Shown: positions 1 through 64,000, counted from the stretch's first letter. The stretch is DNA of 64,000 bases from Selaginella moellendorffii (GCF_000143415.4 NW_003314295.1:569764-633763), one strand, 5' to 3'. The notes: generated by a model not told the origin, from the sequence alone. Numbers and translations are program-made.

Positions 1-387
1 GTTGCTAACATAATTTAATTATCTGGAAGCTCTTTTGCCGGATGATGGAGATAAGTCTTTGTTGTTTTCTTGAGCTTACCATCTTTGAAAAAGAAGCTTT
101 GGGAGTTTTTCTAGGACTTTTCCAACACCACCTCCATAATCCATCACGCTAATGCATGGGCGTATTGCAAGGCTCTCCTCTGCAAGGCCAATGAGACGAT
201 CAACAGCAATGCTAAGATGGGCATTCTCAAGGACTACATGATGCCTTTGTATGTACTTGCTGTATAATGTTAGTGTTATGCTTGCATAGCACCCACCCAG
301 ATTCAGGAGCTGCAAAAAAAAGAATCTATTGCATGAGTGATCCGCTGGTGACAGCCAGCAGACCATGTATCTCCAGCAGCAACAAGC

Positions 388-2220
388 ATGAATCCGGCAG
401 CTGCACGAGAGCCTTGCCTCGATCTAGAGAAGTGCGTTCTTCTCATCAAATCCTCCACAACAATCGCCCAGGCCAAGTCCACTCACTCGCGAGTTCTTCC
501 TTGTCTCAAACACTTTCCCGGCTCCCAGGTCTTCCTCTCCAATCTCCTCATACAAATGTACGGAAGATGTGGCAGCATCTCCGATGCTTGCTTGGTCTTT
601 GAGGGAATCCAAGATAAGAATTCCTTCTCGTGGGATCTTTTGCTCTCGGCATATGCCCAAAACGGGCATATTCAAAAGGCAAAGTACGTTTTTGATGAGA
701 TGCCACAAAGGTCCCCGGCATCATGGACGGCCATGTTGGTGTCATACGCACGGAGTGGCCACCTTGGTGATGCCGAGGATATGTACAAATACATGCCGTT
801 TAAAGACATTGTGGCCAAAACCTCTATTCTTGTGGCATATGCCCAATTGGGGCATCTTTCTAAAGCGCTTAAAATCTTTAGCGAGATGCCTCGCGCTGAT
901 CAAATTTGCTGGAATGCAATGCTTTCGGCCCACACCCGAAACGGGAATCTCATGGACGCTAGAAGATTTTTTAAGTCAATGCCTGCAAGGAATCTATCAT
1001 CGTGGACGACTATGCTCTTGGCATATTCTCAAGCTGGGCATCTGGTTGGCGCCAGTTACATATTTGATTCTATGCCCTACAGGGACATGGTGTGCTGGAA
1101 CGCGATGTTCACGGCATTCTCCATCCACGGATGTCTGGAAGAGGCGCGAGGAATGTTTGAAGTGATGCCTGAGCGAGATCTTGTGTCGTTCAATGGGATG
1201 CTGTGTGGATTCGTTTACAATTTTGCCAGGGATTTGGAGCACGAGATGGTGGAGGAATCGAGAAAACTTTTTGATTCAATGCCGGAGCGTGATCTCGTGT
1301 CCTGGACGAACATGATCTGCCTGTATGGCCAGAGTGGAGATCTGGAAAAGGCGCAAGAAGTATTTAATTCCATGCCGGATTTTGACGTCGTTTCAAGGAC
1401 AGCGCTTCTTGTCGCCTTCGCCCAAAATGGCGATCTCGCTGCTGCTAGAAACGCATTCGACCAGATGCCGCAGCGGGATATCATCGCCTGGAATGCTATG
1501 CTTCTTGCAAATGCTCAGCATGGAAAGTTTGTGGAGGCTAGAGCCTTTTTCGCCGCCATGCCAGTGAGAGATCTTGTTTCGTGGAACACAATGCTCATTG
1601 CCTATGCCGAGCGCGGCGATTTGGAATCCGCTAAACTTTGCTTTGATTCTATGCCGGGAAGGGATCAAGTATCCTGGAATGCTCTAATTTCCGCGTATGC
1701 CGAAGCCGGCCATTTGTCACTGTCGACATTGATGTTTGATAGTGCGCCTTATCACGATCTAATCTCTTGGAATGCAAAGTTAACAGCATTCACGCACCAT
1801 CTACAGTTTACGGAATCAGTTAAGATCTTTCACCAAATGCCAAACCGAAACATGGTGTCCTGGAATGCAATGCTCTTGGCATTTGCCAGAACTGGGCATG
1901 CGGTAAAGGCCTTAGCGTTTTTCCATGCCATGCCTGCTTNNNNNNNNNNNNNNNNNNNNNNNNNNNNNNNNNNNNNNNNNNNNNNNNNNNNNNNNNNNNN
2001 NNNNNNNNNNNNNNNNNNNNNNNNNNNNNNNNNNNNNNNTGGATGTGTGGTTGATCTTCTTTGCAGAAGTGTTCATTTGTGTGGAGCTAAAGAAGTTCTA
2101 CTTGCCATGCCATTTACACTAGACAGCTGTGATCGGGTCTGTATGCTGGAAGCATCAAACAATAAGATTTATTCTCCTTATTTCTCATTAAAAAGAAAAA
2201 TCAGAAACAAGTACAATTAG
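388..2220 (+). CDS. PLS-class pentatricopeptide repeat protein (S-motif rich), degenerate E domain; spans a gap
   Basis: NLLIQMYGRCGSISDA followed by repeated (D)xVSWNAML.AYAQ.G 31-aa motifs; CVVDLLCRSVHLCGAKEVLLAMPF after the gap resembles the S2/E1 region; no DYW domain. Confidence 0.9.
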   Translation: MNPAAAREPCLDLEKCVLLIKSSTTIAQAKSTHSRVLPCLKHFPGSQVFLSNLLIQMYGRCGSISDACLVFEGIQDKNSFSWDLLLSAYAQNGHIQKAKYVFDEMPQRSPASWTAMLVSYARSGHLGDAEDMYKYMPFKDIVAKTSILVAYAQLGHLSKALKIFSEMPRADQICWNAMLSAHTRNGNLMDARRFFKSMPARNLSSWTTMLLAYSQAGHLVGASYIFDSMPYRDMVCWNAMFTAFSIHGCLEEARGMFEVMPERDLVSFNGMLCGFVYNFARDLEHEMVEESRKLFDSMPERDLVSWTNMICLYGQSGDLEKAQEVFNSMPDFDVVSRTALLVAFAQNGDLAAARNAFDQMPQRDIIAWNAMLLANAQHGKFVEARAFFAAMPVRDLVSWNTMLIAYAERGDLESAKLCFDSMPGRDQVSWNALISAYAEAGHLSLSTLMFDSAPYHDLISWNAKLTAFTHHLQFTESVKIFHQMPNRNMVSWNAMLLAFARTGHAVKALAFFHAMPAXXXXXXXXXXXXXXXXXXXXXXXXXXXXXXXXXXGCVVDLLCRSVHLCGAKEVLLAMPFTLDSCDRVCMLEASNNKIYSPYFSLKRKIRNKYN

Positions 2221-4079
2221 TTGATAACTTCCACCAATTAATAAACATAAAATTGAAGGTTTAAACCAGTTTATTATTTCTGGCTTTTATCAAACCTCAA
2301 AAATAGATAGTAAAACCTGTGTAGAGTTCTTTTCAAATTACAAACTTAAATGTATCTTGAATTTGATATTGTATGCATGTATGTATTGTGTAGAATTATT
2401 GTCTATAACCATTATCAAACCTCAAAAATATCATATTGAAGGAAGAAAATCCAAAGTTTTTGCATACAATTGATTTGAGAGAATTTAAATTTATAGCAGC
2501 TTTGAGAGAATTTAAGCAATTTGTACAATTATAATCTGGAAGAAGAGAAGGACAAAAAATTCAGAAGCTATAAATTCACACATGATTAGGAAATGTTGAT
2601 GATATATTCTTATTGATCAAGAGGCTATAAAGAATGGCTAAGTCTCTCACAAATTGGCTATTAGTTTTAAATTTAATATAGTTATATCTGACTATGGCAT
2701 TAAAAGGAAAAAGTCAAATAATGATGCTTCTAAGTTTATTTTTGCAAAATATATCAAAACTAAAAAATTTATTAGCCATGAATATATTCACTAATTTATT
2801 AAGGTTATATTCTTGATTTTAAGGAGGTTATCTTGGGATAATTATAACATGAAATGCTTGTCTTTTAGTTAGCTGATAAAGAAATTAATAAGAGTTAAAG
2901 TTGGCTGGTGAATAAGAATTGAAGTTGGCTATTGAAGTGATCAATAGGAATTAAATCCTTGATATCTTTCATTGAGTATTTACTAAAATACAAGTATATT
3001 TTAGATGGTTTTCTCACTGGTGTGGTAGTGAATATACCTAAAATATACTTGGTATTCTAGAATATTTTACCATCTAACGGTTGTATTCATTTAGATTAAT
3101 CTTTATTTATAACTTATAAAGATTTTTATAAATTATAAGCACTCTATAATATATTATAGTTTATTATAACATCTAATGGTTGATATGCAATAATAATAAT
3201 CTTTTTTTACAAATTATAAATATGTTTATAATTATAAACTTCCATTTGATCAATAAGATTAATAAGTAAGAATAATATTACTATTAAACAAACTAAGAAT
3301 TATTATATGTAAAATGCAGAAAATTATTTTTAAATTTTATAAAGAAAATAAGATATTATTGAAAGTATTATACCTGTACAATAATGTTTGTTAGCAGAGG
3401 TTTTTTTAATTTCAATATAATAAAACTACTAACATATAAAGGCCTTCACACTTTAGTTAATAAGTCAACTATAGTCAATATTTAAAACTTACCTAGTTAT
3501 CCCCAAGAATGAGTTCTGATTATGCTTGTCTTGGTGTCATTTGTTTAATCTCAAATATATCTTTATCAATATCATTCCTACATGTATCCTCTTTCCTTGA
3601 TAACACATATTATGCCAATAAAAAACATTAGATGAATATTCACCCCTAATTGAAGTCGTATGAGAGAAGGGAAATCTAATACATTCTAAATAAGAACAAA
3701 AGATTAAACATACAAGTTTTCACTTATACAGTTCAAGATGGGATATACTATACATATTGTTGTAGCTATAACAATGAATATATGATTGCACGTTGGAGCA
3801 TTATATATTTATACATATGTGGATTAATTTTTTTTGTTTTGAGTTGCATGCAAAATATTATACATACAATCACTTTTTGATTGCCATCTCTACCAAGCAT
3901 ATGTGTAAACATATAATGTTGTCTTTGCCACCAAACCGTTTGTAATAAATTTGGTAGATATACATCCAACAAGTTTGAGTAAGTGAATATAACTTGTTGT
4001 AAGGTGAGGTAAATATATTGGCCATGATCTTCTCAAAGTCAATGCTCATGTGCTATATGATGGATATTATACAGTGTTG

Positions 4080-5510
4080 AAAGCTTATTTGCAGAGCACT
4101 AGTCACCATTGTTGTCTTGACAAAGAAAATGCAATGCACAATACTCTTAATGGCAAACTCAAGAGTCTCTTAGTACATAGTACCAACTTCCACCACCCCA
4201 AAATCTTTGTATATTCTTATAGACCTTTGTTTTGCCTTCTGTTACTGAGCAAAATTTGTTAGTCATCTATGGCACCTTCCACCACACTTTATATCGTGTT
4301 GAGTGGCTCCCATATGCATGGCACCTAGAGGTGAAGGTCCTCAAACACCACCCACTATTGCGTGCTAACATGAAGTGTATCTATACCATTGCAAACCACA
4401 TAGAGCAAAGCAACTACATAGGCAATCTGATTGCATCTTTGCTATTAGGATATGAAACATCATGATCCTAACCACATACATCTATATGAAATTTTTATAT
4501 ACATGCAGATGCCTTTCATGTGTGGATTGATGATTGAGTGGCTGTATGAGCTGACCAAAAATTGGCCCCAAGAGCATGTGTGTGCTAACTTCACCCTCCC
4601 TCATATTTGTTGAAGTATGATTGCAAAACAAGTTGTACTTAGCCCCAAACAGCTTTCATAGCTTGTCTCGTTGACCCTCCAAAGTCTTGCATATTGTCAT
4701 CTAACAACCAACAAACCAGCCATACACAAAGTAAAGTTAAGGGGAAAGCCATCTTGTTCCTCTAAACATGGATGCAAAGCTTGTATATTAAGGCAAATTT
4801 ATACACATCTGCAACACTCTAAATCTGAAAAAATATATATTACATGCTCATCTAGCAAATCTGAAAAACCATGTATTGCATGCTCACTTGGCAAGTCTTG
4901 AAGAGTTTGAGGGTATCTAGAGTTGTGCATTGCATTTAGGAGTGGTTGAAGAGCCCACATAGTCTCATTATGGTAGTGGGCTTGTTAAACTTTTTATTCA
5001 TGCTCTATTACTTTGAGCAATTCTTATGGTATTGAATACACTTTTTGTCATGATGGAAACATCCTCTTCACCCACTTTTGTGCCACACTAGATAGTTGTG
5101 AAAAATATCAAAGTCCACCACTAAACTCCTGTACTTGATTGTTATGCAAATTGGTCACTCTATAAATTCCTCAACTTTTGCGTTCAAGGACAAAAGGATA
5201 CCCTCCCAAATGTCTGTGTTGGGTAGTGTCCAAACCTGCAACACAAGATACACACATTTCTTCACTATGGCATCTAGCCCCAAAAAGGTTGCTTTAATCT
5301 ACCCCAATCATAGTAGAACATAATCGTGGCATAAGCATGCCCATAATGTATTTATGTGCAATCTCAATAACCACTAAGGCCCCTAGCATGTGCTATCAAG
5401 TTTACGTACATGCATGCTTGGCATCACAAAGTTGTAACCCTACATAATATATCTGTATGTTATTGATTAGCTGCAAAAAATCACCCTATCCTTTCATCCA
5501 ATGCCACCAC
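4080..5510 (-). mobile_element. Decayed hAT-type transposase remnant
   Basis: Minus strand near 4110-4210 reads KILGWWKLV...LSLPLRVLCIAFS (like the hAT dimerisation domain WW...LA.RVL); WACLCHD near 5330 resembles W.PC.AH; many stops and frameshifts. Confidence 0.4.
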
Positions 5511-7380
5511 ACTCTCTTCATCCTCCATTGAAACTGCCTCCTCTGTGGTTATAGTGTCTATAATTACATCCGATATTGCATGGCCCCAATTGGTGCAAGT
5601 TTAGGACTAACCTGGGTTCATGCACCTCTAGAACCACCAGGTCTTAATGGTCATCACATAGAATGATTACCTCTTGGCTTGGAGGATTGTAAATTGCAAT
5701 TATATACTAAACAATTATCTCGCGACTGAAATNNNNNNNNNNNNNNNNNNNNNNNNNNNNNNNNNNNNNNNNNNNNNNNNNNNNNNNNNNNNNNNNNNNN
5801 NNNNNNNNNNNNNNNNNNNNNNNNNNNNNNNNATGCACATGTCCTACCACATGTATGTTTAATAGTCCCTATTAGCATTAAGACTACTCATTGTTACATT
5901 ATATCATGTATGGAGGCCATAGCAAAGCACAGATGGAAGGAGTCATGAATATGTCATTTTGAACTATGTTATGAAGGAATTGTCTTTGTCAAGCACTTTG
6001 GAGCAATTCTTAAACTTTAATACAATTTTTGCACATTAGTAAGCATAGAAAAATAGCCTATTGCATAAATGACTACATAAAGTGTAAGCACAAAGATGTT
6101 ACATACATACTAGCAAAGAATAACAAATAAAATATGCATTTTTTATTTGTTGCACTCTTAACTAAACAACAAAGAAAAAAAAAAGACCACTACCTATCAC
6201 TTTCAACAAGTATATTACACTCTAAAAAAAAAGGAAATTTAAGCACACATCAGCATTATATATGCACAAAATCTAAAATCCATAATCGGCTGTAGGTTGT
6301 GATAACCCATAGCCAATGGCAAGTAGTTATGGTTAGGTATGGATCCATAATAACTCCTTTGCTTGCCACATTTACCATTACCACATAATTGATCAATTGA
6401 TAGGTTGTGATTGATTAATGAGCCTATTGATCAATTAATTGACTACAACTAACCATTGATTGATTGAAGGGCTCGATCAATGATCCATCCATATGGCAAG
6501 CTTGTATGGGCAAATTAATGGATCCATCTAAGAAAGATGAATTCTCCCATGTAAAAAAGCAATAAAGCATCTATACATTTGTATAAAAATTTATTTGTAG
6601 ATTGTTATTATTTGTGATTTCATTTAAGAGTTCCACAAATAGATATTGAATAACTTGTCATGTCAGAGGAGGTATTCCCATACACATTTGAAGGGGAGAT
6701 ATATAAATTCTAGATTAAGGAATATGTTGTAAAAGTATAAAATTGCTATAAATTTAATACAACTAATTAAATATATTATATACCAAATGATGCCACAAAA
6801 TTTTAAAATTGGAAGCAATAATTTATGGTAGCTAATGTCTTTAAAATTAATTGAAAGAAACCTAAAATCCTATAAACCATACTTTAATTCCAGATTATTC
6901 CAAGGGCAAAATGCCATAAAATTTGTCTTGCCTCAAAATAATAGAGAATTCTACCAAATTAAAGCTTCTTATTATNNNNNNNNNNNNNNNNNNNNNNNNN
7001 NNNNNNNNNNNNNNNNNNNNNNNNNNNNNNNNNNNNNNNNNNNNNNNNNNNNNNNNNNNNNNNNNNNNNNNNNNNNNNNNNNNNNNNNNNNNNNNNNNNN
7101 NNNNNNNNNNNNNNNNNNNNNNNNNNNNNNNNNNNNNNNNNNNNNNNNNNNNNNNNNNNNNNNNNNNNNNNNNNNNNNNNNNNNNNNNNNNNNNNNNNNN
7201 NNNNNNNNNNNNNNNNNNNNNNNNNNNNNNNNNNNNNNNNNNNNNNNNNNNNNNNNNNNNNNNNNNNNNNNNNNNNNNNNNNNNNNNNNNNNNNNNNNNN
7301 NNNNNNNNNNNNNNNNNNNNNNNNNNNNNNNNNNNNNNNNNNNNNNNNNNNNNNNNNNNNNNNNAAAATATATAGATGTA

Positions 7381-7455
7381 ATATTATAGTCTTATATATA
7401 TGTATGTGTATACATACATACACACACACATATATATGTATATATATACACACAT
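7381..7455. repeat. (TA)/(CA) microsatellite next to a gap
   Basis: Alternating TA/TG/CA dinucleotide runs seen directly. Confidence 0.8.
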
Positions 7456-7559
7456 AAAAAATCATGAAGAATATTCATTTATCAAGAGTGTCCCTCTATG
7501 CAAAAAAATCACAACTACTACAGGAAATCACTCTTGACCAAGATTGTATGCTGTTTGTA

Positions 7560-8650
7560 ACGTGTTTATGTTGCATGGTTTATTGCATTTTTGGCATCTA
7601 AACTTTAAAATTGTTGCAAATGTGACTTTGGGTATTGAAATTTATCTATTGGCCAGTCCTTACAGACACTTTTTCCTTACTACCACAATGGCAGAAAGTC
7701 GGTATTGCTGGTTCCTTTTATCAACCCCTCTTGTCCAAGTGTTAGTAAATTGGGCTTAGCATCTGTACTTAGCCAGATGAATATAAGGTAAGAACTCCTG
7801 TGTATTTCTAGTTGACCATTTTCGGCCTGGCTTTTAGTTCTCTTTTGCTTTGTCTTGCATTGGCTTGGCAAGAACCCTTGCGTATTGAGATTAGTCCCTC
7901 AATATCGCTGGATGATAGCTTACTGTGTCTGCCAAACACCTTCGCTATCATGCCTTTTGTGTTAGTCTCAATTCGGTCCCAAATGCTATTTATGGAAAGT
8001 ATCCAGATTTGCTCATTTGGCATATCTACGGAATGTAGAGATTGTCATGAACACAATGGTGTTTGTCCCGTGTCCAAATTCGCAATCTAGGGACATTCCA
8101 TATTTAATAAGTTTCAAACTTATCCTAGAGACTAACTCTTGATACTAAGAGAGGCTTGGGGTAAAAGCCCAAAGCATGTGTTCCTCAAGAGGGGAGGTAT
8201 GGGGGGTTCTAAATGTATAGTAGGGATAGTGGGTAAGTTGGGCATGGTTGACTAACCTGAGGCATAGCTTAACTCCTGCTTGCGTGCTTGTCCTTGTTTT
8301 GTGTCCGACTTGGGTTTAAGCCCAAGTTCCACACCATGCTAGCTAGTGAAGTACCTATGTTCTTGCATTAGGCCATCGGTATGCTGAAATAGCGCCAAAC
8401 TTCGTTTAGCTCCGTTTTGCATGTTGGTCCTGGCATTGGGATGTTGGATGCTCTAGGATTGTTCCAAGTTGCTTCGGCTCCTATCCCTTTACTCCTTGGG
8501 TTGCATGCTCAAAAGTTGCTCTGTGGTCCGATTCCATCACTTCTTAGCTCCATGTTTGGGAATTTGACACTGTTCCTTCGTTCAATGGCCAAAGGCCTTG
8601 GTCCACACCATTGTCCTATAGACACGTGGCATATGGGCACATAGAGGGTT
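7560..8650 (-). mobile_element. Possible decayed LTR retrotransposon 5' region
   Basis: 8134-8147 on the minus strand reads TAGTATCAAGAGTT, a G>A-decayed version of the tRNA-iMet primer binding site TGGTATCA(A)GAGC, with broken ORFs downstream. No paired LTR was seen. Confidence 0.28.
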
Positions 8651-11600
8651 TAGGTTCTACTTTGTGGTGTTATCCTATGGTAAATCATTATAGAATAAAG
8701 GGTTAATACCACATATGCTGTGAAAGCTCTTCATAACATTATAAGGAGGGTCTTCTACCACTTCACATTTGTTAATGACTTTGCCTTCAACCATTAGTTT
8801 ATGTTCATTCACCACCTCATGCTATGCAATGTAAAATTGTGTTACAAGGTGTGTGGCACCAACCCTATAAAGAAAAAATAACTAAAAAGAAGTAAAGGAT
8901 ATCTATTAAGATTATATGTCATAGATGTTTATCACACCTTTGTAGTGACATCAACTCCGTCATGTGTGATCTTGCACTTGCAGAGTTGCTTCCTTTACAT
9001 TCTCAGAATCCAGCACTTCTTCTTCTGCAATCTCTATAACAGTGAAATGCTCTTTTACCACTCCCTTTTCACCTTCCTCCACAATATCATCCTCCACTTG
9101 TGCTGCTAGCTCTGTGACTTGCAATAGAGGAGGGTTGTATGGAAAACCCACACGCACATGTTTGTTATGTCAGGAGAAAAGAGGATGATATGGTCTCTAA
9201 TCTCAAATATGTGTCTTAGCAACTATTGCCACTAAACTGTGTCTAGTCCAATAAAGCATGAATCTTTCTATTGGAAAGAAAAAAAAAACACATATAAGCA
9301 TAAATATGTGGAGGTATATAAATGATATAAACATACTAGTATCCCCACATGCAACTATCCTCAATTAGTATAATAATGCCTTAATTCTCAATATTCTACA
9401 AAAGAAATGAGCTGAATAACTTCACATGCATTTCAAAATTCAAAATATACTAATAGGGGACTCGCTTGGAGGTATGTTCACACCAACGAAGCAATATGAA
9501 TGTTTAGACTCAACAATGCCATACTATAGCTATATATCTAGGTGCATGTCATTAATACAGGTGTAAAACTATCAACTCATTGGCTATGGAAAGAAGAATC
9601 TAGATTAAAAAACATATATGCATTGGAGAGGAATAGGTATAAATTAGTTACTTATTTATATGTAAGTATTGCATTGCAATGCACTACAACATAATCATTG
9701 TAGCAACCAGTAAACTTAAGCCAAGAAACAAAAACCCATTAATAAAAGGTTTATACTATTAATTTGTAGTGCAACAAATCATTACAATGCTAAAAACCAT
9801 CATATTCAATACCCCAAGCACCCAAAAAAATGTTTATTTCTGCACTCCAATCAATTGCACTTGCTATTACAAATAAACTGTGAGAAATGAGAGGCAAGAC
9901 TGATTGATTCAAGCACAGTGCATATATTAGAGCGTGTTACACCTCTAAGCTGTGAGAAATGAGTTACAACAGTGAGAAATGACCTATAGCCATGAGAAAT
10001 GAGCCATAGCCATGAAAAGTGAATTATAATTGTGAACAATGAGAAGAGAGATGATGATCACAATCAATACATCACAAATCTATGCTCATAAAAATGAAAC
10101 AAAAAAACCATTACCATGCACCACACCTCCCTCCAAAAGTGTTCAATTAGCTATAGGCACATTATCATTGATATGTATAAAAAGGCATAATTTTCACCTA
10201 GTTGTGAACTGGGGAACCACACAAAAATAATATATTGTGGCCTTCCCACACATTCATCATGTCCATCTTTATTTCATTAAACTCCGTACCCAGTCATCAC
10301 GTATGTATTTAAGCTGGCCAAATTATAAAATTGCTCTACAGTAGCATTTATAAAGAGTTGGTCCTCCTTTATTCATTGACACAAGTATGCCAGTGATATA
10401 AAATCTCCTTACACACATAAATAACACCACCAAGTGCGTGATATTATTTAGACTCTTCAAACACTTGCCAGCATAAATGAATCTTTGTAAATAGATGCCT
10501 TAAGGCTCTAGCTTGCAATATATTGTGAAACAGAAGTTGCATCAAAACCATGATTTAGATGTGGCGGGATAGCTTTATAGGTGACTCCATATTGAAATGC
10601 ATGGAAAAAATTAGCTCCAGTCTTCTTTGCGAGACTTGCTCCAAGTAAACATGAGCTAATGTAGCTTTTATCATTTCCTAACTCACTTTATATCTTGCAT
10701 CTTTTAGTTTGCTAAATCCCTTGTTAGGGGAGAATTTCTTCAAGAAGTGCTTAAATTGCAACAACACTCTTTGAGGGGATACCCTTTCCTAACCTATAGT
10801 TTTGAGATATTGGTGCAATGTACACTAGTCCACTCCAAATAAAGCGATAGGATCTTTCATTTTGTAACCTTCTCTCAATTTAACACTCACTTATACAAAA
10901 TTTTCTTTACTTATTGCAAAAAACTGGCATAAAAAATCACATATATGGCACTAATTTAGACTCTGTTATGCATATATAATTGACACTAATACATGCCTAT
11001 GCATAAGAAAAAAGTTGTGCTCAAAATATTACTTTGTGAGTCAGATGTGTTAACAATTTATGCATATATATATATATATATATTTTCTAGTTGCAATCAC
11101 AAATTGTTTGCCATATATAATACTTTAAATGTTGCAAACACCTCTGAAGTGATGTAATAATAATATGCGTGAATTTTTTCTGGATAACAGATAAAGAACC
11201 ATTCTTAATACCAGATCAGCAATATATATTTCAAAAGCTATAGTAGGCTAAGTAGTCAAGCAATGTTGATGAAACCATTGTACTCCCATATCCTCCTTTT
11301 GGAGAAAGCTCGCCATCCAATTTTCTCAATTGGGCTGTGCGTGGAGAGGCTGTACGTCCAGAAGAAGAGTGGAACGCTTTGGAACCTCGCATCATAAAGA
11401 AATACCTCATGGCCATGAAGATTTCGTTCAAGGTGCTGTTTGTGAGTGGGAGCTTCCTGTCTGACGAGGTTTTTTCTGCAAAGAGTGTCCTCGTTTTGCC
11501 TGCTTCACTCGCATTGCAAACCGGGTGGCAGCAGCCAAGACCTTGTGAAACGCATTGGTCCTTTGCTCATGCAAACGATGCAGCAAAGTGAGGGTCTCCT

Positions 11601-12175
11601 CCCAGGAACGCCATTACTGAGCGCGGCTAAGAACAAATCCCCCGTAAAAACTCGTCCAGTAGCTTCTTATCTTCCAAGGACAAAGGGCTGTAGGAGCAAG
11701 TAACTGCAAAAAGAACAAAATCTTGTGAGTCCCGAATTCAAAGTGTCGCAGCTAGGTGGGACAATAAGTGTAATGACAGAGAACAAGCGCTCGTCACCAG
11801 AGACAAACGCAAACAGAAAAAACTTCATAAAACACAAAAGGAGAACTGCAGAAACTAAGTACAGTTCCCCAGCAATACAAACCAGACAGAGAAAAAAAGT
11901 AAGATGGCAAGAAAAAGTAAAACTCCAAGGGCAGGTTAGCAAAAAGAACTCCAACTCAAACAACCGCTGCTGCTTACCTGACGCAGCCTGAAGACTTGTC
12001 ACAGGGGGACTACAAAGTATATTTGCACAGCGTGAAACAAAATTAAAAACACCCACACACACACAGCATCTGAAGCACACACCCATACATCTAATAAAAT
12101 CCCAAATGCTCCATGCTTTCCAGCACCCCTGACGGACCTCGCTGACTTCTAATATCTTTATAGGATCTTAGCTTT

Positions 12176-13038
12176 ATGCCCTTATCTTTTGGGAGTTACT
12201 CTCCTCGCCATAGTACACTGGGATTTGGAGCTCTCAAAGCGGACAGGCAAGTTAGAAGTACCAGAACTAGAAAGTTTCATGCCAGGGTTGCGACTGGAGA
12301 ATCTCAAGGTAAATTTTCACTCGTATAGAAATTCTAGAAAGCTTTCTTTCACAATCGTTCGGATAGCAAAGTCGAGGAGAGCGTTTTGGTGCTAAAGGCC
12401 GCTGCCAAGAGCAAGAAAATCCCAGCTCCAGAGGTGTTTGCAGCATTTAGAGTTTTGGAGAAAGCTTGCGTGGATCCATCCAATTTTTTTGAGACTTTGG
12501 GGGGAAGTAGTGGAGCTGAGCCAAGGTGCTGGATGCTTGTCTTTGCTGCTGGAGCCAAAGTGGTAAGAAAACTTGTCATAAATTTGGAACTTTGCTCTTA
12601 TATTTTGGTTTTCATTTGAAGGTGAGAGAAGCTTTGAAAGGTGGTTCTAGAGGTCAATGCCACTGTAAGTTCCCAAAAAATTTCATCGTTTCCAGACAAA
12701 GAGCATACAAAATGGGCTTTACTTTGGCCGTCTTGGCGTGTTGGAATTCACTTTTGGGTAGCCAGCCAATAAAGGCTTTTTTATTAAATAATTACCAAAA
12801 AAAGTGTACCATATATAATATTAGAATATTACATTTAGCAAATAAATTTTTCTTTTAATCTTTTTGGTGCTCGTGGTTATCCTTCAAGGTTGGGCCTCTT
12901 GGCCCCTTCCAATTCGCAATTAGCAAGAAAAAAGAGCTGGGTCAAGAACCTGGAGAAAAAGATCCCTTCTTCATTTGGTTCTCTACACGGACAAAGAAAT
13001 TGATTGCTATGAGGGTGCGTTGCAATGAAAGAGTTTGA
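12176..13038 (+). pseudogene. Pseudogene of a conserved plastid-targeted protein (At1g18060-like family, from memory)
   Basis: Exons encode VLKAAAKSKKIPAPEVFAAFRVLEKACVDPSNFFETLGG..RCWMLVF, KSIQNGLYFGRLG and FKVGPLGPFQF..EKDPFFIWF. Lesions: acceptor AG>GG at 12361-12362, missing YFP..QRFD block, AT-rich interruption about 12755-12880, 2-nt frameshift after WF. Confidence 0.7.
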
Positions 13039-13994
13039 ACTTCAGCCGCCATTGTTTAATATGGTAATATTTAACCATTACTTGTAAAGGTTTTTATAAT
13101 CAATCTGTTTATTTTTAGCCTCATAAATTTGATCTTATCTCTTTGTCCTATTTTAATTCTTTACTGATCCATTGATATAAAATTTGAAAATGTTAGCATT
13201 TGAAACTAAATGCTGTGAAATCCTGCTCTTTACAACAAATTGAAATAGACATTGATAAATCATTTTAGTTTTTAATTTCAACTCAATATTATACTTTATA
13301 TCTCATATAAAGATAATTCACAAGAAAATTTTACATTGGCATATTGTGTATTTCTACTAATTATCCTATACTATTACCTAACCTTCTTTTGTATTGTGGT
13401 CACCCAAATCACATACAATTTGAAATAGACATAAAATACATTTTAAATAGCATCACTATTATTCATTATTCTCACATAAATTTAACTTTATTGTATTCCA
13501 TCTTTTTTCATTGAATGCTCTTCTGATATAATATTATTAAAAATAAAATTTTACTAAAGAAACTTGGCAAGATAAATGTACTCTTTAAGTATGTGTTTAT
13601 TTAAGATTTTCACCTTTGCACAAGTATCATAATTAACGTTTTTGGCTTTGAGGTTTCTATAGTTTATTTGTCTTCATTTTGTTGTAAAAAGTTAAAACAT
13701 TATTGAAAGATTAACAATTAAAGCTTCCATTACTAAACTATTTTTTACTTCTATTTACAAATCATAAAATCTAAAATCTCCATTAACTTTTATATGTTTC
13801 AAAGTTCTATTAAATCTCATTTTATAACCACATAGAGTAATTATAGTGTATTATATTATTGTTAAGTTATTATAAATGGTTTACCATCTTCAAATTTTTG
13901 CTTATCAAAACATTTTATTTTATTTTTTCCGAAGTAAAAGATTCAAAGTGATCAGCAATGGTTGCTCTAATTTATCGGTTCTAACAAAATCAGT

Positions 13995-16781
13995 CTAAGC
14001 TCCTCTCAATTTGACCCCAGGAGTAAAGCCTCTGGTGCTGAAAGTCATGCCATTGTCCGAAAGCTTCTGGATTCGCGCGGATAGTTCCGCAGCCTGGAAA
14101 TAAAAATCAATCTAGGCATCGAGTCGAAAACCTGAGATAAACCTTTTCATCAATCCAAACGAGTGAAGTTAGTTGGTTGTTGAGAATTCTCACGACCAAG
14201 TCGAGTGGACTAGCATTTTCAATCATATGTATGTCCCCACCCTAGCAAACAACAAAATCATCATTGCCTCGATCAAAACTTGTCAAACTCTCTAGTACCT
14301 GACTCGCATTGATATTCTCCACGGTTTCCTTGATCTGCTCACCCATTCGAGTCAGTTCTCTTTCGATGAATTCTGCTTGCTCAAACCTGCAAGAGAAGAA
14401 ACGAAAGAAATCAGCTAAACATCTCTCCACGCAGAAAGAACACTTACATTGTATCTCTAGTTGCTGTGGCTTCGTCCTCAAGAACGAGTCCTCGCTCGTC
14501 CTTGTAGAGCCGTTCAGCCTCTTCTTCTATACTTTCAAGAGCTTTCTCGACCTGATAACAATTGCAGCCAAGTAGGACATCTACGAGTTAGATTGTTGGG
14601 AATCCTTTTACCTCTTGCTGATGTGTTTCTATAAGTTCTAGTTGGCGCTCCAGCCCATGCTGTGACTCCACGACTTTTGCAACTTCACTCTGAGAAGAAA
14701 AGACGGGTTAAAGACAACACTCTCGCCAAAATCTCATTTACCTCGAGCTTTATGAGCACATTCCTGTTGCTGATAATCCGCCGATCCCACTCCCCAAGTG
14801 CCTCAGCCTGTTTACGAAGCTTGGCCGTCCGCTCTTGAAGTTCGTACGTCCATTCTTTTATAATCTGATTTACAAACTGTTAGCTGCTCAGAGTAATGTA
14901 ATAGCACACCTCTTCCACAGTTTTTCCAACAATCTCTGATGGGAACTTGGGAGTCTTTTCAGCCGTCGGGGTCCTGCGAAAGCATTCCTCCATATTATTG
15001 CTAAACAACATGAAAATGAGCAAGCTCACGCAGAGGCTGCTGGTGTCGATGCAGGTACTATAGAAGCTGACGTAGTTGTTGCCGCAGATGAAACAAGGAG
15101 ACCTCCGGAACCTCCCTGTGTTGTTGTTGCAGGCGTTGTCAACACTGGGAGTAGAATAACATGAAGAAAGACCGTCAACATTGTGAACAACAGAAGGATA
15201 TAGCGTACCCGCTTCAGTAGTTTTAGCAGTGGTTCCCAAAGATTGAGCTGCTGCTGGCGTTGCAAACGCGAACGGAGCTGCACTGGTTGTGGGCGGCTTT
15301 GAAGTGGAAGGAGCCGGCGTAGAAAAGATAGAAGGCGTCGAAGCTGGAGCTGGCGCCGATGCGGGAGGCGAAGCAGCAGAGCTTGCAAACAATGGAGATG
15401 CCGGTGACGCTGCAGCACTCGAACTAGCTGCGGCGGCTGGAGTGCTAAAGCTGAAAGACAGTGCTGGAGCGAGCGGCGTCGTAGCAGCAGGCTGGGGTTG
15501 AGTTGCTGAAGGTGCTACAAACGACAAAGACGGCGCCGCCGAAGAGCTCGTGTTCCCAAGGCTGAGCGTCGTGCTCGGGCTCGCAGACGACGAAGTAAAC
15601 GCCGGTGTGGACAGCGAGGCTGCAAATCCAGAGGACGAGCTCGTTCCAGTCAATGGCTTCTGGCCAAATCCCCCGAAACCGGCACTAGCTTGCGTCGTTG
15701 CTGGAGTAGACTGAGAGCCAGCGGAAGTGTTCCCAAACGAGAAGCCTTGAGAGGGTGGCGGAGTGGAAGAAGCAGTGGCGGTAGAGACTCCGAATCCAAA
15801 ACCCGAGGATGGAGGAGCCGACCACGAGGGCGACGAGGATGTAGCCGCCTGTGCCTGGCTCGAAAAGAGTGGCGCAGCCTGAGTGAAGGGCGACGTAGAA
15901 GCACTAGTGCTTGCTCCAAACCCGGGTGATGGGCTTCCAAAAGCACTCGCGCCAAATGCCGGAGCTGGGCTACTGCTGGCTCCAAACGCCGGCGCAGGAC
16001 TACTCCCGCTCGCTCCAAATGGGCTACTACTAGCTCCAAATGCCGGGGCTGGGCTAGTGCTGCTTGATCCAAACGGGCTACTCGCTCCAAATGCTGGAGA
16101 GCTGCTCGCTCCAAACGCCGGAGTGCTGGTCGCTCCAAATGCCGGAGTGCTGGTTGCTCCAAATGCCGAAGTGTTGCTAGCTCCAAATGCCGGAGTGCTG
16201 CTCGCTCCAAATGCCGGAGTGCTGCTCGCTCCAAATGCCGGAGTGCTGCTCGCTCCAAATGCCGGAGCGCTGGTCGCTCCAAAAGCCGGAGAGCTGCTCG
16301 CTCCAAATGCCGGAGAGCTGCCCGCTCCAAATGCCGGAGAGCTGGTCGCTCCAAATGCTGGCGCGGGAGAGCTGCTTGCTCCAAACGGGCTCGCTCCAAA
16401 TGCCGGCGCCGGACTGCTACTCGCTCCAAAAAATCCCGGCGATGGAGAGCTCCCTGCTCCAAATCCACTACTCGTCGCTGCTCCAAATCCCGGGGCCGGG
16501 CTAGTGCTGGCCCCAAATGGCGGGGTACCGGACCCAAATGCCGGAGACGCGCCAAACGCTGGTGTGGAGCTGCTGGACCCAAATGCCGGGCTGCTGCTGG
16601 CACCAAAGCTGGGCGTGGGAGTGGCGCTGCCGAAAGCCGGAGCCGAGGATGGAGTGGCGCCGAATCCAAACCCAAATGCGGGCTGTGACGCCGTGCTGCT
16701 GGCTGCTCCAAACGTGCCGAAGGAGAATCCCGTCGATGGCGTGCTGCTGCTGCTGGCGCCGAAGCCCGTGAAGCCCGCCAT
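13995..16781 (-). CDS. NUP62: Nuclear pore complex protein NUP62/Nsp1 (multi-exon)
   Basis: MAGFTGFG N-terminus with many PAFG/FG repeats; Nsp1_C-like exons KFPSEIVGKTVEE|IIKEW..., ELTRMGEQIKETVENINASQ, VRILNNQLTSLVWIDEK. Confidence 0.93.
16084..16360. repeat. 24-bp coding minisatellite (ASSTPAFG units) inside NUP62
   Basis: Tandem GCTCCAAATGCCGGAGTGCTGCTC-like units. Confidence 0.9.
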
Positions 16782-16893
16782 ACCTGGAGCTCGCGCGCGC
16801 TCCCCTAAAACCCTAAAACCTTGCTCCAAGAAACCCTAATCACAGTTTAATGACGGATATTCGCGAGGCTCTGGCTCGAAGCTTCAAGCTTCG

Positions 16894-19101
16894 CTACAAC
16901 GATCGCGACGTGGCTTTCTTCGCAATGGCTGATCCCGATAGGTAGCCACTCGTCCATGCGTTCTGGAAAAGGAGAAGAAACCATTTGTTACCACCATGGT
17001 CGTAAGAAATCTCGAGACTTTGGCTCTCACTCGCCTGGAAATTAAAGCCGCCAGTGATGCCATCGACGTTGAGAAGCTGCAAGACGAAAGAGTGTGAGGA
17101 GTGGAATTTTTAAGTTCATAGCTCCGCGTACCTCGCCAGCCAAGTAGAGGTTAGAGCATTTCTTGCTCTCCATAGTTTTGAGATTCACCTGTTGAAAACA
17201 CTAAAGAGCTGCCGGAGATTTTGGAGCCGGACGAGCTTACCTCATCGAGTGGAACCCCTCCAGCAGTTACAAATTCGTCCTTAAACTCCCCCTGATTGAC
17301 AAAGATCATTGTCACGAGATCCGACGAGGTTGAGAAGGAGCTTACTTTGCCAGAGATTTGGAAGGAACACCGCTTAAGGAGGCCTGCTAAGTCACCCAGC
17401 TGTCGATTTGAAAGCTCGTACCACACAGCCTCCTCGTTTAGATCCTAAAAGATTTTTAGATGTTTGAGAGAAAGCTTACTAGAAATACCTGTCGATGGAT
17501 CAGGTACTGCCAAAATCGCTTCACTAGTTGTAATACCAAAGGGGCGCCGCTATCTAGCTTTCTTCTCTGAAGGAAGAGAACATACTTGCAACTTTACGGA
17601 AGTTTTCTGAGAATCGATGATTACCGGAGAAAGTGTTTTCTGCTTTACCAGCAGCTTCTTCACTTCGTCCAGGGAAAACTTCGGTGCGAAGTCCACCCAC
17701 AAAGTTCCTGCATCAAAACTCCTCAATGTCAAACGCGAAAATCACTAAATAAATTCATCTCTTTCCAAACCTTTGTAGTCTACCTTGAGGAGGTCCCTGG
17801 CTGCCCATGCAGAGAGACGCAGCACAGCAGGACCGCTCAATCCCCAGTGCGTGACGAGAAGTGGCCCGTCCTGGAAAGGGAAAACATCGCAAAGCTGTTC
17901 GATCACGATCAAACAATATACACCTGCCGCAAGTTGACACTTCGTTTATTCCAGCCCAGAATTTCCAGGTCGACAGAAACATGTTCAAAGCTCACCTTCA
18001 ATCCAACAAAGGAAACAAACTCATTAAACAAGAAAATTTTGTGGCTTACTTACTCCGGCAAGTTCTCCGAGCTTAGAATCTGCAACCTTAAAAGTGAATA
18101 GACTTGGAGCGGGAGAAACAAGATCATGTCCCAGCTCTTTTGCTAACTTGTACCCCTGTCCATCATTTGTCTTCAGTAAGTCTAGCAACATAACACTCTT
18201 GATACCTGTGGCGAGCTGCCAGTTGCAAGTAGAGCAAAGTCCGCTTGTAACTTTTCTGAGAATGGCTCGTTCTTATTCTTGAAGTGAACATCAAACCGTC
18301 CATTCAGCGGCACAATGTCTTTCACAAGCGCATTGCTCTTTAAGGAAACTGCAAGAATTTCAACATTTCCGGTAAAAAGACCAAACGAACCTCCAATTCG
18401 TCGAGCCTTGTTGAGAAGACATTCCACAACAGTTCCGGAGTCGTCGGTTACTGGGAACATTCTTCCATCTTCTTCGGTCTGAGAAACGAAAAATAGAAGC
18501 TAGCCAAAGGCACACTTGTACTAACTAAAGCTCGACCTTGAGCGGAACTCCATGCTCATGAAACCAGGCAGCAGTTTCAAGAGGTCCGTGTTCTCTAAAA
18601 TATGATCCACGAAGTTCCTTGTGGCCCCTTGGATATTGCTGCGACAACGGCTGGAACCAGAACTTAAAGAGTAAAACTCCTCGGCCACTATACTTTACCA
18701 GCGGTTCCACAAACAAGCCCGTAGTAACATTACAGCGTCCACCCCCAGAGATTTTCACCTAGGTAGGAAAAGAGGAGCAGGACGAGCGTCGGTCTTCACC
18801 AAAAATGGAAAGCAAGAAAAGAACCTTGGATAAAAAGTGTCCCCTTTCCAAGACAACGACTTTGAGATGCTTGCAAGCTGTTTTAGCCCAAATGGCTCCA
18901 TAGACACCCGCAGCGCCACCCCCTACTACCACCAGCGTTTGTTTCTCGTCTCCTCCACTCTCCACACAGTCGCCCTCCTGCACATACAAGCAGCGGTGTC
19001 AATTGCAATCTCAGTGAAAAAGGTCCAGAGCAAACCGCTTGGTTCTTCGCCAGAGAAGATCTCCCGTAACTACTTCCCTGGAGTAGACCCAATGAGTCCA
19101 T
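16894..19101 (-). CDS. HI0933/BaiN-like NAD(P)/FAD-dependent oxidoreductase (multi-exon)
   Basis: [61 protein letters not shown]. The start codon is uncertain. Confidence 0.92.
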
Positions 19102-19313
19102 CCAAATCCTCGTTGCGTCGCCTATCTACAGACACACGCTACACACAAACCCATTGCCCATCCAAAAACATTCCACTTAGCATTGAGCCATTCGAATGAG
19201 ACGTCAGGCAAGGCTTAGCTGAACCAAAGCGCAACCTCTTATTACAACACGATCAAATACATATCTGCAAAAACAAAGCTTTTGCATAAACGCTTCCTTT
19301 GCTTGAGCATACC

Positions 19314-20887
19314 TCAAAAGATCATCACTATTCCATCGTGAATTCGGTTCTTTTGGTTCTGTGCAACACACTCTGATATCCACATGAGATTCCTGATCTC
19401 TTGCTCCCGTAGTCGGACGTATGCAAAAAACACTGCGTAGTGGAACTGCAGGAAACACCTCTAAGAATTAGAAGTTAAGAGCACAACATTGAGCAGTTAC
19501 CTGTTGCTCGAAGGTCAATATCAATCTCTTCACTTCTTCTTCGTAAAATGCCTTGTCGAGCATTTGGCTCTCGCCATATTCAATCTTCGCAAAAATTGGT
19601 TGATATGGAGGATATTTCTCCACGGCAGCTCGGACCTGTTCGTATCGTCAACTCTCAAGAATGACAAAAAGCAGTATCTACCTGGTCGGGATCATCACAT
19701 AGAGCAAGCTCTTCATGGCCATAAGGATACCTGAATAGAAATTATCACTCCCAGAGAATGTAACAAGAAAATAGAATGTTTACAGCAGTCCAAATGACGA
19801 GTAAAGCTTGCGCCGATCATCCCGAGTCAACTCAGTGCCGATACTAAAAGACCGTAACCCATCAGTAACCAGCATAGATGACAATTCACAAAAACCTGTT
19901 GATGGTTATGTTGACAGCCCTGCGGTCAGCTTCAAAAGCAAGCAAGTCGCACATAAGCTCTCCGGTAGCACCACCAAGTTTCTGAAACCGATGCAATGTG
20001 GTGAGAGACCAGAAAAAAAAGGCATTAGCGAACCTTGCAGAAAGTGTAGAAGTCCTCCAAATAAGCTTTGTATAGAGTGTTTCGCATGATTTCAATGTTC
20101 ATGTCGTCCAAGTCCTGCATAGTCCTGTTCATTTGAGAGCTAATAAGCAAGAATTCCAGAACCTACTTCGGAGGTGATGCATCCAGAAAAGTAAGGAGCC
20201 AAGGGCGTATCCACGAGCACAAGACGGTATAGCTCAGCCATGTTGTGAGCTGCGGCAACAGTGGCAATCCTAGGTAAGGAAGAAAAAAAAAACTTAGAAC
20301 ATAGAAAGAACGAGTTCAGAGTAAAGAAAATACCCGTCAAACATTCCCAGGGGATGACACTTTTCAAGCAATTCTTGGACATCTCTTTCGTGAAGAGCTC
20401 CTGTGACGATCAAAACCACGTTGTCAATTATGTATCCATACCTGGTGGAGGAGCACCGAAATTCTTAAGCAATGGAAAAAAAATAAAACCATGATTCTAT
20501 CAACCGAGAGCTTACGTTATATACTCGAGGAACTTGGACAGCGGCTCCGTGGCCTGGACGAGCAAGCTATTGTAATCGTCCACCAATTTCTGGGTACATC
20601 GCTCCACAATGTTGGTCGTGTGCAAGGGCGAAGGCTCTAATTGATCGATCGATCAAAATGCGACCTCGCATTCGAATTGGGGGAAGGAGTAGAGAATTTC
20701 ACTCACCGTTTTGGAGATAGGGGCCATAATCCGTAGCTGAGAGATGCATCTTGATGTCGTCGAGCGTCTCGCACTGCGAGAGATTGTTGTAGTCGGCCGT
20801 GGTGAGCATCCCGGAGCGAAAGCCGCGGACGATCGCCTCCAGGAATCCGCCATGGATGTTGAAGGTGAGCGCCTCGAATCCATACAT
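19314..20887 (-). CDS. VHA-d: V-type proton ATPase subunit d (multi-exon)
   Basis: [51 protein letters not shown]-terminus [10 protein letters not shown]. Confidence 0.97.
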
Positions 20888-20940
20888 TCTCGCAGATCTG
20901 AAAACCCTAAATACGTGTAGGGCTATTTTTTCCTTTATTT

Positions 20941-21944
20941 TCACTTTCGTGCTACTCCCACAATGTAGGAGGAAATGAGGGGATTCTTGGATGGAAATCG
21001 ATAGCTGCGAGCGTCGATCGAGGAGAATCTAGCCTTTCGTATGAAGGACAAGGTGTCGCGATTCAAGTGGCATCCATCCGCAAAGAAGACTTGGATGGGA
21101 TTGAGAAGATTTTGGAAGAGATCGAGCCAGCTCCCATCTGGATCCATCCAGAGATTATGGAAACAGGGGAAAGAAAAGGAGATCTTACCTTGAGCTCCTA
21201 CGTGCTCCACGAACAAGAATTGTCCTCCGGGTTTGAGAACTCTGATCACCTCTGTGAGCGAAGAAAAGAAAGATCAAAAACGAATTTTCCTTCGATCGAT
21301 AGATTTTTGGATACCTTGCATCGTAGATGAGACGTCTGTGACAGAGCAAAGTACCAAGGTCGAGATCACCACGTCGATGCTCGAGCTTTCCAAGGGAATT
21401 TTCTCGCCAACCTTGATATCATAGGTGATCGTTCATCCTGGGGATTCATTGAAAATTTGCAAAATCTAGTTAGCTTTCGCTTACGCCGTGGATGAACTCG
21501 AATTGGTCGCCACGAAATCCAGCTGCTACGAGCGAATTGACGGCGTACTTCTCCATGCTTTTGTTTGGATCCACTCCGGTGATCTTGAGATCATTCCTTC
21601 CACTCAAGTACTTGAAATTCACTCCAGTCCCAATCCCGACCTCCAAAACAGTGCGTGCGCTTCCATCGATCTGGCTGAAGAGCTTGGCGGTGTCCTTGAT
21701 CGATCAAGAACTAAACCAATCACGAAAGTTTTCACATCGATCTAAATTCACCTTGTCGAATCCTGATCCGGAGAAGGAATTCATGAACTTCGCGTACAAC
21801 TTCTCGATCCAGCGTGGTTTCTTGGGATGGATTCTCTGGATGAATTCCTGGGACGAAGAAGAAGAACGCACACAGATCGATCATGGTAAAAAATCTATCC
21901 TCTTTACTCCCTTCACTTACTTGATAGCTAGAGCCATCTTCCAT
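20941..21944 (-). CDS. SAM-dependent methyltransferase, METTL7A-like (Methyltransf_11)
   Basis: VLEVGIGTGVNFKY, GVDPN, DVVISTLVLCSV, RVLKPGGQFLFVEHV, DGCHLNRD. Confidence 0.9.
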
Positions 21945-22232
21945 GGAGTCTCTCTCTTTCACTTTCACCTCCGTGATTGGTGCTTTAAAGCGATCGATGG
22001 CTCGAATCTAAGCCCCTTGCTCTTTCTTTACATCACAACGACAGTATTTTTTCACGCCAAGGATTAAATGTGCTATCGTTCACGGGAGCGCTTCGCTATA
22101 ACAAACAAGGCAGAATGGCAAAGCGCTCCTGGTTGGACAGCGCGATAAAAGCTTTAAGATTTTGGAATTTTGGACCACTTCGAGCTCAATATTGAAAGTC
22201 AATGTAAGGTCAACAATGTCAATGAAAAGTCA

Positions 22233-23827
22233 ATGTAAGTCAAGTCTTGGATTAACAACTCTCGTTTCTTCCCATTGCCAGGAAGAAATGCGTGGGCGCC
22301 ATAGAGCAAGCCCTGGATCGCGCCCGTCAGCTCCAGGAGCAGCAAGGGCTCGCGTCGAAGATCACGCAATGCACGGATCTGGCGCAAGCACAAACGCTCC
22401 TCGCCCAAGCAGCACAATCCGGCGTGGATCGCCTGGCCAGCGTGGGGAATCCATTGATCCAGATGTTTGGAGAGCTGGATAGAGTTTGTGAGGCGCGCGC
22501 GGCGTTTGACAGGCTGCAAGATCCTAGCGTTGTCTCGTGGAATGTGATGTTCACTGCGTATGCCCGGAATGGGCATCCAGAGAAGGCGAAGGAGCTGTTT
22601 GATCGGATGCCCGATCGCAGCGTGGTGTCCTGGAACGCGATGATTGGGCTTCTTGCGGGCATTGGCGATTCCCCAGGCGCGATGCAGGTGTTCCGGATGA
22701 TGAATCTCCACGGGGAGAGGCCAGTGAGGGCCACATTCCTCTCGGCGCTCGAGGCGATCGATGCTGCTGAGGCCAGATTCTTGCGCGCCGTCATCTTGGA
22801 GGCCGGGATGGAATCCAATGTCGCCGTTGGCACCGCGCTCGTCAAGTTCTTGAGCAAAGCCGAGAAGATCGACGAGGCCTGGGCTTTGTTCCTAGAAATG
22901 CCCAGCAAGAACATCGTCTCCTGGACCACGATGCTGGGAGCTCTTGCCCAGCACGGGAATCTGAGAGATTCGAAGGCCCTCTTCGATCGGATGCCGCAGG
23001 GTAACGCTGTTTCTTGGAACACATTGATCTGCGGGTATGCCCACGCGGGGCATAGCAGGGAGGCTCTAGGGATGTTCTTGGCGATGGATCTAGCGGGGAT
23101 GGAGCCCGATTGCGTCACGTTTGCTGCGGCCGTGGAAGCGTGCTCCCAGCTCTTGGATCTCGCCCAGGGCCGGAGAATTCACTCCGAGATCACTGCGGCA
23201 GGGATCATCTCCGAGGAACTGGGACTGGGAGTGGCCAACGCTCTCATCCATCTCTACGGGCGATGTGGGCGAATGGATCTCGCAAGGGCGTGCTTCGATC
23301 TCCTCATCCACGAGCGAATTCTTCGCTGCAATTCAATCCCCTGGACAAGCATCGTTGGACACTATGCCCGGAATGGGTATCCCGCGGAGGCGATGGAGCT
23401 CTTCCACGCCATGGCCGTGGAGGGTCTGAGCCAAACCCCTGTTCTCTTCATCAGCATGCTCTCCTCTTGCAGCCATGGCGGCAAGCTAGAAATCGCTCGC
23501 CGCCTCTTCCTCTCTATGATCCAAGACTATGGGCAGGATCCCACAATCGATCACTTCATGTGCATGCTCGATCTGCTAGCGAGAAATGGGAAGCTGGGCG
23601 ACGCGCAGGATCTCATCCAAGCTCTGGATCTCCAGTCGGAGGAATTGATCGCTTGGAGGACTCTAGTGGCAGCTTGCAAGAGCCACGGCGATCTCCCCCG
23701 CGGAAGAGGAGCTGTGGAGATGGCTATGGCGGCGGACGACGCCATGGCTGCTCCATACGTGATGCTCTCCGCCATGTATCGCGAGCAAGGAGTGGACGGC
23801 GGAGATGGCAACGAGCTTAGCCGTTGA
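22233..23827 (+). CDS. PLS-class PPR protein with E domain; start probably formed across intron 22235-22281
   Basis: P/L/S motifs, SCSHGG..., HFMCMLDLLARNG, WRTLVAACKSHGD, APYVMLSAMY. The start is inferred. Confidence 0.88.
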
Positions 23828-23890
23828 TGGCAGCCAAGGAATCAACGGCTGGGATGGTTCCTTGCTCGCTATCTCCTAGGGCAGTCGGCA

Positions 23891-24964
23891 ATGGTGATCG
23901 ATGGCACAGCCGCGAGCTCCAGGATGGGGAAGAGGATTCGCGAGGGTGACGATGAGGTCTACCTCGACAACTATTACTCCAACAAGAGATATCTCACCGA
24001 GGTACGAGCTCCAATCTTAGGAAAAAAATATCTCTCTCATAGTTTTTGGCCTGCATTTTTTCCTTGTTCTTCCAGGTGATTTCCTCCTGCCTCAATGGAC
24101 TGAAAGTCGCGGACGTTGATATCGCCAGTGCTGCTATTCCCGACGAGAACGAGGATTTTGGCGACTCCCTCGATCCAGGAGCTGTGCTTGCCAAATCTTT
24201 CTCGTCTGCTCGTAGCTATCTCGGGTAAAGTTCGATACGATTCTTTCTCGGGAGAGAGATCTTTGCTTTGCTTTACCAGGGAGGATCATGTTGCTCTCGA
24301 TTCTCCAATGTCCGACGATGGCGACGAGCAATTCATGTCCGTGAGCACGTCGCCCAGCCGCTCCTCCTCTCGATCACTAAACTCGTCTCCTCCCACGTCC
24401 TCGCTGCCCAGACACCTCCACGAGTCCGAGTGCTGCCGGCTTCCACCATCGCCGAGCGACCCGTGCCACCCCCCGGATTTACGTCGCGCGGCGCTCATGC
24501 GAGCGCTCCAGATCCGCGCGCTCTCACCCGGAGGCATCCGGCCCAGCTGCATGTATGATCCCAGGCAGCTCCAGCAGATCCTTGACAAAGACAAGCCCGC
24601 GCCGGCGACGATAATCACTCACAGGCGGGGAGACGATCAAAACGAGCTGCTCCTCGGCTCGCCACCCCACGGCCAGTTTCCATCGCAGGTCTTCCGAGCT
24701 TCCAACGCGGTTGCGAGCAGGAGCTTGGTCCTGGACGACGATCAAAAGCCGGTGGAGTCCGTGGCCACGGCTGAGGGCATGGACAGGAGCGAAGACGTGC
24801 TGAGCGAGCCCAGCGTTCCAAGACGGAGTCGGAGCCGGAGGAGGCCCGGTGAGGAGTGCCACTGGTCGAGGATGAAACGAGGAAAGCTACACCAAAACTC
24901 CATCTCCAGCTTGAAAAAGGTGGAAGGCTCGACCGAGATATCAGACACGGAGTCATGTTTGTGA
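23891..24964 (+). CDS. Conserved uncharacterised plant protein (multi-exon)
   Basis: MGKRIREGDDEVYLDNYYSNKRYLTE|VISSCLNGLKVAD and DLRRAALMRALQIR match motifs of a conserved unknown plant family; canonical introns. Confidence 0.7.
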
Positions 24965-27252
24965 ACGGTATTCTTTTCTTCTTTCGGTTTTCTTAACTCT
25001 CAGCTTCTTTATCTCATCTTTGCAGTGTGTCCTCGAGACTTCGTATGGTCTTGTGATCTCCGACGCGCAAGTAAGCTTTTCTCTATCGATTCTTTGCTCA
25101 AAATCTGATTTTTACAGTATCACCTTTTATCACACCAAGGTCGTGGATGCTGTTTCTATACTCTAGGAATTTTACTCCCGCAAGCACAAGGACAGGCAAA
25201 GTAAGTACTCTCTCATCCTGACAAAACCGATGGATTCTCTTCAGCTGGGACCAACAGGGACGAAGAAGCATTTATTTGTTTCGTTTCGCGATTGCGTCTC
25301 TACTATTCAGTCAATGCTGTTGGTGCTGCTGCTGCTGGTGGCCTGTGCAGTGAAAGGGGAGAGAATATTGCCGAATGCGAGCTTTTGATAATATCTCATC
25401 CCAGGAGAGCAGCAGCAAACAGCCAGGGCCCGGCCAGCCAGCCATGAATTTTGATTCTTTCGTCTCATTCATCGATCGCGGAGATTGATTGCGGGTTGGC
25501 TTTGGTGTTCCAGCGCCATCCATAGCTTGCTTACTGTCACGCAATCACTCCAGGACTTGTACTTAGGAATTATACTGTTTCTCATTTATTTCCTGGGCCA
25601 GGAGAGACTCGATTGAGCATTCACTCGGTTAGTTAGCATGGAACATGAGATTATCTTCGTTTCCCGGGTTTACGCGCAAAGATATTTGAAGTGTCACGCC
25701 ACCGCCGCTCTCCCACTCGCTCGCTAGTGGTCGGCAAAGCTATAAATTCGCGAAAACGAAACGTTTCTAGAAGCCACAAACGACACCATCCAAACAAGCA
25801 TAGGCATCCTTCAAAGTCAGCTTAAATCTCTCGTTCTTGTGTATATTTCTTGTTCTTATTCTTGTGTGTGTGTGAGAGAGAGAGAGAGATAGTTGGAACC
25901 CTTCAACTCTAGAACACTGAAAAAAAATATCTTATAGCAATTTTGGAGATCCTTCACATGTAAAGACCAGCCAGAAAACGCGGGATGCCCATGACACACC
26001 CTCTGCTCAGCGAGACCCTCCACTTTCCATTCCTTCCCATTCCGTGAAGATTCATAAAAGAAAGTAGAAACTCCTTTTCTCCTCTGGCTTCACGCAACCG
26101 CAGCAGCAACAACAACCAGGGCTCCGATCACGAAATATTTCCATGCTATCTTTGAGATAATTTGTTGTGGAATCCCGCCAACTTTTAATCTTGATAATCC
26201 TCAGGGCCCAACCTGGAAAAAGGCACCCCTCGTCGGCCGATCGATCACGTCGATCTTCCTTTGGCGTTTCGTGGACGTGTGTAATGTTTGTGTATAGCTG
26301 CCACCTAACCTAATTGCCTTTAAAAAGTTGCGGAGCCATGCATGCGAGGAACTAAAAGGAAAAATAAAGGCTTAGAATATCTCTGTATCTAACATGGCTT
26401 GGTTGGCACCGCGCCGCGTTTAGGCCCAGAGTGTGGGGACAAAACAAAAGGCTCTCTTTCTCCATCTGTTATGGCCAAATCCACAATCTTGGACGCCACC
26501 CTCGCTCACGCAAAAGGAGCTCTTCTCAAAGAGCTCGCATATTATAGCTTTTAGCCCAGGCAGACAATGTGTGTGTTGGCGTGGAAATTGGAATGGATGA
26601 AAGATTTTTTTCTCTCCTGCCAATCAATCAATCAATCATCCGTCAAGGACTCAAGGCAAACTTTTTCCAAGGTCAATCTGGGGCCGTACGGAAGACCCCT
26701 GGCTGGACTTCTCGGTAGGATAGTCCTGAGGTTCTAGAACTTAGAGTTGTTGTCTGTCTACGAACCATAGCACGATAACATGACAATGGCGTACGGAAGC
26801 TCCCAAAACTAACGGTGGTGAGAGCGCATGACCTCGTTGAGATTCGGGATCGATCGGCCCAGGGGGGGCTTTTACCTTTCACCGCGGTGTACGCCCTTGC
26901 CGTAATAAAGTAAAAAGGAAGGACTCTTGTAATTTGTAAACCCGCCATGTTAAAAGAGACGTTAAAAGGCCTTTCGAAGTACAGTTAACTAATCACACCT
27001 GACGGAATGTCCTGCATGAGAGGTATATTCTGGCTGAGGAGGTGGTATATTCCGGCGCTATGCCGGAATAAGTGGAGTTCTTGGGGCGTTCGTAATTTTC
27101 GCCTAGCTCTTTTTGTAGCGATCGTGTCTTTGGCGTTGCTCTGAAGTTCCTTGCGTCTCTCGCCACTCTTGGAAGAACCCCAGGCGCTCGTTCCCTGGGG
27201 ACGAATCCGATCCAGTCGTGCACAGCGAATTCGATCAAGTCGTGCAGCCTTA

Positions 27253-28539
27253 ATGGGCAATTCCTCGATTTTGGAAGAGGAGGGCTATGGCGGCGGCGGT
27301 GGCGGTAGCGTCCTGTGGGCGCCTGGCAGCCCGCGGCTGTCCTTCTCCAGGGATTTCGTCCAGTCTGATGTATTCACTCCATCGTCGGCGAGGAAGGATC
27401 CGGCCTTGATCCCTTCCGCATCCTCGGCCGATTTCGATTTCGGCATGCTTGCATTGCTGCGCTGCGGGGCGGCGGATGGCGAGGAGGGCGTGGAGCTCAT
27501 CCAAAACGGCAAGCTCCTCCCGATCGATCGCAGCGCTGCGGCTCCGCCAAGGGCGGCGGCGGCCGTGAGCGGCGCGGAGGAGGCGGAGGCGCCTCGCAGT
27601 AGCATTGGGAGCGATGCCGAGATCGCCCAAATCACCAGCACCCACGAATCCGATCAATCGCAGCCTCCTCGACACCAGGTACCCCCAAAATCGCCCGCCA
27701 GCAGCCGATGGAAGGATCTCCTCACGCTCAATTTCATGCGCTCCTCCTCCTCCTCCTCCTCTCTTTCGATCGAGACAGAGCCCCTGAATCACTCGAGCTC
27801 CTCCTCCTCCTCCAAGCTGGGATCCTCCTCGTCCTCCTCTCGCCTCAAGCTCCTGTTTAGGAGCAGCTCCGCGGGAGCTGGGAGCCGGCAGCACCAGCAG
27901 CAGCTTGACGCGCAAATCGAGCCCAGCTTGGGGAGATCCGCGTCGGAATCCAAGGTCTCGACATGCTGCAACAATCTCCGCGTCGCCGATGGGGATCTGG
28001 TCGTCCGGAGGCCGCCATCCAAATCCGATTCCTCCTCCAGCCAGAACGCTGTGATCTCAGTTCCAGCGGAAACAGGGGACGATCCCAAATCCACAGGGGC
28101 GATCCAGAGGAGGAGGACTCGATCGTGTTCTTCCTCGAATCCCCATCCAAGCCCGGCTCCAAATCCGCGGAGGAAGGCCCTGGCCGAGGTGAAAGCCACG
28201 GCGTGCTCCCCGCCCGCCATGAGATCCAACGCGGCGAATTACCAGCGCCTGGGTGCCAAGCAAGCGAATCCATCGAATCCCCACCAGGTTCTTCCCACGG
28301 TCAAGAACAGCAGCTCCATGGATGGCTGGCGGGTCTACAGCGAGAGGATGAGCAACGCGAGCAGCAATGGTGGGAGTAGCGTCGTGGGGGGCAGTAATAA
28401 CCACGGGGTAAAGGTGGCGGAGGTTTTGCATATGGAGGTTTGCATGGGGCAGTCCATGGTGGTTTCCAAGGTTGCCAAGGCTGCCAAGGCTTTCACCAAG
28501 AAGGAAAACGCTCCAGGCAAGATCTCTGTGAGAACTTGA
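27253..28539 (+). CDS. Ser-rich intronless protein, DUF1645/MAKR-like
   Basis: SPRLSFSRDF, DFDF, ELIQNGKLLP and RWKDLL motifs; long open frame. Confidence 0.7.
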   Translation: MGNSSILEEEGYGGGGGGSVLWAPGSPRLSFSRDFVQSDVFTPSSARKDPALIPSASSADFDFGMLALLRCGAADGEEGVELIQNGKLLPIDRSAAAPPRAAAAVSGAEEAEAPRSSIGSDAEIAQITSTHESDQSQPPRHQVPPKSPASSRWKDLLTLNFMRSSSSSSSLSIETEPLNHSSSSSSSKLGSSSSSSRLKLLFRSSSAGAGSRQHQQQLDAQIEPSLGRSASESKVSTCCNNLRVADGDLVVRRPPSKSDSSSSQNAVISVPAETGDDPKSTGAIQRRRTRSCSSSNPHPSPAPNPRRKALAEVKATACSPPAMRSNAANYQRLGAKQANPSNPHQVLPTVKNSSSMDGWRVYSERMSNASSNGGSSVVGGSNNHGVKVAEVLHMEVCMGQSMVVSKVAKAAKAFTKKENAPGKISVRT

Positions 28540-28621
28540 TAGGTAATTACTGATGTTCATAGGTTAGTGTGATAGATCTATGATCCTGCCTGGCATGAAA
28601 AGCTATAAGAACTCAAGCCCA

Positions 28622-28773
28622 GGGGTGATCAATCCATGACAATTTACTCCACACACAATGAATGATCTTGCAAAGTTTGAAAGCTTTGTTGTGCCCTGGG
28701 GTGATCAATCCATGACAATTTACTCCACACACAATGAATGATCTTGCAAAGTTTGAAAGCTTTGTTGTGCCCT
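28622..28773. repeat. Perfect 76-bp tandem duplication
   Basis: GGGGTGATCAATCC...TTGTGCCCT occurs at 28622-28697 and again at 28698-28773. Confidence 0.95.
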
Positions 28774-29586
28774 AAACTCGAATGAAAGAAGAAAGGATCA
28801 ATGCGGAAAGTGACGGTGCCACACGGAATACTGTCCCATGGATTGCTTCACTTTGCTCGCTCGGATTGCTGCTTTCGCATGAGAAACATGCAAAAAAGCT
28901 AAGTCCGAAACGAGCATGGCATTTATGCTGCGATGTTTTTGCCTGGTTCATGCGCAACTTAATGCAAAGTTTCCGTATGACAATGATCTTGAGATATGGA
29001 CTTGATCATGCAATAATCTTAGAAAACAAGCGTCTACAGTCGTGGACATGGTTTTCGCTCGTTGAACTTGTCAAAACAGACACGCGAACTCTCAACATCT
29101 ATCGAGTTTTTAATGGAAGCAAACAATAGCAAGCCCACAATGCGAGAGTGGACCTATGATTTATCTTTTGTATCGCGTAATGCTTCGTCTCTCTCTTTCT
29201 TCTGGGCAAATGCTCGCAGAGTCCACGCCAGGCACGGTTTAGAAATGGATCCGCTCGAGATCTCACCCACATTGCGAGGATCTATGCATTCGGCAAAGGT
29301 CGCGATGCAAACAGTAGGATATCTACGCTTACAAGACAAGATTGCGATATGTGCATCCTAAAACAATGTTAAACAAGTTGAAAAGGAGTGACCCCGCAAA
29401 GATTCGTACGCCCAAACTGCTCATAGTCAACCACATCCGCTGCTTTAATAAGAGGTGGCCAATCTACGCAGATCAAGAAAGTTGATAGAAACTTTTGCAT
29501 GGGCTGTATACTTTTTTAAGAGGTGGATTAGGGTTCTAGAGATTTTAGGGTTCTTCTGAAGGAGACTCGCCCCTGCCTAGGGCGCG

Positions 29587-30672
29587 ATGGCATCTGTTAG
29601 GAGGAGCGCATTTCTCGATCGCAGCACCTGGCGTCTCCCCAGAGGTGATGTTTCTCTCTTGAGGAGATTTGGAAATTTGATAGCAAATTTTGGGGCTCTA
29701 GAGGGCGAGGGTGTGTATGCCGAGGCGGAAGAGCGAGTGCGCGAGGCTTGCGCGGATGGAAAGGTTCGTAATTCATCACAGGGGATTTTTCTCAATTTCT
29801 TTTTTGTTCTTTAGATGAGCAATCGTCGCCTTAAAAGATGGGTGAATGATCGGCTACTTCGCGAGCTCGCTCCGCCTCTGGACTCGATCGAGATTGGCGG
29901 ACTCTTCGCACCTCCTCCTTGGGGTACTTGAGTTGCACCGCAAAGAGCTGTGTTTTTCGAAACCATAAATGCAGGAGAGAGGAACTATCAAACACCGCTG
30001 GAGAAATTGACGGAAGGTGGAGGAGCAGCCATGGCCGCCGCGTGGGAACCCTTTCGTGATAACGTAGACATGGATTACCAGGTAACCTTCTGCGATTCAT
30101 TGTTTTGCTCGTGTAAAAACTCGATTGGTCTCTCAGGCCGATGTGTTGAGAAAACTTGAGAAGACCGGGAAACGTAAAGAAGCTGCGGCTCTTTGCGCAT
30201 GGCGAGCAGTGGATCACAATGCTCGCGATGCACTAAAGCGGCTCTCCGATTCGCCACTGCTTCCTATTCTTGAGGTACGAGATATATTTTTTCTTCGTTC
30301 CTGTAAGACGGATGGAAATTATTTATTTTTTCTTCTTTGTGAAGAACCAATTGCTCGAATTTGTGAGCGGGAGAGACGACGAGCTCGTACTGGAGATGCC
30401 GGCACCGCACCACCGACTGCTTGTGCATGGTCTCAGTCAAGTAAGTTTTTCAAGCTTTTCCCGTAAAAATTTCAGTCTCAAGATGTTTTTTGTTATTCTA
30501 GTTTCATGGCTTGGCTTCGCAGTCGGAGCCAGCACCGCCACCACCCCGTGTACACATCACCAAGAGAACAAATTGCCGAAGCGAGGCAGCAAAAGATTCT
30601 GGCTTGAACCTGATGAAGTTCCTCCAGGACTGCAGGCAGCCTCCTGTATTACCCCCGACTTCCAGATTATGA
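29587..30672 (+). CDS. R3H-associated / R3H domain protein (multi-exon)
   Basis: SNRRLKRWVNDRLLRELAPPLDSIEIGGLFAPPPW; HHRLLVHGLSQFHGL (RxxxH). Confidence 0.85.
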
Positions 30673-30750
30673 AGACCCAAGAAAACTTGGGATGTATCCA
30701 TACCATGGTAATGTTCCTTTCCCCTTCTGTATTATATATGACAATGCTAC

Positions 30751-32247
30751 TTACATATCGCTCTCGCTTTCAAGCAAGGAAAATATATTCTCGTCTTGCT
30801 GGGCGCCGAGAACGCTCGCTACGAGTTCCTCGGGCATGTTGAACGACAGCGCTAGAGTCTCCATGTCAAGCTTGTCAAGAACCGAGCTCCTACCTGGTAA
30901 AGTTCGCTCCAAATAAGCTAAAAATTCTTGATTGACAAACACTTACCTATAAGAAACTGCGGTAGCTGGCCGTGCCCGTGATACTCGTCCGAGACTGTGA
31001 ATCCGAGGAACTTGAGAGGGGCATCTCTGGAAGAAAGCTCGCAGTTTGGAAAGTATCGAGGCACCACGAAGATGGTTCCCTCCTCCAGCCTCCTGTTTAG
31101 AGCATTGGTGCCATTCGGGTGCGCGATCTGGATTCTTCCAGTGCCATTCGTTACGACGCCGACGACCATGGCCTGGGGATTCCAGTGCGGTGCCAAAAGT
31201 GCTCCCTGGACGGTGAAGAGAACGAAGAAAAATCAGATCTTTCCAAAGCTCTAGATTGGACGCTTACGTTTTTGAGGTTCACGAATGATACTCCGAGACG
31301 AGATTTCCTGAGAACGGGCAGTTTCTTGCCCCCCGTCGATGCGAAGCAGCCATTTTGATTCGCAAAAGAGCGCTTGCTGCTCGTGAGGCTGAGGGGCCGA
31401 GGAGCTCTCCCGTGCATTTTCTTGTTGAGGAGAAAGCTGGCGACGTTCTTCCAGCTCCAGGCCTCAGGCAAATGTGACGTTAGTTGCGCGAATGCATCCA
31501 CACTTGTGGGGATGATGGCTTTACTCGGCTGCTGGCTCAAAAACTCGGCAACTCCCTCCTCGGACACCTGATTCTAAAGCTTAAATATGAATCGAAGAAA
31601 CTTCTTTCGTCACCTTGAAAGCCGCTGAGACTAGCCTTGTGCCGAATCCAGAGAACAAGTTGGACTTTCCAGCGATGAAAAACGGCTTGATGCTTTCGAT
31701 GTCGATGGCTTCTGACGTGTCGTAGAGGCCATAGATTTCGAGCTCCTCATCTTCGTGCGTACTCAAGAGATAGAACAATGATCCTGCCGCAACCGCGTAC
31801 ACATCACCGGTGCTAAGATCCTGCCTCAACAGCTCGCCTTGTTGATCAACCCATCCAATTCTCGCGCTTCCTAGATTCGAGAGAATGAAATCAATCTTTC
31901 CAGAAAGAGCTTCCGTTACCTTGTTGGACGAGAAAAACGAAAGAAGCGTCCAGGTAGTGTGGGAGGAGCAAAGCTCGCGGCCGCAATGTGATAAATCCCA
32001 GGCCTACGTTGTGCTTCCGGAGCAAAGGCGAGCTCAAGAGCACTCGAATCTCTCCCCACTGGGTCTTGACGAGCTGCGTTGGCTCTTCAAGGATCAAAGG
32101 GCTGCTCCCCTCCTTGGAAGACGAGATCCGCTGGAGCAAGTGATCCTCGCTCGATCTTCCACTTCCACCATGGCAGTGATCACACAAGATCACGAACGCG
32201 ACGAGGAGAAGGCACAAGCAAGACATCAATCTCGTGTTGATCTCCAT
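30751..32247 (-). CDS. Vicilin-like (7S) bicupin storage protein with signal peptide
   Basis: Hydrophobic N-terminus; LGFITLRPRALLLPHYLDA, APHWNPQA, GTIFVVPRYFP, PQFLIG, LALSFN. Confidence 0.9.
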
Positions 32248-32353
32248 GCACCCAAGACACATTTTTTAGTAGCATTGGCGCTTTGGTGCATGGAAGGCAC
32301 GTAGACAACGAAACCGGTGGTAGCGAACATCACTGTAAATACGACACAAGAAA

Positions 32354-32426
32354 GCGCCTGTAGCTCAGTGGATAGAGCGTCTGTTTCCGGAGCAGAAAGT
32401 CACAGGTTCGAACCCTGTCTGGCGCG
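32354..32426 (+). tRNA. tRNA-Arg(CCG)
   Basis: 73-nt cloverleaf: acceptor stem GCGCCTG/CTGGCGC, A box TAGCTCAGTGG, anticodon arm TCTGT-TTCCGGA-GCAGA, T arm ACAGG-TTCGAAC-CCTGT. Confidence 0.95.
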
Positions 32427-34561
32427 AAGCATTTGGTCAAAACCTAGAATTCTTTTAGCTAGATTGGCGAATCGCCAGCTGGAATATCCCGTCTCCGGTG
32501 GTCGGGCGTCGGCCGGCAGCAAACGGCGGTTGTCGGTATCCTCGCCCGCCGGCCAGATGTTGCTTTCGTAGCACTTTTATGACGGCGGCATCCTCAATGG
32601 GCGAGCATGGCGTGGCAAGTTACACATGCCACGCAGGCCCTTCCCGCGACGTGGCAGAACCCGATTGGAGAGCATCCATCCTCGCATGCCCAAAACATCT
32701 GACCGTACGCCTTTTTTTCTTTTTTCATTAAATACCAGAGGGTAAAAACAAAGGCCACGGGTACGTAAAAATGCGCTGGTCCCAAGGGTTATGATGATTA
32801 CCTTCCCATCATCGTAAAGCAGTGGAGTATACAATGGATACAGCAATGCAATGGCTTCGCATTGCATGTATCACGCAGTCCTTGCTATTGTCCGTGCCCT
32901 CCACAGGGCTAGAAATAGATCTTACGTTTAGGCCCATTGACCACATAAGTTACCAGTTGAAAGAAATAAACTTATCGGGAGAAAATACGTAGACCTACGC
33001 ATACCACCGCCCGCGGCGTTTTCTCTTCTCCCCCACAAGCAAACAAACCGTGGTTGGTGTGTCGTTAACTAAACAGAGCATCATGACAGAATCTCCGGGT
33101 GCTTAGATCCTGCCTCGGTCGAGAACTAACGGAGGTTATGCCAAAAGCCATGGCCCCCATGATGGGTGGAATCCATTCACATTCAATGTATGGCATATAC
33201 TTTTTTACACATCGTTCTCTCTGACGTGAATGCCACCACCACCACCGCCTCAATAAAAACCCCCCAAACGCAACCCCGCGAACGAGGATTTTAAATCAAA
33301 CTCCACCATTCCAATTTGAACAAGATTCGCGAGTTTTTTTTTTCTCAACTTTTTCTTTTCTGGAATTTTTTATTTGGGGATATTTTTTTCTCTGTCAGAT
33401 TGATTTTGGTTTTTTAAGACTTTCTGTCCGTGCCTTGAATGCATCCTCCGCAAGCGCCAAACGCGGCGAAGGAGCAAGGAAGATGAGAAAATAGAGGCAG
33501 TAGAATTTCTCGGTTAAGGCATTCATTCCAGTGCCGGGTGTGCATGGAGCATGGGAAGCGCCACTCCGGCAATTGCCCCGTGTGGGCATTTGCTGTGGAG
33601 AGTGGTGATGCGTGACACCACATCCACGTCCAATCGGGATTTGCTAGAGTTCACATCCTCCAGCAAGCAAGCAAGCAAGCAAGCACGCATTCCAGCTAGA
33701 AGCCCTTGGAGGATAATCAATCAATCAATCAATCCTCAAGGAGAGCGATTAAAACAAACCAAAACAAAAAAAAAACAAAGAATACCCATGCTCTCCTGTT
33801 CGTCGTGATCCATCGAGCTGGGTCGTCTATGAAGGGGACGATGGAATCGATCGCTCCATCTCCTCCTCCCACAAAATCGGAGCGCGAGAGATAGATTTGA
33901 TCTCTCCACTTCTTTTTATCTTTTGTTGGGGGACACACAGCGACCAGGGTGTGCCCCGCGAGGGAGGCAGCATTTTCCCCCCAGATTCCATACCATGGGC
34001 GAGAGAATTAGGGCACTTTTCCACTCCATCACTTCTTCTTCCACCACTCTTTGTTGAGTGAGGAAGAAGAGAAGGAGCGCGCCTTTAAAGTTTATTTGCT
34101 CGGGGAGAGCCAGTGCCTCTCTCTGGAGCGTCAGCCAAAGCTACTTATAATCGCAGTGAAGGAGGGGAGAAATCTCTCCCTCTCTCTCTCTCTCGCGCGA
34201 GCGCGCGCGGCGATCGATCTGCAAAGAAGAGATGATAGATAGAATGGAAAGAATGGAAAGAGCTTTAGATATGGCGCCTGGAAGAGCCCAGCTTCTTTTC
34301 CTTCCTTCTTCCTCTTCTTTGTGGTACCACTGACACATCGGTCTGGCCTGACTCCACAGTGTTTTTCTCACTCACTTCGATCGCCGCCCTCTCCAGCGCG
34401 CCGTCGCGCGGCGAATCTGGCCTAGCAGCCGCCGCTCGATCGCTCGATCGATCATGCTCGCCGCTGGAACGATCTCTGGGTGGCTAGGAACAAGGATCGT
34501 GTAAGATCGAAGAGAAGAGAGTAGCTAGCTAGCTTGGGAGCTCGCTCGCGCGATAGACAGC

Positions 34562-35955
34562 ATGGATTTGATGGGCAGTAGCACCAACACGACGACGAGC
34601 AGCAGCGAGAAATCCAGCAGCAGTAGCAAATGTAGACGGCTGGGGGACATCCTGCCCGCTACGCCCACCACGAGCAACAAGACCGCGCGGACGAGCAGCG
34701 ATTCCGCCAAGCAGTCGAGCAGGTCGGGCGGATCGTCGCCCGGCCACCACGGGCAGCTACAGCACCAGCACCAGCACCAGCACCAGCGGCAGCGCTCCTG
34801 CGGCTCGCCCACCGATTCCTCCACCGCCGCCACCGCCGCCACAGAGGATCACTTACTACACACGAGCGGATCCATCTCCTCTCCACCGAATTCGTTCGCC
34901 AATTCCTCCTCGTCCTCGCAGCACTCTGGGATGATCCTCATGCCTCCTCCGACCATGGCCGGTGCTGGATCGTCCGCAGTTAGCGCATCGTCTTACGGAA
35001 CTATGGGAGGAGCTATGGCAATGCCGGGGATGGGAGGAGGAGGAGGAGGAGCGATGAATCTCGCGAGATCACCGATGCTCTTCCAGCAGCAGCCAGCGAT
35101 GAAGCAATCCATGGGTGAGCGTCGCGAGTGAGCGAGAGCGTGGATAGAAGTGTTTTCTAGGAGGATTGATCGATGGTTTTGCTTCGTGACAGGATTCCAG
35201 CAGCAGCTGGCGATGGGGAGCGCGAGCAGCCTGCTGGGCCTCCACGAAGCCTTCATGGCGTCGCGCTATCCCTTCACGTCCCTCCAGTGGGCGGAGCTGG
35301 AGCACCAGGCGCTGGTTTTCAAGTACATCCTGGCGCGCGCGCCCGTGCCGCCCGAGCTCATCGCTCCAATCCGCTCCACCTCCTTCTCCTCCATTCTAGG
35401 TAACAAAGATCTCCCTCCATATCCATCTCTTTCTTCTTCCTCTTGGTTGATCGTTTGCTCTTCTTTCGCTTTCTCTGATTCGATCGATCAGGTGGGGGAG
35501 GATCGTGGCCCTGTACGATCCCATCGTCGGCCAACGCTGGCAGTGGGCATGGGGTACACACGAATCACCTCGACGCGGAGCCAGGACGGTGCCGGCGTAC
35601 CGACGGCAAGAAATGGCGGTGTGCACGGCCCATCGTCCCGGATCAAAAGTACTGCGAGCGGCACATCAATCGTGGCAGGCACAAGAAGAAATCTTCCGCT
35701 GCTACGGCGGCTGCGGTAGCTGCGGCGGCGGCGGCCGCCACCACCGGCGGGGGAGGAATGGGAAGAGTCTCGTCCACCACCAGCACTAGCACAAGCACTA
35801 GCAGCACGAGTGGTATCATCGCGTCCAGCCATGGCGGCGAGCACCATCCGGGCGAGCTCTCCACCGCGTTTGAGATCTCGAATGCGTCCTCGTCTATGTT
35901 CCACCACCATCGGTCATCGTCTCTCGCGGATGGTAGCGTGAACTTGGCGATCCAT

Positions 35956-35987
<32 letters not shown>

Positions 35988-38140
35988 TCAACACTCGCAG
36001 CAGCAGCACCAAGCTTTGATGATGATGATGCGAGGTAGTGGTGGTGGTGGTGGTGGCGGTGGCGGTGGCTCTAACACCACTTGCATTGTTCCAAGCTCTT
36101 GCGGAGCTGGAGGAGGATCTCCCGGAGTTTCGTCCCACTCGAATCATCCACACCAGCAGAGCTCCGTCCCGTTGCAATCGAGCTACTTCAGCGCTGGAGC
36201 TGGACCCCTCTCCATGAAAGACAGGTACTTCGAAACCACCATAACTTAAATGCTTGTTCTTTCCTTTCGTTTTTTCTTCTTCTTCCTTGGTGCGTTCTTT
36301 TTCTTCCTCCATAGCTAGAACTAGAAAGCTAGCTCGCTGGCGATATGTCTTTTGCTTTTCCTGCATTTTCTCTGTTTTGCTTGTGTCGTTTGCTCTAGAT
36401 TTTTGCCTGCTCGTGGCGTCGGTTCGCATTTTGTTTGCGTGAGAATCTGGAGCTTGAGGTGAGTGAGATGAGAGCTTGGAAATTTGTATCGTTCATGAAT
36501 GCCACCCATGCACGCCACCAAAGTATTGATTGACCGAAGTGTGATAGTAATTTTTGCGTGGGGAGCTTTTGTGAGAGTCAATTGCGATGAACAGTGGCGA
36601 AGGATTCGATCCTCCTGATCGCCTTGCTGCCTTTTAAAAACACTTGTTTGCTTACGACAGTGGCGCATTGGAGTTTATGCTGCGCTGCTTGGCGTTTTGG
36701 CTCTAGTGCTTGTTTTCTTCTTTTATAAATCCCCCCCGCGCTGCTTGTCTTGCTCATCTTAAATGGCGAGCTTGTTTTTCATTCTTTCCCTTGCCTTCTT
36801 CCGCTTGAACGTTTTTTTAGTCCTTTTCTCTCGCCCGCCCCCGTTGGTGTCTGTGCCTGGAAACCTTTGTCGCCATGTCAATCCCGCTTTGTTTGTCTCG
36901 TTTCTTTCTCGTGAGTGTAAGTGTGTGTGAAAGTGGGAAGCGAGAGTGTGCCAAGGAGTGAGATTTGCGTGTGAGTTTGTGTGGTTTCCACCATTGCGTT
37001 CATGAAATCATGCATCTGTCATGGATGGCTTCCTTTTATTTTTCTTTGCTGCTTTCTCTTATTTTTTTTCCTTAGAATATGTGGATTTCAGTGCAGCTCT
37101 TCCGCATCCTTTCGATCATCTTTCTTCCGTTTGCTTGGCCTTTTTTTTTCAGGTTTTTGAATGGTATAAGTAAAGCAACGTCGTTTGATTTGCGTCCCGA
37201 GCAGCTGCTTCTTTCGGAGGTTCCTGGAGGCTCAGCAGCAGCTCTAGCAGCGCCCGGATCCGGGATCTCAGCAAACCAATCCAATTTTCCAGGAGCAGCA
37301 GCACGAGGAGGAGTCAATCCAACCTCAGCAGCAGCGCCACCACCATTCTTCCAGCTTCCAAAGTCAAACGCGAGTAGCACCAGCAACAGCGCCAGCAGCA
37401 ACCCGGACTCGCCATACTTTTCATACTCGAAGCTCTTCCACAACGCGAGCGACGAGTCGCAGCACTGCCTGAGCAGCCTACTCGCGTCGCCTCCGCAGCA
37501 CCAGCACAACCAGCAGCTGAATTACTACGCGAGCGATCCATCCGGGGCCGAGAAGATCAAACCGGACACCTCCCACGCGCTGCGTCCGCTCTTCAACGAA
37601 TGGCCGCGCTCCAGGGACGCTTCCACCATGACGTCGTGGTCGGACTCCGACGATCGAAAGCCTTGCCAGCAGCAGCTCCACAAGCTCAAGCTCGGCGGCG
37701 GCGGGACGCATCTCTCCATCTCGATTCCAAGCACGGCCTCTGGAGGATCGCATGAAGATGGCGGTGGGAACGATAGCATGGTAAAGCTTTGCATGGGGAG
37801 TAGCGTCGAGGAGCTGACGGACTCGGCCACCAATGGTGGTGGCGTGGCCGGAGGTGGTAGCAGTGGCGGCGGTTTGATCAAGCCGGGTGGCGGAGTGGTG
37901 GAGCTGGGATGGTTCTCGGCGGCGCGAGCTTCCGTGGGAGGTCCGCTGGCGGAGGCTTTCAATGCGAGCGAGGTGAAGTCGTCGGGCTTGACCTTCCTTG
38001 GAGGGTCTGCGAGAGATCTTCGGCAGCTCCAGGTGGTGTCGCCCACGGGAGTGCTGCAGCGATCCGGGCTTGGATCGTTTTCCGAGTCGAGCAGCAGCGC
38101 GAGTAGCCCCGGATCGATCAAAGTGGAGCAGCTGCATTGA
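34562..38140 (+). CDS. GRF: Growth-regulating factor transcription factor (4 exons)
   Basis: QLQ domain [19 protein letters not shown]; WRC domain [23 protein letters not shown]; C-terminal LRPLFNEWP (FFD), THLSISIP (TQL), GGPLAE and SPTGVLQ motifs. Confidence 0.95.
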
Positions 38141-38391
38141 CAACAACGTGAGAGATGGCAGGCTCTGCGAGTGAGAAAAAGAGCTCCCTCCCCAAGTGTT
38201 CAAAGATACTTAAAGAGTGGATTTTTTTTTGTTTTGGTTCTTGCGTTTTCAGTTGTATATAGTTGCATACATGACAAAAAGAAAATTAGTCAGTGATAGA
38301 CACAAGTCCAACATCAAGAACAAGTCCAATAATGAGAAAATATAATTTAATATAAACAATAAAGATTGAAACAACCAATGTAATTATATAG

Positions 38392-40923
38392 CTAACAGCG
38401 GCAAATATCGGACAAAAGGATGTATGGAGCTGACTTTGAAGGATCTATAGATTTCGCAACTTGTGCTCCACGACCAAAATCCCTGTGAAGTTTACACGAG
38501 CTCAAGAATGACCCAAAATCAATGCTCTCAGGAAGAACAGGCATAGATTTCAGGAGCTCCTCTGCCTGCCCAAGATGCCCAGCTCTCCCCAGCGCATCAA
38601 TTGTGGTACAATAGTGCTCCCTGCCTGGAGAGATGCTAAAGTCGCAAATCATTCTTGAAAAGAACAGTCGTCCAGTCTCGACCTGACCTGACTGGCTCCA
38701 GATCGAGAGAAGGGTCGTGAAAGCTACCTCGCTTGCGGTATGTCCTTCCACTTGCATCGAATGAAAGAGGTAAATGGCCTCCACACTGTGATGCCCAGTT
38801 TGGGCATATGCAGCAAGCATAGCGTTCCATGACACGCCATTCCTTTCGGGCAAAGCATCGAACATTTTCTTTGCTAGAGACGTAAGACCATTGTTTGAAA
38901 ATCCTGCAAGCATGGCATTCCACGTAATGGCATCTTTCGCGGGCGTAAGAAAAAACATGCGTTGCGCTTCTAAGAGATGCCCGTTTTGGGCATACGCCGT
39001 GATCATAGAGTTCCACGCCACGAGATTCTTTTCGGGAATGGACTCGAAGAGGAACCGCGCCTCCTCAAGCTGGGAGCTCTGGGAGAGGCTGGCAATGGTG
39101 GCATTGCACGAAACAAGGTCTCGCATTGGCATCTCGTCAAAGATGGCCTTGGCAAGGGATGGATTCCCGGCGTGGAGGTGGCCGACGATCATCGTCGTCC
39201 AGGACGACGCATCCCTGGCGACGATCGAGTGGAAGATCTGCGTGGCCTCGTCCATGCGCCCGGATTGAGCGTACGAGTACATGAGCGTGTTCCAAGACAC
39301 CACATTGGTCTCCTTGAGCCGCTGAAAGAGATCCACCACCTTATCCAATTGCCCTCTCTGGGAGTAGGCCGCGAGCATCGTGTTCCAGGACACGATATCG
39401 CGCTTCTCCATGCAATCAAACATCTCTCTCGCGGCGTCCAGATCGCCGCTATCGATGATCGCCTCTAGCATCACTGTGGAGGAGATCACGTCAACCTCCG
39501 GGACGGAATCGTAGAGCTGCCTGGCCTGATCGAGGTGGCCCTCTCGCGCGAGCGCTGGGATCATTGCATTGACCGCCACCGCGTTGTGTAAAGGCATGGA
39601 ATCGAAGATCGCGGCGGCGTCGCTGAGGCGGCCGTGATCTGCGTAGGCCTGGATCATCGCCGTGCATGGAACGATCCCGTGCTCCGGGATGGCAAGGAAG
39701 AGCTCTCTCGCGCGATCCAGATCGCCGTGCTGGGAATTCGCGGAGAGGAGGATGATCCAAGAGACGATGTCCCGCGAGGGCATTTGATGGAAGATCTGGT
39801 GAGCGTGGAGCAGCCTCCCACTTATCGCGTTTGCCTGAAGAACAGAGTTCCAAGAAACGATGTCCCACGCGGGCATCTGATCGAAGAGGCTGTTCGCCTC
39901 CACGAATTCCCCGTTCTGGCCGTATGCCGCGATGAGAGCGTTCCAGGAGATCACGCTCCACTGCGGCATGCGATCAAACATGAGCCTCATCTCTCGAAAG
40001 TCGCCCGCTTTCACGTAGCCATGGATCATTGCGTTCCAGGCTATGATGCTTTCCTCCGGCATAGCATCAAAGAGGGCCTTTGCGCTATCCACATCCCCTG
40101 CCTGACAGTACGCGCTCACCATCGCCGTCCACGACACTGCATCGCGCATTGGCATCGTATCGAACATCGACTTTGCCTGCTCCAGATCTCCAACGCTGGC
40201 ATTTGCTTGGATCAAGATGTTCCAAGAGAGAACACCGCGCTCGCTCATTCTAGAGAACAATTCTCTTGCCTCTTCAATCTTTCCATTTTCTACGAATCCT
40301 TGCAGCATAGCGTTCCAGCTGACCATGTTTCTTTGAGGCATACGGCTAAATACTTCTTTTGCTTGATCCAAATGCCCTATCCCGGCAAATGCTGAAAGCA
40401 TTGCGGTCCAAGAAACCACGTCCCTTTGAGGCATTGATCTGAACACATGACCAGCCTCTTCCACCATGTTGTTTGCAATATAGAGCTGAATAAGTGTGTT
40501 CCACGACGCAGTGTCTCTCCTAGGCATGTTGTCAAAGAGTGTTCTTGCCTCCTGTACGTACCCCTTTGTGGCATATGCTTGCATTAGCGTTGTCCATGCT
40601 ACAAGATCTTTGTGAGGGTTTATGTCGAAGAATTGCTTGGCTTGATCGAGAAGACCATTGCGGGTGTATGCATTGAGCATGATGTTCCATGAAAAGAGAT
40701 TAGGAGTGTCTATGCTGTCAAAAACTTTGCGAGCATCATCTACTGCCCCGCAACTCCCATACATTTGGATGACTTGGTTGAGCAGGAACAAGTTGGAACG
40801 GTGCGCACTCTTCAGGATTGATTTGTGGGCGAATCTACCTTGGATAATATCTCTTGACTGGGTGTGGAGCTTGATCTGTGCAGCTAAATTATTCTGCTCT
40901 TCAAAAGCTCTATCATTCAACAT
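38392..40923 (-). CDS. PLS-class PPR protein with a long S-motif array and E domain
   Basis: 843-aa intronless ORF with about 20 31-aa repeats; HYCTTIDALGRAG, SFLSSCKLH, APYILLS. Confidence 0.93.
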   Translation of the reverse strand: MLNDRAFEEQNNLAAQIKLHTQSRDIIQGRFAHKSILKSAHRSNLFLLNQVIQMYGSCGAVDDARKVFDSIDTPNLFSWNIMLNAYTRNGLLDQAKQFFDINPHKDLVAWTTLMQAYATKGYVQEARTLFDNMPRRDTASWNTLIQLYIANNMVEEAGHVFRSMPQRDVVSWTAMLSAFAGIGHLDQAKEVFSRMPQRNMVSWNAMLQGFVENGKIEEARELFSRMSERGVLSWNILIQANASVGDLEQAKSMFDTMPMRDAVSWTAMVSAYCQAGDVDSAKALFDAMPEESIIAWNAMIHGYVKAGDFREMRLMFDRMPQWSVISWNALIAAYGQNGEFVEANSLFDQMPAWDIVSWNSVLQANAISGRLLHAHQIFHQMPSRDIVSWIILLSANSQHGDLDRARELFLAIPEHGIVPCTAMIQAYADHGRLSDAAAIFDSMPLHNAVAVNAMIPALAREGHLDQARQLYDSVPEVDVISSTVMLEAIIDSGDLDAAREMFDCMEKRDIVSWNTMLAAYSQRGQLDKVVDLFQRLKETNVVSWNTLMYSYAQSGRMDEATQIFHSIVARDASSWTTMIVGHLHAGNPSLAKAIFDEMPMRDLVSCNATIASLSQSSQLEEARFLFESIPEKNLVAWNSMITAYAQNGHLLEAQRMFFLTPAKDAITWNAMLAGFSNNGLTSLAKKMFDALPERNGVSWNAMLAAYAQTGHHSVEAIYLFHSMQVEGHTASEVAFTTLLSIWSQSGQVETGRLFFSRMICDFSISPGREHYCTTIDALGRAGHLGQAEELLKSMPVLPESIDFGSFLSSCKLHRDFGRGAQVAKSIDPSKSAPYILLSDICRC

Positions 40924-41988
40924 GAGAGTCCTGGCAAATTGATCTTATGAGCTGCTTGAAGAAACAAAAAATAAGCGTGTTCTTCCTACTGCTTTAAGTT
41001 CTTAATACAAATGCACTCAAATATTTTAATATATTAATTTAATTGATGTAATTGTATATTTAAAGGCTAACATAAGATAAGTCTAGCAGTAATATATTAA
41101 CATAAATTTTAATACTATACATTTAATTTATTATACTTTTGGTAATAAACTTCAGTAAATAGAAAGTCTAAATATTTACTTTTTAAATTATTTTTTAATC
41201 ATATAATTTATATTAGATAAAAATTCATAAATTTCTATATAAGCAAAACAATATGAATAATTTCTATATGAGCATGTTTTCTGTGTCTATATATTATATT
41301 ACTACTTGTGTGCGGATGCTTATGAATGCTCATAAATTCATAATGCAATTAAAAGTAATCTATGATTTTTTTCTATTTTTATATGCATTAAGTGTAAAGT
41401 CAAGGTTTGTTCTTTTTATTTATAATTAAATTTTAGGTTCTCATGAGTTATATCAAAAGTAACATATGTAGATATTTTAGATTTTCATTTTTTTATGAGC
41501 AAACAAATATAAATATTTTAAATTTTCAGTAAATCATACTAAGAAGGAATATTTTTCAGACTCTAAGAACTTTATTATATTATAATTTTTAAAAATAAAC
41601 TATTTTAATTTTGAAACATAAATTCTTAAAAATATTCATAATAAATATATATAAATAAATAAATATTATTTTTATAAAAAAAATATTCATTACATGTTCT
41701 AGTATTGATTATATGATATGATATGATATGATTCAAATGATAAATATGATTAAAAGTGACTACTTTAATTTCCAAAAGTTTTGCTATTTGACTTCATCAC
41801 ATATGAAATACTCTTTCAAATATTTTGAAAACAAAATACTTTAAACCATGATAAAATATTTTTAGAGTATTTTTTTTAAGTTTGAATGGCTTTTATTATG
41901 TAATGTAGTACAATCTATATCTTTTTTATTTTGATGATATTTACAATTACTAAGAAAGTTTAGATGGAAATCATATTTTTTGAAAAAA

Positions 41989-44900
41989 CTAAGTTTTTCT
42001 TAAAGAGTTAATAAGTAAAGTATAAAAAGATGAAAATTTACATTTTTGCAAATCCATTTTAGATAAGATCTCTTTGTAACTACAGGCATGCATTGATAAC
42101 AATGATTGTGATGAAACCAGATTTGATATAGAAGGCATTGCAGCCATAAACTCCTCAGCATTTCGCAATTGTCCAGCCCTTGCTAAGACATCTATAAGTG
42201 CATTATAATGTTCCTTTAGAGAGCATATATGGTAGTCAAAGACCATTGTGTTGAANNNNNNNNNNNNNNNNNNNNNNNNNNNNNNNNNNNNNNNNNNNNN
42301 NNNNNNNNNNNNNNNNNNNNNNNNNNNNNNNNNNNNNNNNNNNNNNNNNNNNNNNNNNNNNNNNNNNNNNNNNNNNNNNNNNNNNNNNNNNNNNNNNNNN
42401 NNNNNNNNNNNNNNNNNNNNNNNNNNNNNNNNNNNNNNNNNNNNNNNNNNNNNNNNNNNNNNNNNNNNNNNNNNNNNNNNNNNNNNNNNNNNNNNNNNNN
42501 NNNNNNNNNNNNNNNNNNNNNNNNNNNNNNNNNNNNNNNNNNNNNNNNNNNNNNNNNNNNNNNNNNNNNNNNNNNNNNNNNNNNNNNNNNNNNNNNNNNN
42601 NNNNNNNNNNNNNNNNNNNNNNNNNNNNNNNNNNNNNNNNNNNNNNNNNNNNNNNNNNNNNNNNNNNNNNNNNNNNNNNNNNNNNNNNNNNNNNNNNNNN
42701 NNNNNNNNNNNNNNNNNNNNNNNNNNNNNNNNNNNNNNNNNNNNNNNNNNNNNNNNNNNNNNNNNNNNNNNNNNNNNNNNNNNNNNNNNNNNNNNNNNNN
42801 NNNNNNNNNNNNNNNNNNNNNNNNNNNNNNNNNNNNNNNNNNNNNNNNNNNNNNNNNNNNNNNNNNNNNNNNNNNNNNNNNNNNNNNNNNNNNNNNNNNN
42901 NNNNNNNNNNNNNNNNNNNNNNNNNNNNNNNNNNNNNNNNNNNNNNNNNNNNNNNNNNNNNNNNNNNNNNNNNNNNNNNNNNNNNNNNNNNNNNNNNNNN
43001 NNNNNNNNNNNNNNNNNNNNNNNNNNNNNNNNNNNNNNNNNNNNNNNNNNNNNNNNNNNNNNNNNNNNNNNNNNNNNNNNNNNNNNNNNNNNNNNNNNNN
43101 NNNNNNNNNNNNNNNNNNNNNNNNNNNNNNNNNNNNNNNNNNNNNNNNNNNNNNNNNNAGCTCTAAAGCTCTCGAGTGATTCCCAGAGCGTACATTGGCT
43201 GCTAGGAGAGTATTCCATGAAGTAGCGTTGATCTCTGGCATCTTGTCAAAGAAAAGCTTTGTTGCATCAATTCTGCTACCTTGGCTGTAGACCGTCAAGA
43301 TATGATTCCAAGATACCACATCTCGATTTGGCATGTCCAGAGAAAACAGTAGAGCTTCGTGTATTTGAGTTATTAGAGACAAAGCAAGGTTCCATGTTGT
43401 GAGAGTCTTCTCTGGCATGCTTTGGAACACATTAATAGCTGCTTCTACGTCACCCTTGAGCCCAAATGCGGTGATCATGGCGTTGCAAGACACTGCGTCT
43501 CTTTCAGGCAAACAATCAAATACTTCTTTTGATTTTTCTATATAGTCATTCTGAGCATATGCTGTGAGCATGGCAGTCGAGATGACAAGATCTTTATTTG
43601 GAATTTGATGGTACAAGTTCTTAGCTAGATCAATCTGGCCGCTCTTTGCAAACATGTTGATTACTAGATTGCATGAGGCTGGGTCATGATCGGGCATTCT
43701 TTGCTCGAAGATAAACTTTGCTTGGTTAAATTGTTCCTTTTTTATATAGGCTGCTAAAAGCGCAGTCCAAGCAACGAGATTGTGCTCTGGCATTGAATCA
43801 AAGAACACCTTTGCCTCACTATCGAGGTTTCCAAAATCCAGAAGAATTTGGAACATTGTAGTGTAGCTCGTAATATCTCGACAGATCATTTCCGAGAAGA
43901 GCGTTTTCGCTTGCTGGAGATGCCCACTTCGGGCATACCCCGAGAGCATCGCATTGCACGAAGCGGTGTCTCGCTCGGGCATAAGATCGAATAAGCTCAT
44001 GGCGCACTCCAGGCGGTCGCAGTCGATGTGGATTAGGATCATCGCCCTCCACGACGCTATATTCGTCATTGGCATGCTCCGGAAGAATGCTTCATGGCGA
44101 TGGAGCTCCGCGGCACTGCGTAGAGCCACATTCCATGCAAAGACGTCGCGAGTCCCCGGCATCGCGTGAAACATCTCGAGCGATTTCTCGACTGCGCCGT
44201 TCTGAGCGTACGCTTGGATCATCACACTCCACGAGACGACGGTCTTGTGGATCGTCTCGAGGAAGAACACGCGCTCGGCCTTTGCGATCTCGCCGGACTG
44301 CCCGAAACCCACGATCATAGAGTTGCAAGAGAGGACGTCGCGCTCGGGAATTCGCAAGAACAGGGCCTCCCCCGCGTCCATCTGTCCGTTGCTAGCAAAC
44401 GCCTGGATCATCGCGTTCCAGGACGCAAGCGATCGGGAGCGCATTCGATTAAAGATCGCTGCTGCCTCCGCAAGATCGCCCACCTGGGCATAGGCCGAGA
44501 TCATAGAGTTCCCAGAGATCGCGTCGTGCGCAGGCATTCGCTGGAAGATGTCCTCCGCAGCGCGGATATGCCCTTGTTGGGCATATGCCTGGATCATTGT
44601 GTTCCACGACACGGCGTTTCTCTCTGGCATTGTATCAAACACGGACTTTGCTTGATCAAGATCTTCACCGTCAGCGTACGCTTGGATCATCGTATTCCAT
44701 GACACTACGTTCTTCACAGGCATGGATTTAAAGAACTCTTCCACCTCCACAAAATGCCCAATTGTGGCATACAGTGTGAGCATCGTGTTCCAGGATACCA
44801 CATCTCGATTGGGCATTTTCGCAAAGATTTCTTTGGCTCGATCCACGTTTCTTTCAAGAGCGTAGATCTTGAGCATTGCAGTCCATGAGACAACGTCCGG

Positions 44901-45221
44901 ATCAGGCATCATCGCGAAGATCCTCTTTGCACCGTCAAGATGCCCGTTCTGGGAATACGCGACGAGCATCAGGTTCCAGGAGAATTGATTCGGCCGCGCG
45001 ATCGTGTCGAATGCCGCTCGCGCTTCCTCCAGGCATCCGCACCGGCCGTATGCCTGCACGATGAGGTTGGCCAGGTACCGGCTCTGGCAGTGCCGATTGC
45101 TGCTGGCGATGAGCTTGTGGAGATTTCTCGCGGCAGCGGCATCCGCGCAGCATTTGAGGCGCTCGGCGAGATCGTCTTCTTCGCATCGCGCTCTGGATCG
45201 ATCGAGAAGAGGCGCTTGCAT
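41989..45221 (-). CDS. PLS-class PPR protein spanning a 903-N gap; degenerate E domain
   Basis: NLIVQAYGRCG and S repeats to 43159; after the gap HYNALIDVLARAGQL...FYTLL. Continuity across the gap is inferred. Confidence 0.82.
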
Positions 45222-45246
45222 GGTAGTAGCTAGGGTTTATCGCGGA

Positions 45247-47570
45247 ATGGGGGAAATATTGCGCTGTGGTTTTCGGTGCGCCTTGTCTTGCGATGATCGC
45301 CGCTCACATTGTGTCCTCTTCCAGGATGCCCGTCAAGGATTTGCCCGTCGCGCATTGCGAGAGCCAGCGAGATTTCAAGAATGCCAGCGCTGTGTTCCAC
45401 AAGAAAATGGAGGTTGCGGGAGTGAGCTGCCGCGATCGCGTCGGTAAGCCCTAGCTCACACTGGCTTTTCTCATCAAAAGATTTCGCGCAGCCATTGCAG
45501 TTTCGGGAGGAGCTGATAGCATGGCCTTGTGCTTGCTCGCCCTCGAGTGGACAGAATCCAAAAGTCTGGTGTTTGGCCTCACGGTGGACCATGGATTTCG
45601 TCGCGAGAGCGCCGAGGAAGTCGTCCAAGTCCGGGAGTGGCTAAGAACTCTTGGTACGCAAAACTTTGCTTCTACTCCCTGCAATGTTTCTAAAATTTCT
45701 TTGCAAAACAAGGAATGGAGTGCGAGATTCTCAAGTGTTCTTGGCAAGGAGGATTTCCTTCTCCTGGCCATCTCCAGGAAAGCGCTCGCAAAGCAAGGTA
45801 AGCTATGAAGGTTCTGGCCAGAGTTGACGTGGTGGACTTTTGAGTCAGATACGAACTTCTCCAAGAGGCATGCCAAAGAAACGGTGCTGGAGTTCTTCTT
45901 ACTGCTCACCATGCCGATGATCAGGTATTTTTCTTGTGTCTACAAATGCCAAACGCAAACTCGCTGTCTGTTTTCTAGGCGGAGTTATTTGCGCTAAGGC
46001 TTTCACGCTGTAGTGGAGATAATGGTCTGGCTTGTATGGCTTTAGCTTCTGAGCTCTTTCCTATCATGCCATCGATTATCGAGGCTAGCAGGCTGCTACT
46101 TGTCAGGCCACTCTTGGACCTCCAAAAGAAGGATCTTTACAATGTAAGTGTCTTCTTTTACTTGTAAGTGGTTTTATACTGCCCGAATTCAGGTCTGTCA
46201 CGTTGCTGACCAGTCCTGGATTGAGGATCCCACGAACTGCAAAACGATCTATGCTCGTAACAAAATCCGAAAGGAGCTCGTTTCTCTGTCAGGTTCTGGA
46301 GGTCCTGTTCTTTATTGCGATACGGATGTAATGACCATTATCTTGCAGATTCAATGCGGAGCGAAGTTCAAGATCTTATTGCTACATACCGCAAAAAACG
46401 TTCCGAGATTCATGTGCAAACTAAGATGCTCATGACTACATTCGTGCACATCGATCTGGTTTGTCTGCTCTTTCTCACGGTATTCCTGTGACGCTTTTGC
46501 CAGGACTATGGCTATGCTGTCGTCGATGCGGAGGGACTTTTGGCAGAAACCAATGATACAACCGTTCTTGAAACGCTACTGGCTTCAGTGTTACGGGTTC
46601 GCTCGTTATTACACTCTGTTTTCCTGACAGACTTTCTTGTTGTTTTTATGCACTTAATAGTTCGTTTCACAAAGACCAAAACCTGCTAAAGGGACGGCTG
46701 TTAGAGGAGCCAGAGCCTGGATTACCAAGCGTGGTACCGAGGTATTTATCGTGGTCTGTATAATATCACTTCATAAATACTTTTTTTGCAGGGTCGTCTG
46801 ACGGTAGCTGGTTGTTCTTTATGTTTACAACCAGGGACACAGACCTCCAAGGTCCTTGTGACGTACTCCCCTGATTCTCCACGACCTGGTTCTATCGGCT
46901 CGAGACAACAGAACGAGCCTGCTTCCTCGACAAAGAAAGAATCTATCGCATGCCGGAAATATGCCAATGTTATTCATGACGCGAGGCAAGCGAAGATTAT
47001 ATCAGATGCTACAGCAAGTTTTCTATGTCTACTGGCGGAGGAAATGGCAGCTGACATGTTGCCCAAGGCTCGAGAGGAAGTGCAAGAGGATTCGGAGGTA
47101 GCTAGTCAACAACCCGACGAGAGTGTACTGTTTCCGAACGAGAACACGTACTATATGAAGAGATATCTTATATCGTGGTGGCAACGAAGCGATGATCGTA
47201 GCTGCAAAGGCTGTTTCAATGGCACCTGTTCGCTGAGGACTGCAAAGTTTGCAAAAATTCGGCATCTCAACAGAAACGATCTTCTCGAAGTCCGACAACG
47301 TGCTCTAAATGACGGGACATTGCGCACTGACATACACGACGGCTGGAGGAAGCTCAAGTCCCTTCCGGAATACGTTCGCAGGGGCCTTCCCGTTTTGATC
47401 ACGAAGGACAACGAGCTTTTCGCAGTTCCGGTACGAGCTAGTTCTTACAGTTCTTGCCATCTTAATCTGTATGTTTTTAGTGTGTTGGCTTTCAGATCTG
47501 TCCCGACACTAGGATGTTCATAAAATTCTGCCCGATGGTTCCACTTGATGGAGGCCACGCGTTGTGGTAA
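45247..47570 (+). CDS. RSY3: tRNA(Ile)-lysidine synthase TilS / RASPBERRY3-like (multi-exon)
   Basis: PP-loop AVSGGADS, TVDHGFR, ARKARY, TAHHADDQAE, VRPLL, WIEDPTN..YARN. The first exon is inferred. Confidence 0.88.
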
Positions 47571-47747
47571 TGCCTTTACGAAGCAGCGGTAATCAGGACA
47601 TTGAAATGCTTTGAAAGGCTCACCGGCCGTTCATTTTTCCAGCCTTGTGGACGTCGTCAGAAACTGTCTCCATTCAAATACATCACGTGCCTGGCATTGG
47701 TTTTCATTTGAAGCAGTATCAAGCTGCAAGATTCATCACCCGCAGCT

Positions 47748-50137
47748 ATGAGCAACACTGATCCGTATTATGGTGCACCGGGCAGTCCGTTGGATCTCAT
47801 CCCGGAAGCTCCTTGGGCCTTGCCACGGAGAAGTGATGCTAGTGTTTGCCAGTTTGTCACTGGTAGCAGCGGTGCCAGTCCAACTCCGTCTCACTGCAGC
47901 TGCCGAATTTGCAAGCACTACAAGAGTCAAGTGCACTGCGTACCATGGTTTACCTACAAGGTGCTCTCTCATTTCTTTTCCTTTTTTTTTTCCTCTTTTA
48001 GTTGATACTGATCTTTCAAATTACTAGTACCGGAAGCACCATGCTGCCTTAGACGAAGAAAACCTGTTTATCAAGTCCCTTGACATGATTAAATATGAGC
48101 ACTCATGGTACAAACTTCAAGTAACAGGCCAGTCACCGATATGTCGGTCCAAGGTGTGATTTTTCTATCTTGTGCTGTTGCTTAGTTTTTCTGGCGTATT
48201 TTCTGTAGCATGCGGCAATCATGGTGGGTCGAAGAATGTTCGTTGTGGGTGGCATTTTCTCGAGGGGCTTGTTAAACGACGTCCAGGTACCAATCAAGTG
48301 TTTCTATTGCTCAAATTAATCCTCTACTTACCAGGAACTAAATACGGTTACGGGTGAATGGAGGGAATGGAGTTTATGGGTTCCGGAACTGGGCTATCCT
48401 GGCCCTCATTGTGCCGGCCATAGCTTGGTAGTGTCAGTCTCGAACTATACCTTTTGTTTTTACGAGCATTTTTTGCAGGTGTTCTGGGAGAAGAAGCTGC
48501 TTGTTCTTGGAGGCCATGTAGAACCGATGAAGAAGATCTTGGAAGGTTTGCTAGCAGGAGTTCTATAAACAATTTAACCAAGCGCTCAAACCTGCAGTCA
48601 TTGCTTTTGAATTGGAAACACGTAAATGGACAAAGCTTGACGTGGATGGAGAAATACCGGTATGTGCTCCTTAAAATTGTCCAGAATGACTAACTGGTTT
48701 ATTACCTTGCAGATGGCTCGCATCGGCCACAGCATCGTTCATGTTGGTTCCATGCTGATTATGTTTGGTGGCGAGGATGCCAGAGGCCAGCTGAGAAATG
48801 ATATTCAAATCTTGGATCTCAAAACGTTTTCATGGCTTCCTTGCAGCACCATGTACAGCTTTCCATTGTCTCTTCTTACCACTCACTGACTCTTGTGGTT
48901 CCTTGATGCAGCGGCTCAAAGCCTTGTCCAAGGAAATGTCATACTGCTGCATGCTACGCCGGGCGTTACCTGTGGATTTTTGGTGGAAAATCAAGAACTT
49001 CTTATCTTAGCGATGTGCATTGCCTAGATCTACGTGCGGTAAGTCCGTTGTCCTGTTTCTTCATGCTCTGATCTTCAAAATCTATAGATGGAATGGGTTG
49101 CAACGAAGCCAAGAGGCAACGTCGTTCCTCGTGCTGGCCATGCGAGTGTAATTGTTGGCCACAGGTGGTACATTGTAGGAGGAGAATACAGCGATAAAGG
49201 TAAATGCAGATTTTTCTTGGCAAATCACGTCTAGACTTTGGCCTTTGCAGAAATTATTGGAACTCTCGTGTTCGATTTGCCGACCCAAACGTGGGCTGTA
49301 ATTACGACTGTTTCACCAAACTCGCCCTTGGCAAACGATGTACGATATATTTTCTAGTTTTGCAAGCTTGACTCTGGATTGTCAGGGAATTAGCATTGTG
49401 AGCGCTCAGCATCGCGGACGGAACTTTCTAATAACTTATGGTGGACACGGCTTTCGGCACAGCAATCTGGTAACTTCCAAGTCTTGAAACTTTCTCATGG
49501 TGTTTACTTAATCAATTAAATCAACAGGTGTACGTGATGATGCTGCCACAATACTTCCAGCTCCAAACAGGTTTTAAGATTGAAAAGGCATCTCGACTAC
49601 GCACCTTTTGGAGCCGCTTGATCAGCGGTAAAGCCCCGCAGAGAAAGATTCGCCACCCAGAAAGGAACTCGTCCCGTCCAGCTTCAGCTGTCGTAAGTTT
49701 TTCTTTTCTCTCTTTCTTTTCGCACCTCAATAACTTCTCTGCTATTACAGGAAACTGTCACTAACGTTGTTCAGCCTCCACAAACGGGGGAAGCCATGCA
49801 ACGACCACAGCAACAACAGCGTCCTTTTCTTCCAAGTGACCTCAAAGTTGAGTTCGTCAACAAGCCAGTGCCGACATCAGCAAGGCATTCCTGCGCGTCG
49901 GAGATCGAGGTCAACAACCAAGAAATGATAGAATCGCTGATGAAGGACAAACAAAAGATTGAGAACAAGCTGGAGGCTGCTCTGGAGCAGATTAGCAAAC
50001 TGACGCAGGATTTCGTCGCTCTCCAGAACAAGAACCTTGGAGATGGAGCATCAGATCACACTGCAAAGGAGGACCAGCAGCAGCAGCGAGACGATATACC
50101 AGAGCCGGAAGAGAAGCAGATAGTCGTCACCATATAA
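47748..50137 (+). CDS. Kelch-repeat protein, ACBP4/5-like without the ACB domain; C-terminal coiled coil
   Basis: MFVVGG, CAGHSL, ARIGHS..MFGGED, LWIFGG, PRAGHA..WYIVGG; heptad-like KIENKLEAALEQISKL. Confidence 0.85.
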
Positions 50138-50159
50138 GCTTTCGACCAACTGGTACGTT

Positions 50160-50894
50160 TCAAGTTACTGTTATCCGTGCGTACATTTCAGCAAGGCACT
50201 CACTCGGGAGCGCCAGAAACGCATCGAGGAACCCATCGCTAACTTTGTCGATGACTGCAGTGCCTACGAGCTTGCAGCTCCCGTTCTCATCCATGGCGAT
50301 TCCCTGGCCGCTCCTGTGCTTCCCACTGGAACTTCCCGTCGTGAGGAGCGTATCCACGACAAGAGCTGGAGCTCTATACACTGGACCTGCGGTGAAGAAA
50401 AACTCCGCGATGAATCTAAGCTCCACCTACAAGGGAGAAGTAACCAGCAAGTTCATTAGATAAAGAAGAGAGGGGCTACTCTCTTTTTTCTTTACCTTTC
50501 CTGAGTGTCGATCAATCACTCCTTCCAGAGCTTGCGGCTTGATCTCTATACGTAGCGGAGGTGGAAGTGGAAGTCCCAGCAACTTGGTGGTGGAGAAACT
50601 CAGAGCTGGAATGGAAACGGAGCTTGGGTCGAACCGCACAGCCAATCTTCCCCGCTCCAAATCTTCCACCGAGCACGCGCTACCTCCTCCACCATCGGCG
50701 TTGTAAGCGAAATCTGGATACCAGGCAATCCCAAGCTTGCATCCACTGAGAGTTTCCAGCTTCACGGATTTGGCTGCGCTGCTCGCCGGGGATAGCCGCG
50801 CCGGAGAAGAAACACTGGCACCATCCGAGAGGCTCGACCGAGCTCGCAACGCCCGAAAGGATGCTGTGCTCGCGGACAGGCATAGCGTGGTCAT
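50160..50894 (-). CDS. Conserved uncharacterised plastid-targeted protein (2 exons)
   Basis: Ser/Ala/Arg-rich transit-like N-terminus; KLGIAWYPDFAYNADGG, TKLLGLPLPP, FLALPSECLA. Confidence 0.75.
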
Positions 50895-51135
50895 CGACCA
50901 CAAAAATTGAAGAGACAAAAAAAAGTGTATAAAGGAAAAATATTTCATGAACTTTGGTGATATGGTTTCTCTAGCTTGCGATATGAAACACACGCGAGGC
51001 TTGCAAATCTTCGAAAGAATGAAGTCCTCGCCAACCACGAAGTCCACAAAAAAAATTTAAGTTACCTCCAGCAAAAATTCGACAATGGTACACACTGACA
51101 AGAACTTTACATTCTCCGCGGCCCAAATAAGATTT

Positions 51136-53065
51136 CTATCGTCGACTTCTCGACGTTCGTGACTTCGGTTTCGCTGTTGTTGACTGCAGCACGATAAGTG
51201 GTAAGCGAAGAGGTAGAAAAGCAAGCGTCAAACAGAGAAAACTCACCGAAGGCGCCACACCGGATCCGAACAAGCCTGTGGTGCCTGGAACACCTACAAA
51301 GAAAGTGTTTTAGAATCACAGGAAGGAAAGCAAAACGATCGCACAGACCAAATATAGAGGGCGTTGTTCCAATCGACGGAGCCGAAGGAGGGAAAAGAGA
51401 TGGTATTTGTAGAGTTAGTCCAGAGACCGAAGACGTCGAGTTAAAGCCTTGTGTGGATGCGCTTCCCAGAATCGACGGGAATGGTGAAGACGACGACGCA
51501 GGAGTGAATCCTCCAGGGGTAGGAGTGAAGGCAGCCGATGATCCCGCTGCTGGCAATGGAGGCGCCGAGGGTGCGTACGCAGCAAGCTCCGAAGGCTTAA
51601 GAGCGCTTGGATGCACTCTCTTTGCCGCTGCTTCTCGCTTTGCGTTCTCTCGCATGTCAGCCTCGAGGAACGGATCGTTGTCATCACCCCTCCGCCGCTG
51701 GTTGGCGAGGAAAGTCAGCCGTATCGTTTCCAAAAACTCGTGTAGTGATTCCACCTGGAAACCGCAGCTTAACCCGGAGAGAAAAACAAAGAAACGAGTA
51801 CCTCGGCTGCAACATAGATGAAGAAGTCGTGCAAGTTGCTCATCACCGCGGGCAGCGACTGGAGAAGCGAAAAGTCCGACGCCACTCTATCATCCTTGTC
51901 GTTGCGCAAGAGAAGCCTCTCGAGCTCTTCAACCCACTGCCTGTACTCGCCGAGCCGCCCCTCAAACTTTGCCACAGCCTGCTGCAGAAACGGCGAAGGC
52001 TTCACGGGGACACCGATGTAGAAGTCCGAGACGTAGACGGCACCGGGAGCCTGCGCTGCGAACGAGGCCGGGGGCGTGGCTCCAGTTCCTCCGCCAGGAG
52101 CTCCTCCGGATGGACGCGGGAAACGCAGGCACAGCATCATGAAGGAGCGCACGGCTACCTCTGTGTTGCGGAGCATGTCCTTGACAGACTTCATGAGCTC
52201 CTGGAGCGAGCTTTGCTCTCGTTCGATTCCGATGGCAACACCCGAGAGCTCCTGAATTCACACCACGATGTTGGGATTGGCAAACGAGCAAAACCATATA
52301 GACAGGAAAGATAGACAAAGATCTAGCCACTAACTAAGTTGATACAACTAAACCCAAAGAAACAAAGAACTAAATACACAGACTCTAGCAATGGTATGGT
52401 CACAACTACTAAAGATTGCGAGAGAACGAACGATAGAAAAACCATATAGACAGGAACTATAGACGGCTATACTGACTAAGTTGATAGAATTAAACCCAAC
52501 GAAACAAAGAAAAAGAAAGAACTGGCATACCTGGGAGATGCGTGTAGCATCGAGCTCGAAGCCTTTGTTTAGCGCAGCGGTGTCGTACAATCTCTCGCAT
52601 TGATCCAGCCTCCAGCTCTCATCCCGGTACTCCAAGATCTTCTCCCTGGAAATGGCGGAAGATCATGAAAAATAACTTCGAAGTAGCTCACACTTACTCG
52701 ATCTTGAGGAGCGCGCGCTGCGAGTCGGGATGGATGTCCGCCCATCTGGTACTGTAAGTCACTGGCGTGCGATCGTTCGTGACGAGGCCGAGCTGCCCGG
52801 ATTGCGGAAGAACCTGCTGCTGCTGCTGCTGCTGCTGCTGTGGCTGCGTCTGTTGCGGCTGGAAGAGCGACGATGTCCCAAACGGCGACGATGACACAGA
52901 GAATGGCGAGGACGCGGGCGGCGTCGACGCAAATGGCGATGGAGCGCTGGCAAACGGCGACGAGGACGCAGCTGGAGGAGCGAATGGCGATGGCGTGCTG
53001 CTAGCTGCGAATGGGGACGGGGAGGATGGCTGGAAACTAAACAGTGGGGACGAACCAGCAGCCAT
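51136..53065 (-). CDS. NUP58: Nuclear pore complex protein NUP58 (multi-exon)
   Basis: SPF repeats and polyQ, YSTRWADIHPDSQRALLKIE, VKDMLRNTEVAVRSFMM, DPFLEADMRE, basic tail KPKSRTSRSRR*. Confidence 0.92.
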
Positions 53066-53147
53066 AGCCCCCTCCAAGAACCCTAAAACCTAGCGCCAAA
53101 AGGATTGTTTGCAAGAGACTGGACGATCGATGTATAGATCGAATGGA

Positions 53148-55326
53148 TCACGCCAAGCGCAGCGTCACAGCGCGCTTGTGGGCGTCCAGGCCTTCGACCT
53201 CGGCCATCATCGCCACGGACGGGCCGATCAAACCAAGCCCTTCGCGGCTCAGCGATTGTACGGTCATGTACTTGACGAACGAGTCCAGCGACACGCCGCC
53301 GTACATCCTAGCGTAGCCGTACGTCGGGAGGACGTGGTTTGTTCCACTCGCGTAGTCGCCAACGCTCTCGGGCGTCCACCTTCCCAAGAACACAGACCCT
53401 GCCAAGACGAAGAAAGAGAAAAACTTCCACTCAATCGCGAAGAATGTGCTATGCAAACCTGCGTTTTTTATGTGATCCAGCCAAGCCTCAGCGTCCTCAG
53501 CGTTGACAATGAGATGCTCCGGCGCGTAGACATTGGAGAACTTGCAAGCCTGGAAGAACCAAAGGAATGAATGAAAACTCTTATCTAGTTTTCTACGATC
53601 GCGTAAAGGCTGACTGACTGACCTCTGCCATGCCTCGAGCAACGACGATGAAGCTGTGACCCAGCGCGACCGACGCGATATCTCCCCGGGGAAGCTCCTG
53701 GCACTGCTTGTAAACTTGCTCTTCGATGGCCTCTAAGTCGACGCTGCCGACAGCCACGAGAACCACTTGGCTGTCCGGGCCGTGCTCCGCCTGTAAGTAC
53801 ACAAAGCGTTTCTAAGCAAAACAAAGCTAAAGCTTGACGAACCTGGGATAAGAGATCCGCAGCTACATGGATCGCATTTGCGTTTCTATCCGCGATGACA
53901 AGGACTTCCGAGGGCCCAGCAGGCATATCTATGGAGATCATAGACTCGCTATTCTATAGGATAGAAAAGCTTGAAAAACGGTAAACTAAGAAGGAAAATA
54001 TGCAACTTCGTACCTGTAGCAACATCTTCGCAGCAGTTACATACTGATTTCCAGGGCCTAGGATCTTGTCGACCTGTGGCAATATGGAGATGGAATGTCA
54101 ATCACGGAAGCTTCAACAACAAATTCTTACTTTTGGACAGGAATTAGTGCCCCATGCCATGGCAGCTACAGCCTAAACAGTTCCAAAGATGAGAACACGT
54201 AACAAAAGAGCATGAAGAGTGGAGTACCTGTGCTCCTCCAGCTTTTAGGATGTGAGTAGCTCCAGCTTTCTTAGCACAATATAAAACTTCCTGCGTGCTC
54301 CACTAAGCTTGACAACTTTTCGAGGAAAATAAAACACGTACCGGACATATTGAACCGTCCGACCGTGGTGGAGTCGCAAGAACAATCGTCTCACATCCGG
54401 CAATACCTGCGGGCTATTAATCTTGCAGCTTTAAGAAGAAAGATCAGTGAAAGACATGACGTACCACTGCTAGCATGAGCGCTGTTGATGGAAGAACAGC
54501 CGTTCCACCAGGGACGTAAAGCCCGACGGCGTCGATACTCCTCGCAACTCGCCGGCATTTAACTCCCTGGGTGGCAAAACAGCCGAGGAGTTAGCATTTA
54601 TCACACAAGCTCCAAGTTACCAGACTCGGATAGAGCACTGACGGGCATGGTTTCTACTTCAAGCTGTTGAGTCTTTCGCTGTGCAAGATGGAATTTGTAG
54701 ATGTTGTCGAAGGCCACATCAAATGCAGCTTGGACATCTGGATCGAGCTGCCAAAACGTGAATGAGACCATACTTTCTTTGCGGCTTTGCAGAAAGATAG
54801 ATCGAAAAGTTCTACCTTTGGATCTGGAAGGTCGGACACCCTTTCGACAATGTTGTCAAGCTCCACTCCATCGAATTTCTTGGTGTACCTGGAAAGCTCG
54901 CCAGCGAGAAGATATTAAAGGCACGAGCAAAGCGAAGAGAGGAAAAAAGAATGCTTACTTGATCACCGCTTCATCGCCAGAAAACCTCACATNNNNNNNN
55001 NNNNNNNNNNNNNNNNNNNNNNNNNNNNNNNNNNNNNNNNNNNNNNNNNNNNNNNNNNNNNNNNNNNNNNNNNNNNNNNNNNNNNNNNNNNNNNNNNNNN
55101 NNNNNNNNNNNNNNNNNNNNNNNNNNNNNNNNNNNNNNNNNNNNNNNNNNNNNNNNNNNNNNGGAGCTGCTGGTTCTCCACAGCTGAGAATCTCAGGCTC
55201 AAATTCCAGGAATGTGGAGAGAGATTTCCACTCACCCGTGCCGATCTTCGCCATTGCTACTGACACTCTCCTCGCGCACCTCGCATTCTCGATCAGCGTC
55301 ATGGACGGATGAGCAGCGGCCTTCAT
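53148..55326 (-). CDS. HDH: Histidinol dehydrogenase, plastid (multi-exon, gap at 54993-55162)
   Basis: [66 protein letters not shown]. Confidence 0.96.
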
Positions 55327-57285
55327 CGCCCTAGATCGTTGCTGAATTTGTCTAACGAAAAACCCTAAAGAAGGTTCTAGCTAAGTAACTAAAATAAACT
55401 ACAAAACTTTCAAACCCTGATAGGGCTGGGCATCACTTAAAGGAGGCAAACAATACACCCTGCTTTGCAAAACAGAAAACCTAAAACGAAAAGCAAGCAT
55501 GACAAAAGAAGATACGATGACTTTCCAAGGCTAATGGCTCAACATGTAATATTAGTTTTTTTTCATTTATTCTTTGCTAAAATAAAGTTTTTAATTAAAA
55601 AGCTTTTGTTTTTATAATAAAAGGACTTTCTTCTTTTTTCCATTAAAGAATTTCTTTGCTTTAAGGATATACCATAAATGCATTATTAAAACTTTGTTTA
55701 AGCATGAATAAAATTATTTGGCTTAACTTTAAAGGTTATAACTTTCTATATTGTATCATTTTTCAACTTGTTGTCAATAATAGATAAAAAAAAATTCATA
55801 AGTAAAAATTTGTAATATATCCAATCATCTTTTATTGTAAAGTCAATTTTGTAAATTTAATGAAATAATAATTTGAGTGATATTTTTTACTCAAAATTTA
55901 TACCAATATCTAAAAACATTTCAATGCAAATTACCTCTATTGTAGTTTCTAATTAAATTTTTTGTTAATGATACAATTTGATAGATATCTTTTTTCTCAA
56001 AGTTTATATATAGTGATTTTCAATTACATTTCTTTTTTATAATATATATTTCAAAATTCTAATTAATAAGTGAATTACTTCTATCAAATATTTTAGGTTA
56101 AATGTTTTAAAATTTAGTTAAAATCACAACCCTAAGTACTAAGATTGCATGCGAATATGATAATTAAGCCTTATAAATTTAGTCAATCACTCTCTTTACT
56201 TTAACATAATAGTTTTTATTTAATGTTTGCAAAAGTTTCATTTAATTGCTCATAAATAATTACATAAAGTAAAAAAGTTTAATCGCTATATCTTTTACCT
56301 TTAATGAAAAAGTACTATATAATTGGATATGAAGAAGATTGTAGATAGAATTTATGAGCATTATTCTTATCAAATTTTACTTTAAAGATATTAATGTTTT
56401 TTGCTTAATTAAGTATTTATATTGATGATTTTTAATAAATTATAAATTAATAGTAAATTAGTAAGATGCCTCAATCAAATTATTTATTTCCTCATTAGTA
56501 TGAGAAAGATTTCCACCCACATATCTATGAAATAACTAATTACCTTTATGAACGATAAGAAAACCTTAGAAAAAATAGGGCTTAACTATGCCAAAATATA
56601 AATTAAAAAATTAATAAAAGTTAAAATATTGACATTTCAACCCATATATCTATGAAATGTTTTTTATAAAAGTCAAAATATTGATTCACTTATCAAGTAT
56701 TAATTTTAAAAATACTTGATAAACACTCCTTAATTTTGAAAATTCACCTCAAAATGTTCGACAAGTTACTTAATCTCAGCTTGCATAATAGTATCATTAT
56801 GAAAAGCTATGTAAATTAAATGATATATAATATTTTTATCCTTCTATCCCATGATTTTACTTTACAAATAGTATATTTGAGCAAGTTCCTCCTTACATGC
56901 TAAATATATTATAGAATTTGACAATCAAATGTAACTCTATATAAAATTAAAATGAAATTAAATTATAACATATTAAATTAATTACCTTATTCTGCACTTC
57001 AACATCATGATTTTCCAATTTGATATGTGTTAAAAAGTCAATTCTTAAGAGTTATTATTTAGTTTTCATATGTTCTTATTTTTCACTAAAAGTTAAAACC
57101 CATGCAAGTGGAATACCATTTCCATAATAATAAAAAACAAACATAGTATACAATGGGACTTGTAAATTATCAAGGATTATTCACTTTAAAATAATGAAAA
57201 CTTTACTTTATAACAATTAATTCCAAAAGTTGCATCAAGACTCAACAATCCTATTTTTCCTGAATCATATACATACATAAAGGTC

Positions 57286-58446
57286 TCCGTCCATGATGCT
57301 GATCGAGAATGGGAGGTGCCCTGACGGGCATGGTTTCCACTTCAAGCTCTTGAGTTTTCCACTGTGCAAGAAATTTATAGATGTTGTCAAAGGCCACAGC
57401 AAATGCAGCTTGGACATCTGGATCGAGCTGCCAAAACGTGAATGAGATCGGACTCTTGCAACATAGAAAAGTTATAACTTTGGATCTGGAAGGTCTTTCA
57501 ACAATGTTGCCAAGCGAATTTCTTGGTGTATCTGGGAGCTCGCCAGCGAGAAGATATCAAAGGCACGAGAAAAGCGAAGAGACAAAAAATTGCCTACTTC
57601 ATCACAGGTTCATGCTTCTCCACAGCTGTGAATCTCAGGCTCAAATTCCAGGAATGTGGAGAGAGATGTCCTCTCACCCGTGCCGATCTTCGCTGGTGCT
57701 ACTGGCGCTCTCCTCGAGTCTGGTAACTTGGAGCTTGCGTGATAAATGCTTACTCCCCAGCTGTTCTGCCACCCAGGGAGTTAAATGCCGGCAAGTTGCG
57801 AGGATCGACGCTGCCGGGCTTTACGTTCCTGGATCAACAGCGCTTATGCTAGCAGTGGTACGTCATGTCTTTCACTGATCTTTCTTCTTAAAGCTGTCTT
57901 AATACCTGCGAGATTAATATCCCGCAGGTATTGCCGGATGTGAGACCATTGTTCTTGCAACTCCACCACGGTCAGACGGTTCAATCTGTCCGGTATGTGT
58001 TACTTTTTCTTTCCACGAAAAGTTTTCAAGCTTGATGGAGCAAGGAAGTTTTATATTGCACTAAAAAAGCTGGAGAAGCACAGGCACTTGAAAGTATTTT
58101 TTCTCTCTTGTTGCATATACTCATTTTTGGAACTGTTTAGGCCGTAGCTGCCATGCCATGAGGAACTCATTCCTGTCCAAAAGTAAGAACTGTTGGTGAC
58201 ACTTCCGTGACTGACATTCCATCTCCATATTGCCACAGGTTGACAAGATCCTGGGCCCTGGAAATCAGTATGTAACTGCTGCGAAGATGCTGCTACAGGT
58301 ATAAAGTTGCGTTTGCTTTTCTTACAGAATAGGGAGTCTATGATCTCCATAAATATGCCTGCTGGTCCCTCGGAAGTCCTTGTCATCGCGGATAAAAACG
58401 CGAATGCGATCCATGTAGGAGCTTCCCTGGGGAGTCGAGCGTCGCA
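57286..58446 (+). pseudogene. HDH pseudogene copy A (plus strand) with internal inversion at about 57321-57716
   Basis: Exon and intron sequence homologous to about 53670-55310, with many deletions; the segment 57321-57716 reads in the same orientation as 54638-55274. Confidence 0.9.
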
Positions 58447-58580
58447 ATAATAAAATAACTTACAATGAAAACAAAATTCTCATTTGGAAAAGGCAACTTT
58501 TTTTTAACTCCTTAACGTAAGGCAGAGTCATTCACTTGGGGAAACGAAGCCATCGGCATGAGGATTGGCCAACACCAGCA

Positions 58581-58945
58581 CTGAGAGTGGGCTGTTGGAA
58601 CATTCTAGGTTTTCTCGAAACCAAGGTGATAGCTTGAGCTGCTTAAATAGGTACGATATTGTCATCCTCATGGAAACTTGGGAAGCAGAAGATCGACAGT
58701 TCGGTGACTTAATACACTACCTGGGCAAATGACCGACAGACCGCATTGAACATTAGCCATTTACATCCACCGGGAATGGAACATCAAGATCCATTCAATC
58801 ACCCATGGCCCAGATGGACTCTTCACAGCTATAAAAGGTGTTGGACCAACATGGGGGGAAAATAGCATCCACAGATGATCAGTGGCTTGGTTCCACCTGT
58901 GTCAAATGACGATCACCTGATAGACCATGTCAGTGTTGACCTGCT
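58581..58945 (+). mobile_element. LINE (APE endonuclease) remnant
   Basis: LRVGCWNILG, YDIVILMETW and a GDL(N)-like motif with stops, matching the endonuclease motifs SWN..G / D...LQET / GDFN. Confidence 0.55.
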
Positions 58946-59339
58946 TCTTTGAGGAGACTAAGCACTACAAAGTCATTGCACATACATTTGTGATCCTTGT
59001 GCGAATTCACGCGCATGGGAGCCGAGGATCACGCCCTCAACCTCACAGGACACAAGCTCCTCACATTTGCCATGACAAATGAACTCTGTCTTCTTAAGGG
59101 TGCCATGAAATGACGGGGGTGACATGGAATGTGAGTTCCACGCCCAGCTCATGTTGCAGATTGGATGATGTACACGAAAATATTTTACCATCCACCTCAG
59201 GTCATATCAAAGGCTAGAGGCAAGTCATCTCAGCGAAAGGTGTTTTATGTATAATGGACTTGAACAGTTGGGGTAGTGGGTTTTTACACATTTAAAGGTA
59301 AGAATGCTCATTTAGGCTTGAGTTTTCTAAAAGATCCTA

Positions 59340-60010
59340 AAGAATATTCACCCGTTTGCATTTAGTTTGAGGATCAGATTTATGCTCGTTTGGCCCTTCC
59401 ACACCTACACTGTGTAAGGATGGCCCCAGCACTTTGCTTGGAAAGGGAACCAGAGTGTAGAAATACTGGAACGGGGGTCGACTTGTCTGGAAAGTGCTAC
59501 TGGATCTCTTTAATACACGGTTGCTCTGCCTCTTGGCTGATCTGGCATATATTACTCTAACAATCTATATGCATACTGTAAAAGCAGCTTATTCTTAGAA
59601 TCGACATCATTTAACCATCCTCAATTTTATGGTTGGAGCTTCCCAAACCAACTAAATTACTTGGCGATGGACCCAGAATAAATGCTGCTGGATTTGTGAT
59701 TTTCACAGGTGATATCTTTGTGGTGACAGCAAAATCCTTCTTTGTGGCAACTGCAGACAATTCAAAATCTTACTTGTTGAGGATGGATCCTACTAAAGGA
59801 TTTGTGGAGGAAGGTGTTTATCCTTGGCCTGGTACCGAGGAACCTATATGCATTATCTACGAGAACACAAATCTGGTTATGCACCACGAATTTCTGGCTT
59901 TTTATGACCAACAAACAAAGAATTGGAGGACCAACTCGATTCAACCGTGTTGTGCAATTCGAAACTGCAAGCCGAGTTTGATTTGTGCGTGAGTCTAGAT
60001 ATTCATAATC
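59340..60010 (+). pseudogene. Possible fragment of an F-box-associated beta-propeller gene
   Basis: 119-aa frame without a real start (LAFYDQQTKNW) and broken upstream frames; weak resemblance only. Confidence 0.25.
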
Positions 60011-60130
60011 ACAGTCTACTAATATCTACATACTACGAGGGCATCCCTTTACCAAGTGAGAGAAGTGTTCGGAGTTTAAAAACAAAGAAATTCTGCCTTA
60101 CTTTCATTGTGAGTTTTTCTATTATTATGG

Positions 60131-61208
60131 TATCTCCCCGGGGAAGCTCAGCTAAAGCTTCACGAACATGGATCGCACTCGCGTTTCTATCCGCAAACTT
60201 CCGAGGCTTTGGAGATCGGTATTCTGTAGGATAGAAAAGCAAAAGACGCAACTTAGCACCATCTTCGCAGCGATTTTCAGGGCCCAGGATCTTGTCAACC
60301 TATGGCAATATGGAGATGGGATGTCAATCACGGAAACGTCACCAACAGTTCTTACTTTTGGACAGGAATGAGTGCCCCATGCCATGGCAGCGGCCTAAAG
60401 ATGAGTATACGCAACAAAAAGAGTTTCAAGTACCTGTGCTTCTCTTTCTTAGCGCAATATAAAACTTCCTTTGCTCCATCAAGCTTGAAAACTTTTCGTG
60501 GAAAGAAAAACAAACACATACCGGCTTCGATCGACAATCGTCTCACATCCGGCAATACCTGCGGGCTATTAGTCTCGCAGCTTTAAGAAGAAAGATCAGT
60601 GAAAGACATGACGTACCACTGCTAGCATGAGCGCTGTTTTCAGGAACGTAAAGGCCGACGGCGTCAATACTCCTCGCCACTCGCCGGCATTCAACTCCCT
60701 GGGTGGCAAACAACCGAGGAGTTGGCATTTATCACACATGCTCCAAGTTACCGGACTCGGATACTTCAAGCTGTTTTCCGCTGTGCGAGATGAAATTTAT
60801 AGATGTTGTCAAAGGCCACATCAAAGGCAGCTTGGACATCTGGATCGAGCTGCCAAAACGTGAATGAGATCGGACTTTCTTTGCGGTTGCAGAAAGATAG
60901 ATCGAAAAGTTATACCTTTGGATCTGGAAGGTCGGACATTCTTTCGACAATGTTGTCTTCCATAGAATTTCTTGGTGTATCTGCAAAGCTCGCCAGCGAG
61001 ATGGTCTTAAAGGCACAAGAAAAGCAGCTTCATCGCCAGAAAATCTCATTTCAACTTTTGAAAGAAAAACTTGAAACGAGATTTTCTTCCTCAAGTGTGA
61101 TTTCTTTCTCACTGTTTTTAAAATGGAGCCCTTCATAGAATTTCCCGCTCAAATATCGCCGCTGCTATTCGCCCACCTCGCATTCTCGATCAGCGGTTGA
61201 GCAGTCAT
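60131..61208 (-). pseudogene. HDH pseudogene copy B (minus strand)
   Basis: Collinear with about 53680-55320 including introns ([13 protein letters not shown]), with frameshifting deletions. Confidence 0.9.
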
Positions 61209-61240
61209 ATTATTAGGGCTTTTTGTTAGGTCAGCCAGGC

Positions 61241-61851
61241 ATGGCGGAGGAGGAAGAGGATCCGTGGAGCGATGGCGATGGCGATGGTGGTGAAGGCCCT
61301 CGAGAATCCGAATGGCAGAGCAGGAATTTCCACACGGTAGTGTCACTCTTCCTTCGATTCGTTCGAGTTTCCGTTTGATCGAGCGCAGATTTTCTAGCTC
61401 GGATACCGCGATGGTCTCTTTGCTGGGAAAGAATCGTCGGCACAGAAGGGGTTCGACGCTGGATTCAAGGAGTCGGCTCCAGCCGGATTCGATTGGGGGA
61501 TTGCGAGAGGCATTACAAGGTCTTTCGGATCTTTGCTTTTTTTCTTCTTCTAGAGATTGTAACAACTTTGGTGTTTGTAGTGCTTTTGCGGCATTGTCAC
61601 CGAGGCATCAAGAGTTGCTGGCTCCGGACAAGAATGCGCGCGACGATCTAAAGTCTCTGCACGATTCCATCTCTGGTATTTCCTCCAACGATGCTTTGGC
61701 CTCGTACCACAGCCACCAAGTCCTACGAGACGAAACCTCCACCGTGGCTGACGTTGGTGTCTTGAGCTCTCAAGCCAAAGCAGCGGCAGACAAAGCTTCC
61801 ATAGCGTACGATGCTCTTCTACAAAATAGTCGATCCACCAATCTCAGGTAA
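61241..61851 (+). CDS. YAE1: YAE1-like protein (Yae1_N domain), 3 exons
   Basis: EWQSRNFHT|LGYRDGLFAGKESSAQKGFDAGFKES..GFDWGIARG. Confidence 0.85.
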
Positions 61852-62550
61852 AAACTTCTCAAGCCTGATCTCTTTATCGCTAAAGTGGCCAACTTCAGCG
61901 TGACGGAAGTTCCAAGAAGTTGACAGAACGAGATGGACACAAACATATTTGCGAAAAGTCTCGACGATCCGACACGAAAAGTAGCTAGGAAAGTTTCTCA
62001 AGACTTGAGTGGTTTTGGTGGACGAGAAGGCTGTTTTCGTGGACTTTTAGGTGGTTTTCTTCGGTGCGAAGAAGCTGGCTGCCATTCGCAAAGCTGGATT
62101 CCCCGGCAGCCACGCTGCTGCCGCGAAGAAACTATTTTTTGGAATTCCAAGTCTTTGTGCGGTGGCAACAGTGGACGCCGTGCTCATCGACACCAACACC
62201 GTCAACAGTGAAAGAAGCCTGGCGATGATCCTCTTTCCAAAGTACGAGCCAAGTCGACAAGGAATGTGTCGCGCACTTGCGCGGGTCAAACAGCGCACGG
62301 GGACCTTTGACACGGAGGACGGATCTTTGGCTTTGGACCGGGCTCCAACACCGCATCGCCCAACCAGTGTCGGGACTCGCCGAGTTCCCGTGCCGGCATC
62401 TTTGAACGGATCAAATCCATATCCAAAGCCCAGCCTCTTCCTTTTCTCGTCATTATCATAAAGGAAAAAAGAGAGAACCAGAAAGATCTGATAGATAGCT
62501 CCTGGCTAACATTCGCTTGTATAAGAGCACTTTCGCGCGCGCTGGGCGAG

Positions 62551-62950
62551 GCCGACGTGGCGGCGGGCTTTCCACGCGTGCGGCCACGTCGGCATAAAGG
62601 CGGAAAGCGCGCGGCGCGAGTCAATGAATGCGAGATGCTTCGTCGCGTGGACGCCGACGGCGACATATCTATCTATCTATCTCTGACACGTCACTTGGCC
62701 GCCCCGTAGTACGTGGACGTGTTCTCCTCCCTCCCTTTTGTTGCGTTGCGGGCTCCCGAGATTCGGATTACCTGGCTGTGGCTTGCCTGTCGTCCACGTC
62801 AGGCGATATGGCCATCCATCCCATCATCCGGCCCCCATGCGCCCATTGGTCTAGCGTGGGCTCGGCAAAAACGGTTGATGTGGATGATACTGCGCGCCAA
62901 AAGTCAGAATGTAAAACGTGCTCGATCGCATTTCATGCAGTGACGTGAAG
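62551..62950. promoter_or_regulatory. ABRE/G-box, CE3 and DRE-rich regulatory region
   Basis: ACGTGGC twice, ACGCGTG, GCCGAC three times, ACACGT, TACGTGG, CCACGTCA, TGACGTG. Confidence 0.5.
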
Positions 62951-64000
62951 TGCCAACTTTTTTTTTTTTGGACCCATTTCTTTCCCTTGCGGCCGTACAG
63001 TATTGGCATCTCAATCAAAGCAGTTGGTCACAACCATATCACGACCAAAACCCCCCCAAGAGAGAATTAGAAACGGGTTTTTGGCCACAAGAAAAAAATG
63101 AGACAAAATGTTTTGGTCATGCGCTTTTTTCGTTGCGTAGCGCCCGAAGTCTAGATGCCCGGTGGACCAGATGATGGATTGTTTTTTTTTCCTTGTGATG
63201 TGTGTGTGGTGTTCTAGAAGCCCGCAAGGCGAGAGGGGAGACCCCGCGTCTATTCTTCGCGAGCGTTGAGCTTCAAAGCAGTTGCCTGTGGGTGGGATTT
63301 TGGGCAAAATCAATTCAAGCCAATCGAGGTTGACACCAGGCACCGCCTTTGTCTGTGTCAACAAGCCCCATCTGGAAAATGGCACCAACCCTTTTCCCCC
63401 TTTCAAAGCTTTTGTGTGGCCGCGTACCACAAGCCCGAAAATGCTGCATGCGCCTCTCTTTCACACGGCAAAAACTACCAAGGATTAGATCCATAGGTCA
63501 CTGAATCTCGTTTCTTTTAAGATGAGATAGGATTAGATAAGGTTAAAGATCACGCCCATGACGTGTGGAGCGAGTGAATGGCCGCCACCTCCGCCACCTT
63601 TGAATCCCCCATTATAAATTTACAGCCAGCCCGTGTGTACTCTCCAACGCGGAGGAGTTTAAACAAAGAATATCCCGGGAAATATATTGCTGTGTCAGTC
63701 AAGGAGCTCTCTCTCTCAAGCAACGAGAAAGAAAAGAAAAGCCTCCCCCAACTCAAAAGCAAACCTAAAAGCTTATCCTCTTATCCTAAAACCGCCAGCC
63801 CGGCAGCAAGCAAATGGGGGGATGAGATCACAGCCAAGATCCCCATCGCGCATCCCCATCCCATCCCATACCACCACACTACCCATTGGATAAGGCCCCC
63901 CGGGCGTTTTTAAAACCCCTCGCACCGACGGCCACGATCGCCCCTGCCCCGGAATGCCCGGCACATCCGACGGCCGCGATGCGCCCCCGGAATGTCGTGC

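Follow-up and report, generated by a model that had tools for sequence, protein, structure and literature searches.

Two decayed histidinol dehydrogenase pseudogenes form an old inverted pair next to their parent gene in Selaginella moellendorffii

Organisation of the locus

We analysed a stretch of 64,000 nucleotides from Selaginella moellendorffii (GCF_000143415.4, NW_003314295.1:569764-633763), referred to here as the window, and all positions are counted from its first letter. The window is eukaryotic in character, with many short introns and several intronless PPR genes; for one intronless PPR ORF, the two top matches in a protein search were S. moellendorffii proteins, at 30-37% local identity. 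The features discussed below are collected in Table 1.

Table 1. Features of the HDH pseudogene locus and its immediate surroundings.
Feature	Position	Strand	Basis or remark
HDH (histidinol dehydrogenase), intact parent gene	53149-55326	-	Pfam PF00815 and exon reading
Assembly gap inside HDH, 170 N	54993-55162		Masks some 5' coding sequence
AT-rich (~20% GC) non-coding block, HDH start to copy A	55520-57280		1.75 kb
Copy A, non-processed HDH pseudogene fragment	57286-58440	+	Self-BLAST, three-way alignment
In-place inversion within copy A	57319-57712	-	Equivalent to HDH 55275-54635; not complementary to copy B
Inverted repeat proper, left arm	57715-58470	+	Self-BLAST, folding
Non-HDH flank of copy A, common to copy B	58441-58565	+	Three-way and flank alignments
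Unique spacer, would-be hairpin loop	58566-60034		CpG observed/expected 0.46
Non-HDH flank of copy B, common to copy A	60035-60130	-	Three-way and flank alignments
Inverted repeat proper, right arm	60102-60759	-	Self-BLAST, folding
Copy B, non-processed HDH pseudogene fragment	60131-61208	-	Self-BLAST, three-way alignment; HDH orientation
YAE1-like gene, 5' part	61241-61520	+	Exon 1 61241-61336; exon 2 from 61398

HDH carries out a housekeeping step in the synthesis of histidine. Pfam assigned two families in this region, PF00815 to HDH and PF09811 to the YAE1-like gene. Searched as single exons and open reading frames rather than as a joined spliced protein, HDH gave PF00815 matches on two ORF pieces (E=4.5e-42 and 7.3e-12). 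The gene has at least 12 exons separated by short GT-AG introns, and eleven of its GT-AG exons can be read in frame from just past the run of N to the stop codon. Copy B retains about 100 nt that are probably the counterpart of HDH coding sequence lying behind this gap. From 55163 to 64000 the assembly is free of gaps, so the inverted repeat described below is contained within one contiguous assembly piece.

From HDH to the YAE1-like gene, the window holds three HDH-derived segments in alternating orientation, namely HDH itself on the minus strand, copy A on the plus strand and copy B on the minus strand, with A and B placed tail to tail. HDH and copy A are separated by an AT-rich block in which neither ORFs nor repeats were found. 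The possibility that this block is a foreign insertion was considered and rejected; six similar blocks occur elsewhere in the window (seven in all), and the block therefore looks like a general feature of the genome.

On the other side of the pair, the second exon of the YAE1-like gene (61398-61520) matches the Pfam Yae1_N domain with E=1.1e-11. The gene stands head to head with copy B, the end of which is 32 bp away from the YAE1 ATG at 61241. This agrees with an earlier note on this DNA, which had placed YAE1 about 30 bp from copy B in that arrangement. The sequence directly upstream of YAE1 is pseudogene DNA.

Structure of the two copies

The copies were compared with HDH and with each other locally, by coordinates. 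In the self-BLAST, the main part of copy A (57707-58418, plus strand) is the reverse complement of HDH 54636-53863 (E=0), and its 5' tip (57286-57319) is the reverse complement of HDH 55309-55276; in all, copy A extends over the equivalent of HDH 55309 to 53863 plus a piece of the ELPRG exon, in the orientation opposite to HDH. The main part of copy B (61025-60254) matches HDH 54933-54017 in the same direction, also with E=0, and short HDH matches extend it to 61195 and 60131. Self-BLAST and repeat finding thus place the two copies as the earlier note had described them, with A on the plus strand and B on the minus strand, facing each other across a spacer of about 1.6 kb, and the coordinates and orientations given there were correct.

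The same note had copy A inverted relative to HDH. This holds for the main part and the 5' tip, both of which read on the plus strand, but not for the segment 57319-57712, which runs the same way as HDH and copy B. The segment is covered by two direct matches, 57318-57613 with HDH 54635-54974 and 57613-57716 with HDH 55171-55274. On both sides of it the plus-strand copy A resumes with nothing lost, and the right junction shows an ambiguous overlap of 10 bp. Since copy A is inverted in place over roughly its initial 400 bp, the stretch that is complementary between the copies comes to only ~750 nt per arm. The two arms match in inverted orientation with an E value of about 1e-150 and measure ~660-750 nt, in line with the ~700 bp of complementarity that had been anticipated.

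Neither copy can encode HDH. Copy A has two frameshifted exons, two stop codons (in two exons) and three altered splice sites, and it is truncated at the 3' end; copy B has five frameshifted exons, one stop codon, several lost splice sites and likewise a 3' truncation. Introns are present in both and align with 86-90% identity, which identifies A and B as duplicates made at the DNA level and not as retrocopies.

The three-way alignment of HDH, A and B defines the two ends of the duplicated material. Homology to HDH begins at approximately the HDH start codon in both copies, and no HDH upstream sequence is recognisable in either, so that copy B does not carry an HDH promoter. At the other end, the AIHV exon is followed in A and B alike by one right-hand junction in the ELPRG piece (HDH 53697); homology to HDH stops near 53675, about 20 nt beyond this junction, and gives way to a common non-HDH flank of ~100-125 bp containing AATAATA..ACAATGAAA..GTAAGGCAGA..TCACTTGG. 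The jump between these exons, the end of homology there and the continuation into one and the same flank had all been noticed before, and the three-way and flank alignments agree with that reading. On its left side the AIHV-to-ELPRG deletion ends at different points in A and B, with 16 nt of intron remaining in B; probably their shared progenitor had a smaller deletion, which was later extended in each copy. The spacer measures ~1.47 kb from flank to flank, or 1.63 kb if the arm ends given by BLAST are taken as its limits. It has no Pfam match, and no further copy of it was found in the 64-kb window.

Shared and private changes

Within the inverted-repeat part of the alignment, eight indel events, amounting to 80 bp, are common to A and B and absent from HDH. 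Six are deletions (74 bp) and two are insertions (6 bp), and two of the common deletions fall within conserved exons, one of 18 bp in the GGTAVLPST exon and one of 24 bp in the next-but-one exon. A further 16 indels are private to one copy: twelve deletions in B, and three deletions plus one insertion in A. The common indels, together with the shared deletion junction and the shared truncation point, indicate that A and B descend from a copy that had already been disabled and truncated. The junction, the truncation, the flank and the eight indels also uphold the proposal that one copy was made from the other, or both from one copy, by inverted duplication.

Substitutions were counted over 808 ungapped columns. 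HDH and copy A are 89.6% identical, HDH and copy B 91.5%, and A and B 89.6%; when indels are counted, the match between A and B is 74-78%. Of the sites that unite two sequences against the third, 34 group A and B, to the exclusion of HDH, 34 uniting HDH and A against B, and 49 uniting HDH and B against A. These star-like distances and site patterns show that the arms have been neither homogenised nor kept complementary. The arms are old, and they are no more alike mutually than each is to HDH. The Jukes-Cantor distance between them is ~0.11.

Origin of the inverted pair

We consider it probable that A and B are two decayed, non-processed HDH pseudogene fragments that arose through at least two local DNA rearrangements. 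In the first, a stretch of HDH reaching from approximately the start codon as far as the ELPRG exon would have been duplicated together with its introns, and the copy would have lost its function, acquiring an internal deletion of ~130-170 bp between AIHV and ELPRG, smaller exon deletions and a truncation against foreign DNA. In the second, this dead copy, along with ~100-125 bp of the foreign flank, would have been duplicated in inverted orientation, giving A on the plus strand and B on the minus strand. Independent decay would have followed, in the course of which B gained its 12 private deletions and the 5' 400 bp of A were flipped in place, through a junction showing microhomology of a few bases. 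What we show is how the pair is built, which lesions its copies share or hold privately, how far they have diverged and that they could fold; the order of these events, their origin in replication or repair and the lack of function we infer.

Alternating copies of this kind resemble the DUP-TRP/INV-DUP structures that are generated by template switching and are known from human genomic disorders. The likeness lies in the three alternating copies and in the microhomology of a few bases at the inversion junction inside A. Unlike such structures, however, the present arrangement contains lesions in A and B that are absent from HDH, which requires at least two events instead of one replication accident; a single-step inverted triplication was rejected on the same grounds.

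Seen in this way, the inverted repeat looks like a by-product of its rearrangement history, probably without a function. Duplicated pseudogenes that lie inverted to each other and decay with age are of a kind already known. The case shows duplication, inverted duplication and in-place inversion piling up in a compact plant genome, beside a gene with a housekeeping role.

Capacity of the pair to form a hairpin

The main alternative to a by-product is that the pair works as an endogenous hairpin-siRNA locus, in which a transcript running across both arms would fold back on itself and be diced. Such a transcript might start, for example, on the minus strand near the YAE1 promoter, and would be processed probably by a DCL4-type or DCL3-type enzyme. 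The resulting small RNAs could act in cis to silence the pseudogenes, in trans to reduce HDH mRNA, or in both ways. We regard this as unlikely on balance, although several properties of the pair speak for it.

One of these is the predicted structure. When the minus-strand RNA from 61208 to 57286 was folded, the arms paired with each other, as the earlier note had expected, through 591 predicted inter-arm pairs. The uninterrupted predicted helices reach 53, 50, 42, 40, 31 and 30 bp with G-U pairs counted; strict Watson-Crick pairing joins the arms without a break over 51, 40, 36, 26 and 24 nt. The arms (~660-750 nt) and the loop (~1.5-1.6 kb) also fall within the sizes used for inverted pseudogene pairs in rice, that is, a stem of more than 100 bp and a loop of less than 2 kb. 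Perfect matches of at least 21 nt to HDH exons remain in both copies, for instance of 36 and 28 nt in A and, in B, as 24-nt exonic parts of longer runs. HDH 54058-54023 and 53914-53887 are among these exonic match sites. According to these folding predictions, siRNA production from a read-through RNA is physically possible.

Precedent for a hairpin of this type comes from rice, where two inverted pseudogene pairs among 11,956 pseudogenes gave hairpin siRNAs (Guo et al. 2009, PMC2708354). The HDH pair resembles them in consisting of two pseudogenes of the same parent on opposite strands, within 2 kb of each other and with imperfect arms. One rice pair that does yield siRNAs has an arm identity of 83% and a loop of 1,283 nt (PMC2708354), and mismatched hairpin transgenes are reported to make RNAi more persistent (PMC9263138). 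On the other hand, small RNAs were mapped to the rice arms, whereas the HDH pair is known from its sequence; in addition, the HDH arms are longer (~750 nt) and bear many indels, and their parent gene is the immediate neighbour.

As to the enzymes, orthologs of DCL1, DCL3 and DCL4 have been reported in lycophytes, so that a 21-nt route is conceivable. As to a promoter, copy B abuts the start of YAE1, and divergent transcription into copy B is conceivable, although this is conjecture; against it, copy B brought no promoter of its own from HDH. The history of the arms also leans against a maintained function, given that they are not better conserved mutually than towards HDH and that they have accumulated 16 private indels. 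Finally, with HDH being a housekeeping gene, strong silencing should, on general grounds, be selected against.

A second comparison is with the PAI1-PAI4 locus of Arabidopsis (PMC3203196), where a gene for amino-acid biosynthesis has likewise been duplicated in inverted orientation and may affect its paralogs in trans. At PAI1-PAI4, which belongs to the tryptophan pathway, the arms are nearly identical, include a functional transcribed gene and act through DNA methylation (PMC3203196). In contrast, both arms of the HDH pair are dead and ~10% diverged, and B lacks CpG decay. The CpG observed/expected ratio, an indirect proxy for methylation, is 1.0 in B, 0.68 in A and 0.85 in HDH, and by the same indirect measure the lineage-specific excess of CpG substitutions is not significant in either A (p=0.12) or B (p=0.54). 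The ratio in B and the substitution spectra would argue against long-standing methylation of the PAI type, and this absence of a decay signature in B, indirect as the proxy is, weighs against an active hairpin locus as well. Repeat-induced or methylation-driven mutation was considered and rejected, the lineage-specific substitution spectra having no significant CpG excess. Moreover, S. moellendorffii has been reported to have no clear peak of 24-nt small RNAs and to be missing CHH methylation (PMC5569507); the scantness of both weakens the analogy with PAI, and it counts against a hairpin-siRNA locus in this host.

The pair also recalls the model in which MIRNA genes originate by inverted duplication (Allen et al. 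2004; PMC3237417), since its decaying foldback arms derive from the would-be target gene. Unlike the compact foldbacks of that model, the HDH pair has arms of ~750 nt and a loop of 1.5 kb, and nothing in it suggests a discrete miRNA/miRNA* duplex. When 52-64 kb was scanned against Rfam with a cutoff of E<=0.1, no known RNA family matched, known miRNA families included.

The most specific version of the hairpin reading, in which the pair would be transcribed from the region shared with YAE1 and diced to 21-nt siRNAs that tune HDH, we hold to be quite improbable. If it were true, a lycophyte with little 24-nt siRNA activity would be relying on an old pseudogene hairpin to set how much it has of an essential histidine-biosynthesis enzyme. 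More generally, should small RNAs from the arms act on HDH, a lycophyte case would join the few natural pseudogene hairpins that regulate their parent gene. Our preferred reading remains that of duplicated pseudogenes left behind by local rearrangement.

Transposon capture and misassembly

Long inverted arms around a unique centre, with outer ends that coincide with the ends of HDH homology, are also what a foldback or Pack-type DNA transposon would present if its long terminal inverted repeats had captured a fragment of HDH. This origin is, in our judgement, very improbable. The two outer ends, at 57286 and 61208, show no target-site duplication, sharing no word of 7 nt or more, and neither the arm flanks nor the spacer have a second copy elsewhere within the 64-kb window. 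The spacer is devoid of any transposase-like ORF as well as of Pfam matches, and the position of the parent gene, only 2 kb away, is a better fit to local duplication.

An assembly artefact, in which reads from one HDH locus, or from two haplotypes, were misjoined or misoriented, is very improbable too. Even though the assembly does have gaps, one of them within HDH, the pair sits in gap-free sequence. Moreover, a divergence of ~10% among the three copies, along with dozens of distinct indels, is much more than errors in reads or differences between alleles would produce. For annotation, the practical consequence is a warning that 57.3-61.2 kb contains pseudogenes and not genes.

Pseudogene copies of HDH

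The functional histidinol dehydrogenase gene (HDH) contains an assembly gap of 170 N (54993-55162), and the pseudogene copy B retains ~100 nt (61050-61150) that read MKGS..ISFQVF..VEMRFSGDEA on the minus strand. The exon hidden in HDH is probably the counterpart of this stretch, which could serve as a guide for filling the gap. Only 32 bp (61209-61240) separate the end of copy B from the start codon of the YAE1-like gene, YAE1, and therefore the 5' UTR and core promoter of YAE1 must overlap pseudogene DNA. Alternatively, copy B may occupy the ancestral head-to-head site of HDH and YAE1.

In copy A, the other pseudogene of the inverted pair, the 5' 400 bp (57319-57712) have been flipped in place. 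This inversion has clean breakpoints, with a microhomology-like ambiguous overlap of 10 bp at its right junction (57707-57716).

HDH (54426-54476), copy A (57846-57896) and copy B (60578-60628) share 51 nt without a single difference, covering the end of an exon and the greater part of a 51-nt intron; between HDH and copy B the identity extends to 62 nt. From the per-site identity, a run of this kind is estimated to arise ~0.04 times by chance, but it was chosen post hoc.

In the spacer between the arms of the inverted repeat (58566-60034) the CpG observed/expected ratio is only 0.46, far below the 0.68-1.18 of its neighbours; the spacer may have come from a transposon or be old methylated DNA. 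It contains an ORF of 119 aa (59633-59992) that matched nothing in Pfam.

AT-rich blocks and PPR ORFs

The 64-kb window also contains sharp AT-rich blocks with <30% GC (lowest ~20%), against ~46-50% in the genome, and four long intronless PPR ORFs. Neither ORFs nor repeats were found in the block that adjoins HDH.

AT-rich blocks and intronless PPR ORFs in the window
Feature	Position	Remark
AT-rich block	2101-4000	
AT-rich block	6001-7000	
AT-rich block	9501-9800	
AT-rich block	10801-11300	
AT-rich block	13001-14000	
AT-rich block	40901-42200	
AT-rich block	55401-57300	adjoins HDH
Intronless PPR ORF	388-2217	
Intronless PPR ORF	22292-23824	
Intronless PPR ORF	38392-40920	
Intronless PPR ORF	43159-45221	

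For the 842-aa PPR ORF, a large protein collection held no near-identical protein, the top matches being PPR proteins of Selaginella moellendorffii with 30-37% local identity.
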